Source: Escherichia phage vB_EcoA_4HA11. Taken from it: a DNA stretch of 64,000 nt. Shown here piece by piece: positions 1 to 64,000 of this stretch; position 1 is the first letter of the stretch, and each line of letters opens with the position of its first letter. The translations under genes and the position numbers were made by a program. The notes below the pieces were generated by a model that did not search any database, was not told the origin of the DNA, and saw only the letters and a list, made by a program, of their open reading frames with translations. The stretch is from sequence record MN445184. One strand, 5' to 3'.

Positions 1-224
1 TGACATGGGCGCGGCTTACACCAGCATCCCAAGGTCTTTCCATCTAATTCAAGGAGTTCATCTTCGGTGATATCCCCTTCAATCAGGCGCACATACAAGT
101 CGTCTTCAAACAACTCAATACAGTTTCCCCGCCCGTGGTCTTTGACCTCGAACGGGTTTCCCCATTTGCCAGGACGGCCAATGTAGACGTCGTGTGGTTC
201 CTTCTTGAAGTGGACGACTTTCAT
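1..224 (-). CDS. DUF4326-like protein, N-terminal part (3' end of gene lies beyond the left window edge)
   Basis: ATG at 224..222, frame open to position 1; translation MKVVHFKKEPHDVYIGRPGKWGNPF...LGCWCKPRPCH carries the GNPF and CWC-x-P-x-x-CH signature of this family. Confidence 0.5.
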   Translation of the reverse strand, partial: MKVVHFKKEPHDVYIGRPGKWGNPFEVKDHGRGNCIELFEDDLYVRLIEGDITEDELLELDGKTLGCWCKPRPC

Positions 225-379
225 ATGATTGTATCAGCTAACCAGTATGCTGCCCAAACGCTTACACCACCGTACATAAAACCATAGATAATTTCTCCAG
301 AGTTTATGTGGCGTAAACACATATTCACAGAACAAATTGTGATTAAAATCAAAAATACCAAACAAATAGTAGCCATCAT
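221..379 (-). CDS. small hydrophobic protein (52 aa), below ORF-track cutoff
   Basis: ATG 379..377 overlaps the upstream stop (ATGA) and its own stop overlaps the next start; translation MMATICLVFLILITICSV... is membrane-like. Confidence 0.3.
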   Translation of the reverse strand: MMATICLVFLILITICSVNMCLRHINSGEIIYGFMYGGVSVWAAYWLADTII

Positions 380-690
380 GACATATCCTCATAATTAGAT
401 AGATTGATCAAGAAGGACAGGTTCCGGTCATATATGAGGTCAATGGCCTTGCGGCTACCCACAGCCTCACATGTCCAATAACTGTAATTCCCTGCGATCT
501 TCAATGCTAGTCGGACGACATGACGCCTCATATTGTACTGAGCCAACTGATATCGGGCGCGTGTCTTCTTGCGCCAGCATTGATTCTCCGCTTTGTACTT
601 GTAGAGGATCATCAGGCGAACGGCTTTGTACAGGCGCTTTTCAGCGCCCTTGGATTTCTTTGATACACGAATCAGGCTACCCATGATCAA
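376..690 (-). CDS. hypothetical basic protein
   Basis: 104-aa ORF, 4-bp overlap with the SbcC-like gene, same strand as neighbours. Confidence 0.4.
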   Translation of the reverse strand: MIMGSLIRVSKKSKGAEKRLYKAVRLMILYKYKAENQCWRKKTRARYQLAQYNMRRHVVRLALKIAGNYSYWTCEAVGSRKAIDLIYDRNLSFLINLSNYEDMS

Positions 691-3020
691 TCCTTCTTAA
701 TCACTTCGGTCATGCCATTACGCAGACCATAACGAATGTTATGTTGGAAATATTCTTGGAACTCCTGTTCACGCTGACTGATGACAAACAGATTGTTCCC
801 ACCAAATTTATGTTTCAGCATCTCAACCGATTCTTGTACGCCACGCTCGCTCATGTTCTCAAGGATTTCATCTAACACAAACAGGTTACATTGCACCGAC
901 GCCTTGAGGTTGGCCACGTCCCGTAGGGCTAATGTCACAGCCAGATTGAGTCGGCTGCGTTGTCCTGTAGACAGGGAGAATATGCTTTGCCCTTTACGAC
1001 CTGCAGCGCTCATGGTGATTTCAAATGTATCATCAACAGCAATATCCAAGAACATATTGAGTGCTTCAAGATACTCGTTTATTTTACTATTGAGGAAAGG
1101 CAAATACAGGCTGATAATTCGAGCCTTGGTCTGATCATCTTTTAGGAAGAACAGAAGATGGTTCAGGTCTTGCAATTTCTCATCCAACTCTACGCGCCGC
1201 GCATTCAGATCTTCCATTAATGCCGTGATGCGAGCGATCTCTCCTTCCAGGGCTTCAGTTGGTGTCGGCTTAACCGCCAATTTACGCTCTAAATCGGCAA
1301 TGGATGCCTCTAGAGGGGCACGGCGTGATTTCAGGCTGGTGAGTTTATCAGCCGTGTCGTTGATACTCTTAGAGAGCTGCTCACGCGCTTGACGGATTGA
1401 CGTCGTGATATCTTCGTAACGGGTGTCTACGGCCTTGAGGACGTCGTTAATTTTGGACTGTTGTTCCCGCTGTAAAGATGTTTTCTCAACAGCAGCGACA
1501 TCATAGAATCCTTGGATGTCGCGTTTTAATGTAGCGATCGCCGATTCCGCTTCTCGGATTTCATTGCGCAAAGCATCCAGTTCTTTGTCAATAACCGAAA
1601 TCTGAGAAGATAATTCTGAATCTCTGACATTGTAATTCTCAATCAGGGAATTCACTTCTTCTAGGGCTGTATCAACCTGAAGAATCTTGTCAGTCAGTTC
1701 ACTGATTTGTGGATAATATTGACTTTCAATGCGTGATTTGGTATCGTCCGACACTAATTGCGTACACGTAGGGCAAGTGCCCATATCGTGGAAACGTTTG
1801 ATGGCAGATTCATGTCCTTCCATTTCTGTTACGAATTTGATACGGAAGTTCTCACCCTGCTGACGCCGCGCTAATGCTTTGTTCAGTTCATCCAGGTTAG
1901 CATTCCGTTGGCTGACCAGATCATTTTTACGTTCCGCGACTACCGCCATTCTCTCCCGAATTTCTTGTAATGAACGTTCGCCATCAGACACCTCGATACG
2001 TTCATAGTCTTCAGCCTTGGTATCAGCATCATCCTGAACTGCTTGGATTTTGGCCGCATACTCTTCATTGATGGAATCGATATCCACCTTCATTTCAGCG
2101 TTCAGGCGATTACGGACTTCTGATAATTCAGTTTCTAATTTAGAATCTTGGGCACGGAATTCCGTCAGTTCGTCTTGAGAAGCACCAATATCTGAATTCA
2201 AACTATTCAGACGTTCCTTCTCTTGGACAAGGATATCAGCAGATTGTTGCTGGATCATCGCATTGGAATTATTGATCTGTTCCAACTGCGCTTGCTGGCC
2301 TTTTAAATTTACATCATGAAAGGCGTAATCATTGGTGACCGTCGTGAGTTCATTCGTTACTGTCTTGATAGATGCTTTTACATCTTCATTCATCAGACTG
2401 AAGAACCCCAAATCCCAGATTGTCTCTACCATAGCGCGACGGTCGGCAGTGTACATTTCCGTGAATGGGATGAACTTCTCTTTGCCCAGAACCAGGGAGT
2501 TCTCAAACATCTTCTGGTCCACGCCAATCAGGTTCACAATATATTTGTTCATGTCGGCTTTGGCCGCATCATTCACGACCTTCTTCCACTCACCGTCTAC
2601 CATCTGATAGACTTCTACGAAATCAGGTTTGATACCACGACGGACTTTCCATTCACTTCCTCGAGTGGAGAACTCAACTTCACCCACGCATTCCTTTTTG
2701 TTTTGGGAATTGACTAATCCGGCTTTCTTTTCTTTCTTGCTGTATGTGTCATTATACAGAACGAAGAACAGCAGCCAGACAAGCATGGTGGATTTACCAG
2801 CGCCATTGTCATCGGATGTAACCAAGGTTGCCGAATTGCGTTGGTAATCAATTTCCATGAATTCATTACCGATAGAACGGAAGTTTTTAGCGCGACCGCG
2901 ATGGAAAGTCAGTTTGTGGGTAATTTCCCCACGGATTTCAAATGGTGCTTCAACAGAAACAGGAGTGTCCGCTTCTTTCAGAAGGGAACCGAATTTAGAC
3001 AGTAGATCTACATTGCTCAT
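687..3020 (-). CDS. gp46: SbcC/Rad50-like recombination nuclease ATPase subunit (T4 gp46-like)
   Basis: 777 aa; Walker A NGAGKST near N-terminus, long coiled-coil middle, C-terminal ABC signature region; directly downstream of an SbcD-like gene as in T4 47-46. Confidence 0.85.
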   Translation of the reverse strand: MSNVDLLSKFGSLLKEADTPVSVEAPFEIRGEITHKLTFHRGRAKNFRSIGNEFMEIDYQRNSATLVTSDDNGAGKSTMLVWLLFFVLYNDTYSKKEKKAGLVNSQNKKECVGEVEFSTRGSEWKVRRGIKPDFVEVYQMVDGEWKKVVNDAAKADMNKYIVNLIGVDQKMFENSLVLGKEKFIPFTEMYTADRRAMVETIWDLGFFSLMNEDVKASIKTVTNELTTVTNDYAFHDVNLKGQQAQLEQINNSNAMIQQQSADILVQEKERLNSLNSDIGASQDELTEFRAQDSKLETELSEVRNRLNAEMKVDIDSINEEYAAKIQAVQDDADTKAEDYERIEVSDGERSLQEIRERMAVVAERKNDLVSQRNANLDELNKALARRQQGENFRIKFVTEMEGHESAIKRFHDMGTCPTCTQLVSDDTKSRIESQYYPQISELTDKILQVDTALEEVNSLIENYNVRDSELSSQISVIDKELDALRNEIREAESAIATLKRDIQGFYDVAAVEKTSLQREQQSKINDVLKAVDTRYEDITTSIRQAREQLSKSINDTADKLTSLKSRRAPLEASIADLERKLAVKPTPTEALEGEIARITALMEDLNARRVELDEKLQDLNHLLFFLKDDQTKARIISLYLPFLNSKINEYLEALNMFLDIAVDDTFEITMSAAGRKGQSIFSLSTGQRSRLNLAVTLALRDVANLKASVQCNLFVLDEILENMSERGVQESVEMLKHKFGGNNLFVISQREQEFQEYFQHNIRYGLRNGMTEVIKKD

Positions 3021-3022
3021 TA

Positions 3023-4138
3023 TTATGCATCCAATGTGTTCAGGCGTTGTTGGGCAGCATTATAGAATTGTTCTGCTAATTTGCAAACATTTTCAGGGCG
3101 CTGGATATTATTGGCGGCGCGGATATCTTTCTTCAAGACTTCCACCGCATCAGTAGCCACCATCTCTTCAGTGACTTCTACCTTCTCGGAAGCAACAGTA
3201 ATCGTCCGATCGATGAAGTTGTAATCGATGCATTTACAGCGCTTCAATGCGTCACAGAACTTTTCATAATGCTTGGCATTGTCACGGTTCTGTACAATCA
3301 CCTTAACGATTTGCCCTTCAATACCCAAAACATTGTTTAACCAATCGGGGTCGATCCAATTACCTTCAGTATCAGAAGACATTTGGGTGTAGTCGTATTC
3401 CACGAACCGGAACAACGTTTGTTGTTCGTTGTTGGGGATAAACAATTCCCCGCCATTCATGTCGTCTACATAGAATCCTCGGTTCGTCCCGTCTTTGTGG
3501 TCTTCCCAGGTAAGGTGATAAGGAGTCCCAATATACTGAATGTTACCTTCCATCGAACGGGTATGGAAATGTCCGGTATCCACGCGCTCGAATTTCGAAA
3601 GGAGCGCCAAGTCGATCTGACCTTTATCACATACAGAGGACTGGTACATTTTGAACCCTGCCAACTCCAGATGCGCAAAACAGTACTTGGCGTCTGTATC
3701 TTGTATCGCTTTAATGGACGCATCATAGTTCTCTTTGTTAATCCACGGCAGTAGGAGGGTCTTGACACCTTCAATCATTACTTCAGTTGGTTCGCTGTAA
3801 TAATGATAAACATCCGGTGCCAATTCATTAAGATAAGAAGGCCAGTTAATACGATTGGACTCTTCTAACGTGATATCATGGTTGCCGACGATGCCATTCC
3901 ATTTAATACCTGCTTTGCGCAGCGCTGGCGTCAATTCATCTTTCAACCAATCTTTATCGCGACCATACATGAATTTGCGAACATCAAACGTATCACCAAA
4001 TTGCCAAACTTCTTTAATATCGGCGTCAACCAATTCTGGAATAAAATAATTGATGAGATAATTCTTTATGAATTCTCGAACGTAACGGGAACCATTACGG
4101 CTCCCAATATGTAAATCGCCAATTTTAGCAATCGCCAT
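3023..4138 (-). CDS. gp47: SbcD/Mre11-like nuclease subunit (T4 gp47-like)
   Basis: 371 aa; calcineurin-like phosphoesterase motifs (GDLHIG, GNHD, GHFH); paired with SbcC-like gene. Confidence 0.85.
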   Translation of the reverse strand: MAIAKIGDLHIGSRNGSRYVREFIKNYLINYFIPELVDADIKEVWQFGDTFDVRKFMYGRDKDWLKDELTPALRKAGIKWNGIVGNHDITLEESNRINWPSYLNELAPDVYHYYSEPTEVMIEGVKTLLLPWINKENYDASIKAIQDTDAKYCFAHLELAGFKMYQSSVCDKGQIDLALLSKFERVDTGHFHTRSMEGNIQYIGTPYHLTWEDHKDGTNRGFYVDDMNGGELFIPNNEQQTLFRFVEYDYTQMSSDTEGNWIDPDWLNNVLGIEGQIVKVIVQNRDNAKHYEKFCDALKRCKCIDYNFIDRTITVASEKVEVTEEMVATDAVEVLKKDIRAANNIQRPENVCKLAEQFYNAAQQRLNTLDA

Positions 4139-4931
4139 TATTTTGTTGCTCCCGTTCTAATGCTCGTTTCTTTGCTTCTTCCCAATCTGGTTCCATAGAA
4201 CATATTTCGTCTTCCAGATTGAATTGAGTAGAGCCGAAGTCATAGTCTGAATTATCTTCGGCGTCGGCGGTAATGGTATTTTCACTCTTTGTGAGACATT
4301 GAAGTATACCGCGAGGAATTTTCTTATTCTTTTCCTCTTCTTTGATGGCGATTTGCTTTTGGCGTTCCTTTTCGCGCTGGGCTTCTTTCTTAGTTTCAAA
4401 ATTTCCGATACGCTCACGAAAGTCCATTGTTATACCAGTGCTGTCTACGAATGTCTGTTGCTGGAAGTCTGGGTCATCTGATAATGCAGCGAAACCACCT
4501 GCTTCTTCAAATGAACGCAACTTGATATAATTGTGTTCTTCTTCACTGGTGAGTTTCTTGGCGAATGAACGATCGGCGCACATCGTTACCCAAGAGAAGA
4601 AATTGATTTTTCCTTTCTTGCCGATATGACTGACGTCAAATGTATGGAGGTAACGAAGGATGTTGACAACGGCCTCACTGACCATGTCTTCGCGGTATGG
4701 ATAATCACGATAGTTGTAGCGCATACTCATGTTCTTAATAATCATCTGAACATTCATGGCCACATAATTGGGGATTCTTGGTAGGGGTGTTCCTTCGGCC
4801 AAAGCCTTTTTGCGAGCCGGAATCCAATCTCTCAATATTCCAACAACACGGTCATTATCTTCGTCTGTGAAATATTTGGTGACGTTATCACCCCTGTCTA
4901 CAAAATTCATACCCATCGTGATAATCCTCAA
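4125..4931 (-). CDS. gp55: late-transcription sigma factor, gp55-like, with extra charged C-terminal tail
   Basis: Central region (RDW..., MRYNYRDYP..., RYLHTFD, FAKKL) parallels T4 gp55; sits next to 47/46 as in T4. Track start is TTG; in-frame ATGs at 4916 and 4910 with GAGGA upstream are likelier. Confidence 0.55.
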   Translation of the reverse strand: MRIITMGMNFVDRGDNVTKYFTDEDNDRVVGILRDWIPARKKALAEGTPLPRIPNYVAMNVQMIIKNMSMRYNYRDYPYREDMVSEAVVNILRYLHTFDVSHIGKKGKINFFSWVTMCADRSFAKKLTSEEEHNYIKLRSFEEAGGFAALSDDPDFQQQTFVDSTGITMDFRERIGNFETKKEAQREKERQKQIAIKEEEKNKKIPRGILQCLTKSENTITADAEDNSDYDFGSTQFNLEDEICSMEPDWEEAKKRALEREQQNNGDC

Positions 4932-5470
4932 ATACCAATGAATTCATTGAAAGAACCAACGACTTTCTTGACCGAGAAACGGTTATTTTCAAGAACCATT
5001 GAACTATCTTCTTTGGCTCTAACGCTCCACTGATCCGCAATTTCGTTGCCCATCGTTCCTGCATGACCTTTCACCCATTTTAATTCAAGTTCACAAATTG
5101 AACAAACTTTGTCATAATAATCGAACAACTCGAGCAGAAGTTCTGTGTTCTTAGGCGGCATTCCTTCATATTCCCATTTACGACGCCACTCCAAAACGCT
5201 ATTGATAACATATTGGCTGTCGGATATAATGCGGGCTGGGGGAATGCAGCGTTCACCACAATTAGAGAATTTCCATAGGATCTTCATTGCGTTTATAACC
5301 CCGAGTAACTCAGCTATATTGTTCGTTGACGGCGGGGGTAAATACCCATAAAACACTTTCCATTGCTCTCCAGTGATTGGACTGATGGCAAATGCCCAAC
5401 CAGCGGCTCGTGTCTTCTGAGGGGACGATGCCCCGTCAGTGTATATTTCAATCATGTATAAGTATCCCAA
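4928..5470 (-). CDS. rnhA: ribonuclease HI
   Basis: Motifs YTDGAS, NNIAEL, SDSQYV, WVKGHAG..NE.AD match bacterial RNase HI; likely ATG at 5455. Confidence 0.85.
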   Translation of the reverse strand: MGYLYMIEIYTDGASSPQKTRAAGWAFAISPITGEQWKVFYGYLPPPSTNNIAELLGVINAMKILWKFSNCGERCIPPARIISDSQYVINSVLEWRRKWEYEGMPPKNTELLLELFDYYDKVCSICELELKWVKGHAGTMGNEIADQWSVRAKEDSSMVLENNRFSVKKVVGSFNEFIGI

Positions 5471-5497
5471 ACTGGTTTTATCGATGAGGAACGAATC

Positions 5498-6265
5498 ATG
5501 TCAGAACGCGCATATCGTTTCAGTCTGACCGCCCCAGAAATTGAGCGTTTGCTCTTGTCCATAAACGACTCCATCCAAAAGCTGGACATCGTATATGACT
5601 ACACGGCGGGTGGGACTGAAGGTCAGGTCGCAGCTGCGTCAGCTGTCAAAAACATGTGGCTAAAACTTAATGAGATGGTCACAGGTGAAGGTCTTAAAGA
5701 CGCAATCAATGCAGCTAACGACAGCAACGTATTCACCGATTATTATAAGTCTATTTTAGATCGCGAAACTTGGAAATTTATTGGTTCTCCGGCAGATTTA
5801 TTAGCAAGGGACGATATAGACACTTCCAATTTTGAAGGCGGTGAAGTAATCCTCCTACAAAAGAACGCTTCGGGCAACCCAGAATTCCAATACTGGAAAA
5901 GAACTCCTGTGGCAGGAGGTGATCCAATATTTGGTTGGGAATCTGTTTATGAAGGAAACTCCAACGACTCTTCTATTGATATTCCGGTTGTTGGGACCAG
6001 CATACTGAAGACAATCCCAAAAGCATTGTTTCATATGGTCGAATTCCGAGTACACGCTCGAGAGTCTACCCTCGGTCATTGGCAGGACACTGATGGCAAA
6101 ATCGGTTATCGTGGTGAAGATCTGATTTATAGCCTGTATAATCATGTTCAAACCAAACCGATCGCAAATATATCTTTCAGCCAAGATGTGGACAATATGA
6201 TTATCACGATAACGACACTTGAACCAAATATCAAGTGCCATTTATCGTTTATTGCGGGTTATTAA
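5498..6265 (+). CDS. hypothetical protein (plus-strand gene in a minus-strand block)
   Basis: 255-aa ORF with GAGGAA SD 7 nt upstream of ATG. Confidence 0.5.
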   Translation: MSERAYRFSLTAPEIERLLLSINDSIQKLDIVYDYTAGGTEGQVAAASAVKNMWLKLNEMVTGEGLKDAINAANDSNVFTDYYKSILDRETWKFIGSPADLLARDDIDTSNFEGGEVILLQKNASGNPEFQYWKRTPVAGGDPIFGWESVYEGNSNDSSIDIPVVGTSILKTIPKALFHMVEFRVHARESTLGHWQDTDGKIGYRGEDLIYSLYNHVQTKPIANISFSQDVDNMIITITTLEPNIKCHLSFIAGY

Positions 6266-7983
6266 ACCTCAAACACTGCATCGGTGAACCAGGTTGGGAA
6301 GAATTCTGGGTTGCGCATCATAAGAGATTCAAAAGATGAATCAATGATGTATGTCGCAGCCCAGTCATCAACACCCCTGACCGAACGCCCACACATTTGA
6401 ACAATGCGCAGTACTGCATTGCGGAAATATGCCGACGGATCCACTGAATTGATATGTGCTATCAGTGGATCGCCCAGATAATCATAAGGGACTTTGATCA
6501 GTATTTGGAAACGGCTGTAATCCCCTTTGAAATCATAACCTTCTTCCATAGCCGGACTGGCAATGACGCATGGGGACTTTGTTCTAAAAGCATTTTCCAT
6601 AATATCCATCAACGCCTTTCGGGTACGCGGAACATGGATAAAATTCTGATATTTGCTGAATTTTTGTATTGCCAAGGCGCGATCATAACTCACTGTATGG
6701 ATAATGCCGGACTGACCTGGGTGGAACGCGATTATTTCATCAATATATTCCGTCAACCTTTTCATTTCATAGTCGCCCATATTGTTAGTCATCTTCACTA
6801 TGGGCATATAGTTGACTTTTCTGTTTTCAATTGGGATAGGATTGCCGATCTGAATGGAATGATAATCCCCCTGTCGAATACCCAATGAACGAGCATACGA
6901 ATCTATACCACAGATCGTTGCTGACATATGAACGTGATAATCGGCTTTTCGGAATAACCCGAATTCACTTACATCAGAAGGCATAACGGGTTTAAACCGA
7001 ATAAAGTCATCTCCCTTTTCCTGTACGATAAAGGTGCTGGCCTTTGTCTGAGACATAATACCACAATAATCACTCAAGTTATGCAAGACATCTATAATGT
7101 CTGCGAGTTTCATCACTTGGCTTTCACTCAGGCGGTCATCTTCAACCAATTCTTCAAGAACTTCCAACAAAGACTCCACTTTAAGATGGAGGTCTTCAAA
7201 CATCGAATGCATTTCACCAGACAAAGAATACAACTTGCCCAAGACATAGTCCTTGGTGCGTTCTACGATATCGGCAATGATAGAGACTATCTCCTTCCCT
7301 TCGGGGATAGTTCGCAGTCCGTCCACAGCCTTTGTATTGTATTCCATTATCGTGTGCTCTAGGAGCGTAGAGGGCATCTTATGACACTCGTCTAAGATCA
7401 GCATATCGGAACGGTTTTCAGGCTTCATACAGATGGTGGTGCACATCTCAATCATCATAGCTGCATTAGTGCAACGCAATGACGAAATATCAGTCCATAA
7501 ATTGCGCGCCTGTACATAAGGACAACGGCGTTTGCTACAATGCCCGTCGCGGCATGCTATACGGCATTGGACAGCGTTGTAATACACATCTGGGTGTACG
7601 TGGCAACGATAGTTCTTCTTGCCTTTCAGGATGTCTATCGCCACCGCCTTTTCAGCAGCATACTGATCTTGTAGACCTTTGGTAGGCGTACTGATAGACG
7701 TGCGGAATTGTCCATAAGGATCGGCCTGTAAAACCAAATGACGAATCACTTTATGAATTGTTGTCCCAATCAAAGATTTCCCCACGCCAGTTGGGGCTTC
7801 AATGATTACGTGTTTGACCTTTTTGTTGATAAGCGCATCTATGGCTTCGACGATGCATTCCATCTGGCCTGGGTTCGCTTTGTCATATGGGAATTCATCT
7901 TTGGTAAGGCGTTGTATTTCTTCCACAGGAACCTTACGGCCTATGGCGTCAATCGCCTTTCGGTGTTGATTAAATGCTGTCAC
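6262..7983 (-). CDS. DinG/Rad3-family ATP-dependent DNA helicase with Fe-S cluster cysteines
   Basis: Walker A APTGVGKS, DEAH-type box LILDECH, Cys cluster CRIACRDGHCSKRRCPY; GTG start preceded by AGGAGG. Confidence 0.7.
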   Translation of the reverse strand: MTAFNQHRKAIDAIGRKVPVEEIQRLTKDEFPYDKANPGQMECIVEAIDALINKKVKHVIIEAPTGVGKSLIGTTIHKVIRHLVLQADPYGQFRTSISTPTKGLQDQYAAEKAVAIDILKGKKNYRCHVHPDVYYNAVQCRIACRDGHCSKRRCPYVQARNLWTDISSLRCTNAAMMIEMCTTICMKPENRSDMLILDECHKMPSTLLEHTIMEYNTKAVDGLRTIPEGKEIVSIIADIVERTKDYVLGKLYSLSGEMHSMFEDLHLKVESLLEVLEELVEDDRLSESQVMKLADIIDVLHNLSDYCGIMSQTKASTFIVQEKGDDFIRFKPVMPSDVSEFGLFRKADYHVHMSATICGIDSYARSLGIRQGDYHSIQIGNPIPIENRKVNYMPIVKMTNNMGDYEMKRLTEYIDEIIAFHPGQSGIIHTVSYDRALAIQKFSKYQNFIHVPRTRKALMDIMENAFRTKSPCVIASPAMEEGYDFKGDYSRFQILIKVPYDYLGDPLIAHINSVDPSAYFRNAVLRIVQMCGRSVRGVDDWAATYIIDSSFESLMMRNPEFFPTWFTDAVFEV

Positions 7984-8118
7984 GTTGTTCCTCCTTTGGA
8001 TTCTGTTATAGTTTACCCGAATCCCAACAACGAAAAAGCCGAGGCATTAACCTCGGCTTCTCCTTTTAGCCTTGCGCCGCTGCACTGCAGACATGCGCTG
8101 GGCCGACGCCTGGTGTGA

Positions 8119-8433
8119 TTACTGGCCGTTGGCAGCAGCTTTCAGACCTTCACCGACTTTGAATTTAACTACATTTTTCGCTTCGATCTGGATCTGTTGT
8201 CCGTTCAGCGGGTTGCGGCCAGTGCGCGCTTCCTGATGTTTAACTTCGAACGCGCCGAAGCCTACGAATTGGACAGATTGGCCAGCCGCGACTGCAGTTT
8301 TCACGCCATTGATAAAAGATGCAACGATTTTCTCAGCTTCGCCTTTGGTCATACCCTGGGTTTGAGCGATGTGGGCGATAAAATCAGTACGGTTCATTCG
8401 GATTACTCCAGTTGGTTGTTTACGATGTTTCAC
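8119..8433 (-). CDS. HU/IHF-family DNA-binding protein
   Basis: MNRTDFIAHIAQ...GFGAFEV...RTGRNPLNGQ matches the HU fold signature; probable true start ATG 8397 with GGAG SD (92 aa). Confidence 0.85.
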   Translation of the reverse strand: MKHRKQPTGVIRMNRTDFIAHIAQTQGMTKGEAEKIVASFINGVKTAVAAGQSVQFVGFGAFEVKHQEARTGRNPLNGQQIQIEAKNVVKFKVGEGLKAAANGQ

Positions 8434-8480
8434 TACAAGAGGACTACAGCTTACCTAACAAATATTATTGAATAAAGCGT

Positions 8481-9275
8481 TTATTTGCCGACGTTCAGCA
8501 TTTTACCTGAGCCGGATCCGTCAACGATTAGAGTACATTTCCCACTGTTGGCGCAAGATTGCAACACCATGTTATATTCGTGTTGTAAATATTCAGGTGT
8601 CAGAGATGTCGTCAGTTTCTGATTCGCCTTGGCTTCTTGGTCGCGAATTTCAACGTTCTTTCTTGCTGTATCCAAACGTTTGTCGGCCATGACATTATCA
8701 CGGATAGATTGCTCAATCGAAGGATCTGTCAGCGCCTTTTTCACCAACACACGTGTGATTGTGAACATGCCAGGCGCAGCAGTTTCCAATTGCTGCTGGG
8801 TGCGTTCCTTGATCATCTTTTCTAACTCAGCCCGTTGGGTGTGAATTGTCATAGAATCCAAAGAGGAAACGGCGTCCATCGTTGAGGATGCTGCGGCGGT
8901 TTTAACCAGGTTGAATCCCACCGCTATCGTGCCGTCACCGAGTTCAGCGCTCTGACCTGCAAATTTGGTATGGAACCAAGGAACCTTCGCGACGTTCGGT
9001 GTGTAATAAACGTCCACATCCAGATCTTCCAAGGTCAGGTTGTCTTTGGCCTTTGGCGTCATTTTCGTCAGACTCACGACGGCTTCTTTAGTCGTATAGA
9101 CATCTACACTTGAAACGAAACTGGTGTAGATACCTGCGGTTACAGGGTTCATGTCCACTTCACCCCATTGGGTTCGAACACCGACGTTTCCTTCATCGAT
9201 AACACCGCCGCAGCCCGAAAGAAGGCTTGCCGCTAGGACCATAATTGCGCCAAATACCAGTTTCTTGAACATCAA
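8481..9275 (-). CDS. lipoprotein, possibly SPFH/band-7-like
   Basis: Signal peptide plus lipobox MFKKLVFGAIMVLAASLLSGC; ATG at 9272; domain assignment is tentative. Confidence 0.55.
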   Translation of the reverse strand: MMFKKLVFGAIMVLAASLLSGCGGVIDEGNVGVRTQWGEVDMNPVTAGIYTSFVSSVDVYTTKEAVVSLTKMTPKAKDNLTLEDLDVDVYYTPNVAKVPWFHTKFAGQSAELGDGTIAVGFNLVKTAAASSTMDAVSSLDSMTIHTQRAELEKMIKERTQQQLETAAPGMFTITRVLVKKALTDPSIEQSIRDNVMADKRLDTARKNVEIRDQEAKANQKLTTSLTPEYLQHEYNMVLQSCANSGKCTLIVDGSGSGKMLNVGK

Positions 9276-9490
9276 TGTACTCCTTCAAAAATGTAAATAT
9301 AAGCACCCAATGTGAGTGCAGTTATTGTAACCGAAGAAATCAGCAGTAGGAAAGTTACTCTCACCCGTTTGCGCCAACGTTTACTTCGGTAGATTTTAGT
9401 CTCTTTCAAGTATTTGAAAAAGAAAAATAAAATGAATGTTGAAATTACGAATATGAACAGATAACGGATTAACCCGATCATATTTCCCAC
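9272..9490 (-). CDS. small membrane protein
   Basis: 72-aa ORF with two hydrophobic segments; stop overlaps the start of the lipoprotein gene. Confidence 0.4.
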   Translation of the reverse strand: MGNMIGLIRYLFIFVISTFILFFFFKYLKETKIYRSKRWRKRVRVTFLLLISSVTITALTLGAYIYIFEGVH

Positions 9491-9798
9491 CCTGTGCTAC
9501 GCAGATGATCAAAATAATCGTTGAGTTCGTCAATATCTTCGATATCAACCCAACGATCATCCAGTCCCATATCATTTAGATCTTCTTCAGTCAGATCATG
9601 TTGATAAATCTGAATGCCCGAAACATTACAATAATCCGGCTTGATATTGTTGTTGAACTGGAACAAATCATAATCAGCCAGAGTATTCTTCAGGCGCTGC
9701 GCTTCTTCAAATGTTGGAACCTCAACATGAAAAGCGATCCCAGGAACCTGGGGAATATGCCAAACACGAAATTTAAGTTCAAATGGTTTATTCGACAT
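9478..9798 (-). CDS. hypothetical acidic protein
   Basis: 106-aa ORF, Asp/Glu-rich C-terminus. Confidence 0.4.
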   Translation of the reverse strand: MSNKPFELKFRVWHIPQVPGIAFHVEVPTFEEAQRLKNTLADYDLFQFNNNIKPDYCNVSGIQIYQHDLTEEDLNDMGLDDRWVDIEDIDELNDYFDHLRSTGWEI

Positions 9799-10117
9799 GG
9801 GGTTCTCCCTGAGACAGTATGGTTTTCATCTGTTCACGCGTGATAATTGTTTCAACAAGATTCTCGTCAATCATCATTTCGTTTAACAGTTCACAACCCA
9901 GCACGTGTGGTCGTGCCATATACGGCATGGCGTTGAGTTTTTCTTCTATGTCAAGAACGCGCTTGACGGTCAGACCCATAGAAGAAAAGGGAACAGGATA
10001 AAAGAATGAAATAATCTGGTTATCCATCCCGTTTGAAAATCTTACCAACAATACATCACACCATACGCCGGACATATTACACCTCCAGACGGTTACAATG
10101 AGAAAGCGCGTTATCAA
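9788..10117 (-). CDS. hypothetical protein
   Basis: 109-aa ORF in operon-like tandem array. Confidence 0.4.
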   Translation of the reverse strand: MITRFLIVTVWRCNMSGVWCDVLLVRFSNGMDNQIISFFYPVPFSSMGLTVKRVLDIEEKLNAMPYMARPHVLGCELLNEMMIDENLVETIITREQMKTILSQGEPHVE

Positions 10118-10745
10118 TCTGTTCCCGAGACAGATATTCCAACGGGTTGCGAGAATACGCTTCTAACAGCAGCAGTTGGAGCACAGCGCGATTACGAGTT
10201 TCACTCTCCATCATGATACCGTTCATATGTGGTGAACGGGCTGTCCATACAACATACTGACCTAAATCGTCGTTGGCAGTCAGGCTAATGCGAAACTGAT
10301 TGCACAATTTGTCGATTAACACATAATCATGTGTGAACGTCCCTTCAGTTTTCCAGCTTGATTTCTTCACCTGAAGAGCTTCACCACGAGTTCTGAATTC
10401 TAACGTCACTCCATGAGTTTCATTGTCGAAATGAACAACTCTCTGAGTTTCATTTATTAGAGTCCGGTTCATATTATATGCGAAGAAACGGGCGTCGATC
10501 TCCCTATTGCTCATGGAATTAAAATCGATCGGCCAAAATCGTGCACGCATAATCGCGCCTTCTGGCAATACAATTAGTCCATTTTCACGGGAGACATAGC
10601 AAAGACGTTTAACTGCAGGGTCAGGATGTTCCACACAATAAACGGAAATTCCAGTGGGAAGGATAGCGTGGGCGACAACACCAGATCTTTCAAAATATAA
10701 ATTACCCTGGTCAGCCCCGATGATAATACGGCTCTTGTTGTTCAT
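10077..10745 (-). CDS. hypothetical protein
   Basis: 222-aa ORF. Confidence 0.45.
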   Translation of the reverse strand: MNNKSRIIIGADQGNLYFERSGVVAHAILPTGISVYCVEHPDPAVKRLCYVSRENGLIVLPEGAIMRARFWPIDFNSMSNREIDARFFAYNMNRTLINETQRVVHFDNETHGVTLEFRTRGEALQVKKSSWKTEGTFTHDYVLIDKLCNQFRISLTANDDLGQYVVWTARSPHMNGIMMESETRNRAVLQLLLLEAYSRNPLEYLSREQIDNALSHCNRLEV

Positions 10746-10801
10746 AATATAGATCTCTCAAATAAAGGCGGTTTAATAATAACCGCCCTTGTATTATAGA
10801 A

Positions 10802-11605
10802 TTATTTTATATCACCGACATACATGTTCAAACTTTCATCCCATTCTAAACGAACACGAATAGTGCCAGAATCGTTTGGGAAAGACAATTTGTCGCACAT
10901 ATGACGATTTGCATATGTTCCGCTCTTATTAACAGGATAATCTTTACCTTCACCGATTGCGAATCGTTTGAAGTTCCGACTCACCATCATATTGATGTTA
11001 GTCCACTGCAATTGTTCCCGTAGGGTTTTGCACAATATAATCTTCCCATTAGACCGGAAAGACACGAATAAATCATTTGGTGAAGAAAATCGTCTTTCTT
11101 GCGGACATAACTGCCTGATTGAAATAAATTCAGATTCTTCTTTATTCTCAACCGGAGACTTCACGGGTTCTTCTTTTCGTTTTTCTGCATATTGCTCAAC
11201 AGCCTTTTGGCTGACAGGCGGCAGATCAATAGAAGGGGAGATGACTGCTGGCTTAATGACTGGTGAAGTACGAGCAGCAACAAGTTTTTCCTGAGCTTCC
11301 AGAATTCTCTCTTGGCGAGATTTTGGTCGAGTATCAACCTTGGAGCTGAAATCACAAACCGTAACCCAGTCACCCTGGTCGTTGCGCTTGGCAACCAGAG
11401 TTAATTTGTAAATGATGCCCTGTAGCTTGCTTTCACGCATAGTGTCTGCAAACCAGAAAGCACACCCTTGCTCAAATTTTTCAGCGAAGACCACGCGACC
11501 ACCATCATGGATCAGAATAACCTTTGCTTTGCTAGGTGCGAACATTTTATTCTTTTCAACGATCGCCTCAGCGATCTTTTTGGTAATGATCATCACGAAA
11601 TACAC
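10802..11605 (-). CDS. hypothetical two-domain protein with Pro/Lys/Glu-rich linker
   Basis: 267-aa ORF. Confidence 0.45.
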   Translation of the reverse strand: MYFVMIITKKIAEAIVEKNKMFAPSKAKVILIHDGGRVVFAEKFEQGCAFWFADTMRESKLQGIIYKLTLVAKRNDQGDWVTVCDFSSKVDTRPKSRQERILEAQEKLVAARTSPVIKPAVISPSIDLPPVSQKAVEQYAEKRKEEPVKSPVENKEESEFISIRQLCPQERRFSSPNDLFVSFRSNGKIILCKTLREQLQWTNINMMVSRNFKRFAIGEGKDYPVNKSGTYANRHMCDKLSFPNDSGTIRVRLEWDESLNMYVGDIK

Positions 11606-11642
11606 CTTTCAGTTCAATGGGGAATAAAATTTTAACCTGAAA

Positions 11643-11963
11643 CTATCTTTGATTTCCAACGAAATTAGTTGCAATTTCACGGCACATAGTCAAATCTTTA
11701 ATAGTCTGTTTGCTGTTGTCTGCAGCAGATTCCATCATGGGTAAATCAAGCGCATTCTCTATCTGGTCCACACTATAGAGATCAAGGCGTTTCAATTCAC
11801 CTTCATAATCAGATAAAAGGATTGATGTGTCCTTATCATCCGGATGAAATTGTTGATATGTAGACAACCAAGCAGCACAAATATTCAACTTACTGGCCTG
11901 AGCTGCCAATACTTGGGAAGACATGAAAGCGTACAGGAATAACAATAAGATTTTGATTTTCAT
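11643..11963 (-). CDS. secreted hypothetical protein
   Basis: N-terminal signal peptide MKIKILLLFLYAFMSSQVLAAQA. Confidence 0.45.
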   Translation of the reverse strand: MKIKILLLFLYAFMSSQVLAAQASKLNICAAWLSTYQQFHPDDKDTSILLSDYEGELKRLDLYSVDQIENALDLPMMESAADNSKQTIKDLTMCREIATNFVGNQR

Positions 11964-12814
11964 CTTTCGTTCTCCTTCATCATATTATCGCAGTCAATTC
12001 TTGTTTGCTTGAGTTCACGCGAAAGCCTTGGGTCGTCTAGATTGACAGACAAATTAGTGGAAAGATCTTTCAAACCATTCTGAACACGGTCTTCATAATA
12101 ATGATCATTTTCCACTAGCCATGCTCTCAGGCCAAGGGCGCGAGTCCGCCATTCCTTTTTCAAACGTTGATCTGATTCTTGATCAGCACTATATTCAAAT
12201 ACTCGGATACATTGGTTGCCATCATTGATGAGATCCAGCTGACGTCGGCCAACCTGCACACCTTTTTGTAATGCTGGAGAAGGAAGAGAACGGCACTGTC
12301 TTACGGTCATTCGTCCTTGTGTGCCCATACGACCAGTCATAATAAGATCGCCAGCCTCCATGCCTCCTCGGTTAAATTCTTTGTCGTTCATATATCCTTT
12401 CAGGTTGAACGCGCCTTGCTTATATCGATTAAACTCAATACCAGCATTTACAACGGCATCTGTGACATTACCTGTGGCCCAGAGTTCAGCAAAGTTCTCT
12501 ATGGAACCAGTTTTGTCTATAGCGACGGCTTGGGAGAACCCAGCACAGTAGGAAAGATCAGACCACAGTTTTTCACCCGTGGAATTCAGCTTGGCGGTGG
12601 CAGGAAGTGCCAGACCAGCCAGCACAACCCCGATGATTAAACGTTTCATGGTGATTCTCCTTATTTCATTGGATAAAATGATAGGGCTGTCACCATGTTG
12701 AGTAAAGGGTTTCAATAAACTATCGTATTCAGAAACGGGTATCGCTGACCGTTCTGTATCGCACACCCTGAAACTGTTTAGCGAGTTTAACAAATTCCAT
12801 CGCTGGCAAATCAA
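11960..12814 (-). CDS. secreted hypothetical protein; probable true start ATG 12649
   Basis: Signal peptide MKRLIIGVVLAGLALPATA begins at internal Met (12649) with GGAGA SD; the track's N-terminal extension is probably not translated. Confidence 0.5.
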   Translation of the reverse strand: MICQRWNLLNSLNSFRVCDTERSAIPVSEYDSLLKPFTQHGDSPIILSNEIRRITMKRLIIGVVLAGLALPATAKLNSTGEKLWSDLSYCAGFSQAVAIDKTGSIENFAELWATGNVTDAVVNAGIEFNRYKQGAFNLKGYMNDKEFNRGGMEAGDLIMTGRMGTQGRMTVRQCRSLPSPALQKGVQVGRRQLDLINDGNQCIRVFEYSADQESDQRLKKEWRTRALGLRAWLVENDHYYEDRVQNGLKDLSTNLSVNLDDPRLSRELKQTRIDCDNMMKENER

Positions 12815-13178
12815 CTTTGTAGACCTTCATGCGCTGTTTGCCGTCCATGTTCAACGCAGCGACAAATCGGTGAGAACCGTCAACAACGTAATTGTCAGAA
12901 GATACCCAAACTCGACCCATAGGTTTCTTATTTCTGATCTGCTTCATGATCTTCCAGACCTTCATTTTATTGATTTCGTTCTGGGTAAGACGAAGCATTT
13001 TGATGGGCACTTGCGCAGCATCTATAGACACGCCGTTGTCTTCAAGATATTTGTGAAAATCTTCTTGTTTGTCGGCATCGATTTGCGGCATAGAAGAACG
13101 AGAAAGCCCGAGGTTCCCAACAGGGATCCTCAGGCCATTTATGATATTCATCCAGTCAATAAAGGATGTAAGGAACAT
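12729..13178 (-). CDS. ParB-like nuclease domain protein
   Basis: Motif YVVDGSHRFVAAL resembles the ParB/Srx DGxHR...AA core. Confidence 0.4.
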   Translation of the reverse strand: MFLTSFIDWMNIINGLRIPVGNLGLSRSSMPQIDADKQEDFHKYLEDNGVSIDAAQVPIKMLRLTQNEINKMKVWKIMKQIRNKKPMGRVWVSSDNYVVDGSHRFVAALNMDGKQRMKVYKVDLPAMEFVKLAKQFQGVRYRTVSDTRF

Positions 13179-13371
13179 GACACACCTCGGGATATAGGGT
13201 TATCCCTTAGTTAGTTCATCCACCTATCTTTTCTTCTCGATTCTTGTCGTTCCCTCCGCTTATGTTCAAACCGGAATAACAGATAGAAGAAATTACCACC
13301 CAATACGAAGATGACTCCGATTATCACCAGGATACCCTTTACAATTTCCCAAATTAATTCATTATCCAAAG

Positions 13372-13656
13372 TTACACCTCATCTTTATTAATTCCATCGA
13401 TTAAGACACGAGCGGAATCAAAATCTTCCCCGCTAGTATTCAGCATCTTAGTCAAATCATCAATTTCGTGAACTGGGCCAAGATCAGATTCTCGCAAAAT
13501 GAAACCCAGAATCCCATTCAACGCGGAAGTGATATCTCCCTTGTCGATATCATTTTTGATCACCATAAGTTTTACAACAGAATTAGTCTGACGGGAATCC
13601 AGATTTAATTTGTTTGACACCATGATGTTCAATTTGTTACGGATTATTCTTTGCAT
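13372..13656 (-). CDS. hypothetical protein
   Basis: 94-aa ORF. Confidence 0.4.
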   Translation of the reverse strand: MQRIIRNKLNIMVSNKLNLDSRQTNSVVKLMVIKNDIDKGDITSALNGILGFILRESDLGPVHEIDDLTKMLNTSGEDFDSARVLIDGINKDEV

Positions 13657-13668
13657 AATATAGCCTCT

Positions 13669-14172
13669 TCAAAATTGGAATGTTTGTTTCATAACGTTCA
13701 CCATGTAGGATGGATCTACTGGTGTTCTGTTATACGTGATCTTGCCCATGCCATTCAGACGTTCGACAATGCGCTCGGCATTCTCTTCTACTGCTGCCTG
13801 GGTCGGTTGGTAATCGTTCAAATAGATCGCGAGTTCCTGTCGATTGTCGGACGTCACCTGATTGCGGAGCGAAGGATAGTTGACAACATACCCACGAGAA
13901 ATCAGTTCGGCAACAAGCTGATCGTAACGCTCGATCAAATAAATGAGTTTGTCGCGGAAGAACAGCACATGACCTTCGTTGAGTTTGTACTGCTTTGGAG
14001 CGCCCTTGAGATTACGGCGTTTTCCATTCACCACGTTGAGGACAACAGGCGCAAGTTCTTTATACTCGGCAAGGAGGTGTTGGTCGCAAAGAGATTCAAC
14101 GGGAATAACATTGATGCGAGTCATGGTATAGTTCCTGCATTTCAAATCGACGGGGTAATCATACCCCGCCAT
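13669..14172 (-). CDS. denV: pyrimidine-dimer DNA glycosylase (endonuclease V, DenV)
   Basis: MTRINVIPVESLCDQHLLAEYKELAPV... closely parallels T4 endonuclease V N-terminus ([27 protein letters not shown]); likely start ATG 14124. Confidence 0.85.
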   Translation of the reverse strand: MAGYDYPVDLKCRNYTMTRINVIPVESLCDQHLLAEYKELAPVVLNVVNGKRRNLKGAPKQYKLNEGHVLFFRDKLIYLIERYDQLVAELISRGYVVNYPSLRNQVTSDNRQELAIYLNDYQPTQAAVEENAERIVERLNGMGKITYNRTPVDPSYMVNVMKQTFQF

Positions 14173-14183
14173 AATTTATAGAA

Positions 14184-14423
14184 TTAATTGATATGCTTCA
14201 AAAGAGCGAAAAGAATATTCGCCTTGGCTTTAACCTTACCGACGACACCCGTTTCGGCATCAACCTCTTCAGCAACCCATACTTTTCCTTTCTTGCTAAT
14301 GATAACATCTCGGCGCGAAGCATAGACTTCCTTGGTCATGTACACACGGCGGAATCCTTTAGCGCGGAGCAAGCCCCAATTGCGGTCTATTTCTACTGCC
14401 GTTTCTACTTTCTTGTTTGACAT
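14184..14423 (-). CDS. hypothetical basic protein
   Basis: 79-aa ORF. Confidence 0.4.
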   Translation of the reverse strand: MSNKKVETAVEIDRNWGLLRAKGFRRVYMTKEVYASRRDVIISKKGKVWVAEEVDAETGVVGKVKAKANILFALLKHIN

Positions 14424-14553
14424 GTTATAATCAACCTATTCAATTTCTGACCAACCCCACGTTAGCCAGTTATTGAATAATACGGCAAATGTTTATTCAA
14501 GTAAAGCCCTTGAAAGTAAAAATCCCCAATAATATTGGGGATTTCATGGATTA

Positions 14554-14871
14554 TTATTTGCAGAGAACAACGACGAGTTCAGCTAACTCTCCGAGGGTAG
14601 GATCATCTCCATGTTTACCCACCCACTCGTCACTAATTTCTACATCGTACTCTTCTTCGATTTCCATGACCAGCTCAATCATGTCAAGATCGTCACCACC
14701 GAGGTCATTCTTAACCCGTAACGGCGCTAATGCATCGATATTATCATCAATGTTATCAAACTTTTCCTTGTGATCCCCGTTGCGCCAAGTTTCCATGTTC
14801 AGGTTGTCACAAGCGTACTGAGCCAGAACACGCATTACTTCAACATAAGTTGGTTTGTTTGACATAAGCAT
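14554..14871 (-). CDS. acyl-carrier-protein-like protein with Asp replacing the phosphopantetheinylated Ser
   Basis: DLGGDDLDMIELVMEIEEEYDVEISDE aligns with E. coli ACP [27 protein letters not shown]; Ser position is Asp (codon 14691..14689). Confidence 0.6.
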   Translation of the reverse strand: MLMSNKPTYVEVMRVLAQYACDNLNMETWRNGDHKEKFDNIDDNIDALAPLRVKNDLGGDDLDMIELVMEIEEEYDVEISDEWVGKHGDDPTLGELAELVVVLCK

Positions 14872-14877
14872 ATCTCA

Positions 14878-14905
14878 AAATGAAGGCGGGTTTCCCCGCC
14901 AGTTG
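14878..14905 (-). terminator. rho-independent terminator-like hairpin downstream of the vWA gene
   Basis: GGCGGG-GAAA-CCCGCC on minus strand followed by UUCAUUUU. Confidence 0.45.
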
Positions 14906-14908
14906 AAT

Positions 14909-17323
14909 TTAGATTTTGACTTCTTTTTCAGCCAGTTCGGCAGTGACGGTGTATTTCACCCCATCAACTTCCACATCCATAGTGGATTCTTCCAAATCCA
15001 GGTCGGTAAACCAACCATGGCCTGCAACAATCCCATAAACTACCTTGGACAGCGTTTTGTTCAGGGCGCGGACTTCGTTGATAGCTGCTTTTGCTGCGTC
15101 TCCGATCCAACTTTCGATCAGCTTTTTCTGAGTCTCTTCCGGTACGCTGGTGATCATCGGTGATTTAACGAATGCATTGTATTCAGCCAGGGCATTAGCG
15201 ATCAGCTGATCAGCGACATTCAGTTTTTTACCGTCCGTCTGTTTTTTGATAACAGACGCGATGCTCGGCAGTGAAGATGCGCCTTTGATTTTCACATTCA
15301 ATTCACGACTCATATAGACATCGGTTGATTCTACAGAAGAAGTCTTCGGTGAAAATCCATAGTCGCGAATGCCGTTTGCTGACAGGAAATCAGCCGCTTC
15401 TTTGCCATATTTTGAAGCCAGACCAGTAGCGTTGCCTTTACCAACCAGTTCATCACGGTAGAATTTCAGAACTTTTTGCTTTGCCTTCAATGCTTCACGG
15501 CGCACATTGTCTGCAAAGAATTCAGCAGCACTGATATTCTTTGTCATGGCGCGGTTAACCATTGGGACACTTTCCAGATTTACAATGAAGACTTCCGGCC
15601 CACCAAACACATGAACACCCATGGCAGTCAAATCCTGTGCCACCTTAGCCCGAACAATCGGAGAATCTGCAGTGATAGGCATTGTTTTCAGGTTGATGAT
15701 ACCATCCTTGACAATAGTGTAATTGCGATAACGCCAGGTTCCCAGCTCTTCAGGAAGTTCATATTTCTTCTGTACAAACTCAGGCACAACAACCGTTCCG
15801 TGTTGAACTGTCTGCACACTGATGTTAGGACGTTCTGAATTGTAGACCAAATTGCTGATCGGGACAATCCCTTTATCATCTGCTGGATTGAATTCGGGGG
15901 TCCAATCTTCGTGCTCGGCCAGTTTGAGCGCCAGGGCTTTACGCTCTTCTTTAGAAGTCGCATTCGCAATCTCTTCGGCCAACTTGTCTTCGGTGTCATC
16001 AACTTTCTGTACAGTACCGCGCCCAATGCTCTTGTAAGAGAATAGCGGATGCTTGGTGACGATAGAGACATCGGCTTCGGCCAGGTAGGTCAAAACATCA
16101 ACAATGGTCGTTGCATCTTCAGCCGGAACCATATTATAATCGATGCCATCAACTCCTCGCAGAGATTCGTCTACGATAGCCTGAGTCAGATCGACTTTGA
16201 TGTTGGAATAGTCCTGCTTGGTGAAACAGTTGCTGTACTGTTTGATGAAGTGGACGTCACCCGTCTTCTTCAGCGCGGCCCAGACCAGATCGGCGTCCAT
16301 GGTATACACGCCGTAAAATGCCAGCACGTATGCCGCTTGGATGTCTGCCAGATTATCCAGCTGGTCGATCATGTTGGGGTTTACAACCCACAGCTGAGAA
16401 ACGCTTTCAGGGATGCTGACGTGGCCAATAGGGTGCTCTTCATCAGGATGCACAGCTAAAACAGTCGCCACGCCATTTTCAACATAAATGGCATGGGTAT
16501 AAACCAGAGGAACATCGACTACAACTTTCGGTGAAGAAGTTTTCAGCACGTTTTCCAATTCGGTCTGATATTCATTCTGGCCTTCGGCGAATACGTGGGT
16601 CGCACCAGAACGTTCTGCCATTAGCGCCAGCAGTTCGCGATTACAATACCAACCGTATTCGATGAAGGTAATGTTATCAAACGCTTTGGGCAGTACTTCA
16701 GCGGCATCCAGGATTTCATTAGAACGCCAGCAGTTGTCATATCCGTCGGTCATGAATGCCAGGTTGTTAACATAACCAGGTTTATTCAGGCTAATGGCAG
16801 TTTCCGCAGCCAGTTTCAGCGGCTCAACAAAACCAGTACAACCAGAAGGCTTCAGGAAACGGTCAATTAGATTATTGATCTCACTGAGGTCGGTTGCACT
16901 GTTAATCTGACGTCCGGCAAATACCGTTCCGAAATCACCGCGAGATGAAAAGTAAAGGATGCTCACAGTATCTTCCGGTTTCACCAGGGAAGGCAGGTTC
17001 TCCTTCAGATGCTTACGGACTTCTGGAAGTGAACGATACATGGAACCGGAGATATCCACAACGATTACATGGTTAGACGGCGCGACGGTCGCAACCGCAT
17101 TCTTAAATGTTAATGATTCAATCATCGTTTTGACCTTTTTGGGCTTTGGAGTGTGTTTGGAGTTCGCGTCGGCGTTCTCCAGCATAGTTTCAATGAAATC
17201 CCGGTTGTTTTCCATTTGGGCGACCAGAACATCACTGGGACGGAATGAATTGTCAAGACAATCAAGTCCGGCGCGTTTTAATTTGTTGTCGGTCATCAGG
17301 CTCTCGTGAGTTATATTTCCCAA
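14909..17323 (-). CDS. von Willebrand factor A (vWA) domain protein
   Basis: MIDAS-like VVVDISGSMY motif, downstream ...FMTDGYDN; track start is TTG, likelier ATG 17296 with GAGAG SD. Confidence 0.65.
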   Translation of the reverse strand: MGNITHESLMTDNKLKRAGLDCLDNSFRPSDVLVAQMENNRDFIETMLENADANSKHTPKPKKVKTMIESLTFKNAVATVAPSNHVIVVDISGSMYRSLPEVRKHLKENLPSLVKPEDTVSILYFSSRGDFGTVFAGRQINSATDLSEINNLIDRFLKPSGCTGFVEPLKLAAETAISLNKPGYVNNLAFMTDGYDNCWRSNEILDAAEVLPKAFDNITFIEYGWYCNRELLALMAERSGATHVFAEGQNEYQTELENVLKTSSPKVVVDVPLVYTHAIYVENGVATVLAVHPDEEHPIGHVSIPESVSQLWVVNPNMIDQLDNLADIQAAYVLAFYGVYTMDADLVWAALKKTGDVHFIKQYSNCFTKQDYSNIKVDLTQAIVDESLRGVDGIDYNMVPAEDATTIVDVLTYLAEADVSIVTKHPLFSYKSIGRGTVQKVDDTEDKLAEEIANATSKEERKALALKLAEHEDWTPEFNPADDKGIVPISNLVYNSERPNISVQTVQHGTVVVPEFVQKKYELPEELGTWRYRNYTIVKDGIINLKTMPITADSPIVRAKVAQDLTAMGVHVFGGPEVFIVNLESVPMVNRAMTKNISAAEFFADNVRREALKAKQKVLKFYRDELVGKGNATGLASKYGKEAADFLSANGIRDYGFSPKTSSVESTDVYMSRELNVKIKGASSLPSIASVIKKQTDGKKLNVADQLIANALAEYNAFVKSPMITSVPEETQKKLIESWIGDAAKAAINEVRALNKTLSKVVYGIVAGHGWFTDLDLEESTMDVEVDGVKYTVTAELAEKEVKI

Positions 17324-17379
17324 CTATTTCAACATGGGACTATTATATTACGACAGGCGGTATTGATGCCAATTAATAT

Positions 17380-17420
17380 AATAAAAATGCCCGATTGAAT
17401 ATAACCGGGCATTATATTAT
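17380..17420 (-). terminator. rho-independent terminator
   Basis: ATGCCCG...CGGGCAT stem (17387..17393 / 17406..17412) followed on minus strand by UUUUAUUAUAUU. Confidence 0.5.
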
Positions 17421-17446
17421 TGACAGGTTGAAATATTATTCAGAGC

Positions 17447-18319
17447 TTATTTAAAGGAGTCTACAATGGATTTGAAAATATAATCTTTGGAGCGTTGTTG
17501 TACCGGGAGTTCTCCATACGGAACCATGCAAGGGTGTTGCTTGGTCTGAGGGTCTTTGACTGGGCCATACACCCATCCCTCAGCCTCCTTCTCCGCCATC
17601 CAGCTCTCATGCGATTCGCTGGGCTTACGATCACCAGTGAGATGGAAGATAACACCTTTGCAAGCGCTCTCACGCTGCCAGGCCGGAGATTGTTCCCAAG
17701 GCAGTTGAGAGTCGTCACCAACAGACTTGCAGTATGCGCGGTTGGCTTCATGACAAATCTTGGCGATGCGCAGAACCAATGGCGAATAAGTGAGATCGAG
17801 TTTGGAGTTGGCGCGCAGGAAATCACTAACAGCCTTACGAGATTTGGCGTTGTGAGAGTCAACAACAAGTTCCATGTCATCCGGCCCACAAACGAAAGAC
17901 GCCAAGAAGCGCTCGCCATTTTCCGCTCTGAACATCACGTCCTGAATCATCACATTGAAGCCGAGGTGATAGGCCGGGCAGAGGGCGCTACGTTCAACAG
18001 CGTATTGATCGATCCGGATCTCTGCCGTTTCCGTGGCTTTGGCCAACAGATCTTGTTCAACAAGCGCCCGGTACGCCTCCAGCTGCCACAGCTGGTCGAA
18101 GGTGTTATTGTAGGAAATCTCTTTGCCCAGGGCTTCATCGAAGTTGGCCGGGTCTATGGATGTGCTGGGCTTGGTGCCGTGAACGACGAAGCCGTTATCC
18201 ATCTTGAAATGACAAGTGATAGCCCGGTGACCGCCGACTTCGCGGTCTTCGTAAATCACCTCAGCGATATGTGACTTCAGGACTTCAGGAGTGAGTTTGA
18301 TGCCAGTACGAGTTGTCAT
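17447..18319 (-). CDS. two-domain protein: N-terminal phage Gp49-like domain, C-terminal RyR-like domain
   Basis: N-term ITCHFKMDNGFVVHG...NFDEALGKEI...LEAYRAL; C-term HESWMAEKEAEGWVYGPVKD...PCMVPYGEL resembles RyR-domain signature. Confidence 0.5.
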   Translation of the reverse strand: MTTRTGIKLTPEVLKSHIAEVIYEDREVGGHRAITCHFKMDNGFVVHGTKPSTSIDPANFDEALGKEISYNNTFDQLWQLEAYRALVEQDLLAKATETAEIRIDQYAVERSALCPAYHLGFNVMIQDVMFRAENGERFLASFVCGPDDMELVVDSHNAKSRKAVSDFLRANSKLDLTYSPLVLRIAKICHEANRAYCKSVGDDSQLPWEQSPAWQRESACKGVIFHLTGDRKPSESHESWMAEKEAEGWVYGPVKDPQTKQHPCMVPYGELPVQQRSKDYIFKSIVDSFK

Positions 18320-18327
18320 GTGTTATC

Positions 18328-18702
18328 CTATGATATTTGTTTACAGACCTCCACTACTTTACGGCACATGACGATATCGAACAAGCCGATATGGCAATCG
18401 CGCTTCTTGATCCCCAGATTATGAGCCAGCCAGCTGTAAGCATCACTCCTGCTCCTCTGCCCACTTTTCCAGATAGGGTCAAACGACCTATGAGCTTCCT
18501 GCTTAGCAGCACGGAGAGCGGCATTCGCCATCCTTCCCAGAGGTTGTCTACCATCCCCATGGGTATGGCAACCCACACGAGCGTCGCATGGCGAGCATCC
18601 CCAGAACTTCAGTTTGTGTAGATCTGGGCGATGAGGGTAGAGTACATCACCACTGACGTATTTGGCAGGAAGACCGCAATAATCACAAATAACTTGTTTC
18701 AT
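18328..18702 (-). CDS. zinc-ribbon protein (DUF3268-like)
   Basis: CDYCG...CSPCDARVGCHTHGD cysteine pattern. Confidence 0.45.
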   Translation of the reverse strand: MKQVICDYCGLPAKYVSGDVLYPHRPDLHKLKFWGCSPCDARVGCHTHGDGRQPLGRMANAALRAAKQEAHRSFDPIWKSGQRSRSDAYSWLAHNLGIKKRDCHIGLFDIVMCRKVVEVCKQIS

Positions 18703-18714
18703 ATTCTTTACCTA

Positions 18715-18745
18715 AAAGAAACCCCGCACACGGCGGGGTTGCTCA
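18715..18745 (-). terminator. rho-independent terminator
   Basis: CCCCGC-CGUGU-GCGGGG hairpin followed by UUUCUUUU on minus strand, directly abutting the next gene's RBS. Confidence 0.5.
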
Positions 18746-18761
18746 GGCCGGAGCCGACAGA

Positions 18762-19133
18762 TTATTTCAGGAGTTTTTCCAGTTCTTCAACAGAGAGACC
18801 TTCCAGTTCCTGCTGTTTCTTACGCTGGATCAGTTCCATGATCGCCTGGTTATTCGCTTTACGTTCGGCGGCGGTTGCGCTTTCGTCACGTTCTTTCAGT
18901 TTAACACCGATGATCGCTTTCACGATATCGAAACGCAGTTGTAACTGAGAGTCGACTGCGCTTTTCACGCCGATGAAATCTTCTTCATCGCTGGCGGCTT
19001 CCTTCACCTGACGGCTGAGGTCTTTCGCCAGTTCGTTTAGGGCATTCAGGTTCAGATCCCAAACCTGCTCAACAGACAGCAGACCTTTGTTAGAGTTGAA
19101 ACGCAGTTTTAAACGGGTTGCTTGATCAAACAT
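18762..19133 (-). CDS. hypothetical coiled-coil protein
   Basis: 123-aa ORF. Confidence 0.45.
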   Translation of the reverse strand: MFDQATRLKLRFNSNKGLLSVEQVWDLNLNALNELAKDLSRQVKEAASDEEDFIGVKSAVDSQLQLRFDIVKAIIGVKLKERDESATAAERKANNQAIMELIQRKKQQELEGLSVEELEKLLK

Positions 19134-19170
19134 TTCATTGTTCCTTATTACGAATTTGTGGTCAAATCAA

Positions 19171-21189
19171 TTAGAAAATGACTTTTACAGTACGGTTAAA
19201 CGCGCCGGACACTTTGACGAACACGTGGTTGCGTTGCGTCGTCGAGAATCCCAGACCGGACAGTTGGTTTTCATTCGGCTGGACTTTCATTTTACTACCC
19301 AACATTTCAAAAACCTTACGATGTTTATCCAGTTCCGGCTTCAGATATTCGTTGTAGAAACCACGAGTACCTTCAGGATTAGCACAGCCTTCAAGAATGA
19401 AGAACACGTGCTTGTTGCCTGTCTGCTCGCCATCCCAATGGTTTGGTGAATTCAGGACCAGCTGTACTTTCTGGAAGGTCGCAGTCTTGATACCCCAAAC
19501 TTCTTTAGACTTATCAACATTAGCCAGTTCGGACTTAATGCCAACAACTTGTTTGTCTTTAACAGTCAGGATGACTGCAGTGATACGCCCCTGATCTTTC
19601 AGGCCAGGATGGCTGAAACGATGCGTTGCGCCTTTGTATTCTACTTCGACTTCAAACCCTTCGTCGATTTTTTCACGTTGATTGTAGTTGTGGATTTCGA
19701 AACGGTATTCACCATCGCGCAGCTTGCTTTCATCTGTAAAGATGATATTTTCCACCGGGGCGCGGTTTGGATCAATACCATCCATACCGTTCATATCGAT
19801 ATCCAGATGGGCACCTGTCATAGAGCGGCGATCACGGAAGTAAACGTGCTCCATGTTGTTGAACATATGCAGATCGAGGTCGTCGTTGTTGTGCCACGCC
19901 AAGGAAACGCGCAGATACCCGTCAACTTTACCACCAGCAGCCTTTACACGTTCTTTAATGGAATCGGTCACTTCACCGTTGTAAGACCAGGAGAAACCGT
20001 TGTTCCACTTGAACAGGTTAGGCGCATCTGGGTTCGCCGGAGCAACCAGGGACATCAGGTTGCTAGTATGAGAATTCTCTACAAGCACTTCCATTGAATG
20101 CGCTTTTGGCAGAACATTGCTCAGGAAATCATCAACGCTGATCTCTTCAACTTTTTCCAGGGATTTGGTCGGAGTTTTCACTTCGGCGGCCAGCTGTGCA
20201 AACGGATCCATCGCTTTCTGAGCGGCCAGATCTGCGAACAGAACGTTGTTGATTGTCAGATCATCGTAAACCGCATAACGACGCGCCAGTGAGTCTTCCA
20301 AACCCAGAGCAATAACTTCTTTCTGAGCGTTTTCGATCATGGATTTTGAAACCAGCGCTGTCGGACGTTTGTAGTTCGCCGGAGCAACTTTGGATTCAAA
20401 CGATTTAACAGCCTTTTCCAGTTCCACGCCTTCGCTGATATCTGTCAGCAGAGTGCCGATAACTGTGTTGCGGATGCCGTGTGGAACATGATTGTTTGAA
20501 CGGTATCCAGTATGCCACGCCCACAGAGAACGGGCTGATTCGGGGACTTGTTCATATGCCTTTTTGGTTTCAACAAATCCCTTCACTGCTGCTTTGTGTT
20601 CTGCGCCGCGATACAGAGAATTCTGGTCAATCAGTTCCAGAACGATTTCAGCTGATTCCAGAGTAATTTCACGCAGACCGCGTTCAAACAATTCAATAGC
20701 CTGGCGAATTTCACCTTTTTTCGAAGCGATTGCGTCCGGACGCAGAACATAGCTACCAAGTAATTGGGTATGGAAATGATTGTAAGTACGGATTTTGCCA
20801 TCTTCACCAGATTCGTGATTGTGAGACAGGCCGACTTTGGCAGAATCGTTAAAATAAACATCGACGATTGCGTGTTGTTTGACATACGCGGAAAGAGCCG
20901 CAGCCACCACGTCATATTCATTACCCAGATCAATGTTGTCCCAGATAGAAATTACGTTCAGTTCTGAATCGATGGTGACAACACCGCCGATGTTACGGAT
21001 GAATTGTTTACAGCAGGTGCAATCGTGTTCAGTACGTTCGCGGTACAGCGGGTTAGTACCAGCAGGGAAAGATGCCAGATACAGATCCCAAAGAGCATCT
21101 TTATCGATATTGGTCATGAACAGACCAGTTGCGGACATCGCCAGCACGTTGTTATTAACTGCCGTTGCGAAGGGTTTGAATTCTGCCAT
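19171..21189 (-). CDS. large hypothetical protein (672 aa)
   Basis: Long uninterrupted ORF; no motif I can assign by eye. Confidence 0.55.
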   Translation of the reverse strand: MAEFKPFATAVNNNVLAMSATGLFMTNIDKDALWDLYLASFPAGTNPLYRERTEHDCTCCKQFIRNIGGVVTIDSELNVISIWDNIDLGNEYDVVAAALSAYVKQHAIVDVYFNDSAKVGLSHNHESGEDGKIRTYNHFHTQLLGSYVLRPDAIASKKGEIRQAIELFERGLREITLESAEIVLELIDQNSLYRGAEHKAAVKGFVETKKAYEQVPESARSLWAWHTGYRSNNHVPHGIRNTVIGTLLTDISEGVELEKAVKSFESKVAPANYKRPTALVSKSMIENAQKEVIALGLEDSLARRYAVYDDLTINNVLFADLAAQKAMDPFAQLAAEVKTPTKSLEKVEEISVDDFLSNVLPKAHSMEVLVENSHTSNLMSLVAPANPDAPNLFKWNNGFSWSYNGEVTDSIKERVKAAGGKVDGYLRVSLAWHNNDDLDLHMFNNMEHVYFRDRRSMTGAHLDIDMNGMDGIDPNRAPVENIIFTDESKLRDGEYRFEIHNYNQREKIDEGFEVEVEYKGATHRFSHPGLKDQGRITAVILTVKDKQVVGIKSELANVDKSKEVWGIKTATFQKVQLVLNSPNHWDGEQTGNKHVFFILEGCANPEGTRGFYNEYLKPELDKHRKVFEMLGSKMKVQPNENQLSGLGFSTTQRNHVFVKVSGAFNRTVKVIF

Positions 21190-21285
21190 GGTATAGTCTT
21201 CCTGTTTCAGTTCAAAGTGAGCGCCCTTATCGGGGCGCGTCGTTAAAGTGAGGTCAATATACGCTGAAAAGATTTATTGAAAAGT

Positions 21286-21693
21286 TTAAACGGGAATCAT
21301 GTTTACTCGAATACTTCTGAACCGTTTCCCGTCATAACTGGTGTAACCAACAACCGTAACTGATCTTGTTCCCTTTGGATAACCCTTTGGAGTACTCACA
21401 ACGCGCACAGGGCGCTTGCTTTCTTTATCGTATTTCGAAATCAATTTCAAAAGATGTTTATCGATCTGGCTTAAACTATCACCATACACGGTATATTGAT
21501 ATTGCTCGCAATTACCCAACAAAATGATAAATTTATAAATTTTGTCGACCAAAGATCGACATTTTGGATCATCATAATGATGCCGACAGACTTGACATTC
21601 ATATTTCCCAGTATTCATGTTGAACAATTTTGTCGCCCGACTTGAACACGCTGGGCATACTTTCCATGAACGATGATGTTTTACGGGTTTCAT
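21286..21693 (-). CDS. zinc-ribbon hypothetical protein
   Basis: CPACS...CQVCRHH cysteine pairs. Confidence 0.4.
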   Translation of the reverse strand: MKPVKHHRSWKVCPACSSRATKLFNMNTGKYECQVCRHHYDDPKCRSLVDKIYKFIILLGNCEQYQYTVYGDSLSQIDKHLLKLISKYDKESKRPVRVVSTPKGYPKGTRSVTVVGYTSYDGKRFRSIRVNMIPV

Positions 21694-22916
21694 TTTTTCA
21701 TCTTCTCTAACAGATTAATAGAACGAACGGGAGTCTTCTGTAATGGCTGATTAACTTCACCACCATTATACCCCACCTTTCCTCGAGGTTTCTCCCCGCG
21801 CATCACCGCCTCAACGCAGCGGGTATATTTCTGAAGTTCACAGAACATGTTCTCCAACTGCATAACATTCATGCAACGGTCTTCCGGTTCTTCTGCCGAC
21901 CAAAATTCATTACGTTTATACCCGTACTGAGCGAACAATTGATCTTGATGATCACGAACCCAGAATATGCATTCTTCATGCGTCATGCCGTCCTTGTCCA
22001 AAAATAACAGATCGATACCAGCACGGCAACCTGGACCAGCGATAGTGAAGTGGTTTTCACTGAATGGATATTCATCGATGTATGTAAAATCAACCCAAAT
22101 CTGGTATGCCAAGAATGGTCCAAGCCCCTCAATGTCGTCATACATCGCCTGGTAAACAGAGTCGGGACGGCTAAATTCCCTGAGGCGATCAAAGTAATGA
22201 GGGTGTTTGTTGACGAATGCCTTCAAAGAGCGGATGACTCGCATCGGCATGTATGGTTCCCAGCCTTCTATTTTGTATTCACCAGGATTATCTTCGGCCA
22301 GCTTCTTGGCAACCTTGTAATCCATTTCATCTATAACACCGCCAACCCGATGGACTTTTACCTTCATGCCGCCAAAGCGTTGCTCCTTGTGGTTGACAAC
22401 TAGTTCAGGGAAAGCCAGGCATTGTTTCAGACCGCCTGTATTAAACGCATTGGTGAAAACTTTGCCACCTTTAGATTCGAATTCCTGAAGAACATCTCGA
22501 CACCATTCAAGATTTATGTTTCCGAATTCTTCGATCGTCCATGGACCACCCAAAGCCTGTATAGGTTCCCACATGTTGTACATTCGGAACAATACACAGT
22601 TGAACATTTTGTCAGATAGCGTGAGATCCTGATCGAGGATGATATTATTGATCAAATTTCGAGACTGCCTATCGTGCTCTCTCCGCACGTTACAAAACTT
22701 GACTTGGCGTAATACCGGATTATCCGTCCATGGCGCTGGAAGGCATTGCACGTCCTTCTTGACATGTATCGCATAACGATCCCTCATCCATTCATATGCC
22801 AGCTGGCGGTGGAATGAACTTAACATAGGATGGGCTGATTTGATTTTGGTTTCACGGACACCGCAATATGGGATGTCATGTGGTTTATCTTTCATGGTAT
22901 CCTCTCTAGAATACAA
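21690..22916 (-). CDS. hypothetical protein (408 aa), possibly enzymatic
   Basis: Long ORF, 4-bp overlap with downstream gene. Confidence 0.5.
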   Translation of the reverse strand: MYSREDTMKDKPHDIPYCGVRETKIKSAHPMLSSFHRQLAYEWMRDRYAIHVKKDVQCLPAPWTDNPVLRQVKFCNVRREHDRQSRNLINNIILDQDLTLSDKMFNCVLFRMYNMWEPIQALGGPWTIEEFGNINLEWCRDVLQEFESKGGKVFTNAFNTGGLKQCLAFPELVVNHKEQRFGGMKVKVHRVGGVIDEMDYKVAKKLAEDNPGEYKIEGWEPYMPMRVIRSLKAFVNKHPHYFDRLREFSRPDSVYQAMYDDIEGLGPFLAYQIWVDFTYIDEYPFSENHFTIAGPGCRAGIDLLFLDKDGMTHEECIFWVRDHQDQLFAQYGYKRNEFWSAEEPEDRCMNVMQLENMFCELQKYTRCVEAVMRGEKPRGKVGYNGGEVNQPLQKTPVRSINLLEKMKK

Positions 22917-22964
22917 AAACAGAGGCCATTATAGCCTCTGTTGTTTAGTGAATAACGGATTATA

Positions 22965-23915
22965 TTAATCGAAGCGAGAGAGGTGTGTCACAGTGTTTTG
23001 AACAGGTGCGCACGCGTATACACGAACATTAGCACCCCACACCCCACACAGCTTAGGCATATTGGTATCGTTAATGATATACGCTGGCACATAACTTTCA
23101 ATTTGGCCGTTAACATCTACGGGTCGAGAAGATTTTTCAACTGCCATAGAAAGAATTACTTCCAACGTTTTTGGAGATACCAACGCCACGCCGTTCATAT
23201 CATCAACAAATACCTGACCTTCTTCAATTGCCATGCTGGCAACGATGTCATTGATCTGACGGGAAGGGGTATTCGTCAGCATATCAGAGAAATCAGGCTC
23301 TTTGAACACAGCCATGTTTTTCAGGAATTTTCCTTTCGGATATTCTTTGCCATTCCACATCACAGTCTCATTCACTTTGATGCATGCCTGAGGGAATTCA
23401 CCTTCAACGCGTAACTGGCCATCTGGGAAACCGCGTGAATAATAATATTCCAGTGCCGGACCGACTTCATCTTCTGAGCGAATAAATTTGCTCATGTTAG
23501 AGGCAAACACACGTTGTAAACATTCATCACCATTAAAACCAGCGATATGGGCCACGCCGTCATTAACAGTTGTGATATCACCCTGAGCGTCCATGATGGC
23601 TTTCAGGATTTTATCCATATCAACATCATCGGTGTCTTCTTTTGGAGTTGCCACCAGCTCAAGTTTGATGTCATGATCGAAATAAGCCGCTTCCAGTAAT
23701 TCGCGGGTCTCTTCCAGAACCAGTTTGGCCTGATTGCGAATTTTACCGAAGTCAGGGGCTGTAATATATCCAGCCGCATTACCAAAAGCCAAATTCAATC
23801 TCACGTTTTTATTAAATGTAGTTGTCATAATATAGCGACTCCAGTTATTCGCTTTTTGCCCGACTTGGGCGAATAGTGTATTTTGGAACCAATTTCCACT
23901 CAGAAACTTGGTCAT
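22965..23915 (-). CDS. hypothetical protein
   Basis: 316-aa ORF; true start may be the internal Met at about 23828. Confidence 0.45.
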   Translation of the reverse strand: MTKFLSGNWFQNTLFAQVGQKANNWSRYIMTTTFNKNVRLNLAFGNAAGYITAPDFGKIRNQAKLVLEETRELLEAAYFDHDIKLELVATPKEDTDDVDMDKILKAIMDAQGDITTVNDGVAHIAGFNGDECLQRVFASNMSKFIRSEDEVGPALEYYYSRGFPDGQLRVEGEFPQACIKVNETVMWNGKEYPKGKFLKNMAVFKEPDFSDMLTNTPSRQINDIVASMAIEEGQVFVDDMNGVALVSPKTLEVILSMAVEKSSRPVDVNGQIESYVPAYIINDTNMPKLCGVWGANVRVYACAPVQNTVTHLSRFD

Positions 23916-24309
23916 GTTTTACAACTTTGATCCGAGACATGTCAGCCACTTCGGTTATTTGTTCCGGATGCAAGATCTTAACCATATTCCATTGCTCCAG
24001 AAGCCGTATAATCCGATTCATACGCAGGACATCTTCACGCGTAAAGCCGTTATAGTGCCCATCTAGCATGAACAAATGCTTGAAATGCACGATGTGATAT
24101 CTGCCAAATTTATGCAGGATATGACACGTTTGATACAAGGTGTTAGGCTCTTGACGAGTGTTAACCCCTATCCGACTCAGCGTTTCCTTGATACCCAGGA
24201 AAATCCCTGGTTTGTCTTGGTTCAATTGAACTTCAACCATACAGTCAACAATGCTGGCCTCATCGTTGACAGCTGAAAGTTTTAAGATGTCCAGCGTATT
24301 ACGCGCCAT
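23845..24309 (-). CDS. regA: RegA translational repressor
   Basis: LYQTCHILHKFGRYHIVHFKHLFMLDG and EWKLVPKYTI match T4 RegA; probable start ATG 24240 (131 aa). Confidence 0.8.
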   Translation of the reverse strand: MARNTLDILKLSAVNDEASIVDCMVEVQLNQDKPGIFLGIKETLSRIGVNTRQEPNTLYQTCHILHKFGRYHIVHFKHLFMLDGHYNGFTREDVLRMNRIIRLLEQWNMVKILHPEQITEVADMSRIKVVKHDQVSEWKLVPKYTIRPSRAKSE

Positions 24310-24338
24310 GACTCATACCCCTTTAACAATTATTTGAA

Positions 24339-24761
24339 TTACTTAGCCTTGCGCGGTTTGGCTTTTTCGTTGCTGTTGGAACGTTCGACCTTCGCCTTGA
24401 TTTCAGCCAGGACTTCTTTCGGCAGGAATCGAACATATTCTGAAGCCTTTTCAGGACTGATGTAATAATACTCAGAAATCAATTTCACATCAGGATCCAT
24501 AGCTCCCTTCTTAGACCACTTGTCATAGCGACGTTTTGCCGGAATGCTATGAAACGCCAGGTTCCATTGCATCCAAGGAGTAATGGCATGGAAGCGGTTC
24601 ATTTGTTCGGCAACCACAAGCGTGTCTTTACTCTGAGCAAGGCCGCGCCGAGTCATGAAAGGATCAAAAGCCTTTCTGATTTCGGGGTCTTCGGTCATCA
24701 ACAGATTCTCTTTGGTGCTATTCAACGCACCGAGGTAATCGAACAGTGACGGAGCGGCCAT
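24339..24761 (-). CDS. gp62: clamp loader small subunit (gp62-like)
   Basis: AKRRYDKWSKK parallels T4 gp62 RGKRYGKWAK; follows gp44 as in T4. Confidence 0.6.
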   Translation of the reverse strand: MAAPSLFDYLGALNSTKENLLMTEDPEIRKAFDPFMTRRGLAQSKDTLVVAEQMNRFHAITPWMQWNLAFHSIPAKRRYDKWSKKGAMDPDVKLISEYYYISPEKASEYVRFLPKEVLAEIKAKVERSNSNEKAKPRKAK

Positions 24762-24765
24762 AATA

Positions 24766-25755
24766 TTACTTCCATTTGATGTTGAGCATGACGTTAGTCA
24801 AGAAGTAAACGCCGTGCAACCAGACGTCGCCGACGGAACGATGTTCGATCTGAGACTGACCACAGACGCATACCAGATCAGGGATTGACTCGTTTTGAAT
24901 CAAAGGAGTCTTTTCCTTGTTCTGGGGAACGCAGAAATGGAAGAAACGGGAATAAAAATCTTCAGTGATGTAGTTTTGGTTGTCGGTCACCCACTGCTTC
25001 ATCCCAGCCCAATCATTGGTTTTTAGGAAATCCACCAACGCTTGGAATTCCCCTGCTTTAACCTGTGCCAGAGCGCGTTCATCGATTTTACCAAACGTGG
25101 TGGCATTATCCTGAAGAGTTCCCATAATTTTGCGATTATCTGGGAAATATGATTTCACAATGGAAGCAATTACACCAGCTTCATACGGAATGCCTTCCTC
25201 TGTCAGGATAGTTGCGCAACGACGCATGAATTGAAGTTTAACTTCATCTGCTTCCTTTTCAGACCAGATAAAATCAATTTCGCGACAGCGGGAACGCAGA
25301 GGTTCGTTAACGCGCTGTTTCGCATTAGTCGTCAGGATGAAGGAGCAGTTTTTGGAGACTTTCTCTACGATGCCTTTCAGGGATTCCTGTGCCGCCATAG
25401 AAAGTCGCTCAACTTCATCAAGGATAACGACTTTACGGCCACCGAAAACACTGACGCCAGTTGCGTATTGAATAACACGGTCACGGATGACATCAATGCT
25501 GTTATCCAGTGACGCATTGATCATCAACGGTTTGATACAACCGATTTCGTTGCAAACAGCCAGAGCAGAAGTAGTCTTGCCCGTACCAGGCTGAGGGGAA
25601 TAGAACAGCATTGAGGGGATGTTTCCATTGCCTGATGTAACATAGCCATGGATTTTTGCACGGACGTCTGAAGGGAGGACGATCTCATCCAGATTGTCAG
25701 GGCGATATTTGTTTTCCCACGCGTATTGATCTGTGACGATAGTGATGTTAGACAT
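24766..25755 (-). CDS. gp44: clamp loader large subunit, RFC-like AAA+ ATPase (gp44-like)
   Basis: Walker A PQPGTGKTT, Walker B VVILDEVE; SD AAAGAGG upstream of ATG. Confidence 0.85.
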   Translation of the reverse strand: MSNITIVTDQYAWENKYRPDNLDEIVLPSDVRAKIHGYVTSGNGNIPSMLFYSPQPGTGKTTSALAVCNEIGCIKPLMINASLDNSIDVIRDRVIQYATGVSVFGGRKVVILDEVERLSMAAQESLKGIVEKVSKNCSFILTTNAKQRVNEPLRSRCREIDFIWSEKEADEVKLQFMRRCATILTEEGIPYEAGVIASIVKSYFPDNRKIMGTLQDNATTFGKIDERALAQVKAGEFQALVDFLKTNDWAGMKQWVTDNQNYITEDFYSRFFHFCVPQNKEKTPLIQNESIPDLVCVCGQSQIEHRSVGDVWLHGVYFLTNVMLNIKWK

Positions 25756-25785
25756 TGCAGCCTCTTTAGATAAAACGTTTCAAAG

Positions 25786-25803
25786 GGCGGGGAAACCCCC
25801 GCC
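25786..25803 (-). promoter_or_regulatory. intercistronic hairpin between gp45 and gp44 genes
   Basis: GGCGGGG-loop-CCCCGCC stem about 20 nt upstream of the gp44 SD; weak U-tract. Confidence 0.35.
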
Positions 25804-25833
25804 ACCGATAATAAAGCGCCGAATCGTTATTGA

Positions 25834-26517
25834 TTAATCCAGCTGCATGCCGACGTAATAGTTGATGGTGCCGTCTGCGGATTGGAAGTTAACCAGTTGC
25901 ATTTCGGCACAGGCGCGGATCACGTAGTTGCCTTCGATCATTTTCAGGTTGACCACATCAACAGGCATAGCAAAATCACCCAGAGTTGTTTCACCCAACT
26001 CAACAGTGTAATCGTTGGAATTGTCGATAGTAGTGGTCGTGCCCACCAGACGAGTTTTACCGCCGCTGGCAACCAGACGTACAGTTTTGTGGCCCAGAGT
26101 AGAACAGGCGCGAGTCAGCTCTTTCATTTTTTCAGGAGTGACTGTTGCTTCAAATTCTACAGACGGAAGATCGATGCTGTCTGCCGGAACGACAGTCAGT
26201 TCTTTAGCGGAACGCCAGAATTGCAGTTGGGAGTTTTCACCTTTCAGCAAAATGTGGTCTTCCGACATTTCAATTTTACCGCCTTTAAAACTCGGCAGAC
26301 GCTGGATTGCCAGCAATTTGGTCAGATCCAGAATCGGGAATTCGAACGGGAAGTCTTCGTCAATGTCGGCAATAGCGATAACTGTACTGGAATCGTTAAC
26401 AGTGCGCAACTTTTTACCAGGTGCCAGAACGATAGAGGGGCAGATGGTTTCAAAGTTAGCCAGCAGTTGTAAAGTGCGTTCGGAGAGAGTGATCTCTTGC
26501 ATTAGTTGTATCCTCAA
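25834..26517 (-). CDS. gp45: sliding clamp (gp45-like)
   Basis: Length and N-terminal pattern (ITLSERTLQLLANFETI) parallel T4 gp45; track start is TTG, likelier ATG 26502 with GAGGA SD. Confidence 0.75.
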   Translation of the reverse strand: MRIQLMQEITLSERTLQLLANFETICPSIVLAPGKKLRTVNDSSTVIAIADIDEDFPFEFPILDLTKLLAIQRLPSFKGGKIEMSEDHILLKGENSQLQFWRSAKELTVVPADSIDLPSVEFEATVTPEKMKELTRACSTLGHKTVRLVASGGKTRLVGTTTTIDNSNDYTVELGETTLGDFAMPVDVVNLKMIEGNYVIRACAEMQLVNFQSADGTINYYVGMQLD

Positions 26518-26608
26518 AATATAGTGGGGTTCAAGTCATATTTGACGCAAATTAGTATCGCGTGTTTGTAGTTATAGAACAAGTGATAAATTGCCCTACG
26601 CGCGATAA

Positions 26609-26630
26609 ATAAATGCCTGACGGCATTTAT
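26609..26630. promoter_or_regulatory. perfect 9-4-9 palindrome ATAAATGCC-TGAC-GGCATTTAT in divergent intergenic region
   Basis: Read directly from sequence; sits in the 323-bp AT-rich gap between divergent genes. Confidence 0.35.
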
Positions 26631-26693
26631 AATATTCTGTTTTAATAAAACCTTTCTTTATCAGTCTACTCGCTTCGCTCGTGATAATACTCG

Positions 26694-26722
26694 TTGCTCG
26701 CAAAGCTCACAACTCGTATATT
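26694..26722 (+). promoter_or_regulatory. candidate sigma70-type promoter (TTGCTC-17-TATATT)
   Basis: Hexamers with 17-bp spacer about 120 bp upstream of the plus-strand gene at 26841. Confidence 0.25.
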
Positions 26723-26840
26723 ACGCACGGATTGTTCAACAAGAAAGCGATTTTTATTCAACAATTAAAATATTTTATTTGGTCTAAACAGAGCATGACA
26801 TTATTATGTAGCCAAGTTTGCTAACACGCGAGAAATACAT

Positions 26841-27206
26841 ATGAAGCAATTTGTTGGTTTATACGCAGTAGGGGAAGACCAAGAAGCAATTCTTTCCATA
26901 TCAGAACAACGTTCGTCATTAAAAGGCGTTTATTTACAAAGCCTTTTCTGTACATCGGGGTTTGTTGTGACACCGATGATGGTGATACCATTACTCCCAA
27001 ATAACAAAGGTCTGTATGTTGGCATTATTCAACAAGGCCAGGCGCGGGAAGTGAAAGTTGTTCCACTGCTGGCATCTAATGAAGAATTGTTTTCTCAGAT
27101 TCTTGAGCCGAAAGTGCTACAACAATGTATTGGCACGATCGACTGTTTATTTGGTTCCAACAAAGAAGGCGAGGCAACCCCCGCCTATGTGAACCAAGAT
27201 CTTTGA
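26841..27206 (+). CDS. hypothetical protein (plus strand)
   Basis: 121-aa ORF with ATG start after divergent intergenic region. Confidence 0.45.
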   Translation: MKQFVGLYAVGEDQEAILSISEQRSSLKGVYLQSLFCTSGFVVTPMMVIPLLPNNKGLYVGIIQQGQAREVKVVPLLASNEELFSQILEPKVLQQCIGTIDCLFGSNKEGEATPAYVNQDL

Positions 27207-27211
27207 AATAG

Positions 27212-28714
27212 TTAGAGCGCCACTTTTTTCATTTTAACAGGGTGGCGCTCCATAAGATAAAATTTATATCTCTCATGAGAATGCCTGAGAGCATGGTTGT
27301 AGGAACCGTTGTAGCGCAGGTTGTCTACCAGGTCCCAGATTCGCGCAACATCCTTAGAGGAATGCTGACGCATCAAACGCCCCAATGTCTGTATAACACG
27401 GATATAAGATTTGCTGGGATGGGCCAATATCAGATGATGGAGTTTTTTGATAGATACGCCCTGTTGCATAGTACCATATGATGCCAACAGTGTTATATCT
27501 TCCCCTTCTTCCATAGCAGCCTGAATCTGTTTACGAACTTCTGTCTTGACTTCCCCGTTGATGACGAATACGTTTTTCTTGACTGCCGATAGCATTTCAT
27601 AAACCAACATCATGTGTGCATCGATACGTTCGAACATGACCGCCACGTTCCCTTTCAAAGACAGAGCCATTCGGGCTATCAATTCATTGCGGCGTTCGTT
27701 AGCAATGAGAAATTCTATTTCCTTTTGATACTCAGCACCGTGCATTTCAATACAGTCTGCCATAGGATGTATGACTTCAATCATATTAACATTGATGTCT
27801 GCCGCATATCCTAGATCGATTAAATCGCGCGCTGTAATAATTTTATGATATGCGCCAAAGTGAGCAACGACTTGTAACCCTGCGACCTTTGTATTCGCCA
27901 GGGTTCCGGTTACTCCCAAACGTTGATCAGCGTTAATACAGTTGTTCAAGATGTAAGACAATTTATCTGATTTTGATGTATGTACTTCGTCGACGACGAT
28001 ATCTCCAAATTGATGGAACCACTCTTTGGGTTGGTTCTGGATACCTTGCCAAGTTGAAATAACTATGGGTTTGAAAATCTCTTTCGTTGCCCCTTCGTAT
28101 ATTGTCTGGACGTTCATCAATGGCTTCCATTCTGTCCCGTGGCTATATTCTTCGAAGTTGTCATACAACTGAGTCACCAAATGAATGGATGGTACAACGA
28201 TTAACGTCCTCAGATTACTTTCGAGGGCATCTCTGCGTTGCCTGTAGTAACGCGCCATGATGTACAAAATAAAGGATTTACCAGCACTCGTGGCAGCTTC
28301 GAGGACACATCTACTTTGCCGTATTGCTGTGGCAATAGAATCAAATTGATATTCGCGGACAAACGCTTTTTGATATTGTTTGTTTTCGTCTCGGTACACT
28401 GCATTCAATGTATCGATGAACGCATGAATTTCTTCATCCGGAATATCTTGAATATATTTTAAGGCCGGATCTAATTTGATGGTGTAACCGTTCATCTTAC
28501 AGAATTTGAACACCTCAAATAACAGGCCGATGTCGATAAGCCCAGAACTCTTTGTGAACAGCCGCACTACGCCGTCCCATTTACTGAACGGATTCGGTTG
28601 GAAATTAGGATCTTCAAATTTGAAGTAATCGTTGAGTTCTTCACGGATATAATCCTCGGTAAGGATCCGCATTCTAACTTCGTTCACTTTGACTATTTGG
28701 ATCTCAGACATCAC
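27212..28714 (-). CDS. uvsW: UvsW-like SF2 RNA-DNA/DNA helicase
   Basis: Walker A AATSAGKS, DEVH box VVDEVHTS, C-terminal HHLILAHPSKSYIRVIQTLGR..VARIWDLVD parallels T4 UvsW. Confidence 0.8.
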   Translation of the reverse strand: MMSEIQIVKVNEVRMRILTEDYIREELNDYFKFEDPNFQPNPFSKWDGVVRLFTKSSGLIDIGLLFEVFKFCKMNGYTIKLDPALKYIQDIPDEEIHAFIDTLNAVYRDENKQYQKAFVREYQFDSIATAIRQSRCVLEAATSAGKSFILYIMARYYRQRRDALESNLRTLIVVPSIHLVTQLYDNFEEYSHGTEWKPLMNVQTIYEGATKEIFKPIVISTWQGIQNQPKEWFHQFGDIVVDEVHTSKSDKLSYILNNCINADQRLGVTGTLANTKVAGLQVVAHFGAYHKIITARDLIDLGYAADINVNMIEVIHPMADCIEMHGAEYQKEIEFLIANERRNELIARMALSLKGNVAVMFERIDAHMMLVYEMLSAVKKNVFVINGEVKTEVRKQIQAAMEEGEDITLLASYGTMQQGVSIKKLHHLILAHPSKSYIRVIQTLGRLMRQHSSKDVARIWDLVDNLRYNGSYNHALRHSHERYKFYLMERHPVKMKKVAL

Positions 28715-28740
28715 TAATTTCCCCCAATATTATGGAGTAT

Positions 28741-29514
28741 TTAGCGATCCGCCCAGATTCCGTTCTGTTCTTTATCCATTTTGTGATACAGACGGACACG
28801 GTCAAACATTTTAGAAATAACGTCTTTGCGATCGAATTCGATTATGGTGGGAACAAGGGCATTTTCGTTGGATATAATATTGATTAAACGCTCTATCTTG
28901 ACATTAAACATTTGTTGAAACATGACGGAGTATAGACACAATTGAATACTATAATCTTCTATCATGCTTCGAGTTTTTAGGGTGTTAGATGTTTTGAAAT
29001 CGATTATGCTTGGAATTCCTTCGTAAACCCCGATGAGGTCAACACGACCAGCAAGACCCAGGACTTCGCTATATAATGGAATCTCTTGTGCATATATCTT
29101 GCTCATTTTGTTAAGGTAGGGGAAAACCTGTTTGAACATAAACACGTATTCCCCTGCAGCTTCCAGAACTTCCTTCATTGGTCTGTTTTTGAGATACAAC
29201 TCACAAGCCAAATGAAGTTTTTCCCCACGGTCTGCGCAACGATGTGTTTCTATATCAGCAGCTTCATGCCCCAACTTGTCCCGCCAGGCTTCTAACCATG
29301 TGTGGTCACCAGTACGCCCTAACATGGTCGTCACTGAAGTCAGTTTGACTCCAGTGGGAGAAACATAGTGACGACCATTTTCGGTAGTTACGCAAGTCAA
29401 TTCCTTAAAAGGCAAGGAATATTGCTGAAATGTATGATGACGATTTTCAAAGTCATTAAGTTTGCGCAAAGCCTGTAGAGAAACCATTACATCCCATCCA
29501 AATATTTTCGCCAA
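28741..29514 (-). CDS. possible PD-(D/E)xK nuclease-fold protein
   Basis: GRVDLIGV...IIDFKTS resembles a D...(D/E)xK core; sits between uvsW and uvsY-like genes. Confidence 0.35.
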   Translation of the reverse strand: MAKIFGWDVMVSLQALRKLNDFENRHHTFQQYSLPFKELTCVTTENGRHYVSPTGVKLTSVTTMLGRTGDHTWLEAWRDKLGHEAADIETHRCADRGEKLHLACELYLKNRPMKEVLEAAGEYVFMFKQVFPYLNKMSKIYAQEIPLYSEVLGLAGRVDLIGVYEGIPSIIDFKTSNTLKTRSMIEDYSIQLCLYSVMFQQMFNVKIERLINIISNENALVPTIIEFDRKDVISKMFDRVRLYHKMDKEQNGIWADR

Positions 29515-29942
29515 TCAATAGCATTCTTCACTTCATATCCGAGTTTGTTCAAACGATCTAAGCAACTTTCGATGAACTTGACTTTGGCTTTCTGCTCTTG
29601 AAGCATGCTAGACAATTCGATATAATCATCATCTGCTTTTACCCAAACATCTATATCAGATTTCAGGGGTCGAACTTTTAATGGGCGTTCAACATAAACG
29701 TTGGGCGGCAATTCCCCTGCATAAAATCGGCGTAAATAGAGATCTATTTGGCGAAATTTGCCAGTTAGATACTCCAGATATCTTCCTTCACGAATATAAT
29801 GGCGTTGCACAGTCATCCACGAACGACCAATTTTCAATGACATTTGGTCTAAGTTCATGTCTTCAGGATTTACCGAAATAAGAGGTTCCAATTCTGCCAT
29901 TATATCTTCGGTTTTCATCGTTTCAAGTTTTGTTTCGCTCAT
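29487..29942 (-). CDS. UvsY-like recombination mediator (tentative)
   Basis: Size and position next to uvsW as in T4; only weak sequence parallel. Confidence 0.4.
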   Translation of the reverse strand: MSETKLETMKTEDIMAELEPLISVNPEDMNLDQMSLKIGRSWMTVQRHYIREGRYLEYLTGKFRQIDLYLRRFYAGELPPNVYVERPLKVRPLKSDIDVWVKADDDYIELSSMLQEQKAKVKFIESCLDRLNKLGYEVKNAIDWRKYLDGM

Positions 29943-29980
29943 GATTTATTCCCTGCTGTTTCAACTCTCTGTATTATAAC

Positions 29981-30478
29981 TTATTGTTTATCAATTTCGC
30001 GGGTGACGCGAGTCGGAGTCAGTTTCAAATATTTGAACGTGACAGTCGTGACCAGTTGGGGAACCGCAGCATCCACATCCACCAATACGTTGTCCAAAGC
30101 TGTGGGACGGGCTTCTTCCAACAACAATTGTAGACCAACAGGGCGATTCATGTTATCAAGAAGGTCGATGGTGATGTCACGGCTAACAGCTAAATCAGAT
30201 CCAGCATTAGACGCAATCCAATTGTAAATCTGTTCCCAGTTGTACCAACTCTCATCGATAACGAACGTAAATACGATGGGGTCATACGTGAGACGTTCTG
30301 AAGGTATGGAGTTGAGCACATCGCCAGGGGATGGTCCCTCGATACCTTCAGAATACACTCCAGGAATACTGAAGTCATGTATTGAACGAGTAAGCAATAT
30401 CAGGTCTCCGATAGTTAAGCGCCATTTATCGGAAGCCGCGAAATTAGGATTTTCGTTTTTGAATTGTACACCTGTCAT
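29981..30478 (-). CDS. hypothetical protein
   Basis: 165-aa ORF with ATG start. Confidence 0.45.
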   Translation of the reverse strand: MTGVQFKNENPNFAASDKWRLTIGDLILLTRSIHDFSIPGVYSEGIEGPSPGDVLNSIPSERLTYDPIVFTFVIDESWYNWEQIYNWIASNAGSDLAVSRDITIDLLDNMNRPVGLQLLLEEARPTALDNVLVDVDAAVPQLVTTVTFKYLKLTPTRVTREIDKQ

Positions 30479-30541
30479 GTTAGCACCTTTGCTGTGGAGA
30501 ACGTTTTAGTGTTCCTGATACGCGGATTCAGAAAATGGATC

Positions 30542-31162
30542 ATGACGATGATAATGGTGCTTGCACTCACAAGTTGCCGTATCTTTGTCACGTCCGTCAT
30601 TTCTGTAACCGACCTCTGGGATCCTGAAATCAGAACCATACCTGTTAACATCTCAGCCGACATTGATAAATGCAATAAAAATATTCTGAATCAAGTAGTA
30701 TCTGATTTTCAGAACTTCCAGACTCTTCAAGCTGTTGGTTGTTTTGATGATAACAACCAGTCACTGAGACCATACTGGAAAACCACGATTCCCCTATTGA
30801 GGAAAGGTGACGAAGGAAAGATCCCATATCTATCCGCAAGTATTTATTACTCTCAGAATAATAGCATCATAGCGACTTTCAATCCTTCTTTCTTTGACAA
30901 ACTCAGAAGGAATACTCAAGCAAGGGACGTCGAAATCACCAGAGACGTTGCAATATCATTTCAGATAGTTAATAACACCAAATCTCCGATTCGAATTGCC
31001 ACTCAGGGTGTTTTCGTTAATGGATCTGCTGTGGGTAATGAAATGAACATCTATGAAATAAGACCAGGCGGTAAAGTATGGATTCGAATGAGTGATGTTG
31101 GGGTGAACTCCCTGGTGATGGAAGGTATCGAACCAGTGGGAGTTCTCCCCGCTAGACATTGA
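30542..31162 (+). CDS. putative lipoprotein (plus strand, divergent from neighbour)
   Basis: Lipobox-like LTSC after hydrophobic MTMIMVLA; track ORF begins at TTG 30464 which would give a longer signal with RGFRKW n-region. Confidence 0.4.
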   Translation: MTMIMVLALTSCRIFVTSVISVTDLWDPEIRTIPVNISADIDKCNKNILNQVVSDFQNFQTLQAVGCFDDNNQSLRPYWKTTIPLLRKGDEGKIPYLSASIYYSQNNSIIATFNPSFFDKLRRNTQARDVEITRDVAISFQIVNNTKSPIRIATQGVFVNGSAVGNEMNIYEIRPGGKVWIRMSDVGVNSLVMEGIEPVGVLPARH

Positions 31163-31891
31163 TTATTTCAGGGACTCTTTTAATTCTGGAGTCCCTATTT
31201 TATCAATAACGCCTCCAGCACAGAGATCTTTAGCCCATTCTCCAAGAACATTCGCAAAAGAGAAGTTTAGACATTCTTTGATCATACTTTCAATATGAGC
31301 AAGTTCTGCAGCTATCCCATCGGTGATATCGTTTATAACTCCATTGACGGCGGTTATTGCCTCATTGATATGTCCTGTTACTTCAGCAGCCAATTGCTGT
31401 AGTTTTGCCATCCCTTCTGAGGCACCTTCCATAATCATGTCATACAATTCCGATATCTTGTTTGTTACGGTCTGTAGAGCACCTTCCATAGCATTCAGCC
31501 ATTGGCGTCCTAAATCCTGAACAACACCAAAAGCCTTGTTGATCAAATCACAATTGTTTGGCTCTCGTGATATACCCTTCAGACCTGATTTGTATGACAC
31601 GGAAGTACCGATGCGAGAATACGCGTCATTGATACTTTGGTCTCCATATGTGTTCAGTGTCGTTATCCCCGTGTTGGCGGCGCTATACATGGTGGTGGCT
31701 GCTGTGAGTTTTTCTGGTGTTAGTCCACCAGCAACCATAGCCGCCTGCATCTCCGGAGTCGCGTTGGCAGTTATCAATGGTATATTGGTACTACCACTGG
31801 TGATTAAATCCTGTGAGGGACCGGAGAGGGACGGAAGCGGGTTGCTAAATGCATTACCAGAGGAAAGGACATCGTAGATTTGTGCGTTCAT
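31163..31891 (-). CDS. hypothetical protein, probably structural
   Basis: 242-aa ORF, Ala/Gly/Thr-rich. Confidence 0.45.
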   Translation of the reverse strand: MNAQIYDVLSSGNAFSNPLPSLSGPSQDLITSGSTNIPLITANATPEMQAAMVAGGLTPEKLTAATTMYSAANTGITTLNTYGDQSINDAYSRIGTSVSYKSGLKGISREPNNCDLINKAFGVVQDLGRQWLNAMEGALQTVTNKISELYDMIMEGASEGMAKLQQLAAEVTGHINEAITAVNGVINDITDGIAAELAHIESMIKECLNFSFANVLGEWAKDLCAGGVIDKIGTPELKESLK

Positions 31892-31922
31892 AAAATACCC
31901 CCAATTTTGGGGGTATTTATAA

Positions 31923-32183
31923 TCATGGAAGATGATAGATAAAATTCTCGCAGAACTTTTTGGTGTATTTCTTTAGAAATATAAATTTAGGTTCGCGTGG
32001 TGTATTTTTCAGATCATTTAGTGTGATATAACTGATTCGCGCCAGAAAGTACATGGTAAAAGCGACACAAAGAATCAAAATTAATTGCAGCATAGCTAAC
32101 TCCATATGGGTGTGAAGGCAAACATATTTATAACAATCGTTTGGTTTTGGGTTTGCCCATGAGAGTGATATTGACATTGACAC
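31923..32183 (-). CDS. small membrane protein
   Basis: 86-aa ORF with hydrophobic core LQLILILCVAFTMYFLA. Confidence 0.35.
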   Translation of the reverse strand: MSMSISLSWANPKPNDCYKYVCLHTHMELAMLQLILILCVAFTMYFLARISYITLNDLKNTPREPKFIFLKKYTKKFCENFIYHLP

Positions 32184-32595
32184 CTGCTTTTTTCATACGG
32201 GTAATCATGTCTTGCGTCCCAGTAGACGAACCATCCCATAATGCAATTCCAAAGACCTCAAGACCTTTTTGTTTGGCCAGGGTTGTAGCTTTGTCTAACA
32301 TATCTTTGTTACGTTGGTTTCCTGCGCCTTTCCCATATATCGTGTGATAATTCTTAGGGATCTCCATTGGTGTAACATGAACATAATTGATTTCACACCA
32401 ATCACGAGATATCAAGTCCACACCAACCGCTTCACCTTCTATAAAAGTTTCGATCTCGTGGGGATCTAACAGTTCATCCAGTTTGGCGAAGATTTTATCC
32501 CGCTCGGTTATTGAGCGGGAACCTGTAATGAGCACGACATATTTCTTCATAGAACTCACAGCGCCCCAAGATTGCTGATGACGTACAGGCTGCAC
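32128..32595 (-). CDS. SLOG/DUF2493-like Rossmann-fold protein
   Basis: MKKYVVLITGSR...GEAVGVD...YGKGAGNQRN..ML pattern; likely start ATG 32550. Confidence 0.5.
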   Translation of the reverse strand: MQPVRHQQSWGAVSSMKKYVVLITGSRSITERDKIFAKLDELLDPHEIETFIEGEAVGVDLISRDWCEINYVHVTPMEIPKNYHTIYGKGAGNQRNKDMLDKATTLAKQKGLEVFGIALWDGSSTGTQDMITRMKKAGVNVNITLMGKPKTKRLL

Positions 32596-32873
32596 AAGGG
32601 AGTCCCTGATGAACGAGGTTCTATGCTCATTCCCGAGAGGCGGATCAGTTCCAGCAAACCGTCGGTGGTCTGATACGCACGAGTCGAACCGTTTGGACGA
32701 TATAGCTCCAACTCGGTTCGCCCTTCCTTTAATGCGTTACGGATGCGTGTGAATACGCTGTGGGCTTGATATTTTTGACGTAGAATATCTAAACGGGTGA
32801 TGAGATTTCGACTGCGGCTGCGACGTCCCGTTGACGAAACAACTAATTTCATTTCTGGTGTTTTACAAGCCAT
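32556..32873 (-). CDS. hypothetical protein
   Basis: 105-aa ORF. Confidence 0.4.
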   Translation of the reverse strand: MACKTPEMKLVVSSTGRRSRSRNLITRLDILRQKYQAHSVFTRIRNALKEGRTELELYRPNGSTRAYQTTDGLLELIRLSGMSIEPRSSGTPLCSLYVISNLGAL

Positions 32874-32941
32874 GTTATAGTCCTCTATTTGTAGGGGTTG
32901 GGTATGATTTTAACATACCCGTTCAAATGGTTTAGAACAAA

Positions 32942-33406
32942 TTACAGATCTTGGCACTGATCGCAATATTCGTCGTATGTGAATGTCTCATCACACAGGC
33001 CGTCACGCATCATATCGGCCTTGGCTTCGCCAAACATTTTCAGGGTGATAACGTTGCCGTCTAAATCTTTACGAAGTTCGTTCGGCTTGGTTTCTATGAA
33101 GTCGAACACCACAAAGAACCCTTCGGTGACATATTTGATGGTTTTGTTGCTCAGCTTACGGATGCCACCATTCTTTTTGAAGATAGAGGTGCGGAGGTTT
33201 TCGAATTCGGCCAGATTGTCATCGTGATTCTTGATGGCGTTCAGCATTGCGTCAAGGTCGATTTCAGGACGAAGCATTTTGACCTGATCTTCGCGGTCAT
33301 AAGAAGTGAAAGATTCTATGTTGGTGATGCCCAGAGCGTTTTTAACAAACGCGTCAAATTTGGTGAAATTGTTGAATGCCCAGACGGAGATTTTTACGGT
33401 TGTCAT
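32942..33406 (-). CDS. hypothetical protein
   Basis: 154-aa ORF with ATG start. Confidence 0.45.
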   Translation of the reverse strand: MTTVKISVWAFNNFTKFDAFVKNALGITNIESFTSYDREDQVKMLRPEIDLDAMLNAIKNHDDNLAEFENLRTSIFKKNGGIRKLSNKTIKYVTEGFFVVFDFIETKPNELRKDLDGNVITLKMFGEAKADMMRDGLCDETFTYDEYCDQCQDL

Positions 33407-33460
33407 GATGTAGTTCCTTCATTTCAGAGTCAGTGTTGTGCTGCTTATGGAATGAAGTAT

Positions 33461-33489
33461 ACGGGGTTTATTGAAGAAGTAAACCCCGT
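33461..33489. terminator. 10-bp stem hairpin ACGGGGTTTA...TAAACCCCGT
   Basis: Perfect inverted repeat with 9-nt loop in intergenic gap. Confidence 0.4.
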
Positions 33490-33509
33490 TTATTGAATAA
33501 ATTTTAAAT

Positions 33510-33764
33510 TTATTTGAAGCGATCAGGAAGAGTGTCGTGAACCTCAGCGCTCAGCACCAGGAACTTGCCGTCTTTAGTAGGGAAGCAGTAGTCTTTCTTG
33601 ATGTGGCGCATGTGTTCAGCCGTAGCCGCTACACAGTCGTTAGTCACGTCGGTCTTCTCACCTACCCACATACTGGTTTTGGTATTCAATGTACCTTGGA
33701 AGATAGTGCCCGTCAATGGGCTTGCTCCAATCTTTTTGATTCTCATAATTTCTCCCAAGTCCAT
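33510..33764 (-). CDS. hypothetical protein
   Basis: 84-aa ORF. Confidence 0.4.
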   Translation of the reverse strand: MDLGEIMRIKKIGASPLTGTIFQGTLNTKTSMWVGEKTDVTNDCVAATAEHMRHIKKDYCFPTKDGKFLVLSAEVHDTLPDRFK

Positions 33765-34117
33765 GTTTGCGCCTTGGCTTTTCCGACTACTGGAACGTTA
33801 CGGTGCATGTTTCTGAAGCTGCCTGTCTGATAAAAACAGATCCTGATGCGTTCATTTTCGGTATGCTGTGCCCAAACATGATGACCGTCTGGGTATGGGT
33901 CGTGACCAGCGCTACCTCCTTGTAGGGCTGTTTTGGTAACGACATAATGCCCTTGCATGTAACCGAAGAATCCCTCAGGGGTGATATAACCAGAGTCCGT
34001 TTGCCAATCTCCCTTGCAATTAGAATACAAGAAATGCTTTGGCACCTGAGTTTCAACGGTCATTTCTTCTGTGAGGACGAACACATCGCCGACTTGAAGC
34101 AGTGGTAAATTGTTCAT
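33743..34117 (-). CDS. hypothetical protein
   Basis: 124-aa ORF. Confidence 0.4.
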   Translation of the reverse strand: MNNLPLLQVGDVFVLTEEMTVETQVPKHFLYSNCKGDWQTDSGYITPEGFFGYMQGHYVVTKTALQGGSAGHDPYPDGHHVWAQHTENERIRICFYQTGSFRNMHRNVPVVGKAKAQTWTWEKL

Positions 34118-34125
34118 AGTGGACC

Positions 34126-34566
34126 TCAGTTAATACGGAACAAATGTGGATAGCCACCAGGATGACCCTGGCCAGTAACGAACACGTCGAATTTTGAACC
34201 CTTGATCAGGCCAGGCAGATTGCCGGAGTCCAGCAATTCACGGATCTGCTCCATCGCCAACATCCAGGTTTTGGCAGGTTCGGCTTCTGCTTCTCCTCGA
34301 TTGAGTACGAGTTCACCTTCGGAATAGAACTTCCCGCTGTCCTTCATATAGTACAACGTGATATGAATGTACTGAGGGGACGGAACTAAACGCCAACCGT
34401 CGTCGATCAGATCTTGGCGATCATTGTCCAGTGACTGATAATCAATATCACCAGATGGCAAACCATAGCTGCGCATGTAGCGGAACTTCTCAACACGATC
34501 TTTCACGTCGGAGATGAAGAACTCTTTCGTGGCAGGGCTGATGAATATGTATTTTCCTTTTGACAT
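34126..34566 (-). CDS. hypothetical protein
   Basis: 146-aa ORF. Confidence 0.4.
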   Translation of the reverse strand: MSKGKYIFISPATKEFFISDVKDRVEKFRYMRSYGLPSGDIDYQSLDNDRQDLIDDGWRLVPSPQYIHITLYYMKDSGKFYSEGELVLNRGEAEAEPAKTWMLAMEQIRELLDSGNLPGLIKGSKFDVFVTGQGHPGGYPHLFRIN

Positions 34567-34626
34567 GATGTAGTTCTCTCAGTGATAGACCATATCATAA
34601 TAGCACTGAGGACTGATAAAGAAAAA

Positions 34627-35274
34627 CTACATGAAATCTTTTACCCATTCAGGGTCTTCCATAGGAACCCAATTTTCGTATTTGAACATTTTGTACATGT
34701 TATAGAACACTCGAATATTATTCCCGTCGTTCATCCGGTTACAAAATCGTTCATGCCCCCAACCTTCATTCTTCCATAATTGATAGAATTGGTCAGCCAT
34801 AGCCCAAACGTGTTGGCATTTAGTTGCCCTTGGACGCTTCCATATCCTGATTTCATTCTGCCATTTGATCTGGGCTTGCCGTGATGTTTCCGAAAATCCA
34901 ATTGGTTTGTTCTTTCCTCTTGTTACGTTAGACAAATGCGCCTTTGCTTCTTCGCTGAGTGGCCCAGTCCTTCCAAAATAAACGAGGGAACCATCTTTCT
35001 TAACATGGAAACGATTTAAACAAAGAGGATTGGTGTGAACGGATTCGATCAATTGCGCTTCAACTTGGAGGGCTTCCTCTCCATCCCGACATAGCATTAT
35101 CACTTCATGGGTGAAGTAATCTGGTCCATGTTGTGATATAAGGGATTGGACAACTTTCGAGGACGTAAAATATTTTACCCAAAGTTCTTTGGGGTGACAG
35201 TTCTTTGCGTGACGACATCCATAATAGATGTGTCCATCTTTTGATTCTATTTTGTAAACGTATGGTTGGTTCAT
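34627..35274 (-). mobile_element. GIY-YIG-type homing-endonuclease-like gene (Seg-like)
   Basis: N-terminus PYVYKIESKDGHIYYG matches the GIY...YIG spacing; freestanding gene between terminator and downstream genes. Confidence 0.55.
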
Positions 35275-35311
35275 AATTCCCCCTTTCAGGACATTATAAC
35301 CCCATACTTCT

Positions 35312-35340
35312 GAAATAAAAACCCCGCCGAAGCGGGGTTT
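35312..35340 (-). terminator. rho-independent terminator after the major capsid gene
   Basis: CCCCGC-UUCG-GCGGGG (35322..35337) followed by UUUUUAUUU on minus strand. Confidence 0.65.
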
Positions 35341-35355
35341 GTAAGTCGTTGTTAA

Positions 35356-36678
35356 TTAAAACAAACTTTTGATTAAGCCCTTCCTGAAATACGGGTTGCT
35401 GTCTTGAGCAATACCGTCAGCAGTCACGTAAACCTGCGGGTCTTGGTTAGCCGGAATCTGTACGAACGGGTTAGCACAGATGCCGTAACGGGTTTTGAAC
35501 GCCATACGCGGAGCGAAGGTGGTTTCACCCTGGGTGCGGTACATTTCCAGCGGCACATACGGCGCGAAGAAGATACCGGCATCCAGCGCAGTTGCGCCTT
35601 TGTATGCCAGAGTGATATATTCTGCTACAGCATACGGGTCAACATAGACGCGCATACCGTTGGACAGAACACCAGCGAAGGTCTGGCCAGTCGGGTCAAC
35701 AGCCAGTTTAGTGTTTTCCTGCAGAACCGGAGCATAGTCCAGCATGCCAGACATCGCCAGAGCGGATGCCACGTTCGGAGAACACAGAACACGGTTGCCT
35801 TTACCACGACGGGTGTCAACACCGATACCGTTCGCTTCAACTTCCAGCATGAAAGTCAGGAACTTCCATTTTTCCAGCGCCCAACGACCAGAGATGTCCT
35901 GCGCGATATCAACAACACCGTTGGTGCCGAATTTTTTGAAGCGAACAGCACTGAAGTTCATGGTGCGGATGAATTCACGGTTCATTTCCGCCTGAATTTC
36001 AGTTACCATCACGTCAGACAGGATATTATCCACGTCTTCGCCGTGAATTGCCATCATGTCCTGACGCAGTTCATGGCTGTAATCAGCATACAGGCCGCGA
36101 GACTTGGCAGTAACGGTCGCTTTCTGAACAGTAATACCAACACGCGCCCAAGGGTTGGTGGTAGTACCCAGCAGTTCAGCGTCACTTGACGGCATACCTT
36201 TACCGATAGTGGTCACGACAGAGCCGGAACCTTCGATTTCAGCCTGACTAAAGCCTGACGGGTCGCCAGCCTGTACAGTACCATCACCGGAATAGCCGGA
36301 ATCGGCTTCCTGCATGAACAGTTCTTTACGAGACTGTGCGGTGTTGGAACTGTCACCAACACCCTGGCGAGCGCGCAGTGCAAAGATCTGACCGTCAGGA
36401 CCAGACAGCGGCTGAACACCGAAGAAGTCCATCGCGATGTTGATCGGCGCCAGACGTTTTGCCATGTCGATCAGAACTGGCTGCCATTTACCGACAGTGC
36501 TGTTCACAGAACCAGGTGCGTCAGATTCGCCCAGGTTTTTTGCGTTCCATTCAGCCTGGTTCTGCATCAGACGGATGGTTACGTTTTCGGCAGACAGAGG
36601 TTGAATAGCTTCAGATTCTTTTTGGAGAACTGGCAGCCACTGTTTGCGCATTTCTTCGGTTACAAGTTTCTTAGTCAT
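35356..36678 (-). CDS. gp23: major capsid protein (gp23-like)
   Basis: 440 aa, last gene of the 20-...-21-22-23 order; HK97-fold-sized; highly expressed-gene context with terminator. Confidence 0.75.
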   Translation of the reverse strand: MTKKLVTEEMRKQWLPVLQKESEAIQPLSAENVTIRLMQNQAEWNAKNLGESDAPGSVNSTVGKWQPVLIDMAKRLAPINIAMDFFGVQPLSGPDGQIFALRARQGVGDSSNTAQSRKELFMQEADSGYSGDGTVQAGDPSGFSQAEIEGSGSVVTTIGKGMPSSDAELLGTTTNPWARVGITVQKATVTAKSRGLYADYSHELRQDMMAIHGEDVDNILSDVMVTEIQAEMNREFIRTMNFSAVRFKKFGTNGVVDIAQDISGRWALEKWKFLTFMLEVEANGIGVDTRRGKGNRVLCSPNVASALAMSGMLDYAPVLQENTKLAVDPTGQTFAGVLSNGMRVYVDPYAVAEYITLAYKGATALDAGIFFAPYVPLEMYRTQGETTFAPRMAFKTRYGICANPFVQIPANQDPQVYVTADGIAQDSNPYFRKGLIKSLF

Positions 36679-36718
36679 GATGCTCGTTCCTTACATTGAT
36701 ATTCAGTTAAGTTGAAAT

Positions 36719-36726
36719 TACTTAGT
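36719..36726 (-). promoter_or_regulatory. late-promoter-like motif variant ACTAAGTA upstream of capsid gene
   Basis: One mismatch from the recurring ACTAAATA motif. Confidence 0.25.
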
Positions 36727-36769
36727 AGTTCAAAATCAAGCCCCCTTTCGAGGGCTGTGGCTGCTAAAA

Positions 36770-37609
36770 TTAGCCGTTCAGCAAAGCACTGATCTGGCGA
36801 CGGACGGCTTCGTTGACTTCTTTGCCAACTTCGTCTTTGTCATCATCGTCATCGTCATCATCGTCGGCTTCACCTTCTTTCTTCGGTTTTTTACCTTCTT
36901 TGATGTCTTTTTCAGACTTGTCGCCATCCGGCTTGCCTTTTTCATTGTCTTTGCCGACTTTATCAGAGAAGTCATCTTTGCCTTCTACCAGGTTACGGAA
37001 GGTGCGCACACGGGATTCAAATTCAGACTCGGTCTGGAATTCAATACCTTCCAGCAGGTTGACAACAGTGTCTTTCTTGGTGTCAACCATACCTTCACAA
37101 ATACGATCAATGACATCATTGCGCTGGCGTTTGGTTTCACTTTCTTTGAGCTGAGCCAATTCAGTATTGGCAATGCTGGCGCGTTTCTCTGCTTCAGCCA
37201 GGCGGTTGGTGAGAGCTGCAATCTGACCGTCTGGGTCAGTGGCGAAACTAACACCTGCTTCTTTCAGAACATTAGAGAAACCAGTGAGGAAGCGTTCAGC
37301 AGCTTCGGTTTTGATCTGAGCGTCAATGGCCGGAGCATTTTTGTTAGCCCATTCTTCAACAACCGCGTTGAGGAACGAATCAACTTTTTCCGCCAACTGA
37401 AGAGTGAAATTTTCTTTAAGGTCTGCGACTTCTTTCTGGTGGGCTTCTACCAGAGTCAGGCGCTCAACGTTACCAGCCGCTTCAGTTTCTTGAATAGCTT
37501 GCAGACGGGCGGCTTCAACTTTAGATTCCAGCAGACCAGATACTTTGTCCAAGAAATCGGTGCTGAGGCCATTAACGCCTTCAAACAGTTTTTGCAATTC
37601 AGGTTTCAT
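36770..37609 (-). CDS. gp22: prohead scaffolding/core protein (gp22-like)
   Basis: Coiled-coil-rich acidic protein with poly-Asp tract, between protease and capsid genes. Confidence 0.65.
   Translation of the reverse strand: MKPELQKLFEGVNGLSTDFLDKVSGLLESKVEAARLQAIQETEAAGNVERLTLVEAHQKEVADLKENFTLQLAEKVDSFLNAVVEEWANKNAPAIDAQIKTEAAERFLTGFSNVLKEAGVSFATDPDGQIAALTNRLAEAEKRASIANTELAQLKESETKRQRNDVIDRICEGMVDTKKDTVVNLLEGIEFQTESEFESRVRTFRNLVEGKDDFSDKVGKDNEKGKPDGDKSEKDIKEGKKPKKEGEADDDDDDDDDKDEVGKEVNEAVRRQISALLNG
36839..36865 (-). repeat. nine consecutive Asp codons (poly-Asp tract in scaffold protein)
   Basis: GTC/ATC triplet run on plus strand. Confidence 0.8.
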
Positions 37610-37637
37610 GATAGTTTCCTTCTGAACGATTTTTCAG

Positions 37638-37645
37638 TATTTAGT
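37638..37645 (-). promoter_or_regulatory. late-promoter-like motif ACTAAATA
   Basis: About 28 nt upstream of scaffold gene ATG. Confidence 0.35.
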
Positions 37646-37655
37646 GAGCTGAATT

Positions 37656-38324
37656 TCAGCCCAGATGATTCAATGCTGCATCAAGGCGGCGCAGGAAGTC
37701 GTCTTCTACTTGAATATTGGTTTTCACCAACTGGTCTACAACTTTCCCTTTAACATCACGAGGCATCCAAATACCCGAAGCCTCATCAAGCTGCCATTCA
37801 ACAGATTCACTCACAGCCTTAACATAACAAACTTGTCCAGAAGGACGGTCGACTGCATCAACAGCGGTGAGCATAAAGCCAGGTTGAACGTCGTCATAAC
37901 CGTTTACCGACTTGGTCTCACCCAGACCACGTGTAGACACGGCCAGATTGAAGTCTGCTTCAGCCAATGCACGTATGATTTGGCCTTTTGGTGTATTTAA
38001 AATTCGCGCCCGACCGATGGCATTAGTGCCTTCCCAGAGAAGGGATTCGGTTTTGAGCGCTGCTTCCACCAGATTAGGGAAAGGATAGTCAGGATGTGTG
38101 ACTTCACCGATTGCGCGACGATCTTGGATATACTCTTTGTCGTATGCTTCGACAGCAGGAATACCCACTTTCTGCAGATCATAGTTACGCCCGTTACGGT
38201 TGACTTGGTTACACATCACAAACGGACCTTCGATGAACATGGCCTTCCCACCAGTTGAGGTTGTGACCTCACCGATTTGAAGATCCTTCCCTATCGCTGT
38301 GATCTCACGCAACAGTTTCATCAT
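37656..38324 (-). CDS. gp21: prohead core protease (gp21-like)
   Basis: MCNQVNRNGRNY, GEVTHP, STRGLG, VQPGF parallel T4 gp21 motifs. Confidence 0.85.
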   Translation of the reverse strand: MMKLLREITAIGKDLQIGEVTTSTGGKAMFIEGPFVMCNQVNRNGRNYDLQKVGIPAVEAYDKEYIQDRRAIGEVTHPDYPFPNLVEAALKTESLLWEGTNAIGRARILNTPKGQIIRALAEADFNLAVSTRGLGETKSVNGYDDVQPGFMLTAVDAVDRPSGQVCYVKAVSESVEWQLDEASGIWMPRDVKGKVVDQLVKTNIQVEDDFLRRLDAALNHLG

Positions 38325-38331
38325 AAACTCC

Positions 38332-38649
38332 TTACTTGTTCTTACTCAGTCCCATCATTTTGCGGAACTTCATAGCCTTTTTCTTGCGGCGCTCGATTTT
38401 ACGTTGATAGCCCATTCCCATACGCTTTTTAGAGCGGAGGGCTTTGCGGTTGCCGATCTTGCGAACACGACGTTCGCTGGCGTCCATAACTTCACAACGT
38501 GAACCATCAGCCGACAATTTGAACCCAGGGGCACATTTCAAGCGGCGGCGGCGTTTACCACGAGCGTTCACTTTATCGATGACTCGCTGCTCGTCCATAC
38601 GAGAGGCCAGGAAATCAGCGAACGTGGCGATCTCTGTGATTTCCATCAT
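38332..38649 (-). CDS. basic prohead core/internal protein (gp68-like position)
   Basis: Arg/Lys-rich 105-aa protein between portal and protease genes. Confidence 0.45.
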   Translation of the reverse strand: MMEITEIATFADFLASRMDEQRVIDKVNARGKRRRRLKCAPGFKLSADGSRCEVMDASERRVRKIGNRKALRSKKRMGMGYQRKIERRKKKAMKFRKMMGLSKNK

Positions 38650-38657
38650 GCATCTCC

Positions 38658-38828
38658 TTACTGGCCGTTGTTGTTTGAATTCATATCAGCTGCGATAGAA
38701 TCCAGAACATATGCTGTGCCTTGGTTTAATAGTTCTTGACTACGTGCATCAAGTTCCATGTTGCATTCTGCAACAGCAGTTTCAGTGTCACCGTCAATTA
38801 CTGCACGAACGATATCAATTGCGCTCAT
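38658..38828 (-). CDS. small acidic protein (56 aa; gp67-like position), below ORF-track cutoff
   Basis: ATG 38828..38826 MSAIDIVRAVIDGDTE...; stop followed by GGAGATGC and the next ATG. Confidence 0.35.
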   Translation of the reverse strand: MSAIDIVRAVIDGDTETAVAECNMELDARSQELLNQGTAYVLDSIAADMNSNNNGQ

Positions 38829-38855
38829 GATTTTGATCTCCGAATTAATTTTCTA

Positions 38856-38863
38856 TATTTAGT
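38856..38863 (-). promoter_or_regulatory. late-promoter-like motif ACTAAATA
   Basis: About 28 nt upstream of small ORF ATG, just past portal stop. Confidence 0.35.
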
Positions 38864-38869
38864 TGAACT

Positions 38870-40552
38870 TTAAATACTATCGTCTGTTGAACCAGAGAAT
38901 GGGATAGTCTCAGGTTTAAACTTCAACGGACTAACATCTGAACCGCTATAATTGCCAGTTTCATCTGCTTGAACCTTCGGATAGAGACCTTTCTTCTTCT
39001 CTTCCGCGATCTTCGTTTGTTGTTCTTTAACTTCTTCATCAGACATACGCAATACATTTCTCATGACGTAGTCTATGGAGAAAATGGAACCAACAAATGG
39101 CTCAACAGTGTTCAATGAAGCCAGACGATCATTCAAGATAGCGTTTTCTTGTTGTTCACGAATGTAACTATCGGATGTGAATTCAAACTTTATAAACGGT
39201 TTGATCTTCTCATTCCAATCCTTTTCATCCGTAACGCCTTTCAAAATTAACTGGCGGCGCAAGAATTCCATAAAGAAATGGGAGTAACGACGACGTAACC
39301 CAGCACAGAACTTGCTGAAACGCAGCTCTTCCTGTGTAATCTCCGCGAGGTTGGAACCCCCAATGTTAATAGATCCTTCCTCTTGGAGGCGGCTCTTAGG
39401 GATCATTAGAGCATCATAGAGTTTTTCACGGAAATAGTTCACGTGATCCATTTCGCCCAATTGATTCCCACCCCCAACAGTCGCAATCTCTGTAGCATTC
39501 TGACCTTCGCGGCGCGGCAACCAATAATCCTCTGCAATACCCATAAGATGGGCATTACCTGTTATCTTACCAGTGGTGCGGTCATATGCGTTGCGGTTTT
39601 TGAATTTACCCATCATCATGGTCATGTATTCTTCAGCAGATTTCTTACCGAGAGTACCGACGTCAAGATAGAATGCGCGTTTCTCAGGGGCGCGAGTGAT
39701 GGCATAAATTACAGTCGCATCTTCAGTCGTAACCAGGTTGTTCAACGGACGGATAGCAGGATTTAAAAGGCCTGGGACAATACCATTGGCCAATGGCTCT
39801 TCACCACTATCGATGTAAACAATGCTTTCGTCATCGAATACGAGTTCTTGTTGTGAAGGTTGGAAGTTTTGAGAAGTACCTGATTGACCAGTGAATTGGT
39901 TTCGATTATAATTCGGATTGTAATAGTATTTCAGCGTTACAGATTCGATCGCTTCTATACCACCTTCACGCATTGCCTTTTCAACGATGTACACAGGACG
40001 AATACAACGAGAATCCAGCATGACCAATTTCTTGATCCCGCCCTTCTTATTCGTTGGGTCAACAATCACATGATACGCTTGTCGACCATCTACATACCAT
40101 TTCCGAATCTTTTGATACGCCGTATTTTCAAAATCCATCAAATGAATCACTTCTTTGAAACATTCGGTGATAGATTCTTTGACTGATTCAGAAATACCAT
40201 CAACTTTGTCAAGATTGACTGTCACCGGAGTTTCGTCTTCCTCACATGTGACAACGTCATTAACAATGATGTCCACAGCTTTGCGGATTTCTGGCTGCTG
40301 GGCCATGGACTGATATTCTTCCACAACTGTTTTAACGCTGAGAAGTTCACTCTCAACGCCAACATAGTTGTAGGTGTTTGCACCGCCCTGAAGGATTATA
40401 GAACCGTCTTGAGCATCGTCCAGAGCAACAACTGTCGCCTTGGTGAGCAACAATTCATCTTGTTTTTGGGCTAACTTATCGGTGTCGACTTTGGCATTGA
40501 CTAAACCGCCGCCACCAAACAAACCGAAGAACCCCATGCCGTATCCAGCCAT
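38870..40552 (-). CDS. gp20: portal protein (gp20-like)
   Basis: DATVIYAITRAPEKRAFYLDVG...AEDYWLPRREGQNATEI... closely parallels T4 gp20 ([22 protein letters not shown]...TEDYWLQRRDGKAVTEV). Confidence 0.9.
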   Translation of the reverse strand: MAGYGMGFFGLFGGGGLVNAKVDTDKLAQKQDELLLTKATVVALDDAQDGSIILQGGANTYNYVGVESELLSVKTVVEEYQSMAQQPEIRKAVDIIVNDVVTCEEDETPVTVNLDKVDGISESVKESITECFKEVIHLMDFENTAYQKIRKWYVDGRQAYHVIVDPTNKKGGIKKLVMLDSRCIRPVYIVEKAMREGGIEAIESVTLKYYYNPNYNRNQFTGQSGTSQNFQPSQQELVFDDESIVYIDSGEEPLANGIVPGLLNPAIRPLNNLVTTEDATVIYAITRAPEKRAFYLDVGTLGKKSAEEYMTMMMGKFKNRNAYDRTTGKITGNAHLMGIAEDYWLPRREGQNATEIATVGGGNQLGEMDHVNYFREKLYDALMIPKSRLQEEGSINIGGSNLAEITQEELRFSKFCAGLRRRYSHFFMEFLRRQLILKGVTDEKDWNEKIKPFIKFEFTSDSYIREQQENAILNDRLASLNTVEPFVGSIFSIDYVMRNVLRMSDEEVKEQQTKIAEEKKKGLYPKVQADETGNYSGSDVSPLKFKPETIPFSGSTDDSI

Positions 40553-40576
40553 GATCTAAGTCCTCAACGTTTTCTT

Positions 40577-40605
40577 GTAATTAGTGAGGGGGAATAACAT
40601 TCCCC
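40577..40605 (-). promoter_or_regulatory. hairpin GGGGGAAT-GUU-AUUCCCCC followed by ACTAATTA motif variant upstream of portal gene
   Basis: 8-bp stem 40587..40605 plus motif 40577..40584. Confidence 0.35.
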
Positions 40606-40619
40606 CAGCACCGAGGACA

Positions 40620-41153
40620 TTACAATGACTTGTCAGAAACGGCTTGGAAATAACGCAAGTCGACAGTGAACTGTGTGTAAGAGTCCATTGCCGACATATC
40701 GAGTTCCAGTTGGCCGAGGTTTTGAGGCCAGCCGCCCTGTAAAGTCCATGTCTTAGTCACGTTGTCATTCGCGTCCAGAAGTTCCATGATGATATCACGG
40801 AAATAATCATCTGGATTCGCGCTGGCGCGGTTGTTTTCACTACCGTTGATGAATTGCTGCCACACTTCAAAAGCATTGTATGGAGCGTTGTTCACCACGT
40901 TAATGAACGTCACAGGAAGCGCTTCGAAACGACGATCCCCTGGGAACGGAAGTTCACGACCACCCCAGGGCACCAGAATTTCGCCCAGCTGACCTGTTGG
41001 GGTGTTGGTGGTTACAGCCAGCAAGGACACGTCACGAATTGTGTCGGAACCAGCAACAAAAGAAGGAAAGTTTACAGTCACACGCCAGCGGTGTTGGCGT
41101 TGTACGCCGCCCCCTCGTGACATGGCTGCGCGAAACTCATTGACTGTCGCCAT
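40620..41153 (-). CDS. gp19: tail tube protein (gp19-like)
   Basis: 177 aa, between sheath and portal genes as in T4. Confidence 0.65.
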   Translation of the reverse strand: MATVNEFRAAMSRGGGVQRQHRWRVTVNFPSFVAGSDTIRDVSLLAVTTNTPTGQLGEILVPWGGRELPFPGDRRFEALPVTFINVVNNAPYNAFEVWQQFINGSENNRASANPDDYFRDIIMELLDANDNVTKTWTLQGGWPQNLGQLELDMSAMDSYTQFTVDLRYFQAVSDKSL

Positions 41154-41183
41154 TTTTATATCTCCAAATAAGAGTACACAATT

Positions 41184-41642
41184 CTAATTAGTCGTCAATC
41201 TTTTAATCTTCATGGAAGAAAAATCAAATCCGTGGTCAACATTGCTTAAAACGGGTTCGATTTCACACAATTCCCAACGGGGATCTATGAGAGAAACAAG
41301 ACCAATGTGTTCACCTGTGGATGTCAATTTTGCTGCAGTTTTACCCAGCATATGACTTCCATCATTACCGCCTTTATTCATGTTGTAACCCATCTCATAA
41401 GAATTATATTGAGAGATGAGTTGCTTCTCTAATTCCCATTTATGGACTTCATCGGTCTGAGCAATTACAACGAAAGTAAATCCAGATGTTCCATACTTAC
41501 GCATGGCATCATACAATTCACTTTGGACTCCATGATGAAAAGCATTCGCAAAATGCTGATCATATCTTCGTTGTGGGTCATTGGTCACACCGATGTAGAC
41601 CTTTCCATTAGTTATCGTTTCAATTTTGTATGCGTATATCAT
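41184..41642 (-). mobile_element. GIY-YIG homing endonuclease (I-TevI-like catalytic domain)
   Basis: IYAYKIETITNGKVYIGVTNDPQRRYDQH...E...GYNMNKGG parallels I-TevI GIYQIKN..NNKVYVGSA...RWKRH...GYNI; inserted between sheath and tube genes. Confidence 0.75.
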
Positions 41643-41664
41643 TCAATAACTCAAATCAATAAGA

Positions 41665-41692
41665 CAAAGGAAAACCCCGCCGAAGCGGGGTT
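41665..41692 (-). terminator. rho-independent terminator after the tail sheath gene
   Basis: CCCCGC-UUCG-GCGGGG (41675..41690) then UUUUCCUUUGUCUUAUUG. Confidence 0.6.
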
Positions 41693-41698
41693 GGTCAT

Positions 41699-43627
41699 TT
41701 ATGAAGCAGCAACGATGCCGCCACCGGATTCGATTTCGCTGAACTCCATATCTGGTCGAACTGCAGCAAAATCCAAATAAATCCAGTTAATGCTGTACTC
41801 AGGCTTCAACCAAATACCAGCAACCATTTGGTTTGCCGCAATGATATCAGCAGTGTTGTTGTCTTCATCACATTTGACTTTACCATCGTAAATCGCGCCC
41901 ATATTTGCCAGCTGGCGAATATATGGACGAACCGCATTGCTGAACAGACCACGTGTAAACGCGTCATTGTTCTCACCAAGATAGTATTTGGCGATTGCGG
42001 CGATGTTCTGCTCAGCCATGATGAACAGGCCACGAACGTTGATACGGTCAAACGCCGACGGGCGGGTCAGGCCAGTTTTGTCACCATACAGGACGATGCC
42101 TTCATTGGAGAAGGTTACGATGCTGTTGATCTGGTTGCGGTACAACACAGCACGTTCATCAGAAGATGCAGACCACGCCATTCGATTATAGTTGTTGTAT
42201 TTACCACGGTTGTGGAACGCCGGAGATTTGTAGATACCCGCGATTTCAATGCTTCGCGCCCAAACACCTGCGGTGCCACCACAAGCCGGAATCCAACGCA
42301 TTTTGTCGTTGTACTTGTCGTACACATATGCCCAGTTATCATCCATGAAGAAATAAGAAGAGTCGCGAACAAGGCTTTCACGCCAAGCAACGACATCATC
42401 CATTTCACGACCACGGTTGCCAACAACCGTATCACGGAGCGGGGATACGAAAGATACGGTATCTTTTCGCTCAGTAGATAAGTCGATCAATGCTTGTTGC
42501 TCAATCAGTTCTTCACAGTACGCAAATACTGGCTTCGCATCATATGCTTCAGCATTGTTCAAGACTTGGATAGCTGCCACGCGGTTGATGTTATAATCGT
42601 CTACGCCGCCTTCTAATTCAACGACACCTGCAACCAGTTCGCTCGCGAAGGTATACACCCAATTTGAAGTATCGTTGATCACGTCTTTGAAGTACGCATT
42701 CGCGCCATCGGATTTTTTAGAACCCTGGGTGTTCTGCATCAGTTCGTATTTTTCAATGATGGAACCAGAAGCGCCAACAGTAGTGATTACGGCTGTTGCA
42801 GTCAGTCCTTTATCATCAGGAACGATAGCTGTAACGGCCTGAGGACCGATAGCTTTATGGGTCACGATGACAGTGTTGGACTTCACGACAACAGAAGAAT
42901 AAACACTTGTCAGGGAAGTTAGCGCTGTACCGATTTTGGTTGCCAAAGTGGCTGGAGTATCAGTATCCAGATATGCGATATCTTCACCTGCCACACTGAT
43001 GGTGCCAGCAGCAGTAGCCGTACCAGAAACGGAGATACGGTCAACCTGACCGACTGCGCCAGCAGAGTCGGTAATGCGGCCAACTTTGTCTACGACAACT
43101 ACATGGAATTCACCAGACTGAGGTGCGTATGCAAAGTTATTACGGAATTCCCAAGTCGAGAACCCAGCAGCATCACAAACATTGATAGCAATATCATTAC
43201 CCAGGGAACCTGGATAACGACCAGTCCAAGTGATGGACGCCGAAGGACTTGCTGTTTCAAAATCCAGTTTGTTTTTGATCGCAATCGCTGTCTGACCTTT
43301 GGTAACAGAGTTCTTGGCTAGAGGACCAACAACACGGGTCACCCATGCCATAGAGCTGTAAGACAAAAAGTCCGCGATTACGAGAAAATCGGTCGCAGTA
43401 CTGTCGTTGGGTTTGAAGAATTTCTTCACCAAACCTGTCTCACCACCAGTCACCAGCACTGGAAGTTCAACTTCACCCCATTGAAATTTGCCGACGGTCG
43501 CGCCCTGAACAACAACGGACGGAGACGTCTGAAGCGTGGCATCACGCTCAGTCCACTGAACGGACGGCGCAACGCTGAAGCTTTGAGTTGCCATAATATC
43601 ATTCCTTCTCGGTAGAGTTTCGCTCAA
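41699..43627 (-). CDS. gp18: tail sheath protein (gp18-like)
   Basis: About 630-640 aa between terminase and tube genes; track start is TTG, likelier ATG 43594 with AAGGAA SD. Confidence 0.8.
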   Translation of the reverse strand: MSETLPRRNDIMATQSFSVAPSVQWTERDATLQTSPSVVVQGATVGKFQWGEVELPVLVTGGETGLVKKFFKPNDSTATDFLVIADFLSYSSMAWVTRVVGPLAKNSVTKGQTAIAIKNKLDFETASPSASITWTGRYPGSLGNDIAINVCDAAGFSTWEFRNNFAYAPQSGEFHVVVVDKVGRITDSAGAVGQVDRISVSGTATAAGTISVAGEDIAYLDTDTPATLATKIGTALTSLTSVYSSVVVKSNTVIVTHKAIGPQAVTAIVPDDKGLTATAVITTVGASGSIIEKYELMQNTQGSKKSDGANAYFKDVINDTSNWVYTFASELVAGVVELEGGVDDYNINRVAAIQVLNNAEAYDAKPVFAYCEELIEQQALIDLSTERKDTVSFVSPLRDTVVGNRGREMDDVVAWRESLVRDSSYFFMDDNWAYVYDKYNDKMRWIPACGGTAGVWARSIEIAGIYKSPAFHNRGKYNNYNRMAWSASSDERAVLYRNQINSIVTFSNEGIVLYGDKTGLTRPSAFDRINVRGLFIMAEQNIAAIAKYYLGENNDAFTRGLFSNAVRPYIRQLANMGAIYDGKVKCDEDNNTADIIAANQMVAGIWLKPEYSINWIYLDFAAVRPDMEFSEIESGGGIVAAS

Positions 43628-43636
43628 TTTGAAAGA

Positions 43637-43644
43637 TATTTAGT
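43637..43644 (-). promoter_or_regulatory. late-promoter-like motif ACTAAATA
   Basis: About 43 nt upstream of sheath ATG. Confidence 0.35.
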
Positions 43645-43646
43645 GA

Positions 43647-45857
43647 TCAATTCTTAAACCACTCATCCATGGTCATCCCTGACATTTCGTTGAAAACTTG
43701 AATACCCCCGAAACCAGGCAAATGCTCAGTTTCGGATGGGGTGTCTCCAACGACTAAACCGCCAAATGGGAATACCTGCTGAGATTCAGTTGAAGACATT
43801 CGGTTTCTCATGTCCTGAGAAATACTTGTAGATGTCAAATCACTGAACCATTCTTGTTTTACCGCCCATGAATATAAGACCAACGGCATGACACAGTCAT
43901 CGTGACAACCGTCATCGGCTTCATACCGAGCGCCTTTGAACACAAATGTACTGAGTTCATCTATCGTGTCCTGGTCTTCTATCACCAACATTTCTTTCTC
44001 AATGAGCGCTTTCAGGTTAGCACAACCGATAGATCGGACTTTTCTGTTGGTATTGATACCAGGTTCCGGTTTACGCCCACCAATCCGTTTCCCCGTCCCT
44101 TTGTTATCTGTTGATGTGAATATGATTTCTGGATATTCTATCTCTTGATAAAGAATTGTAATAACCTGACCGCCGACGTCGTTGTTTGTTTCAACAAGGA
44201 CAGGACATTCCCCGTATTCGGTGCACATATCAGCTATCGTGTATGCATACATCATAGGAGGTATCGTATTATTCCTGTACTTGGCTGCTATGACATGCGG
44301 ATATTCAGTTATATCCAGAATTGTTAAGACGGAATAATCTCCTTCCACCCCCTTCCCAGTGTCCGCAATCCCAAAGTAGAGACGTTGTGGGTCGTATTCC
44401 TTATAAATCTTGGTGAATTCATTAGGTTCCCGATACAACTTGGACGTCATTTTATCTAAGCATTTGGCCGGAATCAATGAACCCACGGAACCACGGAACT
44501 TAATGCCAAATTCTTGATCGAAACGAGCATCCCCCAGACGGGCACGTTGTTTGGTTTCCCAATCTGGATCTTTGGTATATGCCGGAACCTTATACCATGG
44601 GACTTCAGTTAGGTGGAAGTCGTTGTATTGTGGATGGCGCGGATCTGCTTTGGTGACAATATCATAGAACAACCCTCGCTGGCCTTTCGGAGTACTTGTC
44701 AAAATACAGCGTGATGTATCGGCAGATGCAATGGCTGGGAAAGTTGATTCCCAAAATTCAAAGTCGTTTTCGATAAACGCGACTTCGTCAACGTACAAGA
44801 GCGATACAGAACGACCACGGATGGAGTCCGAAGACGTGGCATAAGCGTATATCTTAGAACCATTTTCAAACTCTATCAGGGTAGAACCAAACTTCTCACA
44901 ACCCTGCTGAAGGAAGAATGGAAGGTCTTGGTATGCCTTTCTGATACGGTCAAGAATTTCTATCGCTTGTTTCTCTTTGTTTGCCAGTACTGCGATTTCC
45001 TTATCAGAATGGAACATCGCATACCAAAGAAGAAACGCCGCCACCACGGTCGTGTTATGACTGAGAAAGCCATTCGTGTAATAACGTTGATCACTAGATT
45101 TGACCTGCAGATCGTACATATGGTGATATTCACCAGTCTGCCAAATCTCACGGATTTCTTCTGGACCTTCTGTCGTCATGATGTATGACCCAGCATTCAG
45201 GTCTTTGGCAAATGTCTCCTTCATGTCCGGAGTGAAGAACATATGTTCATCGGCCACGTTAATTCGCCTTCCGGTAACTGTGACAATAACGAATTCCGCA
45301 TATTTCTTCGTCTTATGCGCTGCGATAACCGGAACCCAGCCACTATCGGATTGTACAAAGTAACGTTTGCCGAAGCGGCTGTCCACGAACTTGTCATGGT
45401 TGCCAATGGTATTCAGCGGCACAGCGTGGTTGACGTCCTCGAATCGGCTGTGAAGCTCCCCTATGGTCAGGAGCAACTCCTCTTGGCTGAGAGTATCGTA
45501 AACTGTGACAAGCGTGTCGCCTTTTACACATTTTCCAGACTGACGAGCCTGGATGACCGCATTGAATCGATAGTCCTGAAAGTCATGGAACAACTGTTTC
45601 TGATAATCATGCATATCGAAAAGGATAAAGCCTTTATCGATCGTGGTTATCTTGTAATAGTTGGCGGCGAAGTAGTGTGCATCCATAGAACATTCAACGA
45701 ATTCGTCTTCTTGTTCATCTGTCAGCATTAACTCGACTCGAGGAGCACGCACAGAAGGTTTGCGCATAAACGTTTGGTCCATACGCAATTTCACATCGTC
45801 TATTTTGAACCCCGTTTTAATTGGGGCATATTCTATATCACGCTTCTGATACGCCAT
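43647..45857 (-). CDS. gp17: terminase large subunit (gp17-like) interrupted by an intein
   Basis: Extein flanks ARQSGK / TTVVAAFLLWYAMF match T4 gp17 P-loop SRQLGKTTVVAIFLAHF; nuclease-domain region downstream. Confidence 0.9.
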   Translation of the reverse strand: MAYQKRDIEYAPIKTGFKIDDVKLRMDQTFMRKPSVRAPRVELMLTDEQEDEFVECSMDAHYFAANYYKITTIDKGFILFDMHDYQKQLFHDFQDYRFNAVIQARQSGKCVKGDTLVTVYDTLSQEELLLTIGELHSRFEDVNHAVPLNTIGNHDKFVDSRFGKRYFVQSDSGWVPVIAAHKTKKYAEFVIVTVTGRRINVADEHMFFTPDMKETFAKDLNAGSYIMTTEGPEEIREIWQTGEYHHMYDLQVKSSDQRYYTNGFLSHNTTVVAAFLLWYAMFHSDKEIAVLANKEKQAIEILDRIRKAYQDLPFFLQQGCEKFGSTLIEFENGSKIYAYATSSDSIRGRSVSLLYVDEVAFIENDFEFWESTFPAIASADTSRCILTSTPKGQRGLFYDIVTKADPRHPQYNDFHLTEVPWYKVPAYTKDPDWETKQRARLGDARFDQEFGIKFRGSVGSLIPAKCLDKMTSKLYREPNEFTKIYKEYDPQRLYFGIADTGKGVEGDYSVLTILDITEYPHVIAAKYRNNTIPPMMYAYTIADMCTEYGECPVLVETNNDVGGQVITILYQEIEYPEIIFTSTDNKGTGKRIGGRKPEPGINTNRKVRSIGCANLKALIEKEMLVIEDQDTIDELSTFVFKGARYEADDGCHDDCVMPLVLYSWAVKQEWFSDLTSTSISQDMRNRMSSTESQQVFPFGGLVVGDTPSETEHLPGFGGIQVFNEMSGMTMDEWFKN
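45054..45530 (-). mobile_element. mini-intein (159 aa) within terminase large subunit
   Basis: Insert begins CVKGDTLVTV, ends GFLSHN, followed by Thr; splits the Walker A motif between GK and T. Confidence 0.75.
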
Positions 45858-46524
45858 CGTCTTCTTCCTTCACATCAACTGTTTCACCATCAATGATTTC
45901 ATCTTCTGGTTGTTGTGCGGCCTTTGCTTGTGCTCTTTCTTCAGCGCGACGGCGGGCATCTTCAATCGTCTTCAATAAATCGCGAGAAGATCGCGCCTTT
46001 TTCCCAACCGATACTGTTGTTGTTCCGTCTGGTGAAGTTGTAACATCCACTGTCGTGTCATCAACAGGTGGTTCTTTATCACCTGTTACTGCCTTGATGG
46101 TTTTCTGGTTTTCCATCAAGTCTTTATTCAGACCGCGCATGAGTTCACCCAATTCACGGAAAACAGAAAATGCTCGCGGAGCTTCTGTGGATGCAGCCAA
46201 TTTAGCGGCTTGTCCCATCATGAACATTGTGGCTTCTTGCATGGCATATGTTGTGTCGCGTATCCGTTTGTAATCCGTTGTAGCATCAGTGTCCGCAAAC
46301 TCAGGTACTTTGGATTCCTTGGAAGCAATATCCTCCAATGAAGGAGGTTCAGGAATCGGCTGATACCCTTCCGGACGTTCACCAAACCATTCACCTGTAT
46401 TTTCATCGAAGTCAATACCTGGACGAGGGGCGACAGCCTCCATCGCCTCCTTCCCAACTTCGTCTCGGGCGGTCACTGCATCAAGTGTGGCGAGTAACCT
46501 TTCTGACATATTGCTCATGATCAA
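45838..46524 (-). CDS. terminase small subunit (gp16-like, by position)
   Basis: Immediately upstream of and overlapping the large subunit; likely ATG 46518 with GGAGG SD. Confidence 0.5.
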   Translation of the reverse strand: MIMSNMSERLLATLDAVTARDEVGKEAMEAVAPRPGIDFDENTGEWFGERPEGYQPIPEPPSLEDIASKESKVPEFADTDATTDYKRIRDTTYAMQEATMFMMGQAAKLAASTEAPRAFSVFRELGELMRGLNKDLMENQKTIKAVTGDKEPPVDDTTVDVTTSPDGTTTVSVGKKARSSRDLLKTIEDARRRAEERAQAKAAQQPEDEIIDGETVDVKEEDDGVSEA

Positions 46525-47219
46525 TCCTCCGGATGATGTATGCCGTCTTTATCAACTCGGAACCACTCAGGAAGTTCCGACCATGGCATGTTCAAATCAT
46601 TAGACATTTCAATAATTATCTCTTTGATGACGTTTGGATCCCCACCGCCCGAACCATCATCAACCCAATAATCTTCTCCATAGATGTGACCATGTAATTG
46701 AAAATTGAATGAACAATCTATGTGTGGTGATTCTGTTGCGTCCCCTTCCCAGTTGTCAGAAATCGTGTGATTTACCAACATTATCTTCACGTTCTGATCT
46801 TGAGATAAAGTATCGTTGTCCTTTATCTGACAGTCAACAGAAGGAGTGAACACAGAATAAATTTGTTCTAATACTTGCAACATTTCGACCAATTTTTTAG
46901 TTCTGATATTGTATTCAAAATCTATAATGATCGGAATGCGTTGTTTGGACCGTGCCGTAGCGGTCGATATTTGGTTGTGGTATGACTTCGTCACCTGTTT
47001 ATTGATTTCGAACTGACCAAAGGACATTGTTGCAAATGGCAGCATATTGGCTGGCACGTTCCTGTTGAGGTCATTACGGCGGCCAATGGCCATATGCAGC
47101 GGAATTTCCATCAAGCCACGTTCGGTTTTGACTTTTAAATCTGACATGATAGCGTTGAACACATGTATGTATTTCAACAATGATTCATGATAGAAATATT
47201 TTTCAAATGGTCTGGCCAT
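46521..47219 (-). CDS. neck/tail-completion protein (gp15-like by synteny)
   Basis: 232-aa ORF upstream of terminase genes. Confidence 0.4.
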   Translation of the reverse strand: MARPFEKYFYHESLLKYIHVFNAIMSDLKVKTERGLMEIPLHMAIGRRNDLNRNVPANMLPFATMSFGQFEINKQVTKSYHNQISTATARSKQRIPIIIDFEYNIRTKKLVEMLQVLEQIYSVFTPSVDCQIKDNDTLSQDQNVKIMLVNHTISDNWEGDATESPHIDCSFNFQLHGHIYGEDYWVDDGSGGGDPNVIKEIIIEMSNDLNMPWSELPEWFRVDKDGIHHPED

Positions 47220-47221
47220 GA

Positions 47222-47863
47222 TTATTCCCCGAAGTCGATCTTCATTTTATTGGGCGAAAGATCTTTCTCTATTTCGTCCGCAAATTGGTTATCCGTTTGC
47301 AGGCTGGCGTCTTTGTACACACCGTCTCCTTCCAGATCCTGCAATCGTTTATCAATATCGTCTATTTCAGATACACCTGTATCGAAATCTTCGTTACCGT
47401 ATTGGAACAACGTACATGGTAGGGAATATGTGTACCATTTCCCAAATTGCATGAATTCTTCATCGTTATTCGGGTTATTCACTTTAAATATTTTGTTAGC
47501 CATAGGCAGATATATCAAATCACCTTCTTGAGGCATTTGTTCAAGGCCTGGACCATTACCAATAACTTCTGAAAAACGACGACGAGCAATAGTGAATGTC
47601 ACTTCATCTTGTAATTGGATACCGCCGAACTTTTCCCACATCTGTGTGTTGAAGCCTTGATAATCCTGCATGTACACTTCGATGTCAAACGCTTGGTCGA
47701 ATTTGTGTTCGGCCTCGTTTAAAATTGGGTATTTTTCAACAATAGAACGTGGAATATACTTGACATCAATCCCACGCAATTGTATCATCTCGACCACCAA
47801 GTCATCAATTAATTTTTGAGTCCCTTGGTGTGCAGTGTAATTGAAGTATCGAGAAGTAGCCAT
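47222..47863 (-). CDS. neck protein (gp14-like by synteny)
   Basis: 213-aa ORF; ACTAAATA motif 25 nt upstream. Confidence 0.4.
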   Translation of the reverse strand: MATSRYFNYTAHQGTQKLIDDLVVEMIQLRGIDVKYIPRSIVEKYPILNEAEHKFDQAFDIEVYMQDYQGFNTQMWEKFGGIQLQDEVTFTIARRRFSEVIGNGPGLEQMPQEGDLIYLPMANKIFKVNNPNNDEEFMQFGKWYTYSLPCTLFQYGNEDFDTGVSEIDDIDKRLQDLEGDGVYKDASLQTDNQFADEIEKDLSPNKMKIDFGE

Positions 47864-47887
47864 AATATTTTCCTCAAGATTTAAATA

Positions 47888-47895
47888 TATTTAGT
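47888..47895 (-). promoter_or_regulatory. late-promoter-like motif ACTAAATA
   Basis: 25 nt upstream of ATG 47863. Confidence 0.35.
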
Positions 47896-47921
47896 TGAAT
47901 TTGTTTTTAAGGTGAATCAAT

Positions 47922-48632
47922 ATGATCGTCCTGACAGAAGGAATTGCTTCTAAAAGAATCAAATCATATGCTTCTTCTAGAGGTGGAATATTTCACGGAT
48001 TTGTCGGTGGTAAATTTGTCACCAACCAAACTAAGTGTATTTTGTCTTGCGAATTTGGTCATGAATGGAACTCAGCAACTTATGCGAATTTGATAAATAA
48101 AGGAAGTTGGTGTCCTTCGTGTCGTGGAAACAAGAAGATCTCAAATGAAGAAGCTAAAATCAGGATATCGGAGTACGCCGTAAGCAACGGTGGTAAATTC
48201 ATAAATTTCATTGGCGGGAAGTACAAAGACAACGTGACAATTTGTGTCATGGAATGTTCTGAAACACACAGGTGGGAATCCAGGTACGGTAATTTAGTCA
48301 ACAGCCGAAGTTGGTGTCCGTATTGCGCAGAATCGGGTTACAATTATTCTAAGGAAGGTTTCTTATATATTCTAGTCAACGACGAAGGTTGTATGAAAGT
48401 GGGAATAACCAACTCACCTAAGAAACGCATAAATTGTTTAAGAAGCAGCACCCCGTTTGACTTCAACGTTCTAGAAATATTCAATTCAACCGACGGATTA
48501 TTTGTTTCCAGGTTGGAAAGAATTGCCCATAGAATGTGTAAGAGCGCGGGATATAAGGATTTTGACGGTGCTACCGAATGGTTTGTATATGACGGGTCAG
48601 TCGTAGATTTTATCAGAAATATTTTGAAGTAG
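47922..48632 (+). mobile_element. T5orf172/GIY-YIG-superfamily endonuclease-like gene with two N-terminal zinc-finger repeats
   Basis: Two repeats of C..C..H.W...WCP.C; C-terminal GFLYILVNDEGCMKVGIT...ATEWF; plus strand inside minus-strand structural block; AAGGTG SD. Confidence 0.55.
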
Positions 48633-48659
48633 CCATGACTTTACCCTCAATTTTGAAGG

Positions 48660-48667
48660 TATTTAGT
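48660..48667 (-). promoter_or_regulatory. extra copy of ACTAAATA motif on the 3' side of the plus-strand insertion
   Basis: Same 8-mer; no minus-strand start codon within 50 nt. Confidence 0.2.
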
Positions 48668-48697
48668 CAATCATTAATTCTTTTGAGGAATTGATAA

Positions 48698-48910
48698 ATG
48701 AAGGTTGAAGATATTAAAGAAACTCGTGACGGAAGGCGTGTGAGAATTATCTGTGTAGATGCTAAAATCGCCGATGGTTCATATAACATTGTGGGTCTTA
48801 TCAAAGGCGAAAAGGGAAATGATTTTATTGAATGGTGGGACGAAAAGAACGTGGTTGATGGTTATATTCTAGCAAATTCAGATCCTTCCGGACGCGACAT
48901 CAAGTTATAA
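48698..48910 (+). CDS. small hypothetical protein co-oriented with the endonuclease-like gene
   Basis: 70-aa ORF with GAGGAA SD. Confidence 0.4.
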   Translation: MKVEDIKETRDGRRVRIICVDAKIADGSYNIVGLIKGEKGNDFIEWWDEKNVVDGYILANSDPSGRDIKL

Positions 48911-48937
48911 AAAGAAAGGCGGGTTATCCCGCCTTCT
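48911..48937. terminator. bidirectional terminator hairpin
   Basis: AAGGCGGG-TTAT-CCCGCCTT stem between convergent genes. Confidence 0.55.
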
Positions 48938-48938
48938 C

Positions 48939-49748
48939 TTATCCCATCATGAAATCAATGGGGTATTGCTGACCAGTACGCAATTCTTCCTCCAACCGCT
49001 CTATCTCGGTCTCGGCCTCACTGAACATACTATCACCATCCAGTTCGATACCACCAGGGAGACGGATGCCTCTTGCCTTCTTAAGCACCTCTGCCCAACG
49101 GCGCTTGACCAATGCAGTCGCATACGCTTTCAACCACATATCATTCCATGCTTCAGCGTTTTCTTCCGATTCGGGGTCGATATTTTGATAACAACGAAAA
49201 GCCAGGGTTTCATCAACAATGGCAGCAAACTGCGGGTAAAGGCGTCGCTGGAACTTCTTGTACACAAAATTACGGCGAACATTTAAGACGCTTGTGATAT
49301 CCGACAGGCGTTGTTGCATGGAAACATAATCAATGAGACGAATAGAAACCAGCGCTGCTTTGGGGACAAGCATTGCTTGAGCCATTTGCCATTGAGGAGT
49401 TGCCCAGTTTCCGATTGACTCAATAGGAGGTCCAGGGATAACTTCAATCACATCGTCAATATCATCGGGAAATTCTATATACCCCTTGTCAATATCTTCT
49501 TGTTTAACTTGGTACAGGAAGAACGCATCTTGGCTACCATCACGATGATATTCCCAAAATTTCTGCAGAGCATCATCGACTGCATCTTCGACTTGTGAAC
49601 TGTCAAGGTTAATTTGGATCACAGGAGCGCCCAATTTACGCAAGACATAATTCATAAAAGATTTTTTGTCTCGAATCTTATTGACGGCCATTGTTATTCC
49701 CCTTTTGCTGCAAATCAGATACAGTAATCCGCAGTGTGCGAACATCAT
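48939..49748 (-). CDS. neck/head-completion protein (gp13-like by synteny)
   Basis: Likely start ATG 49691 with AAGGGG SD. Confidence 0.4.
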   Translation of the reverse strand: MMFAHCGLLYLICSKRGITMAVNKIRDKKSFMNYVLRKLGAPVIQINLDSSQVEDAVDDALQKFWEYHRDGSQDAFFLYQVKQEDIDKGYIEFPDDIDDVIEVIPGPPIESIGNWATPQWQMAQAMLVPKAALVSIRLIDYVSMQQRLSDITSVLNVRRNFVYKKFQRRLYPQFAAIVDETLAFRCYQNIDPESEENAEAWNDMWLKAYATALVKRRWAEVLKKARGIRLPGGIELDGDSMFSEAETEIERLEEELRTGQQYPIDFMMG

Positions 49749-50019
49749 CTGAAAGACTGCTGCTATTGAGTTTTAACTCAGCCATGTTTTGTTTGACATA
49801 TGCGAGGTCAGTATTCATGATCGCCATACGTTCACTCATGTCATTCACTTTCTGAAGAACTTGATCCATCTTGTTGGAATCTCGTTCCAATACATTCACG
49901 CGCGTTTCCATCCCGCCCATGAACCAAAGGAACGATGCTGCCGAGACCAATGCAGAAGCCACGACAGCGGTTAAGATACCACGGATGTCAAGCCCCGTTC
50001 TTTCAGCTTGCGTCGCCAT
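49678..50019 (-). CDS. membrane-anchored coiled-coil protein
   Basis: AGGAGG SD; N-terminal TM segment ILTAVVASALVSAASFLWF then coiled coil. Confidence 0.45.
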   Translation of the reverse strand: MATQAERTGLDIRGILTAVVASALVSAASFLWFMGGMETRVNVLERDSNKMDQVLQKVNDMSERMAIMNTDLAYVKQNMAELKLNSSSLSDDVRTLRITVSDLQQKGNNNGRQ

Positions 50020-50290
50020 TCTGACCTCCTTCGGGGATTTCGATCCCCAACTTTTCGGCCATCATTTTGATTGTCGCCTCCAGATTAGATATCTGGTTTG
50101 ATTGTTCAACAATGGTGGCTTCACGGGTTTCATTGCGTTGACGGGCTTGCAATGCAGCCATGCCAGCGGCGTGATCGGTGCAAATAATCGCGCCAGGGCA
50201 AGAACTGCTTCTCAACATGGATGCGTGCCCCTGTACTTTCACTCCACGCATATCTTTATCCTCTATTGGTTTGGTGGGCTTTACGCCCAC
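50003..50290 (-). CDS. small hypothetical protein
   Basis: Track start is GTG; likelier ATG 50251 with GAGGA SD. Confidence 0.35.
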   Translation of the reverse strand: MGVKPTKPIEDKDMRGVKVQGHASMLRSSSCPGAIICTDHAAGMAALQARQRNETREATIVEQSNQISNLEATIKMMAEKLGIEIPEGGQNGDAS

Positions 50291-50303
50291 CTTTCAACAT
50301 TAT

Positions 50304-53300
50304 TTATGCCAGAGCAATAAGACGGAAGTCTTTGAATGATGGAGGAGCAACGCGGTTCCCCCGTACAAGCGCTCGGACTTTCAGGCCAACAAACGGGTTA
50401 TTGCTCGCCACAGTCTTGTCATACTCATATTCAAAGAATGTGGAACCGTCGTTAACCAGAGGCGAAGTTGGGGTGACGTCTTCCCAAGCCACACTATCCA
50501 TCTCTTGCCCTGCTCGTAGAAGTTTCACCTGCACCTTCATCGAAGACTGAGATGGGAGCATTGCACCAAAGAACAACTTCACAGTAGAACACGGATTATC
50601 AAATCCGATGTCCTTTGTCACGTATTTGAAGACATCTTCAAATGGATCCACACCGTATGAGTTGAAGATTACGCTCAGGTCATCGCCATCAATCATTGGA
50701 GCAGTGTACACGTTGTTTTCACTACGCGTCATGGTGGCTCGGATTTGGAAATCCCCGACCTGACGATAGATACCTTCAGTCGGCAATGCCACGTCAGTGT
50801 CAGTTTCAAACTCAGCCCAATCAGACATAGAATTTGAAGTGGCATCGCGATAACGGTATTCCAATTTCAGAATTGAACCTTCCAGAGCCGAATTGGTAAC
50901 GCTGGCATAGAACATATCAACCAGATAATTGCCCAAGAAAGAAGCATTATCTCCACCGATTTGTCCATTGCTGTCTGCTGCCGTACCGACGTCAATCTTG
51001 AATGAAGTATAGCTCGCATCTGTCACAGTAAACGTTTTGTTAAGTTGTTCAGGAGTAAAGCCACAACCGCCTGTCAATTCAGAAAGAGTGACATTGTTCC
51101 CAGCAACCAAACCATGACCAGGTGCAAACACAGTCACAACAGAAGACCCGCTTACGCAGTTCAGAGTGTTCAATCCCAACGGACGTTGTTTTGGCCCGAG
51201 CTTCGGATCAAATGTTACAACGTTCTGTCCCGCAGCGAAGTTACAACGATATATGCGGAATTTCATATCAGCCATTTGGTTTGGAGACCATGTAGAACCG
51301 TTTGAAGAAGTGAAGAACACCCCTGTATACGGTTGTTTGGCGATATATTCGTTGGACAGAAGGTTTTTCTTGCCCATTTCCGCGATATACGCGTTGTAAT
51401 CCTGAGTATTCGCCAACAAAACGATAGCAAACTCAGTCGATGCTTGCAGATACACCGGATAATCAAAGGTGAACTTCGTACCGCCGGAAGAGTCTGTAGA
51501 GATCGTCACTTCAGACGGGTTCAAAGTTTTACGAGTAATGACTGTATGAGAAGGTAAGCCATTCTCCATCTCGCGAATTTCCAGAGTGATCGGAACATCA
51601 CGTGACTTGGTAGAGAAGAATACTTCCACGCCTTCAATATACTCGCCGCCATTCTTAGTCGCTACCATAAACGATTGGGCAATCGGATCACGCCATTGGT
51701 CGACCACAACTTCAGAAGTGCTGGTTTCGGTGCGAGTACTAGCAGTGTAACCCAGGACACGAGTGTTGACAAAGGTCTTTTGAATACCTTGTTTCTTACC
51801 GAAAGATTTATGAACAATTTCTGCATTGGTCAGTGTATCATCCGCAGATTTACTGTCAACAGGGCTATCCGTTAAGCGGAACACGTTATCGCCTGTGTTG
51901 AACTTGATTGTATCGTTCTGTGGAACGCGGAATATACCTTTAACAGCACCATTGGCATCAGTGGTGATTGGGTCACCGAAATTACCACCATTCGGTTTGC
52001 AATACAGATTGACGTCACGACCAGAGAAGAACGCATACATACGAGTGAAAGGTCGCAGCCCAGATGCGTCGAAAGAAATATCGATCTCGCGCATGTATGG
52101 GATAACTTGCGTCTCCACAATCTGTTCACCAGTCATGGTCGTGGTTGTTTTGTCCGTGTATGTATATGTGGTGACATCACGGGCAGAAACAGTCGTGCGG
52201 TAACGATATCCCCACCACACACCACCAGCGCCATGCGGTTCCCAAACACGATCAGAAACAGAAACAGTACGCCATGTTCCGTACACTGAACCTTCTTGTA
52301 CAGTACCACGGGTGTTGATCGTTTCATTGATAATACGCGGCGCAACATAATAGTTTTCGAACCAGTAGTCTGTGGTCGGGTTAATCTTCAAGAAACCTTC
52401 CCAATTGAATACTGCATACGGGTTAACGTTGATCGTCGTCGTCGCATATTCTTGGTTCACTGAGATTTCAGGCGTGTAATTACAAACCACCATCCCATCC
52501 ATCACTTTGTTCCAGCCAACAGGAGTCATGTCAACAACGTTCTGTTGTACAAACGGGCGTAGACGTCCGTTTTCGGTATCGATAGAACCCATCCAATCTT
52601 CAGACAAGTCATCAATCAACCGGAAGTCTTTGAACGGATCAGCTGCAATACCATTTTTGAAACGGGGATTGCCCGTGATGGGGTCGAACACTTGCTGTGT
52701 CATCGCTGAAGATTCCAACTGTGACAGAGAGGTATAGTATTCAACATTGGAAATACGGGTTTCCAGTTTACCGATATCGCGCATCGTATAACGACGATTG
52801 TCAATAGTGCGAATTTGGATATCATCAATATTCGGCGTATACGGTGGGATCAACAATTCATACAAACGCATGGCGTTCGCTGGGATTGCTGGAGAAGCCA
52901 GATTGTTCGAACTGATGCCACGAGCCACACCAAACACACCGTTATCTGCCAGATAAATCGCGTCAATACGCGGCAGATAATATTCTGTGTCCAGAATAAC
53001 TGCAGTGTTTGGACGAACCATATCTGTGTCAGAAGTTCCGTTGGTGATTTTCGGACGGAAATCCAAACTATCTGCCAGGCCGTACACCGCGCCTGATGTA
53101 GAAGATGTATAATTCGGGATATCTTTATAATCCATCGAAGTATACGAATCAGCAGAGAAGAAATCACCGGAACTGTGGGCGAAGTATTGATACACCACTG
53201 TATACGTCCCTGAGATTGCTCCAGCGCTGGATAACAAGTTAGACTTGTAATACCCTGCATCACGCTGTCCGCCATCTAGGACGAAGCTGGAGGTCACGTC

Positions 53301-55142
53301 TGCGCCAGTATCGTTTTTGACCGACACCAATTTCCAACCATCGTGATTCGCCAAAGGGCGGCTAGTCTGCGAGGTGAACGTCACTGTTTCAGTTGTTTCA
53401 GTGATGGTCTTCGTTTTGATTGTGGCCGTGGTACGAATCATCAGCGCCAGCAAATTGATTGACTGGTTAGCATTACCACTGCCCAGAGAAATCTGCAACG
53501 CCGAACCGACCGGAGAACCAGTCAAAGACAAAGAACCAGAGATATCGAACTGCGCTTCGGAACCATCAGATTTCGCTGCAGAGTACAACGAAAATTCTGG
53601 GGAAAAACTATATCCCAATGGAGCAGAAATAGAACCCGCGCCGCTGTTGTCCAACGTCACTTTATACGTTCTGAGAACAGTGTAGTTGATATCCACGGAG
53701 CCAGTTGGTGCTAAAGTCTTGACACCGAATACCGGAAGAGAGAAGATCAGATCTATCATAGAACTCTGGTTAAACTGATTGGATTCCAGTTCAGCAGAGA
53801 ACATGGTGATACCGCTTTCTTCGTAAGACACTTTGGTGATAGTGGATGCATCGCCAGTAACGACCAGGTCGCGCATATACAGACGAAATTCTGTTGAATT
53901 ACGTTCAGCTGATATACAAAGTGCTGTAGCCTGGGTAACGCCTGAAGCATTCAGTAATTTGTATCGAACGGTGCGGGATATCACTGGCACACCTTTAGAA
54001 TTCTTAGTGACCAGATAATTGCCTGTGGCCACCGCAACAGGGGTGTTGTTCAGGACATCGGTATCCCGCGCCTTATCAACGATCACCAACTCTTCCCCGA
54101 CGTTTTCGATACGGCGACCGCGAACATAGGAAATACCTGGTTTCATTACAGACACGAATTTACTTTCGTCGCCGCCATCAGCAGCATTGAATACACCACC
54201 ATTGTTATTGACTTTCAGGTGTTCGCGGATGTCGATCTGGTGCGTTGAAACGTTGTAATCGCCGTTGGTTTCATACGTCCGTTGGGCCAACGTGTCTTCC
54301 AGAATATTATAGGTGGACTGAGTCACCATAGACTGGATTTTACCATCACGAACTTTGGCCAGTTCAACAAAGTCTTCAACCACAGCATCATAATCAAATC
54401 GAGATAAGACCAGATCTATTCGAAGACGATGAGCGCCTGGGGCTTTGGAGTTAATCGTTCCCTGAGCATTTGAATAAAGGGATTCATCTTCTGTTTCAGT
54501 GACAATGGTTTCGGTGACTTTAAATCCGATGCGGTGGGAAGTGATGTTAGAAGTTTTGTCAACGATAAGAGTTGCGTCATCAACGTCTAGGAACATCCCA
54601 CGAATGAAGTAAACGCCTTTCGTCATACGAGCGACGATAGAACCAGTCACTGCAGCTGCGATACCATAACCAATACGAATGAAATTATCATTCACGTCGT
54701 AAGTCTGGAAATACAGATTATCGTTAACATGGAATCCGTCAGCATTACCCGCTTCAGTCATCTCAAGGATAGCCAGCATCGTATCAGGAGCAGACAGATC
54801 ACGTTCAAGAGACAACACACGCGCTTTGGCATTATTGTCCTTCCCCAAAACGTAGAGTTCAGAAATACCTTCCAGATCAGTGAATTCAGTACCACCAGCC
54901 AAAGTGAATTTCAAAGAAACTGCGGCATTGGTGATCGTCAGACCGCCAGGGATAACCATAGAACCATCTTTGAACAAATGGTTGCCTAATTTTTCAATTT
55001 GATCCTGAAGAATAGTCTGCATCTGGTTCAGTTCGCGAGTCTGAACCTTGATAGGCATCGGACGAAAAAGAATCCGTGAAAAACGTTTCCCAGGATTCCA
55101 GTCATCCCAATACGGGCGACGGTTTAAATTTGTAGATTGCAT
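50304..55142 (-). CDS. very large virion structural protein (1612 aa), function unassigned
   Basis: Single uninterrupted ORF with ATG start, own ACTAAATA motif and upstream terminator; Gly/Thr/Ser/Asn-rich. Confidence 0.7.
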   Translation of the reverse strand: MQSTNLNRRPYWDDWNPGKRFSRILFRPMPIKVQTRELNQMQTILQDQIEKLGNHLFKDGSMVIPGGLTITNAAVSLKFTLAGGTEFTDLEGISELYVLGKDNNAKARVLSLERDLSAPDTMLAILEMTEAGNADGFHVNDNLYFQTYDVNDNFIRIGYGIAAAVTGSIVARMTKGVYFIRGMFLDVDDATLIVDKTSNITSHRIGFKVTETIVTETEDESLYSNAQGTINSKAPGAHRLRIDLVLSRFDYDAVVEDFVELAKVRDGKIQSMVTQSTYNILEDTLAQRTYETNGDYNVSTHQIDIREHLKVNNNGGVFNAADGGDESKFVSVMKPGISYVRGRRIENVGEELVIVDKARDTDVLNNTPVAVATGNYLVTKNSKGVPVISRTVRYKLLNASGVTQATALCISAERNSTEFRLYMRDLVVTGDASTITKVSYEESGITMFSAELESNQFNQSSMIDLIFSLPVFGVKTLAPTGSVDINYTVLRTYKVTLDNSGAGSISAPLGYSFSPEFSLYSAAKSDGSEAQFDISGSLSLTGSPVGSALQISLGSGNANQSINLLALMIRTTATIKTKTITETTETVTFTSQTSRPLANHDGWKLVSVKNDTGADVTSSFVLDGGQRDAGYYKSNLLSSAGAISGTYTVVYQYFAHSSGDFFSADSYTSMDYKDIPNYTSSTSGAVYGLADSLDFRPKITNGTSDTDMVRPNTAVILDTEYYLPRIDAIYLADNGVFGVARGISSNNLASPAIPANAMRLYELLIPPYTPNIDDIQIRTIDNRRYTMRDIGKLETRISNVEYYTSLSQLESSAMTQQVFDPITGNPRFKNGIAADPFKDFRLIDDLSEDWMGSIDTENGRLRPFVQQNVVDMTPVGWNKVMDGMVVCNYTPEISVNQEYATTTINVNPYAVFNWEGFLKINPTTDYWFENYYVAPRIINETINTRGTVQEGSVYGTWRTVSVSDRVWEPHGAGGVWWGYRYRTTVSARDVTTYTYTDKTTTTMTGEQIVETQVIPYMREIDISFDASGLRPFTRMYAFFSGRDVNLYCKPNGGNFGDPITTDANGAVKGIFRVPQNDTIKFNTGDNVFRLTDSPVDSKSADDTLTNAEIVHKSFGKKQGIQKTFVNTRVLGYTASTRTETSTSEVVVDQWRDPIAQSFMVATKNGGEYIEGVEVFFSTKSRDVPITLEIREMENGLPSHTVITRKTLNPSEVTISTDSSGGTKFTFDYPVYLQASTEFAIVLLANTQDYNAYIAEMGKKNLLSNEYIAKQPYTGVFFTSSNGSTWSPNQMADMKFRIYRCNFAAGQNVVTFDPKLGPKQRPLGLNTLNCVSGSSVVTVFAPGHGLVAGNNVTLSELTGGCGFTPEQLNKTFTVTDASYTSFKIDVGTAADSNGQIGGDNASFLGNYLVDMFYASVTNSALEGSILKLEYRYRDATSNSMSDWAEFETDTDVALPTEGIYRQVGDFQIRATMTRSENNVYTAPMIDGDDLSVIFNSYGVDPFEDVFKYVTKDIGFDNPCSTVKLFFGAMLPSQSSMKVQVKLLRAGQEMDSVAWEDVTPTSPLVNDGSTFFEYEYDKTVASNNPFVGLKVRALVRGNRVAPPSFKDFRLIALA

Positions 55143-55174
55143 TTTGATGCTCCATAGAGTGCCATTTATAGAGA

Positions 55175-55182
55175 TATTTAGT
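55175..55182 (-). promoter_or_regulatory. late-promoter-like motif ACTAAATA
   Basis: About 33 nt upstream of ATG 55142, just downstream of a terminator. Confidence 0.35.
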
Positions 55183-55204
55183 ATACAGCCAACAAACAGG
55201 ATAG

Positions 55205-55233
55205 AAATAAAACCCCCGCCGAAGCGGGGTTTT
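55205..55233 (-). terminator. rho-independent terminator after the 770-aa tailspike gene
   Basis: CCCCGC-UUCG-GCGGGG (55214..55229) then UUUUAUUUCU. Confidence 0.65.
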
Positions 55234-55235
55234 TA

Positions 55236-57548
55236 CTATGATCCTATAATTTTATAGGTTAGAGAAGTATTACCATCAACTGGATCAGCATCTATTCCTG
55301 TCGGTCTTGACGCTGTCTTAACCATGACACCAGCGATAGTTTGTCCAGCTGTTGCACCTACATACTTAGAACAATTTACAGAATAGAATAATTGCCTGTA
55401 TTCAATATTACCCTGAATCTCACTTAGTACAACATAGGCCGCACCAGAATCCACTGGGCAGTTAGTATGTATGTTTACTTTTTCCGTGGTGGAGACTCTA
55501 AACATATGGCCGCCATCTGTAGATATACCAGCAAGCCCAATTAATGATAATGTCCCACCGGTTTTGATAAGGAAGCTACTACCAGAATTTGCCTTCAAGC
55601 TACCAGTACCTTCAAAATTAACCATCGGCAACTCCGTGTTAGAGGTAATGGCTATCTCACCTGGGTTAAGATAAACTCTTTTGCACTTGAATAGCTGGCA
55701 TAACTTTGAAATATTAAGTAGCTCTCTTATAGGTTTGGTTCCGTTAAATCCCCAGTTGTAGTTATTACCATTTACAGGATCTATGTATAGAGTGTCTGCT
55801 TTTACACCAACAACATCTTTGATATAGAAAATGTCACCAACTTCCCCAAATTGGAATTGACTTCCCATATTTGTACAGTCGAGTACCAATGTAGGGTAGT
55901 TACCAGTACCTCTAACGAGTTTTAAACCACCTACTGGCATTTGTCCTCTGACAACATTTCGAGCAGTTTCTGGGCAGTTTTTAAGGAAGTACATACTATC
56001 TAGATCAGGGTCTTGTCCGGAAAGACCTACCCCTGACAACGTAACATCTGAACTGGTATTGATCAGGTAGAAACTATGTTTTTTCTTCCCACCAGATGAT
56101 TCAATGTGGGGTTTATCAACCATAAATAAACCGTAGGAATCAGTATCCCGGCCAGCGTGAACAAAGTCGAATGATGCTTGTTCGATGATTGGGCTATTAA
56201 ACTTAACCTCTGAACCTGCAAACTGAGTGATGGCAACATCACCTACCTCAGTAAACCCTGCTGGTTTATACACCGCTTGTTCTAGCTCACCATTGGTATT
56301 ACCAAGGCGGGAAATGTAAGCATTGTTTACAGTAGCACCGCCATTAGAGTCAATGAACACTGCGCCCTGAGTTTTATACAGGATGCGTAGATTTTCATGA
56401 ACAGAACCCCATGATGCTGACTGCAACAATCCTACTCTTGGCAGTCTTGCTGTTGTAATATCGCTCCCTGTATTCTCCCCAATAGATAACCCTTTTGTAG
56501 TGCAACCTGCCCCACCTATCCATTTAACACCAACCTTTACACCTGGTGCTGTAATCAGGTTAAGGTTACTAATATCAATTTTTCTGGCACATGTTACAGC
56601 GTACCCATTATCAATATCTAACCCAGTAGGATAATAATCTACATCTTTATTGAGTTTGTATGAACCATCGGGTTGTTTACGGTACACCATTAAGCTGATT
56701 GCTGCTGTATTCTTATCTACTGGGTCATAAAACAATCCTTGCTTACACTCACGAGTAAAAAAGTTTGGTGCTGGCATTTCAATTGAAACACCTGGGGGTA
56801 TGTATAGCGTCTCTGTGAAACGGTATAACTTGGTCAGGTTAATTTTTACTGCTACTTTCTCCATGTACGAGTTTACAGCCGCAGCATCAGGAAGTGTTTC
56901 AGGAACGTTGTTTATGTCTGAAAGCATTTCTTTTAATTTTGAAGTATCGTCAGCTATTCCGTCGCCTACCGCATTGTACTGTTCAGGTGTGCGTACAGTT
57001 AATACATTATTTAGCGTCCCGTGCGGATGAACTCCAATCAACGAGCCATTGCCGTTTGCCAGTTGTGTTCTCAAAGAAGCATCACCAACACTAACCCACG
57101 CGCCAAGACCAATACCACCAGTTGATGCAGGAGTTGAACCGGCAGGGACAGCTTTAGGTAATGCTCCATCCCAGCGATACTTACCATCTGTATAAGTGAG
57201 TAATTCATTTTTAACGTTAAGCGTAGAACCAGAATCAAACGAACCAGGTAAGGTTACGTATTCTTCACGAGATACAGCTAATGCGCCTAAGTCTACAGAA
57301 CCTGCTGAATGTACAAGTACAGCAGCAGTATTAAGACTGACGGCAGTAGTACCAGAAGCAATACCAGCAGGTAAGGAATAAGCTCTTTGCGTTTCCTTGT
57401 CATAGATAACTTTATACCCCCCTAAATCTACACCAACCGAAAAGTAAACAATCTCAGATTGCTTAACCCCAAAGTGTCTAGCTACTGCTTGTTTGTTGGT
57501 TAGGATTCCAGTTGAACCCTTACCACCTTGACTAAACATCTCGTTCAT
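55236..57548 (-). CDS. tailspike protein (770 aa)
   Basis: N-terminal module shared with the 698-aa tailspike; C-terminal region Gly/Asn/Thr-rich beta-helix-like; AAAGAGG SD. Confidence 0.7.
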   Translation of the reverse strand: MNEMFSQGGKGSTGILTNKQAVARHFGVKQSEIVYFSVGVDLGGYKVIYDKETQRAYSLPAGIASGTTAVSLNTAAVLVHSAGSVDLGALAVSREEYVTLPGSFDSGSTLNVKNELLTYTDGKYRWDGALPKAVPAGSTPASTGGIGLGAWVSVGDASLRTQLANGNGSLIGVHPHGTLNNVLTVRTPEQYNAVGDGIADDTSKLKEMLSDINNVPETLPDAAAVNSYMEKVAVKINLTKLYRFTETLYIPPGVSIEMPAPNFFTRECKQGLFYDPVDKNTAAISLMVYRKQPDGSYKLNKDVDYYPTGLDIDNGYAVTCARKIDISNLNLITAPGVKVGVKWIGGAGCTTKGLSIGENTGSDITTARLPRVGLLQSASWGSVHENLRILYKTQGAVFIDSNGGATVNNAYISRLGNTNGELEQAVYKPAGFTEVGDVAITQFAGSEVKFNSPIIEQASFDFVHAGRDTDSYGLFMVDKPHIESSGGKKKHSFYLINTSSDVTLSGVGLSGQDPDLDSMYFLKNCPETARNVVRGQMPVGGLKLVRGTGNYPTLVLDCTNMGSQFQFGEVGDIFYIKDVVGVKADTLYIDPVNGNNYNWGFNGTKPIRELLNISKLCQLFKCKRVYLNPGEIAITSNTELPMVNFEGTGSLKANSGSSFLIKTGGTLSLIGLAGISTDGGHMFRVSTTEKVNIHTNCPVDSGAAYVVLSEIQGNIEYRQLFYSVNCSKYVGATAGQTIAGVMVKTASRPTGIDADPVDGNTSLTYKIIGS
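57069..57548 (-). repeat. N-terminal tailspike module, paralogous copy A
   Basis: About 160 codons similar at protein and DNA level to 62098..62577. Confidence 0.7.
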
Positions 57549-57574
57549 ACATACCTCTTTGTTTTTCTAGTAAG

Positions 57575-57590
57575 CCCCTCCTAAGAGGGG
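57575..57590. promoter_or_regulatory. hairpin CCCCTC-CTAA-GAGGGG in the 51-nt gap between two tailspike genes
   Basis: T-run follows on plus strand only. Confidence 0.35.
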
Positions 57591-57599
57591 TGTATTTTT

Positions 57600-60380
57600 T
57601 TAAATAGAAGAATCCAATATACGGTAACTAATTAACTTAGTAGGGTCTACCGGATTAATCAGATTGTAGTATCGTGAGGCTACATAATCGTTCTCGGAAG
57701 AGAACATACCAACATACACTTTAGCGCCCACCCCAGAACAAGCATCCCCACCAGCATTGCTATCTGAGAAGAACGTTAATGGGGAAGTTAATCCGAATAT
57801 AGAATTAAATGGTACGGCTAAATAAGCGCCTCGGAATGACCGTCTGATTCTCTTACCCGTCTGAATATTAAGAATACTCCACCAGAAATATCCTGGTTTA
57901 GCACCAATAGCTATATGATATGGTACACCACTTTGTAGTTTAAGGTCGTTAGGTAAATCCCCAGATAAAATTTGGGTTGTACCATCGCCCCCCAATAGCA
58001 AAGCAATTGTTTGTTTTCCAGAAGCGTCTATAACTAATTGAAGATGAAGACTGTTGGATGTATCACTAAACCCTGAACCAATGGCCATGAAGTTAAATAC
58101 TTCAGCTCCAGATATGGTGGGTACTACAACAGCAGCCATGGTAATACCTTCTGGACCTGCTGTTCTTGAATACAGTAATTTATCTTTGTTGGCTTGTGAT
58201 AGTCTCAGACCATTTACTTGCCCTACAGAAGATGGGACACTTACATAAACAGGTGTAGTGCTAACACCATCAAATGTAGGGGTCTCGTTCATGGTTTGCA
58301 AACCAGTCTTGGAATAATTAACCAATCCGTTAATGCTCAGGTCGGAATTGGTGGGGTTGATAATATTGTTATCACCAATAAAGTTAATGCCCATATAACC
58401 AGTCTCAACCACACCATTAATGGTGACACTACAATCATTAGACAGGAACTGAAAATTGCCTGCACTAGAGTTAGCACCTGAACCACTATTCGCGGCATAA
58501 TTGAGTCCTACGAATCCGTTGATAACTGCATCACTTTTGTTAAATACGATGTTGTAGAAAGTGTTGTTAGCATTGATGCCGTTACGATTGGTGTTCAATC
58601 CGTTCATGGAAATTGAATATGAATCGCTAATCTCAATGCCATTCCCGCCACAATCTTGTACCTCAATACCATTAATAACCATATTCTGGCTGTTATTAAT
58701 AGTAATGCCTGGAAACTGTCCTACTGTACCATAAGGTTGCCAGTTAGCCCAAATGAATTTACCGCCAATAATACGACCATTACCACAACCATCAAGAACT
58801 AGACATTGTTTACCGCAGGTATTAACCTGGATATTTGTCCAAGTCCAATCAGTAGTAGCACAACGGACACCCACCTGATTGATGTGGTTGACTAAAAGAG
58901 AATCTGTAGTAACACTAAAGTTACCACTATCAATATTTAACCCATATTCATCAAAACCTGCTATATGGACCTTAGAAATACACAAGTCCCGTCTTGGGTC
59001 TGCGGTAGTGTGGAACGGATAATCGGCTGAGAGACCTGAAGGAGTTTCTACATAGATACCTGTTGTGCCCGCAGTAAATGACGTGCCTTGTTGTGCACCT
59101 GTGCCATATACCCCAAAGGCGTCTAATACAATAAGGGAGCATGTATCTTTTATGGTAATACAATTCCCAGTAGCAGAAGGCAACTGATGCAACCTTGAGT
59201 AATGTAATCCAGACCCATAAATAGACGACGTATTATATTTTAACTGGATATTGCTAACGTAATGTACACCAGTTAATTGTGTGGCCTTACCACTATCCAC
59301 ACAAGATTGTACTGGAATAGTATCATCATTAGAACCACCCAAAGCACCAAACATGAATGGGTTAACTCTATCAGCATTAACACGTAACCATGCTGCGCCG
59401 CCAACAGTTTTGATCACAGTACCGTTATTATCAGTCTTTCCTGTACCATCAATTAACGCACGGAATACCCCTCCACCAAGAAGAGTACCCGCAGTGTGTT
59501 GCTTAAGAATAATGCGTTGTCCATCCATAGTGGGTTCAGTATTCCTGAGATCAGCAACAGAATGGCATTCTCCAATATACTTGGCACCATCATTGCGCCC
59601 CAGAGTGTTTATCACATTAATAAATGAATCTTCTAAAGGCAACAAATCAACCTGCACATCACCTGGGTTGTAATTCAATTTCCCAGCAGATACAGAAGAA
59701 ATGACAGAACCATCAGGAATGGTTGGTAAACCATAACTGGTTTGCGTCGCTATATCATAAACAACTTTCTTCCCATCCAACAAAGATATGGTGTCCGTAC
59801 TAACGATGACTTCAGAGTCTTTTACATTAGCAGAACGGGCGATTTCTTGAATACTTCGGTCAAACGCCGGACTGATATTCGGTTGTTTAACAGACATTTC
59901 AGCGACTACCCAAACGCCTGCAGTCAGTGCAGTTTGCAAAGACACTTTCCCTGTCGTGCTGTTATAGGAATATTCAATTTCGGGTGTTTTGTACTCGCCA
60001 CCGATATAAAGAGATTGGACACCATAGGATGTGAAATCAGGAGTGAACTCGGTTTCACCCCCTACGGCTTGAAATTTGTATATGCGGATACCTTTGGCTG
60101 TATCTTCTGGCGAAAGAATTTTATCGAATAAGCAATACACAACATCGCCTTTGGACAATGCGCGCCCGAGATTCAACGTATTTCCTTCGATTTCAAAGTT
60201 GTCTAAGGGAACTTGCATACCACCGTTGATTGTGACTACGCCAGTGACAGGATAGAACGGCAAGGAAAGGAAAGTTTCTCCACCAACATTTGATTTATAC
60301 GTGAAAGGAATCTGGTGGGGAGCTGTGATTACGCCGCCGAATAATTCTTCTACATTTCTGGTCATTTGAAAATACCCCAT
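57600..60380 (-). CDS. tailspike protein (926 aa)
   Basis: Long ORF with repetitive beta-helix-like Gly/Asn-rich C-terminal half; alternative in-frame ATG at 60365. Confidence 0.7.
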   Translation of the reverse strand: MGYFQMTRNVEELFGGVITAPHQIPFTYKSNVGGETFLSLPFYPVTGVVTINGGMQVPLDNFEIEGNTLNLGRALSKGDVVYCLFDKILSPEDTAKGIRIYKFQAVGGETEFTPDFTSYGVQSLYIGGEYKTPEIEYSYNSTTGKVSLQTALTAGVWVVAEMSVKQPNISPAFDRSIQEIARSANVKDSEVIVSTDTISLLDGKKVVYDIATQTSYGLPTIPDGSVISSVSAGKLNYNPGDVQVDLLPLEDSFINVINTLGRNDGAKYIGECHSVADLRNTEPTMDGQRIILKQHTAGTLLGGGVFRALIDGTGKTDNNGTVIKTVGGAAWLRVNADRVNPFMFGALGGSNDDTIPVQSCVDSGKATQLTGVHYVSNIQLKYNTSSIYGSGLHYSRLHQLPSATGNCITIKDTCSLIVLDAFGVYGTGAQQGTSFTAGTTGIYVETPSGLSADYPFHTTADPRRDLCISKVHIAGFDEYGLNIDSGNFSVTTDSLLVNHINQVGVRCATTDWTWTNIQVNTCGKQCLVLDGCGNGRIIGGKFIWANWQPYGTVGQFPGITINNSQNMVINGIEVQDCGGNGIEISDSYSISMNGLNTNRNGINANNTFYNIVFNKSDAVINGFVGLNYAANSGSGANSSAGNFQFLSNDCSVTINGVVETGYMGINFIGDNNIINPTNSDLSINGLVNYSKTGLQTMNETPTFDGVSTTPVYVSVPSSVGQVNGLRLSQANKDKLLYSRTAGPEGITMAAVVVPTISGAEVFNFMAIGSGFSDTSNSLHLQLVIDASGKQTIALLLGGDGTTQILSGDLPNDLKLQSGVPYHIAIGAKPGYFWWSILNIQTGKRIRRSFRGAYLAVPFNSIFGLTSPLTFFSDSNAGGDACSGVGAKVYVGMFSSENDYVASRYYNLINPVDPTKLISYRILDSSI

Positions 60381-60403
60381 AAGGATTTGCCAATATGGGG
60401 TAT
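60372..60403 (-). promoter_or_regulatory. 10-bp inverted repeat ATACCCCATA...TATGGGGTAT overlapping the ACTAAATA motif and first ATG
   Basis: Arms 60372..60381 and 60394..60403. Confidence 0.4.
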
Positions 60404-60408
60404 TTAGT
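60401..60408 (-). promoter_or_regulatory. late-promoter-like motif ACTAAATA
   Basis: Upstream of the 926-aa tailspike gene. Confidence 0.35.
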
Positions 60409-60439
60409 CTGAACTAATAAAATTTATGAACAAAGGTAT

Positions 60440-60470
60440 AATAAGAACCCCGCCAAAGCGGGGTTTTTGC
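60440..60470. terminator. terminator hairpin CCCCGC-loop-GCGGGG
   Basis: Stem 60448..60463, T-run on plus side, U-rich on minus side. Confidence 0.55.
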
Positions 60471-60480
60471 TCAAGATAAA

Positions 60481-62577
60481 TTAAAGTGTGTATGTTACAT
60501 AACTTCCATCTGGTTTTTTAGCAAGCAACCTCAATGCTCCGTCACTTCCGAAGAAGAATCCTATAGATGAATTATGTTCCAGAGCGCTCTCTGGTAATTG
60601 TAAAGGGGCAGCAGGTATACTCATATGCTTAAAGCCTAAGCGGTTAAGCTGAAACTCACCTACACGTACACCCTCCTGAATTGCCGAAAGCTTGACAATA
60701 CTTGCCTCACCCCCTGGTGTAGCAACCTGGCAATCTGCCGTCATAAGCAAAGATGGGTTTGTAGTACCACCCATAGCAGGTTGCATTGCAAGTGTCATTT
60801 GGTTGGCACTATGCTGAACATTGATATTACCTCCCTGAATATCGCTTATATAGGTACATAGTAATTTCTTAGTACCGGAACCAGCACAGGAAACATTACT
60901 TACTTCTGAAGACGGAGCGTATATAGCGTAACCTTGTGTAGTATATGCATGGATGTTAATACCACGAAGTCTACTACCTCCCTCACAGGTAAGCTGATTT
61001 AGGTTAGTTAAATCCTTATTCGCACCTACTACAGTAATGTTAGTAATATCATTGTTAGTACCCCTATCGAAGACGCCTTCCTTATGGGCCTCATAAGTAA
61101 CAACATTATCAATAATATTTTTCTGACCATCCCACCAAGCACCAATCCCCATACAATCACGAGTAATAATATTACGGATGATATGTTGAGTAGGTAGGTG
61201 GAACCATGGATACTCTGCGAGTGAGTAGTCATCCACACGTTCAGTTGGCGACCCTGTGTCAGCATTAACATCAATACCATCATAGTAACACTGGATTGTA
61301 GTTATATTGTCGAACACTAAACGGTAGTTCCTGGCTGAACGACCTCCAATTTCGTTCTGATAGGTTTTAATACCTGATTCTCCAACACGGTATGAGATTA
61401 AATCCCTTACTCCACCATCATGGTCTGTACCACCATCATTGCGAATGAACAGTACAGCGGAACCAGAGCCATATTTTATCTCACCCCCAACAACCCAGTT
61501 GCCAGTACCCCATGCAGTTGTATGATGGTTCTCAAATGTAATGCCCGATTCCAAAGCAATAAAATTGCGTGGATTCTTAACAAGAATCCTATTACATAAA
61601 GTAAATAGATAACCACCAAATGTAGCTTCTGGGTTCTCTACGATGATATTATCGCCGCTCATTATTCGCAAAGTAGCACCAGCAACCTGATTTTTTACAT
61701 TATCAGGAAGGTCGTCCCAAATATCTAAATCGTTAATATTTGGCTTATATCCAACATCCAAACGCTGCTGAACAGATGCCAGAACTTGTGTTGGGTCTGT
61801 AACCCAATTACCGTTTGCATCGAATCGGTAAACAGTATACGGCGTAGTTTTAGTATGCATGTGCGGTTTCTTAATTACTGAACCCGCACCCAAACCATTC
61901 CAAACCAACATACCATCGCCAATGAATTTTCCTTTGCATTCAATGATTAAAACTTTACCGCTAAAATCTACATTCTCATCTGCAGTAAAAGTGTAGTCAA
62001 CATCAATAAGCAATCCATCTACGGCTGCTGTCGCTGCATCCTGTAATGTAGAATAATCAGATAACTTTACTGAATATTTGAATTTCTTATTAGCTTCCTG
62101 CCTAAATGCAGCATCACCAACACTAACCCAAGCACCTAAACCAACGCCACCAGTTGATGCTGGAGTTGAACCAGCAGGAACAACTTTAGGTAATGCACCA
62201 TCCCATCGATATTTTTCATCATCGTGAACAAGAAGTTCATTTTTCACATTAATAGTATGGCCGAAATTAAAAGAACCAGGTAAAGTCACATATTCTTCGC
62301 GGCTTACTGCTAATTCCCCGAGATCAACAGAGCCAGAAGAATGAGTAAGGATGGCTTGTTCGTTCAGACTTATCGCAGTCGTTCCTGAAACAATACCTGA
62401 AGGAAGAGAATAAGCCCGTTGGGTAGACTCATCATAAATTACTTTAAATCCGCTGAGATCAATACCGACAGTGAAATAAATGACTTCGTCTTCTTTGACA
62501 CCGAAATTTCGAGCGATAGATTGTTTGTTAACTTCTATGGAAGTGGAGCCGCGTGGTTGATTGAATTGAGAAATCAT
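60481..62577 (-). CDS. tailspike protein (698 aa)
   Basis: N-terminal module shared with the 770-aa tailspike; remainder divergent. Confidence 0.7.
   Translation of the reverse strand: [698 protein letters not shown]
62098..62577 (-). repeat. N-terminal tailspike module, paralogous copy B
   Basis: Similar to 57069..57548. Confidence 0.7.
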
Positions 62578-62581
62578 GATA

Positions 62582-62613
62582 ATACCCCATAAAGGATGAC
62601 CAATATGGGGTAT
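62582..62613 (-). promoter_or_regulatory. 10-bp inverted repeat ATACCCCATA...TATGGGGTAT overlapping ACTAAATA motif
   Basis: Arms 62582..62591 and 62604..62613; GGGG of the 3' arm is the only SD-like element before ATG 62577. Confidence 0.4.
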
Positions 62614-62618
62614 TTAGT
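62611..62618 (-). promoter_or_regulatory. late-promoter-like motif ACTAAATA
   Basis: Upstream of the 698-aa tailspike gene. Confidence 0.35.
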
Positions 62619-62651
62619 CTGAATTAACAAAATTTTATAAACATGGATATA

Positions 62652-62680
62652 ATAAGAACCCCGCCGAAGCGGGGTTTTTA
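62652..62680. terminator. terminator hairpin CCCCGC-UUCG-GCGGGG
   Basis: Stem 62659..62674; sequence nearly identical to the one at 55205..55233. Confidence 0.6.
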
Positions 62681-64000
62681 CTATGATGTAAATTTCATTG
62701 CATCCCATGTTGTACCATTATGTCGATACCCGAAAATATTTGATGCCCCAGCAATAACATCATATCTGTCACCAGACGCATTACCAAAAGGCCTGTCAGG
62801 AACAGAAGTTGTGTCAGTTGCTAAAATGCCTTTAAACCACCATCCATTCTGGGTGTTTGGTTTGTATTTGTAAAATTGTTTAACATATGGTTGAGTTGGC
62901 GAGTCAACATTAATTTGCCCATGAATACCAGCGTATCCGTATAAAGGTTCACTGGTATTCACATCACTGTATACATCAATGTTGAAGTAGTAATCCTGTA
63001 CGGATAGTGGAGCTATCCCAAGCGCTGGATGCATCCATCTATCTGTTTTAATATCAGCAGTGAATTGCACAACACCAACAGTCACTCCTGCTGCTTGTTG
63101 CAATAAACCCAGGACACCACCAAACTGACATTTTGTCATATTCCATTTAATATGCATTTCATCAAGGTGAACAAGATAATCGTTGGCAAATTTATTGGTA
63201 AACCTTATGGCTGTGTTGTCTGATAATTGAGGTGAACCGTTGGTCCCGCAAGAGACAAAAGAGTCATTGCTGTTGAAAGTAGCACCTGTTTTTTGTTTAC
63301 CCAAGCGAACACACCCCCAAAAACCTGAGAAAGTGTTATTTTCACTAACAACTTCTTTGAAATAGTCCAGGTCATAAGCAACGTTTGCAGCTTTTTGTTC
63401 AGTTGTCCAATCTGCGGCTCTGTTTTTTTGCAATATGTTATTATTTGCAGAGTAAATAATTGCATTAATAGTGGTTGGGTCAGATGACAAAACAGACGGC
63501 TGCTGTGTTGTGAATGCCGCAGTATTAGGATACCCGATAACTTGCTTTTCTGATCGTAGCGTTACAGTATTACCAATAAATCTGGCAACAGTTGTAACGT
63601 TAGGTACGGTATCCAGAACCAAAGCACTACCTGCGTCCTCACAGACGTTATTTGTGAAGGTGACTATAGATGTCGATGTAGCACCGTCGTTAGCCTTCAG
63701 GAATGGGTAGCGAGCTTTTTTGGTGATGCATCCATCAACGATCCCATTACCATGACACTCAAATACCGTACACATGTCTGACATGGTTGGCTGGATACAT
63801 TTAACGTTATTTATAACGTAGCCATCGGAATGAATTCTTATTGATGAGTGGTCTATTAGGTTACTGTTTCCAGTCACAGCGTCAGCAACGCGATAGAAGT
63901 TGCAATTCTCTACACGCGTATTGTAGCTGTTGAACGCTGCCTGAGCTTCCTGGAATACCATTACGTTTGCACCAGGAGCATTCTTGACGTTAACTCCAGA
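62681..64000 (-). CDS. tailspike protein, C-terminal part (5' end probably beyond right window edge)
   Basis: Frame open to window end; Asn/Thr/Gly-rich beta-helix-like sequence. Confidence 0.6.
   Translation of the reverse strand, partial: SGVNVKNAPGANVMVFQEAQAAFNSYNTRVENCNFYRVADAVTGNSNLIDHSSIRIHSDGYVINNVKCIQPTMSDMCTVFECHGNGIVDGCITKKARYPFLKANDGATSTSIVTFTNNVCEDAGSALVLDTVPNVTTVARFIGNTVTLRSEKQVIGYPNTAAFTTQQPSVLSSDPTTINAIIYSANNNILQKNRAADWTTEQKAANVAYDLDYFKEVVSENNTFSGFWGCVRLGKQKTGATFNSNDSFVSCGTNGSPQLSDNTAIRFTNKFANDYLVHLDEMHIKWNMTKCQFGGVLGLLQQAAGVTVGVVQFTADIKTDRWMHPALGIAPLSVQDYYFNIDVYSDVNTSEPLYGYAGIHGQINVDSPTQPYVKQFYKYKPNTQNGWWFKGILATDTTSVPDRPFGNASGDRYDVIAGASNIFGYRHNGTTWDAMKFTS

What the first reader, a model, noticed from the sequence alone, without database searches (positions are those of the whole stretch)
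4125..4931. gp55-like late sigma factor with an ~80-aa highly charged C-terminal extension
The N-terminal 180 aa parallel T4 gp55. The C-terminus (FETKKEAQREKERQKQIAIKEEEKNKK...EDEICSMEPDWEEAKKRALEREQQ) has no counterpart in T4 gp55 and is Lys/Glu-rich and then acidic. It might substitute for gp33-type co-activator functions or contact the clamp.
Basis: partly seen in the sequence, partly recalled or inferred. Interest (0 to 1): 0.4.

Follow-up and report, generated by a model that had tools for sequence, protein, structure and literature searches.

The report
Long-tailed gp55 late sigma factor
This is the already annotated late-gene sigma factor (T4 gp55 type) of a Kuttervirus phage; about half of its "extra" C-terminus matches the linker and sliding-clamp-binding motif that other gp55 proteins have, and the rest is a lineage-specific acidic tail of untested function.

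Summary
The ORF is real, and its true start is the ATG at 4916 (CDS 4125-4916, minus strand, 263 aa). The DNA is 100% identical to the annotated late sigma factor of Escherichia phage PhaxI and many other Kutterviruses.

Residues 20-176 align with T4 gp55 residues 12-158, and the predicted fold's best PDB match is T4 gp55.

- **aa 177-199:** a charged predicted helix, present in all 48 relatives aligned.
- **aa 200-209:** a conserved hydrophobic motif (KIPRGILQCL) at the profile positions of the T4 clamp-binding motif. The shortest relatives end just after it.
- **aa 210-263:** an acidic tail (aa 213-263 net charge -11), mostly predicted disordered. It carries one conserved motif (DFGxTQFxLE[DE]), a hypervariable end, and a 14-nt overlap with the gp47 start.

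The tail is translated in the gp55 frame and is under purifying selection. It is not a separate gene.

A gp33 homologue exists in these genomes, so the tail does not replace gp33. That gp33 does lack a T4-type clamp motif.

Long acidic tails after the motif recur in other gp55 lineages. This is a variant of a known system, of modest interest, and the tail's function is only inferred.

The parts
4125..4916 (-). gp55-type late sigma factor CDS, 263 aa plus stop; the true start is the ATG at 4916
   Evidence: ORF. 100% DNA identity to the annotated PhaxI F371_gp111 and other Kutterviruses. PHROG_234 E 1.6e-53.
4925..4929 (-). Shine-Dalgarno sequence GAGGA, 8 nt upstream of the gp55 ATG; overlaps the RNase H stop codon (4928-4930)
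   Evidence: Read directly from the sequence.
4389..4916 (-). aa 1-176: sigma region-2-like core plus helix-loop-helix, homologous to T4 gp55 aa 12-158
   Evidence: hhalign. AF2 pLDDT about 80-94 over most of aa 11-180 (70-78 for aa 91-110). Foldseek top hit 7d7c_F, E 5.3e-4, TM-score normalised to the target 0.69.
4320..4388 (-). aa 177-199: charged Lys/Arg/Glu segment, predicted as a continuation of the last core helix (helix 166-199); takes the place of the linker in T4
   Evidence: AF2 helix 166-199, pLDDT 84-88 falling to 74. Present in all 48 relatives, with K176, R181, R185, K187 and K199 nearly invariant.
4290..4319 (-). aa 200-209, IPRGILQCLT: conserved hydrophobic motif 1 (clade consensus K-I-x-K-G-I-L-Q-Y-L/M); probable internal sliding-clamp-binding motif
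   Evidence: Aligned with T4 SLDFLY by MAFFT and by the PHROG_234 profile. Present in 48 of 48 relatives, and the shortest relatives end 3-5 aa after it. The family-wide pattern is a basic linker, then G-hydrophobic-x-x-F-hydrophobic, then an acidic tail.
4194..4289 (-). aa 210-241: proximal acidic tail; aa 212-233 and 240-242 predicted disordered, short low-confidence helix at 234-239; under purifying selection
   Evidence: pLDDT below 50 for aa 212-242. pN 0.13-0.17 against pS 0.46-0.71 in the gp55 frame, while pN exceeds pS in the other two frames. Occupied in 77-91% of relatives.
4206..4241 (-). aa 226-237, DFGSTQFNLEDE: conserved motif 2 (D-F-G-x-T-Q-F-x-L-E-D/E); partner unknown
   Evidence: Conservation. 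It is near the C-terminus in the Limestonevirus-type proteins. It is the top-scoring of 67,638 positions in the PhaxI proteome for a matrix built from T-even gp33 N-termini. That gp33 motif is confounded by an overlap with dsbA.
4143..4205 (-). aa 238-258: distal tail; hypervariable, indel-rich and mosaic between relatives
   Evidence: Occupancy 47%, mean top-residue fraction 0.19. A Kuttervirus relative that is 91% identical overall falls to 19 of 60 identical bases here and carries a Taipeivirus-like version.
4125..4142 (-). aa 259-263 (NNGDC) plus the stop codon; the last 14 nt (4125-4138) overlap the gp47 start codon and first codons
   Evidence: Sequence. The same junction DNA is read in a different frame in Limestonevirus, where gp55 stops at TAATG. 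The conservation here is explained by the gp47 start.
4149..4153 (-). GGGAG Shine-Dalgarno sequence of gp47, embedded in the gp55 tail codons
   Evidence: Sequence.
3023..4138 (-). gp47 (Mre11/SbcD-like recombination nuclease), the downstream gene; its start overlaps or abuts the gp55 stop in every relative examined except the most distant one (L052, 61-nt gap)
   Evidence: The junction offsets are -14, -10 or -1 nt in the relatives whose gp47 start was called at an ATG, whatever the tail length.
25834..26502 (-). gp45-type sliding clamp gene, the presumed binding partner of motif 1
   Evidence: tblastn against the window. phmmer to RB69 and T4 clamps 1b77 and 1czd, E about 1e-12, over the full length. 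PHROG_223 E 1.5e-65.
37638..62618 (-). Region holding eight ACTAAATA sites, all on the minus strand (starting at 37638, 38856, 43637, 47888, 48660, 55175, 60401 and 62611); for seven of the eight the script found an ATG opening an ORF of at least 50 aa 20-34 nt downstream; candidate late promoters read by this sigma factor
   Evidence: 8 found against 1.83 expected, with 0 of 100 shuffles reaching 8. Positions relative to start codons. TATAAATA is not enriched.

Best explanation
The gene encodes the Kuttervirus (Ackermannviridae) orthologue of the T4 late sigma factor gp55.

Residues 1-176 form the sigma-region-2-like core plus helix-loop-helix. By homology with T4, this part binds the RNA polymerase beta-prime clamp helices and reads the late -10-like element, which here appears to be ACTAAATA.

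The last core helix is predicted to continue as a charged helix of about 25 residues (aa 177-199). It takes the place of the 17-21-residue flexible linker in T4.

It leads to a conserved hydrophobic motif (aa 200-209, KIPRGILQCL). This is the positional equivalent of the clamp-binding motif in T4 gp55, and it most likely tethers the late holoenzyme to the phage's gp45-type sliding clamp. Here the motif is internal rather than C-terminal.

The remaining 54 residues or so are a lineage-specific, largely disordered acidic tail. The proximal half, including the motif DFGxTQFxLE[DE], is under purifying selection. I infer that it makes a second, auxiliary contact within the clamp / gp33 / polymerase complex. 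The distal half is poorly constrained and simply runs into the gp47 start.

Shown here: homology, architecture, conservation, reading frame, and the presence of gp33 and gp45 homologues. Inferred: clamp binding by motif 1 and any function of the tail.
For: - **Identity and annotation:**
- **Family membership:** PHROG_234 for both this protein and T4 gp55; hhalign 20-176 to 12-158; Foldseek top hit 7d7c_F.
- **Charged helix:** AF2 predicts helix 166-199 with pLDDT 84-88 up to about residue 190.
- **Motif 1:** universal in the 48 relatives, and terminal in the shortest ones. The PHROG profile and MAFFT place it on the T4 SLDFLY motif.
- **Family-wide pattern:** the same order of basic linker, hydrophobic motif and acidic tail is seen across the family, which has 1068 representative clusters. 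The tail after the motif has a median of 7 aa, reaches up to 53 aa, and is 17-26 aa and acidic in several unrelated lineages.
- **Internal motifs can work:** the internal clamp motif of T4 ligase binds gp45 with a Kd of about 10 uM (PMC6212786). gp55-gp33 fusions with an internal gp55 motif are active (PMC2988020).
- **The tail is coding and constrained:** pN 0.16-0.18 against pS 0.43-0.60 for aa 213-263 in the gp55 frame, and pN exceeds pS in the other frames.
- **Partners are present:** the gp45 homologue is in the window, and the gp33 homologue is in the same genus.
- **Candidate promoters:** enriched ACTAAATA upstream of structural genes.
Against: - No binding data exist for any Ackermannviridae gp55.
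- Motif 1 resembles the cognate polymerase C-terminus (KRRVNLLSMMGKKG) only weakly. It ranks 564 of 67,130 positions against the polymerase-type C-terminal motifs, and its BLOSUM score against the polymerase 7-mer is 4. In T4 the gp43, gp55 and gp33 motifs are nearly identical.
- AF2 confidence at motif 1 is only about 61, and below 50 for most of the tail.
- Pfam and NCBIfam have no model for the family, and phmmer alone does not connect this protein to T4 gp55.
- The function of the tail is pure inference.
Confidence: 0.7

Rival explanations
1. The tail takes over gp33-type peripheral functions. In Ackermannviridae, gp33 would be reduced to its beta-flap-binding core, and gp55 would carry both tethering motifs: motif 1, plus motif 2 on the acidic tail. 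gp55 alone would then give bivalent attachment to the clamp.
For: - Kuttervirus gp33 is 80 aa and ends in KSKKLI, with no LDFLL-type motif. It ranks about 28,577 of 67,130 against the cognate polymerase-type motif.
- Its N-terminus lacks the T-even MT[QL]FSL[NSK]D motif.
- gp55 motif 2 (TQFNLEDE) is the best match in the whole PhaxI proteome to a matrix built from T-even gp33 N-termini, scoring 23.25 against 19.5 for the next hit.
- The 7-of-8 identity TQFSLNDI / TQFSLEDI is reached by 10 of 500 shuffles.
- The one lineage examined whose gp33 has a longer C-terminus (Erwinia phiEa2809...KKLDMFHGVL) has a gp55 without motif 2.
Against: - The T-even gp33 N-terminal motif lies exactly in the 23-nt overlap with the 3' end of dsbA. 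The DsbA C-terminus (ELYD-x-x-F) is at least as conserved as the gp33 motif, so that conservation may owe nothing to gp33 function.
- The similarity was noticed after the fact.
- Vibrio phage D504 has a short gp33 end (TRKLF) and also no motif 2 on gp55, so the anticorrelation holds in only 5 of 6 lineages.
- Motif 2 does not resemble the polymerase-type clamp motif.
Confidence: 0.17
2. The acidic tail is an intramolecular regulator, in the manner of sigma region 1.1 or a DNA mimic. It would fold back on the basic linker helix or occupy DNA-binding surfaces, limiting non-specific DNA binding or basal transcription until the clamp engages.
For: - Adjacent segments have opposite charge: aa 166-201 net +4, aa 213-263 net -11.
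- Acidic tails after the motif recur in many gp55 lineages.
- In T4, repression of basal transcription is a distinct function supplied by gp33 (PMC2988020).
Against: - AF2 gives no confident docking of the tail on the rest of the protein; pLDDT is below 50.
- A pure charge-mimic role does not explain the conserved aromatic and hydrophobic positions of motif 2.
- There is no experimental precedent in gp55.
Confidence: 0.1
3. The tail is essentially a by-product. The stop codon drifted into the region between gp55 and gp47, and the extension persists because that DNA must carry the gp47 ribosome-binding site and start codon.
For: - The distal tail is hypervariable, indel-rich and mosaic.
- The terminal NNGDC is explained by the gp47 start, and the same junction is read in another frame in Limestonevirus.
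- Relatives with 212-235 aa evidently function without it.
Against: - Residues 213-241 are about as constrained at the protein level as the core: pN 0.13-0.17 against 0.11, with pS much higher, and only in the gp55 frame.
- Motif 2 is conserved across genera that are 54-80% identical.
Confidence: 0.1
4. The extension is a separate gene product, a mis-fused ORF, or an overlapping gene in another frame.
For: An 86-aa ORF in another frame of the same strand (4157-4417) is listed mechanically.
Against: - There is one uninterrupted frame with no internal stop.
- In nearly all relatives the gp55 stop overlaps or abuts the gp47 start.
- The substitution pattern supports only the gp55 frame.
- The tail is annotated as part of gp55 in RefSeq.
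Confidence: 0.01

Closest known systems
Bacteriophage T4 gp55 (late sigma factor; PDB 7D7C and 7D7D)
   Same: Same PHROG family. The region-2-like core and helix-loop-helix align, window 20-176 to T4 12-158, and T4 gp55 is the best structural match. As in T4, a linker follows the core and leads to a short hydrophobic motif. gp33 and gp45 partners are encoded. The gene neighbourhood is T4-like, with gp47 and gp46 immediately downstream.
   Different: - 263 aa against 185 aa.
- The linker is longer and predicted helical and charged, rather than a 17-21-residue flexible segment.
- The hydrophobic motif is internal, basic-flanked (KIPRGILQCLTK rather than SLDFLYEAND), and not a near copy of the polymerase motif.
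- About 54 extra acidic residues follow it.
- The candidate promoter core is ACTAAATA rather than TATAAATA.
Other gp55-family proteins with extended acidic tails (for example the cluster representatives P0185, P0099, P0092, P0131 and P0210, and IMG/VR locus L066)
   Same: Same order of parts: basic linker, then G-hydrophobic-x-x-F-hydrophobic motif, then an acidic tail of 17-53 aa. Several also have a second hydrophobic-plus-acidic patch near the end.
   Different: The tails are not alignable with the Kuttervirus tail. In the best 150 of the 1068 representative matches, the best-scoring stretch does not extend past query residue 224. They look like independent elaborations.
T4 DNA ligase internal gp45-binding loop (EPEGLDFLFD; PDB 6DRT)
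   Same: A precedent for a clamp-binding motif that sits inside a disordered segment rather than at a terminus (PMC6212786).
   Different: A different protein and a different motif sequence. It is cited only to show that an internal position is compatible with clamp binding.
T4 gp33 (late-transcription coactivator; Pfam PF16805)
   Same: Kutterviruses encode a homologue (68.5 bits). The T-even gp33 N-terminus (MTQFSLND) resembles gp55 tail motif 2.
   Different: The gp55 tail has no homology to the gp33 flap-binding domain. The Kuttervirus gp33 lacks both the N-terminal motif and the LDFLL end.

Membership tests
T4 gp55-type late sigma factor | Sequence and profile homology to gp55 (sigma region-2-like domain with conserved segments 1-3) | tested here: met
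   PHROG_234 E 1.6e-53 over aa 12-207, and T4 gp55 hits the same PHROG at 2.9e-69. hhalign probability 85.7%, E 5.4e-6, window 20-176 to T4 12-158. There is no Pfam or NCBIfam model for the family.
T4 gp55-type late sigma factor | Fold: four-helix region-2-like domain plus a long helix-loop-helix, with no sigma region 3 or 4 | tested here: met
   AF2 helices 18-41, 50-66, 75-88, 106-138, 153-160 and 166-199. Foldseek top hit 7d7c_F, E 5.3e-4, TM-score normalised to the target 0.69, followed by sigma-E region 2. No other domain was detected.
T4 gp55-type late sigma factor | Short hydrophobic sliding-clamp-binding motif attached to the core by a linker | tested here: inconclusive
   A conserved motif at aa 200-209 lies at the profile positions of the T4 motif and is universal in the clade. 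It is internal, and only weakly similar to the cognate polymerase C-terminus. Binding was not tested.
T4 gp55-type late sigma factor | Co-occurrence with a gp45-type sliding clamp and a gp33-type coactivator | tested here: met
   The clamp gene is in the window at 25834-26502. The gp33 homologue is not in the window, but it is present in PhaxI and 350 other records of related phages.
T4 gp55-type late sigma factor | A simple -10-like late promoter (TATAAATA in T4) upstream of late genes | tested here: met
   A variant was found. ACTAAATA occurs 8 times against 1.83 expected, always on the coding strand, and for seven of the eight sites 20-34 nt upstream of an ATG that opens an ORF of at least 50 aa. 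TATAAATA is not enriched. A related (A/G)CTAAATA consensus is reported for Aeromonas phage Aeh1 (PMC2988020). Actual use as a promoter was not tested.
T4 gp55-type late sigma factor | Binds RNA polymerase core and directs late transcription | not testable with these tools
   This needs in vitro transcription or pull-downs.
Polymerase-type C-terminal clamp-binding motif of Ackermannviridae ([VI]-N-L-L-x-hydrophobic-M-x-K at the C-terminus) | Close match to the polymerase C-terminal 7-mer VNLLSMM, located within a few residues of the C-terminus | tested here: not met
   gp55 motif 1 scores 4 against the polymerase 7-mer and lies 54-55 residues from the C-terminus. Motif 2 and the gp33 C-terminus score lower still. 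Three other ORFs do meet the criterion.
ER/K single alpha-helix (SAH) domain | Dense i/i+4 pairs of opposite charge along a long isolated helix | tested here: not met
   Only 2 i/i+4 pairs (and 8 i/i+3 pairs) in the 36 residues 166-201. I therefore describe it as a charged predicted helix and do not call it an SAH domain.

The most novel reading that the evidence does not exclude
In Ackermannviridae, the short linear motifs that tether the split late sigma factor (gp55 plus gp33) to the sliding clamp may have been redistributed. gp33 would be pared down to its flap-binding core, with no N-terminal TQFSL-type motif and no LDFLL end. gp55 would carry an internal clamp motif plus a motif on its acidic tail that resembles the gp33 N-terminus (TQF[S/N]LE[D/E]). 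The sigma subunit alone would then provide the bivalent attachment that T4 achieves with two proteins.
Probability: 0.15. Interest if true: 0.55.

Novelty: new variant of a known kind. Interest (0 to 1): 0.3.

Why it matters
Activation of late transcription by a sliding clamp is a textbook oddity that has been worked out almost entirely in T4. Ackermannviridae phages are widely used in biocontrol and phage therapy. Their late transcription is not covered in the papers I could search; a 2024 family review does not contain the words transcription, sigma or promoter.

The anatomy found here has four notable features:
- an internal clamp-type motif on gp55;
- a conserved acidic tail;
- a gp33 with no recognisable clamp motif;
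- an ACTAAATA promoter core.

Together they suggest that the division of labour between gp55 and gp33 differs from T4. That gives concrete peptides and truncations to test. If the tail proves dispensable, this is just an ordinary orthologue with a floppy end.

Tried and rejected
- **Database models:** Pfam and NCBIfam have no gp55 model. phmmer against PDB sequences misses T4 gp55. The 51-aa tail alone hits no PHROG.
- **Motif 1 as a copy of the polymerase clamp motif:** the similarity is weak. The first regular expression I used was designed after seeing the hits, so I replaced it with a test seeded from the polymerase 7-mer alone.
- **TQFNL in the Kuttervirus ligase (aa 52-56):** by my own reading of the two N-terminal sequences (no alignment was run), it falls near the DNA-contacting loop between helices alpha-3 and alpha-4 in T4 ligase, not at the gp45-binding loop. 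I treat it as chance.
- **Host beta-clamp motif (QL[SD]LF) as a reading of motif 2:** considered and rejected. The first position varies (Q, K or E) and the last is acidic.
- **ER/K single alpha-helix:** not supported.
- **Covariation of gp55 tail type with gp33 end type:** only six lineages could be paired. The IMG/VR scan with the gp33 alignment returned only close relatives.
- **T-even gp33 N-terminal motif as an independent conserved motif:** undermined by its exact coincidence with the dsbA overlap.
- **Complex prediction:** structure prediction of a gp55-clamp complex was not possible with the tools. One Python run failed on a file path and two timed out; all three were rerun.
Full report
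**What is there**

The listed TTG start at 4931 overlaps the stop codon of the upstream RNase H gene (4928-4930). A GAGGA Shine-Dalgarno sequence (4925-4929) lies 8 nt upstream of an ATG at 4916. The protein is therefore 263 aa (CDS 4125-4916), the length annotated in RefSeq.

The DNA is 100% identical to 'late sigma transcription factor' F371_gp111 of Escherichia phage PhaxI and to many Salmonella and E. coli Kutterviruses. In all, 173 phage records match at the DNA level, each covering at least 80% of the gene. The window is a Kuttervirus (Ackermannviridae) segment. The gene order is RNase H, gp55, gp47, gp46, and a gp45-type clamp gene lies at 25834-26502.

**Is it gp55?**

Pairwise similarity to T4 gp55 is weak. 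BLASTP gives 18% identity and E 0.005, and phmmer against PDB sequences misses it. I confirmed the T4 sequence I used against PDB 7d7c_F. Profile and structure methods are clear:
- PHROG_234 'late sigma transcription factor' matches aa 12-207 at E 1.6e-53, and T4 gp55 belongs to the same PHROG.
- hhalign of a 48-member alignment against T4 gp55 aligns window 20-176 with T4 12-158.
- An AlphaFold2 model (mean pLDDT 74.7, most of the core near 80-94) has T4 gp55 (7d7c_F) as its only Foldseek hit in the PDB below E 0.001, followed by sigma-E region 2.

**Anatomy of the 'extension'**

After the aligned core, T4 has 27 more residues: a variable linker and the clamp-binding motif (SCBM) SLDFLYEAND (PMC2988020; PMC7892883). 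The window protein has 87. An alignment of 48 relatives of 212-264 aa resolves this into four parts.

1. **aa 177-199, KEAQREKERQKQIAIKEEEKNKK.** This segment is present in all 48 relatives, with nearly invariant basic positions (K176, R181, R185, K187, K199). AF2 predicts it as a continuation of the last core helix (helix 166-199, pLDDT 84-88 falling to 74). It is charged but does not meet the ER/K single-helix criterion.

2. **aa 200-209, IPRGILQCLT (clade consensus K-I-x-K-G-I-L-Q-Y-L/M).** This motif is also present in all 48 relatives, and the shortest relatives end 3-5 residues after it. MAFFT places the T4 SLDFLY on it. The PHROG profile carries the window protein to profile position 177 of 181, where the T4 motif lies.

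3. **aa 210-241.** This segment is acidic and mostly predicted disordered (pLDDT below 50). It contains a conserved D-F-G-x-T-Q-F-x-L-E-[DE] motif (aa 226-237). Occupancy is 77-91% of relatives. In Limestonevirus-type proteins the polypeptide ends a few acidic residues after this motif.

4. **aa 242-263.** This part is hypervariable, with indels. A Kuttervirus relative that is 91% identical overall falls to 19 of 60 identical bases here and carries the Taipeivirus version. The final NNGDC and stop codon overlap the gp47 ATG by 14 nt, and the gp47 Shine-Dalgarno sequence lies in the preceding codons. In Limestonevirus the same junction DNA is read in another frame and stops at TAATG, so the conserved end is explained by gp47, not by gp55.

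**Wider family context**

An exhaustive profile-free search found 1068 representative clusters of the family. The best 150 are 160-286 aa long, with a median of 202. Their best-scoring stretches typically run to query residues 185-205 and never past 224.

Across these proteins and IMG/VR loci, the common C-terminal order is a basic linker, then a G-hydrophobic-x-x-F-hydrophobic motif, then an acidic tail. The tail has a median of 7 aa among the 60 proteins where a simple pattern could locate the motif. Several unrelated lineages have acidic tails of 17-26 aa after the motif, the longest tails reaching 53 aa, and some of these have a second hydrophobic-plus-acidic patch near the end.

The Kuttervirus protein is therefore at the long end of a recurring theme. 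It is not a unique architecture.

**Is the tail translated, and is it selected?**

In nearly all relatives the gp55 stop overlaps or abuts the gp47 start (-14, -10 or -1 nt where gp47 was called at an ATG), whatever the tail length; the most distant relative (L052) has a 61-nt gap. There is thus no room for a separate gene.

I made Nei-Gojobori comparisons with three 263-aa relatives of about 78% identity. For aa 213-263 in the gp55 frame, pN is 0.16-0.18 against pS 0.43-0.60. Residues 213-241 (pN 0.13-0.17) are about as constrained as the core (0.11). In the other two frames pN exceeds pS. This excludes the overlapping 86-aa ORF at 4157-4417.

**gp33 and the clamp**

Kutterviruses do encode gp33. 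In PhaxI it is 43305-43547, 80 aa, matching Pfam PF16805 at 68.5 bits (cut-off 25) and PHROG_254. Matches occur in 351 phage records. The gene lies outside this window.

This gp33 is minimal. It ends in ...LLKGELKSKKLI, where T4 has ...EKTNTLDFLL.

The cognate clamp motif can be inferred from the DNA polymerase C-terminus, KRRVNLL[SA]MMGKKG, which is conserved across the family. Seeding with that 7-mer finds three further PhaxI ORFs ending in VNLLSLMSK, VNLMSLLKR and INLLEKMKK. That is 3 hits at the threshold against 0.13 expected.

Against this motif, the gp33 end scores at background, and gp55 motif 1 only modestly (rank 564 of 67,130). Assigning motif 1 as the clamp-binding element therefore rests on positional homology within the gp55 family and on its conservation, not on resemblance to the polymerase. 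The T4 review notes that near-identity of the gp43, gp55 and gp33 ends is not general in T4-related phages.

Internal clamp motifs are known to work. The internal loop of T4 ligase binds gp45 with a Kd of about 10 uM (PMC6212786), and gp55-gp33 fusions with an internal gp55 motif are active.

**A lead on motif 2**

T-even gp33 proteins share an extreme N-terminal motif, M-T-[QL]-F-S-L-[NSK]-D. The Kuttervirus gp33 lacks it. It resembles gp55 tail motif 2, which is TQFNLEDE here and TQFSLEDI in relatives.
- A matrix built from eight T-even N-termini ranks gp55 aa 230-237 first among 67,638 positions in all PhaxI ORFs of at least 50 aa.
- The raw 7-of-8 identity is reached by 10 of 500 shuffles.

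This motif lies exactly in the 23-nt overlap between T4 dsbA and gene 33. The DsbA C-terminus encoded there (ELYD-x-x-F) is at least as conserved as the gp33 motif across relatives. The gp33 motif may therefore be conserved for reasons unrelated to gp33. I had also noticed the similarity before testing it. I keep this as the most novel reading that the evidence does not exclude, at about 15%, and do not treat it as a finding.

Pairing gp55 tails with gp33 ends was possible in six lineages:
- Kuttervirus, Taipeivirus, Agtrevirus/Limestonevirus and Miltonvirus have a short gp33 end together with motif 2.
- Erwinia phiEa2809 has a longer gp33 end and no motif 2.
- Vibrio phage D504 has a short gp33 end and no motif 2.

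This is suggestive but far too small a sample.

**Mechanism proposed**

*Shown here:*
- orthology to gp55;
- the four-part C-terminal architecture;
- conservation and the reading frame;
- the presence of gp33 and gp45 homologues;
- eight ACTAAATA sites on the coding strand, seven of them 20-34 nt upstream of an ATG that opens an ORF of at least 50 aa (8 against 1.83 expected; TATAAATA is not enriched).

*Inferred:*
- The core binds the beta-prime clamp helices and reads the ACTAAATA element.
- The charged helix spans the gap to the clamp on upstream DNA. In T4 this gap is 45-71 Angstrom.
- Motif 1 binds the clamp.
- The proximal acidic tail with motif 2 makes an auxiliary contact, and the distal tail is largely unconstrained.

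*Rivals for the tail:*
- a partial take-over of gp33's peripheral motifs;
- an autoinhibitory DNA-mimic role;
- a near-neutral by-product of the gp47 junction.

A separate gene product is excluded.

**Verdict**

This is a known, annotated gene of a known family, with a lineage-specific elaboration of its C-terminus. None of the papers I could search describes that elaboration, and a 2024 Ackermannviridae review does not contain the words transcription, sigma or promoter.

Interest is modest. It would rise if the tail were shown to supply the second clamp contact that gp33 supplies in T4.

Noticed in passing
window 37638, 38856, 43637, 47888, 48660, 55175, 60401 and 62611 (all minus strand): ACTAAATA occurs 8 times against 1.83 expected. 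For seven of the eight sites an ATG opening an ORF of at least 50 aa lies 20-34 nt downstream, in the region annotated as structural genes in PhaxI. The T4 consensus TATAAATA is not enriched (3 against 2.1). This looks like a variant late-promoter core, similar to the (A/G)CTAAATA reported for Aeromonas phage Aeh1.
   Followed up: partly
window 21690-21719 (-), the end of the ORF matching PhaxI F371_gp086; also PhaxI 29183-29395 (-), 150486-151721 (+), 148824-149729 (+) and 144338-147334 (+): Several otherwise unrelated proteins end with the same motif as the DNA polymerase: VNLLSMMGKKG, VNLLSLMSK, VNLMSLLKR, VSLLGLLSKG and INLLEKMKK. At a score of 20 or more there are 3 hits against 0.13 expected. 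These are candidate clients of the phage sliding clamp, and most are annotated as hypothetical.
   Followed up: partly
window 4143-4205 (-), compared with L035, L046 and L039: The distal gp55 tail is mosaic. Some Kutterviruses that are 91% identical overall carry the shorter tail version seen in Taipeivirus (Klebsiella phages), including a 21-nt deletion. This points to recombination or rapid turnover between motif 2 and the gp47 ribosome-binding site.
   Followed up: partly
window 4125-4142 (-), compared with L044: The same junction sequence, GAATAATGGCGATTGCTAA, is read in two frames by gp55 in different genera. In Kuttervirus it gives NNGDC and a stop, with a 14-nt overlap with gp47. In Limestonevirus it gives ...KE and a stop, with a TAATG overlap.
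   Followed up: yes
PhaxI 43305-43785 (L003), outside the window: The Kuttervirus gp33 gene overlaps the 3' end of an upstream FmdB-family zinc-ribbon 'regulatory protein' gene by 8 nt. This recalls the conserved dsbA-gene 33 overlap and translational coupling in T4, although DsbA and FmdB-type proteins are not obviously related.
   Followed up: no
T4 NC_000866 149509-149531 (L131) and loci L132-L166: The conserved N-terminus of T-even gp33 (MT[QL]FSL[NSK]D) is encoded entirely within the 23-nt overlap with dsbA, whose C-terminus there (ELYD-x-x-F-x-K) is equally conserved. Which frame drives the conservation is unresolved.
   Followed up: partly
L107 (Erwinia phage phiEa2809), L108 (Vibrio phage D504), L130 (Serratia phage KNP4): gp33 C-termini differ between Ackermannviridae lineages: KSKKL[IVF] in most, RSKKLDMFHGVL in the Erwinia phages, and TRKLF in the Vibrio phage. 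None of them resembles the polymerase C-terminal motif.
   Followed up: partly
PhaxI 44061-44672 (-), RuvC-like resolvase, outside the window: This protein contains RGIMDML 38 residues from its C-terminus. That is the closest internal look-alike of gp55 motif 1 (RGILQCL) in the proteome. Its significance is unknown.
   Followed up: no

What the first reader, a model, noticed from the sequence alone, without database searches (positions are those of the whole stretch)
8481..12649. Run of envelope-targeted proteins in the accessory region (lipoprotein, membrane protein, two signal-peptide proteins)
Within about 4 kb a lytic phage encodes a lipoprotein with lipobox LLSGC and a possible SPFH-like body (8481..9272), a 72-aa membrane protein, and two proteins with cleavable signal peptides (11643..11963 and 11960..12649). 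Exported or periplasmic phage proteins are candidates for superinfection exclusion, receptor masking or envelope remodelling. None has an assignable function by eye.
Basis: partly seen in the sequence, partly recalled or inferred. Interest (0 to 1): 0.5.

Follow-up and report, generated by a model that had tools for sequence, protein, structure and literature searches.

The report
Two exported-protein modules in a Kuttervirus
This stretch of a ViI-like Salmonella phage really does encode four envelope-targeted proteins, but they form two separate gene pairs: a core pair of secreted periplasmic proteins that databases probably mislabel as "spanins", and an optional pair made of a tiny membrane hairpin and a stomatin-like lipoprotein that recurs in many unrelated phages. 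The function of both pairs is unknown.

Summary
The window is about 99% identical to Kuttervirus phage dinky. All four genes are real, have Shine-Dalgarno sites, and carry the stated signals.

**Module A (11960-12649 and 11643-11963):**
- It is a translationally coupled pair (ATGA overlap), present in all 270 related isolate genomes and as conserved as the adjacent helicase.
- GenBank, RefSeq and PHROGs label the pair i-/o-spanin, following phage Marshall.
- The "o-spanin" here has no lipobox. Only 7 of 37 family clusters have one, and three distant lineages have none.
- Every member of both families keeps an AxA-type signal-peptidase-I site.
- Both proteins carry invariant cysteines.
- I read them as soluble periplasmic proteins, not canonical spanins. 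No fold or family match gives a function.

**Module B (9272-9481 and 8481-9272):**
- It is a 69-72 aa two-TM hairpin overlapping by 1 nt an LSGC lipoprotein with a Band_7/stomatin-like body.
- It is accessory in this phage group (about 63% of isolates; the two genes are always gained or lost together).
- The same hairpin-plus-SPFH-lipoprotein pair occurs in 24 of 25 distinct unrelated phage contigs.
- I read it as a minimal analogue of NfeD-stomatin operons that probably forms a cage on a periplasmic membrane face.

Superinfection exclusion remains possible for either module but is untested. Interest is moderate.

The parts
11960..12649 (-). p229, the first gene of module A. It is a Sec-exported protein with a signal peptide MKRLIIGVVLAGLALPATA|K and a mature domain of about 210 aa that is predicted mostly helical. 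It has 4 invariant cysteines. Databases annotate it as 'i-spanin'.
   Evidence: ORF, RBS and start. Alignment of 30 homologues with A17/A19 and C35/C119/C147/C220 invariant. The family is very narrow (9 clusters at 50% identity among 1.8 billion representatives). Distant homologues P0068 and P0069 also have SPase-I signal peptides. It is present in 270 isolate genomes at 80% identity or more. No Pfam, NCBIfam, PADLOC or PDB sequence hit. The AF2 model failed (pLDDT 43.6).
11643..11963 (-). p106, the second gene of module A. Its start overlaps the p229 stop (ATGA). The signal peptide is MKIKILLLFLYAFMSSQVLA|A, and the mature protein is an ~85-aa helical bundle with 2 invariant cysteines (C29, C94). 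Databases annotate it as 'o-spanin / Rz-like spanin / putative lipoprotein'.
9272..9490 (-). tm72, the first gene of module B: a two-TM hairpin membrane protein. It is 72 aa from the GTG at 9490, or more probably 69 aa from the ATG at 9481, which overlaps the gp17 stop as ATGA. It has a K/R-rich loop and a short acidic C-terminal motif (..FEGVH).
   Evidence: phrog_11680. It is always present or absent together with the SPFH gene in 19 loci. An equivalent 55-72 aa hairpin lies upstream of the SPFH lipoprotein gene in 24 of 25 distinct unrelated contigs. An HMM built from 24 foreign hairpins finds tm72 as the only hit (E=0.0056) among 2,470 six-frame ORFs.
8481..9272 (-). The SPFH lipoprotein, the second gene of module B. 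Its ATG shares 1 nt with the hairpin stop (TGATG). It has the lipobox LSGC with Gly at +2, an SPFH/Band_7 domain, a coiled-coil and a C-terminal CxxxxxC-beta segment.
   Evidence: Pfam PF01145 E=1.2e-12. phrog_200 'lipoprotein' E=3e-58. Lipobox and the C241/C247 region are conserved family-wide. The family profile matches human stomatin cage structures over residues 152-249 (E about 1e-3). It was detected by mass spectrometry in the Vi01-like phage Sajous1 (PMC10892097).
9478..9798 (-). A homologue of P22 gp17 (the anti-exclusion protein). It is cytoplasmic and part of the same tightly packed accessory cassette.
   Evidence: Pfam PF17420 E=1.2e-49. phrog_1510. Discussed for Kuttervirus in PMC9409062.
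9788..10075 (-). A DUF7425 protein with no export signal, part of the accessory cassette.
   Evidence: Pfam PF24200 E=1.4e-51. Start and RBS.
10077..10745 (-). p222, a hypothetical protein with no export signal. It is variable among relatives.
   Evidence: phrog_5426. No TM segment. Only 34-44% identical, or absent, in many relatives.
10802..11593 (-). p267/263, a hypothetical protein with no export signal. It separates module A from the accessory cassette.
   Evidence: phrog_3828. No TM segment. Divergent (34-100% identity) among relatives.
12729..13178 (-). p149, a ParB-N/PLxRFG-like protein annotated as a 'structural protein'. It is the conserved upstream neighbour of module A in all lineages examined.
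   Evidence: The same neighbour is found in L068, L069 and phiEa2809.
13211..13369 (-). p52, a single-TM 52-aa membrane protein with a highly charged C-terminal tail. It is a fifth envelope protein lying just outside the given coordinates and is variably present.
   Evidence: phrog_14464 'membrane protein'. Present in 8 of 19 loci.

Best explanation
The 'run' is a juxtaposition of two independent two-gene envelope modules in a ViI-like (Kuttervirus) myovirus.

**Module A (p229 + p106).** This is a core, translationally coupled operon. Both products are exported by Sec, cleaved by signal peptidase I and disulfide-bonded. They therefore act as soluble periplasmic proteins, most simply as a heterocomplex. 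They are not a canonical i-/o-spanin pair. The membrane anchors that define spanins are missing in this phage and in most of the family. The anchors in question are a lipid-modified Cys on the small protein and an uncleaved TM helix on the large one.

The pair is as conserved as the replicative helicase across phages of Salmonella, Klebsiella, Escherichia, Dickeya and Serratia. For that reason I infer that its target is invariant across these hosts. Candidates are the phage's own periplasm-acting machinery or a universal envelope component. A phage-side example would be a Spackle-like block of the gp5-type tail lysozyme of superinfecting virions, or control of the still unidentified lysis system.

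**Module B (two-TM hairpin + SPFH lipoprotein).** This is an optional, horizontally mobile cassette. The lipoprotein is anchored by its N-terminal acyl chains to a membrane leaflet facing the periplasm. By analogy with stomatin and HflK/C, it probably oligomerises through its coiled-coil and C-terminal segment into a ring or cage. The hairpin, with its basic loop in the cytoplasm and both ends in the periplasm, would be its obligate membrane partner. It stands where NfeD stands in prokaryotic stomatin operons. The physiological outcome is not established. Candidates are membrane stabilisation, exclusion of other phages, or effects on lysis timing.

**Shown:** gene structure, export signals and their conservation, co-occurrence and synteny, family membership of the SPFH domain, and the absence of spanin-defining features.

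**Inferred:** actual cleavage, complex formation, cage formation and any infection phenotype.
For: **Identity and gene structure**
-.

**Module A**
- The ATGA or 1-nt overlap is conserved in 19 of 19 loci.
- The p106 family has a lipobox in only 7 of 37 cluster representatives and 3 of 19 loci. P0035 carries the Marshall-type signal with AGS instead of AGC. All members keep A-x-A followed by (A/T/V)P.
- Orthologues in three distant lineages (L068, L069, Erwinia phiEa2809) have unrelated SPase-I signal peptides and no lipobox.
- The p229 signal has a 12-residue h-region, then Pro, then A-x-A. The -3 and -1 Ala are invariant, and the distant homologues keep the -3/-1 rule with otherwise different signals.
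- Cysteines are invariant: 4 in p229 and 2 in p106.
- Kongari et al. 2018 list the Marshall pair as an outlier: 0 coiled-coil residues, a 206-aa periplasmic domain against about 76-103 aa for the other separated i-spanins visible in the passages retrieved, and an o-spanin with 56% helix.
- p229 is found in 270 isolate genomes, the same genera and counts as the helicase at 80% identity or more.

**Module B**
- Band_7 domain hit.
- The lipobox is conserved in the family.
- The family profile matches stomatin.
- The two genes are present together or absent together.
- The hairpin lies upstream of the SPFH gene in 24 of 25 distinct unrelated contigs, with 33-53% SPFH identity.
- The hairpin HMM is specific for tm72.
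- The L028 contig shares only the SPFH gene with Kuttervirus, which points to horizontal transfer.
Against: - No signal-peptide, lipoprotein or TM predictor was available, and there is no experimental N-terminus. The p229 N-terminal hydrophobic stretch passes a Kyte-Doolittle TM threshold, so it could be an uncleaved signal anchor.
- About 20% of p106 orthologues do carry a bona fide lipobox (Marshall type), so a spanin-like role in those phages cannot be excluded.
- I found no other spanin candidate in the whole dinky genome, and no holin is known for Kuttervirus. The phage therefore still needs some way to breach the outer membrane, and very high conservation fits an essential lysis role.
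- The p229 structure prediction failed, so its fold is untested.
- A physical p229-p106 complex and an SPFH cage are inferred, not shown.
- Gly at +2 predicts outer-membrane sorting of the lipoprotein in Enterobacteria. That makes direct contact with an inner-membrane hairpin geometrically awkward.
- The hairpin family signal is weak at the sequence level (E=0.0056).
Confidence: 0.6

Rival explanations
1. The public annotation is right: p229 is an i-spanin anchored in the inner membrane by its N-terminal helix, and p106 is the o-spanin. The complex spans the periplasm and fuses or disrupts the outer membrane as the last step of lysis.
For: - The gene order and overlap match two-component spanin architecture, with a large N-terminally hydrophobic protein followed by a small exported protein.
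- The Marshall orthologue of p106 has the lipobox LIAGC and was catalogued as a 'separated' spanin pair by Kongari et al. 2018.
- No alternative spanin candidate exists in the dinky genome.
- The pair is core and strongly conserved, as an essential lysis function would be.
- T4 spanin genes are likewise distant from the holin and endolysin genes (established knowledge).
Against: - In this window p106 has no lipobox. 30 of 37 family clusters, 16 of 19 loci and all three distant lineages lack one.
- The conserved Cys at mature position ~8 is preceded by K/T/I/M/L/V at -1 and by charged residues, which is incompatible with a lipobox.
- All members retain an SPase-I site, including those with a lipobox (AGC-VNA|AP).
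- p229 has an invariant A-x-A after a short h-region.
- No coiled-coil was predicted, and the size is atypical.
- The endolysin lies about 21 kb away.
- The annotation rests on bioinformatics only; I found no experimental support.
Confidence: 0.15
2. One reading: the exported proteins are superinfection-exclusion or receptor-masking factors. Module A would then be a functional analogue of T4 Spackle/Imm, and/or module B would block DNA entry or mask an outer-membrane receptor as T5 Llp does.
For: - Mature p106 is a ~9-10 kDa helical periplasmic protein with a conserved Cys pair (probably a disulfide). That matches the general description of T4 Spackle, which I recall rather than tested.
- The phage has a gp5-like hub/tail lysozyme that could be the target.
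- The high conservation across hosts fits a phage-encoded target.
- Module B sits in a cassette with a P22 gp17-type anti-exclusion gene and is accessory like many exclusion genes.
Against: - There is no sequence relation to Imm, Sp, Llp, Cor or any PADLOC or PHROG exclusion family.
- A strictly core, helicase-level-conserved gene is unusual for an exclusion factor.
- No phenotype data exist.
Confidence: 0.25
3. The SPFH lipoprotein acts on the host FtsH/HflKC axis, or as a general membrane-stress buffer. It would either mimic or compete with HflK/C, or prolong membrane integrity and so increase burst size. On this view it is not an anti-phage factor.
For: - It belongs to the SPFH superfamily, and JGI annotators label homologues 'regulator of protease activity HflC'.
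- The stomatin-like coiled-coil and C-terminal region suggest a cage.
- The HflC idea was raised for Burkholderia phage CSP3 (PMC10269572).
- A prophage SPFH protein of Pasteurella is exported in outer-membrane vesicles (PMC9872710). I did not test whether it is homologous to this family.
Against: - It is closest to generic Band_7/stomatin, with no HflK/HflC-specific model hit.
- A lipid anchor with Gly at +2 predicts the outer membrane, away from FtsH.
- The phage is virulent, so there is no CII-type lysogeny decision.
- The papers retrieved here that comment on phage SPFH proteins treat their role as unresolved; PMC13239085 says so explicitly.
Confidence: 0.15

Closest known systems
Two-component spanins (lambda Rz/Rz1; T4 PseT.3/PseT.2; 'separated' class of Kongari et al. 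2018)
   Same: Module A has adjacent, overlapping genes. The larger protein, with an N-terminal hydrophobic segment, comes first and a small exported protein second. Both have periplasmic cysteines. The Marshall orthologue of the small protein has a lipobox and is listed in the spanin catalogue.
   Different: In this window the small protein has an SPase-I signal and no lipobox, as do most of the family and all distant lineages. The large protein has a conserved A-x-A cleavage site, no predicted coiled-coil, and a periplasmic domain about twice the usual length. The small protein is a well-folded helical bundle rather than a short, unstructured Pro-rich peptide.
T4 Spackle (gp61.3) and T4 RI, small periplasmic regulators of T4-like phages
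   Same: They are small proteins exported to the periplasm by a virulent myovirus, helical, with an intramolecular Cys pair, and encoded among early/middle genes.
Prokaryotic stomatin/SPFH-NfeD operons (e.g. Pyrococcus PH1510/PH1511, E. coli YbbJ-QmcA) and the HflK/C cage
   Same: Module B is a two-gene operon with a small membrane protein directly upstream of, and overlapping, an SPFH gene. It has an SPFH domain followed by a coiled-coil and a C-terminal segment that aligns with stomatin. It is predicted to sit on a membrane surface, on the periplasmic side as HflK/C does.
   Different: The anchor is an N-terminal lipid (lipobox) instead of a TM helix or hairpin. The partner is a bare 55-72 aa two-TM hairpin with no NfeD OB-fold and no protease domain. 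The module is carried by phages and is horizontally mobile.
Phage lipoprotein exclusion factors (T5 Llp, phi80/N15 Cor)
   Same: They are phage-encoded lipoproteins made during lytic growth and are accessory.
   Different: Llp and Cor are ~60-80 aa receptor blockers. This is a 263-aa SPFH oligomeriser with an obligate membrane partner, and there is no homology.
P22 gp17 (PF17420)
   Same: The gene at 9478-9798 is a clear member (E=1e-49) and lies immediately upstream of module B.
   Different: It is cytoplasmic and not envelope-targeted. It is present in some relatives that lack module B.

Membership tests
Two-component spanin: o-spanin | An N-terminal lipoprotein signal with a lipobox ([LVI][ASTVI][GAS]C), so that the mature protein is lipid-anchored in the outer membrane. 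| tested here: not met
   p106 reads MKIKILLLFLYAFMSSQVLA|AQASKLNIC and has no lipobox. 30 of 37 family clusters, 16 of 19 loci and the L068, L069 and phiEa2809 orthologues lack one. The lipobox is present only in the Marshall-type minority.
Two-component spanin: i-spanin | An uncleaved N-terminal TM helix (type II topology). | tested here: inconclusive
   The hydrophobic stretch passes a Kyte-Doolittle threshold. However, the h-region is only about 12 residues, followed by Pro and an invariant A-x-A. Distant homologues have different but canonical cleavable signals. No predictor or experiment was available.
Two-component spanin: i-spanin | A periplasmic domain dominated by coiled-coil helices, typically ~80-130 aa. 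| tested here: not met
   The Kongari 2018 tables give 0 coiled-coil residues, 35% helix and a 206-aa periplasmic domain for the 89%-identical Marshall orthologue. The AF2 model here was too poor to add anything.
Two-component spanin | Adjacent, overlapping or embedded gene pair with the i-spanin gene first. | tested here: met
   An ATGA or 1-nt overlap in 19 of 19 loci and in the distant lineages.
Two-component spanin | Loss of the gene blocks outer-membrane disruption, giving spherical cells in the presence of divalent cations. | not testable with these tools
   This needs phage genetics. I found no published experiment for Ackermannviridae.
SPFH / Band 7 superfamily (PF01145) | An SPFH domain scoring above the curated threshold. 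| tested here: met
   48.7 bits against a cut-off of 23.6, E=1.2e-12, residues 25-210. All listed homologues carry PF01145.
SPFH / Band 7 superfamily | A coiled-coil plus C-terminal oligomerisation region that forms ring or cage assemblies. | tested here: inconclusive
   The family profile aligns residues 152-249 to human stomatin, whose PDB entries hold 16 or 64 chains (consistent with the 16-mer cage I recall), at E about 1e-3.
SPFH-NfeD operon | A partner protein with an NfeD domain (OB-fold, with or without a ClpP-like protease). | tested here: not met
   The upstream partner is a 69-72 aa two-TM hairpin with no Pfam or NCBIfam NfeD hit. Only the position and overlap resemble NfeD operons.
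Bacterial lipoproteins (Lgt/LspA substrates) | A basic n-region, a hydrophobic h-region and the lipobox L-[AS]-[GA]-C within the first ~35 residues. | tested here: met
   The sequence is MFKKLVFGAIMVLAASLLSG-C22. L19, G21 and C22 are at least 90% conserved in the family. Acylation itself was not tested.
T4 Spackle / T4 RI / T4 Imm (superinfection exclusion and lysis-inhibition proteins) | Sequence or fold similarity to these families. | tested here: not met
Known anti-phage defence proteins (PADLOC-DB) | A match to any defence-system model. | tested here: not met
   None of the 10 proteins in 8119-13369 gave a hit at E<=0.01.

The most novel reading that the evidence does not exclude
The pair labelled as spanins throughout Ackermannviridae records would be a previously unrecognised, family-core system of two soluble periplasmic proteins with a new small helical fold. 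On that reading these widely used biocontrol phages have neither a recognisable holin nor a canonical spanin, and they either breach or protect the envelope by an undescribed periplasmic mechanism.

Separately, the hairpin + SPFH-lipoprotein cassette would be a mobile phage module that builds a stomatin-like cage on a periplasmic membrane face. That would be a new, minimal NfeD-independent type of SPFH operon.
Probability: 0.35. Interest if true: 0.65.

Novelty: new variant of a known kind. Interest (0 to 1): 0.4.

Why it matters
Kutterviruses (ViI, CBA120, Det7, SFP10 and relatives) are among the phages most often proposed for Salmonella and E. coli O157 biocontrol, yet their lysis system is uncharacterised.

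**If the 'spanin' label is wrong**
- It has already propagated into RefSeq, UniRef and PHROG 3843.
- Lysis-gene inventories for this family are then misleading.
- A gene pair as conserved as the helicase has no known role. That makes it a direct target for knockout and interaction studies, testing the spanin phenotype, Spackle-like protection and lysis timing.

**The hairpin-SPFH-lipoprotein pairing**
- It gives a concrete handle on why so many unrelated phages carry SPFH genes. The genome papers retrieved here note these genes without explaining them.
- It offers a small two-protein system for studying SPFH cage assembly on a periplasmic leaflet.

Tried and rejected
- **p229 structure.** AF2 on 30 homologues gave pLDDT 43.6. 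No fold search was run on it because the result would be meaningless.
- **Sequence searches of p229 and p106.** Searches against Pfam, NCBIfam, PADLOC and PDB sequences (single sequences and profiles) gave nothing usable.
- **Exhaustive HMMER search for p229.** It found only 9 clusters. An alignment-seeded scan of IMG/VR found no members beyond the 19 close loci.
- **Are p229 and p106 paralogues?** They share a 'KLN...CA[GA][FW]' motif, but hhalign gave a probability of 7%. Rejected.
- **Longer TTG start for p229.** It would give 284 aa with an internal TM, as in the T4 holin T. Rejected because it has no RBS, it overlaps p149, and all annotations and homologues start at MKR.
- **Alternative spanins.** A six-frame lipobox scan of the whole dinky genome found only the SPFH protein, gp039 and gp192. 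Neither of the latter has a C-terminal TM or an adjacent type II membrane partner.
- **Are the ~110-kb SPFH-bearing contigs phage-plasmids?** No match in PLSDB. Rejected.
- **Promoter and terminator scan.** It gave only weak consensus matches and was not used.
- **SPFH single sequence against PDB.** No hit. Only the family profile reached stomatin.

Full report
**What the window is.** Bases 8400-12900 are 98-99% identical to many Kuttervirus genomes (Ackermannviridae; ViI-like Salmonella and E. coli myoviruses), for example phage dinky MT074475 57856-62356. All genes from about 8.1 to 17.3 kb are on the minus strand. In order of transcription the region reads:
- p149 (12729-13178)
- p229 (11960-12649)
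- p106 (11643-11963)
- p267 (10802-11593/11605)
- p222 (10077-10745)
- DUF7425 (9788-10075)
- gp17-like (9478-9798)
- tm72 (9272-9481/9490)
- SPFH lipoprotein (8481-9272)
- HU (8119-8433)
- helicase

GenBank and RefSeq records of close relatives annotate these genes as 'i-spanin', 'o-spanin / Rz-like spanin / putative lipoprotein', 'superinfection exclusion protein' and 'SPFH domain band 7 family protein / lipoprotein'. All starts have Shine-Dalgarno sequences. Three junctions are stop/start overlaps: p229/p106 (ATGA), gp17/tm72 (ATGA) and tm72/SPFH (TGATG).

**Check of the observation.**
- The SPFH protein starts MFKKLVFGAIMVLAASLLSG-C and hits Pfam Band_7 well above threshold.
- tm72 has two hydrophobic segments around a loop with seven K/R residues.
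- p106 and p229 have textbook n/h/c signal peptides ending VLA|A and ATA|K.
- A fifth small membrane protein, p52, lies just upstream at 13211-13369.
- In a crude gene call of the whole 64-kb window, proteins with hydrophobic segments are concentrated here (5 within 9 consecutive genes, permutation P about 0.04).

No SignalP or LipoP was available. Cleavage is therefore inferred from the sequence rules and, more strongly, from their conservation.

**Module A: how the spanin label arose.** The label traces to phage Marshall, which Kongari et al. 2018 catalogued as a 'separated' i-/o-spanin pair. The Marshall small protein does have a lipobox (MKCKILLLMVLIAGC). The comparative picture contradicts a lipid anchor for the family as a whole:
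- Among 19 IMG/VR loci, only 3 p106 orthologues have a lipobox.
- Among 37 cluster representatives from 5.8 billion proteins, only 7 do. One sequence (P0035) has the Marshall-type signal with Ser in place of the Cys.
- The signal region is hypervariable (33% mean identity, several unrelated types with indels), while the mature part is 77% identical.
- Every sequence, including those with a lipobox, keeps A-x-A immediately before a conserved (A/T/V)P..LNxC(A/V)AW start of the mature protein.
- The conserved Cys29 cannot be a lipobox Cys, because its -1 residue is I/T/M/K/L/V and charged residues precede it.

**Module A: distant lineages.** Three distant lineages carry the same pair with unrelated SPase-I signal peptides on both proteins and no lipobox:
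- a 156-kb food-metagenome phage (L068, p229 38% identical);
- contig L069 (34% identical);
- Erwinia phage phiEa2809, where the large protein is shortened to 165 aa.

In p229 the -3 and -1 alanines are invariant across 30 homologues, and all four cysteines are invariant. Kongari's own tables show the Marshall pair as an outlier: zero coiled-coil residues, a 206-aa periplasmic domain, and a 56% helical 'o-spanin'.

**Module A: conclusion.** The defining o-spanin feature was tested and is not met here. The i-spanin anchor is doubtful and the coiled-coil is absent. Only the gene architecture is spanin-like. I conclude that both products are soluble, disulfide-bonded periplasmic proteins.

**What module A might do.**
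- The p229 model failed.
- No family, defence-model or PDB sequence match exists.
- The two proteins are not detectable paralogues.
- tblastn finds p229 in 270 isolate genomes at 80% identity or more (Salmonella 164, Klebsiella 44, Escherichia 28, Dickeya 19, Shigella 6 and others). These are the same genera and counts as the neighbouring helicase at 80% identity or more.

The pair is therefore core and under purifying selection comparable to a replication enzyme. That argues for a target shared by all these phage-host systems. The target would be either the phage's own periplasm-acting components (the gp5-like tail lysozyme, the endolysin, or an unknown holin) or a universal envelope structure. 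No holin is known for Kuttervirus. My genome-wide lipobox scan found no alternative spanin. A non-canonical lysis role therefore stays open, alongside a Spackle-like protective role. I cannot discriminate between them with the tools at hand.

**Module B: the SPFH family.** The SPFH protein belongs to a widespread family of ~260-aa proteins (217 hits). The lipobox and a C-terminal CxxxxxC are conserved, and the +2 residue is never Asp in the sampled alignment. The family profile aligns its coiled-coil and C-terminal part with human stomatin cage structures.

**Module B: distribution in the Kuttervirus group.** The module is accessory.
- SPFH and tm72 are present together in 9 of 19 loci and absent together in 10 of 19.
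- SPFH is found in 169 of about 270 isolates at 95% identity or more.
- Marshall lacks the whole p222-to-SPFH block.

**Module B: the hairpin partner outside the Kuttervirus group.** Contigs whose SPFH is only 33-53% identical include a 108-kb E. coli-associated contig, a Cupriavidus contig, ~110-kb soil contigs and Erwinia phages. In 24 of 25 distinct loci a 55-72 aa ORF with the same hairpin design lies upstream of the lipoprotein gene. In 23 it is directly adjacent, and in L057 it lies about 200 nt upstream. The shared design is TM1, a basic loop, TM2, and a short C-terminal (D/E)(H/R/G) motif. The one exception is a variant whose SPFH has a TM anchor instead of a lipobox.

An HMM built from 24 foreign hairpins retrieves tm72 as the only hit among 2,470 six-frame ORFs (E=0.0056). 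The L028 contig shares nothing with Kuttervirus except the SPFH gene, which indicates horizontal spread of the cassette.

The arrangement mirrors NfeD-stomatin operons, but the partner has no NfeD domain. The genome papers retrieved here that comment on phage SPFH genes do not establish a function. I found no description of the hairpin partner within the limited searches possible.

**Relation between the modules.** In L068 the order is p149-p229-p106-hairpin-SPFH-...-HU. In phiEa2809 the same genes are separated by two small ORFs. The neighbourhood is therefore old. In this window four cytoplasmic genes have been inserted between the modules, including the P22 gp17-type anti-exclusion gene (PF17420, E=1e-49). 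Module A persists where module B is absent, so the two are functionally separable.

**Verdict.**
- The functional interpretation is untested.
- The existing spanin annotation is probably wrong for this phage.
- The SPFH gene has a conserved, previously unremarked membrane partner.

The features are real and conserved, but they lie within known kinds of things: exported phage proteins and SPFH operons. I score interest at 0.4 and classify the finding as a new variant of a known kind.

Noticed in passing
window 8481-10745 compared with L004 (Marshall) and L009-L027: The interval between p106/p267 and the HU gene is a gene-content hotspot. Marshall lacks p222, DUF7425, gp17, tm72 and SPFH altogether. 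Other relatives carry gp17 without SPFH. p222 and p267 drop to 34-65% identity while the flanking genes stay above 80%.
   Followed up: partly
window 9478-9798 and 9788-10075: A clear homologue of P22 gp17 (PF17420, E=1e-49; in P22, needed to escape exclusion by Fels-type prophages) overlaps a DUF7425 gene by 11 nt, and its stop overlaps the tm72 start (ATGA). It is therefore co-expressed with module B.
   Followed up: partly
window 13211-13369: A 52-aa single-TM protein (phrog_14464) has a very charged C-terminal tail (KRRERQESRRKDRWMN). This is a holin-like or small-exclusion-protein design. It is present in only 8 of 19 relatives.
   Followed up: no
window 11643-11963; alignment A1: The signal peptide of p106 exists in at least five unrelated versions with indels (33% mean identity), attached to a 77%-identical mature protein. 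This suggests repeated replacement of the 5' end of the gene, and one version creates a lipobox.
   Followed up: partly
hit H26, OR844945.1: A 7.9-kb record named 'Enterococcus phage Efm 3-10' is 99.6% identical at protein level to the Kuttervirus SPFH gene. It is almost certainly a mislabelled or contaminant record. A 'Pseudomonas' record also appears among the near-identical hits, and a 'Yersinia' record among the nucleotide and p229 hits.
   Followed up: no
L028, L030, L031 and L042-L066: Many SPFH-hairpin contigs are 107-114 kb long and share local synteny, with an RNase T gene 2-4 genes downstream. This looks like an uncultured phage group with no isolate relative and no PLSDB plasmid match.
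   Followed up: partly
L069 2745-3077: In this distant relative a third secreted protein (110 aa, signal MKLSNIFLAVVLMSPLSTFA|A, two Cys) follows the p229/p106 homologues.
   Followed up: no
L089 (phiEa2809) 3048-3545: The p229 homologue in Erwinia phage phiEa2809 is only 165 aa, matching the N-terminal half, yet it is still followed by the p106 homologue with a 4-nt overlap. The C-terminal half of p229 therefore appears dispensable or replaced in that lineage.
   Followed up: no
window 30464-31162 (= dinky gp039, 40134-40748): Another predicted lipoprotein lies on the opposite strand among structural genes (MIMVLALTSC..., 204 aa, 'putative conserved lipoprotein'). Outside the window, dinky gp192 is a 114-aa Cys-rich lipoprotein next to the DNA polymerase gene. 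Neither looks like a spanin.
   Followed up: partly
window 8119-8433: the ORF listing starts the HU-like gene at a GTG (104 aa). The ATG at 8397 has a better RBS (GGAG) and matches the 92-aa annotation in relatives.
   Followed up: no

What the first reader, a model, noticed from the sequence alone, without database searches (positions are those of the whole stretch)
14909..17323. Large vWA-domain protein with no ATPase partner in the window
The ~800-aa protein has a MIDAS-type motif (DISGSMY) near the N-terminus and a long uncharacterised C-terminal region. vWA proteins usually work with a MoxR/CobS-like AAA+ ATPase, but no such gene is adjacent here.
Basis: partly seen in the sequence, partly recalled or inferred. 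Interest (0 to 1): 0.4.

Follow-up and report, generated by a model that had tools for sequence, protein, structure and literature searches.

The report
Phage vWA protein, frameshift-fused upstream ORF
The "800-residue" protein is the conserved 738-residue von Willebrand-A protein of ViI-like (Kuttervirus) phages, joined in this one genome to a small upstream gene by a private 2-base insertion; it belongs to a structural class of vWA proteins that work without an ATPase, so the missing partner is not an anomaly, and its function is still unknown.

Summary
The ORF and its DxSxS motif are real. The window is a Kuttervirus genome; the fused protein is exactly QKE54766.1 of Escherichia phage vB_EcoA_4HA11. 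The ~800-aa length comes from an extra AC at 17151-17156, which fuses a 58-aa upstream gene to the 738-aa vWA gene (14909-17125). None of 69 related phage records and no IMG/VR contig has that insertion.

The C-terminal module is widespread: 1023 clusters at 50% identity, in large myoviruses. It is essentially absent from virions (1 spectrum).

My best reading is an AAA+-independent MIDAS scaffold expressed inside the cell. The mechanism is inferred, not shown. Interest is modest.

The parts
14909..17125 (-). vWA-family gene proper (738 aa plus stop). Starts at ATG 17125 (MIESLTF...). 100% identical in DNA to the Salmonella phage S117 gene (orf116).
   Evidence: phrog_2426 E=0 over the full length
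16535..17125 (-). vWA (Rossmann-like alpha/beta) domain, residues 1-197. MIDAS: D24-x-S26-x-S28 at 17042-17056, T97 at 16835-16837, D127 at 16745-16747.
16076..16534 (-). Beta-sandwich (residues ~198-249) plus helical bundle (~250-350). Together with the vWA domain they form an ArnB/4fx5/Sec23-24-like core.
   Evidence: AF2 model, pLDDT 86.7; 266-293 residues aligned to 8s05_B, 4fx5_A and Sec24; ArnB architecture from PMC12852372
14912..16075 (-). Family-specific C-terminal module, residues ~351-738: a variable helical linker, a beta-rich domain with the SRPN and YRNYTIVKDGI motifs, long helices, the GIRDYGFSPK...SSLP motif and a terminal beta-hairpin. No known fold match.
17126..17296 (-). 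Upstream small ORF (58 aa in relatives, ATG at 17296). Here its last 10 codons and its stop are replaced, and it reads through into the vWA frame.
17151..17156 (-). (AC)3 run holding the private 2-bp insertion. Relatives have (AC)2. This is the cause of the fusion.
17134..17137 (-). AAGG Shine-Dalgarno-like element 8 nt upstream of the vWA ATG, unchanged in the window. Independent initiation of the 738-aa product therefore remains possible.
   Evidence: read directly from the sequence; inference
17345..17372 (-). Sigma-70-like promoter match (TTGGCA-16-TAATAT) in front of the small ORF.
   Evidence: consensus match only
17386..17413 (-). Terminator-like hairpin plus T-run that closes the preceding gene.
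14885..14900 (-). GC-rich hairpin (GGCGGGGAAACCCGCC) 9 nt after the vWA stop codon. Terminator-like, it bounds the two-gene unit.
   Evidence: a terminator is annotated at the equivalent place in phages Miller and Madison

Best explanation
The feature is the conserved 738-aa vWA protein of Ackermannviridae and other large myoviruses (PHROG 2426). In this genome (Escherichia phage vB_EcoA_4HA11) it appears as a 795/804-codon ORF only because a 2-bp AC insertion fuses it to the translationally coupled 58-aa gene upstream. The insertion is either a slippage mutation or a sequencing error.

Shown: residues 1 to about 350 model as a vWA domain with an intact, invariant MIDAS, followed by a beta-sandwich and a helical bundle. 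This is the ArnB / 4fx5 / Sec23-24 core architecture. Residues ~351-738 are a conserved module with no detectable relative outside the family.

Inferred: the protein is made inside the infected cell from its own sigma-70-like promoter as a non-virion protein. It acts on its own, without an AAA+ partner, as a metal-ion-dependent scaffold. The MIDAS cation would grip a carboxylate (or phospho-) side chain of a protein ligand, and the C-terminal module would supply a second, still unknown, binding or catalytic activity. The small upstream protein is a candidate accessory or ligand in Kuttervirus, Limestonevirus and Taipeivirus-like phages.
For: Identity and fusion.

vWA and MIDAS: Pfam passes its cut-off. 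D24, S26, S28, T97 and D127 are invariant in 37 sequences down to 34% identity. D24, S28, T97 and D127 are invariant, and S26 at least 90% conserved, in 38 more distant sequences.

No AAA+ partner: Pfam on 10 neighbouring genes and on the 10 largest unannotated proteins of the near-identical kage genome; the full kage annotation; phmmer with an AAA_5/AAA_2 protein against all kage and window ORFs; no adjacent AAA+ gene in six distant loci, L006-L011. In PBS1 the gene is flanked on both sides by genes on the opposite strand.

Non-virion: 1 spectrum in Sajous1 virions. The gene lies among replication and early-type genes, with a promoter-like site and terminator-like hairpins bounding the two-gene unit.

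Fixed architecture: the C-terminal module has 1023 clusters at 50% identity. It almost always lies at ~250-780 of 700-820-aa proteins, and five sampled long members all have an N-terminal vWA domain.
Against: No experiment addresses function. The ligand, the role of the C-terminal module and the timing of expression are all inferred. Conserved polar residues in the C-terminal module (N434, R467, D474, K551, D602, Y604, E608) could mark an enzyme active site rather than a binding surface.

The search for an AAA+ partner relied on annotation, Pfam on 20 selected proteins and one single-sequence phmmer. A highly divergent or host-encoded ATPase cannot be excluded.

The structures are predictions and I could not inspect their coordinates. 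The conserved ...GxNDD C-terminus of the small protein overlaps the vWA gene's Shine-Dalgarno element and start codon, so its conservation is not independent evidence that it is a MIDAS ligand.
Confidence: 0.5

Rival explanations
1. The vWA protein is a MoxR-type co-chaperone after all, and it uses a host-encoded AAA+ ATPase (for example RavA/ViaA-type MoxR in enterobacteria) or a very divergent phage ATPase encoded elsewhere.
Against: No AAA+ gene lies next to the vWA gene in six divergent loci or in the Kuttervirus genome. Hosts range from enterobacteria to Bacillus and Rhizobium, plus a marine-metagenome locus, so a single host partner is unlikely. The better and longer structural matches are to the ArnB, 4fx5 and Sec24 architectures.
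Confidence: 0.1
2. It is a virion or adhesin-type protein, a 'minor tail protein' or 'virulence' factor, that uses the vWA domain to bind a host surface molecule.
For: One record annotates the homologue as a minor tail protein (Klebsiella phage Roth23). The Vi01-like phage paper files it under 'virulence'. Many vWA structural neighbours are pilus-tip adhesins.
Against: Only 1 spectrum was found in CsCl-purified Sajous1 virions, against 196-311 for abundant virion-associated proteins. The gene sits between replication, repair and nucleotide-metabolism genes, not in the structural modules. The adhesin matches cover the vWA fold only.
Confidence: 0.05
3. It belongs to the thymidine-hypermodification or acyl-carrier pathway encoded around it: the 5-hmdU DNA kinase lies 4.4 kb upstream and an ACP-like gene lies immediately downstream.
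For: HMUDK is at 21690-22916 and an ACP-like protein is at 14554-14871. The ACP gene also follows the vWA gene in Klebsiella phage Madison. Family members occur in the Bacillus phages PBS1 and SP-15, which from my own knowledge have modified DNA; I did not check this.
Against: The phyletic patterns differ. The vWA module is common in Klebsiella (159 records), Rhizobium, Enterobacter, Cronobacter and Citrobacter phages. HMUDK is common in Vibrio, Microbacterium and Pseudomonas phages, with only 45 Klebsiella records. 5-NeOmdU was reconstituted from ViI gp67, gp160, gp226, gp243 and gp247, none of them described as a vWA protein (PMC8989533). A terminator-like hairpin separates the vWA gene from the ACP gene.
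Confidence: 0.07
4. The 795-aa fusion is a genuine, functional product in this phage, a natural 'Rosetta-stone' fusion of two interacting partners, and not a sequencing error.
For: The fused ORF is in the deposited genome and was annotated as such (QKE54766.1). The two genes are translationally coupled, with an 8-nt overlap, in three genera, which is compatible with a physical interaction. In Limestonevirus the small-protein sequence is already fused to another domain.
Against: It is a singleton among 69 junction-matching records and the IMG/VR contigs. The change sits in a dinucleotide repeat and is the only indel in 20 kb. The N-terminal strand (residues 4-6) precedes the vWA domain, as the split beta-sandwich strands do in ArnB, so an N-terminal extension might not be neutral. 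The internal Shine-Dalgarno element and ATG are intact, so the normal 738-aa product may still be made.
Confidence: 0.35

Closest known systems
ArnB / ArnE (Sulfolobus), 4fx5 (Catenulispora vWA protein), E. coli YfbK class: vWA + beta-sandwich + helical bundle
   Different: Sequence identity is only 13-17%. The phage protein carries a further ~390-aa conserved module that is absent from ArnB. No FHA/zinc-finger partner, kinase or phosphatase is evident next to it. Phospho-regulation is untested.
Sec23/Sec24 COPII core (trunk = vWA, beta-barrel, helical, gelsolin)
   Different: No zinc-finger or gelsolin domain was detected. Sec23/24 trunks lack a functional MIDAS (from my own knowledge). The biology is unrelated.
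MoxR-vWA / CobS-CobT / BchI-BchD / NorQ-NorD chaperone pairs
   Different: No adjacent or genome-encoded MoxR/CobS ATPase was found. The vWA domain is N-terminal, whereas in CobT and BchD it is C-terminal (from my own knowledge). The similarity is limited to the ~170-180-residue vWA fold.
PHROG 2426 / 'VWFA domain-containing protein' of Ackermannviridae, Pseudotevenvirus-like T4-type phages and PBS1
   Same: It is a member: E=0 over the full length and 100% identical to the S117 protein.
   Different: Only the private N-terminal fusion differs. The family itself has no assigned function.

Membership tests
vWA superfamily (Pfam PF00092 / CL0128) | Significant match to the vWA profile above the curated threshold | tested here: met
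   PF00092, 32.3 bits against a cut-off of 23.8, E=1.4e-7. 33 of 38 diverse family members hit VWA_2.
vWA superfamily | Complete MIDAS: DxSxS ... T ... D | tested here: met
   D24, S26, S28, T97 and D127 are invariant in A2. D24, S28, T97 and D127 are invariant, and S26 at least 90% conserved, in A4.
vWA superfamily | Rossmann-like alpha/beta fold superposable on solved vWA domains | tested here: met
ArnB / 4fx5 / Sec23-24-type core | vWA followed by a beta-sandwich and a helical bundle in one chain | tested here: met
   Secondary structure E200-248 and H250-350. 266-293 residues align to 8s05_B, 4fx5_A, 1m2v_B and 3eh2_A. The C-terminal-only model still finds 8s05_B first, through the sandwich.
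ArnB / 4fx5 / Sec23-24-type core | Zinc-finger/FHA partner and Ser/Thr phosphorylation switch (ArnA, ArnC, PP2A) | not testable with these tools
   No FHA, kinase or phosphatase gene is adjacent. A DUF3268 zinc-finger gene lies about 1 kb upstream, but nothing links it to the vWA protein.
MoxR-vWA (or CobS-CobT) chaperone pair | An AAA+ MoxR/CobS gene adjacent to, or at least co-encoded with, the vWA gene | tested here: not met
   None among 10 neighbours, the whole kage annotation, the 10 largest unannotated kage proteins, a phmmer scan of all ORFs, or six distant loci.
Ku70/80-like (vWA + beta-barrel + arm) | Ku core beta-barrel/ring fold after the vWA domain | tested here: not met
PHROG 2426 | Full-length match to the family profile | tested here: met
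   E=0, 1265 bits, profile positions 2-736 of 736.
Virion structural protein | Reproducible, abundant detection in purified particles | tested here: not met
   From the literature: 1 spectrum in Sajous1 virions (PMC10892097).

The most novel reading that the evidence does not exclude
The family could be a previously unrecognised core machine of large myoviruses. It spans more than 1000 clusters at 50% identity in Ackermannviridae, several T4-like genera, PBS1, SP-15 and Rhizobium phages. In this reading, an ArnB/Sec23-24-like MIDAS scaffold is welded to a ~390-aa module of new fold that carries an enzymatic or nucleic-acid/protein-remodelling activity. The translationally coupled small protein, here accidentally fused to it, would be its natural MIDAS ligand or regulator. 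The vB_EcoA_4HA11 fusion would then be a Rosetta-stone pointer to that interaction.
Probability: 0.15. Interest if true: 0.6.

Novelty: new member of a known kind. Interest (0 to 1): 0.3.

Why it matters
As a finding it mostly clears up a false puzzle. The unusual size is a 2-bp frameshift in one deposited genome, and the "missing ATPase" is expected for this structural class of vWA protein.

What is left is a real gap in knowledge. A 738-aa, strongly conserved protein with an invariant metal-binding site is widespread in therapeutic-candidate phages (Kuttervirus, Klebsiella and Cronobacter myoviruses) and has no assigned function. More than half of it has no recognisable fold relative. Identifying its ligand would fill one of the larger blanks in the gene set shared by ViI-like phages. 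The annotation of QKE54766.1 should also be checked against the raw reads.

Tried and rejected
1. Pfam, NCBIfam and PADLOC on the whole protein, and Pfam on 38 family members at E<=1. Nothing matched beyond the vWA domain.

2. A profile search of PDB sequences returned only vWA hits.

4. I considered Ku-like, Ro60/TROVE-like and CobT-like readings. I rejected them on domain order and the absence of structural hits.

5. I looked for a conserved neighbour in six distant loci. None was found, and the contexts differ.

6. I tested a link to the nearby 5-hmdU kinase. The phyletic patterns differ.

7. I considered the conserved ...NDD C-terminus of the small protein as a MIDAS ligand. I could not use it as evidence, because those codons overlap the vWA gene's Shine-Dalgarno element and start codon.

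8. Two literature searches, on Kuttervirus transcriptomes and on vWA in T4-like genera, gave nothing functional.

9. Model coordinates are not exposed, so I could not inspect the MIDAS surroundings or the interdomain contacts.

Full report
**What is there**

The mechanical ORF list shows an open frame at 14909..17323 on the minus strand, 804 codons from a TTG. The first good start is the ATG at 17296, preceded by GAGAG, which gives 795 aa. Pfam VWA matches residues 77-239 of that reading above its gathering score, 32.3 bits against 23.8.

**Where the window comes from**

Megablast against phage genomes finds 218 records, nearly all Ackermannviridae. The best is Salmonella phage S117 (Kuttervirus) at 99.9% identity. 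An exact look-up shows that the 795-aa protein is QKE54766.1 of Escherichia phage vB_EcoA_4HA11.

**The ~800-aa size is a fusion**

PHROGs split the protein into two families. phrog_11447, a small protein, covers residues 1-49. phrog_2426, a 736-position profile, covers residues 58-795.

In S117 and kage the same DNA is annotated as two genes, of 58 aa and 738 aa, that overlap by 8 nt. A three-way alignment shows one difference in the junction region: the window has AACACACT where the others have AACACT. The (AC)3 run lies at 17151-17156.

- Over 20.4 kb aligned to S117 there are 59 substitutions and only this one indel. The vWA coding sequence itself (14909-17125) is identical to S117.
- None of the 69 phage records that match a 70-base probe across the junction has the insertion. 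The best identity is 97.1%, which is 68 of 70 bases.
- The inserted 27-mer is absent from IMG/VR. The un-inserted 25-mer is found in 5 contigs.
- The 120 best of 237 homologues listed from the 5.8-billion-protein search are 676-772 aa (one 482-aa fragment), so none carries the extension.
- Of the other 14 listed members of the 110-member 90% cluster, 13 are 738 aa and one is 710 aa.

The fusion is therefore private to this deposited genome. It is either a dinucleotide slippage mutation or a sequencing error, and I cannot tell which. The vWA gene's own AAGG element and ATG (17125) are untouched, so the normal 738-aa product could still be made. That last point is inference.

**The vWA call and the MIDAS**

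An alignment of 37 family members down to 34% identity has D24, S26, S28, T97 and D127 invariant, using the numbering of the 738-aa protein. A second alignment of 38 more distant cluster representatives (29-45% identity) keeps D24, S28, T97 and D127 invariant and S26 at least 90% conserved.

**Structure**

AlphaFold2 with the 37-sequence alignment gives a confident model, pLDDT 86.7 and pTM 0.71.

These long alignments extend beyond the ~180-residue vWA fold, into the beta-sandwich (residues ~198-249) and the start of the helical bundle (~250-350). The ArnAB paper describes exactly this vWA + split beta-sandwich + C-terminal helical bundle arrangement. It also relates it to 4fx5, to E. coli YfbK and to the Sec23/24 core (PMC12852372). 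The AAA+-coupled vWA domains NorD and BchD appear only at ranks 28 and 46 and match the vWA fold alone.

**The C-terminal region**

- Foldseek against BFVD finds only family members, including a Bacillus phage SP-15 protein.
- Pfam, NCBIfam, PADLOC and a PDB profile search see nothing beyond the vWA domain.
- An exhaustive phmmer of residues 246-738 against 1.84 billion representatives finds 1023 clusters at E<=1e-3 and 377 at E<=1e-30. The match almost always lies at ~250-780 of 700-820-aa proteins.
- Five sampled long, distant members all carry an N-terminal vWA domain. Five shorter ones have no Pfam domain. I suspect those are truncated, but I did not check.

The architecture is therefore fixed, and the C-terminal ~390 residues are a conserved module without a known relative.

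**Distribution and context**

tblastn with the C-terminal part hits 501 phage records. They include Ackermannviridae, about 175-kb T4-like phages of Klebsiella, Citrobacter, Cronobacter and Enterobacter (for example Miller), Bacillus phage PBS1 and Rhizobium phages.

The neighbours differ from lineage to lineage. In PBS1 the flanking genes are on the opposite strand.

In the window, a terminator-like hairpin (17413-17386) and a sigma-70-like promoter match (17372-17345) precede the small ORF. A GC hairpin (14900-14885) follows the vWA stop codon, which suggests a two-gene unit. These are consensus matches only.

The 8-nt start/stop overlap with an upstream ORF is kept in Limestonevirus Ds9CZ and Klebsiella phage Madison. 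The small protein is homologous to the C-terminal part of a 180-aa Limestonevirus protein. Its conserved GxNDD end overlaps the vWA gene's Shine-Dalgarno element and start codon, so that conservation is not independent evidence of function.

**The ATPase partner**

- Pfam on the ten genes around the vWA gene finds a 5-hmdU DNA kinase, DUF3268, a gp49_66+RyR protein, an ACP-like protein and a pyrimidine-dimer glycosylase. It finds no AAA+ protein.
- The complete annotation of the near-identical phage kage lists no MoxR or CobS.
- Pfam on its ten largest unannotated proteins finds ADDT, HMUD2 and a tail-spike domain, and no AAA+.
- A phmmer scan of all kage and window ORFs with an AAA_2/AAA_5 protein finds nothing significant.
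- The Vi01-like phage paper, which used structure-based annotation, mentions no MoxR, AAA or chelatase.

Given the structural class, the absence of a partner is what one would expect.

**Virion question**

In CsCl-purified Sajous1 virions the vWA protein gave 1 spectrum. That is in the range of other non-structural proteins such as the clamp loader, and compares with hundreds of spectra for abundant virion-associated proteins (PMC10892097).

**Link to DNA hypermodification**

The 5-hmdU DNA kinase lies 4.4 kb away, but its phyletic distribution differs from that of the vWA family. The ViI modification was reconstituted from ViI gp67, gp160, gp226, gp243 and gp247, none of them described as a vWA protein (PMC8989533).

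**Conclusion**

The size is an artefact of a private frameshift, and the missing ATPase is not a puzzle.

The most likely mechanism is a stand-alone, intracellular scaffold of the ArnB/Sec23-24 type that binds its partner through the MIDAS and carries an added module of unknown activity. This is inferred, not shown.

I have high confidence in the anatomy, about 0.9. I have low to moderate confidence in the mechanism, about 0.35-0.4. The family is catalogued but uncharacterised, and interest is modest.

Noticed in passing
window 21690-22916 (-), with 21286-21693 (-): A 5-hmdU DNA kinase (PF18723, E=1.7e-83) sits next to a small zinc-ribbon protein. This is the thymidine-hypermodification kinase of ViI-like phages. 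The second kinase (HMUD2) and the amino-acid:DNA transferase (ADDT) lie outside the window in the related kage genome.
   Followed up: partly
window 19171-21189 (-): A 672-aa ORF conserved in Kuttervirus (S117 orf121, kage_50) has no hit in Pfam, NCBIfam or PADLOC.
   Followed up: partly
window 17447-18319 (-): A 290-aa protein combines an N-terminal Phage_gp49_66 domain with a C-terminal RyR domain. It lies immediately upstream of the small-ORF/vWA unit.
   Followed up: no
window 14554-14871 (-): A 105-aa acyl-carrier-protein-like gene (PP-binding, E=3.9e-7) lies directly downstream of the vWA gene. An ACP gene holds the same position in Klebsiella phage Madison. No obvious acyl/PPTase partner was seen nearby.
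   Followed up: partly
window 9565-9670, inside ORF 9478-9798 (-): A dense patch of 16 substitutions relative to S117 falls within ~105 bp of the gp17-like 'superinfection exclusion' gene. The flanking kilobases are nearly identical. It looks like a recombination patch or a locally diversifying segment.
   Followed up: no
L013 378-920 (Dickeya phage Ds9CZ); L014 774-917 (Klebsiella phage Madison); window 17126-17296: The small protein upstream of the vWA gene is 47-58 aa in Kuttervirus and Madison. In Limestonevirus it forms the C-terminal part of a 180-aa protein. The 8-nt start/stop overlap with the vWA gene is kept in all three.
   Followed up: partly
L009 6110-8359 (Bacillus phage PBS1); BFVD A0A127AX08 (Bacillus phage SP-15): Distant members of the family occur in PBS1 (flanked on both sides by opposite-strand genes) and SP-15. 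From my own knowledge both phages have non-canonical thymine replacements. The HMUDK comparison argues against a strict link.
   Followed up: partly
window 18328-18702 (-): A DUF3268 zinc-finger-containing protein (E=1.3e-36) lies about 1 kb upstream of the vWA unit. ArnB-type vWA proteins bind a zinc-finger partner, but nothing here links the two.
   Followed up: no
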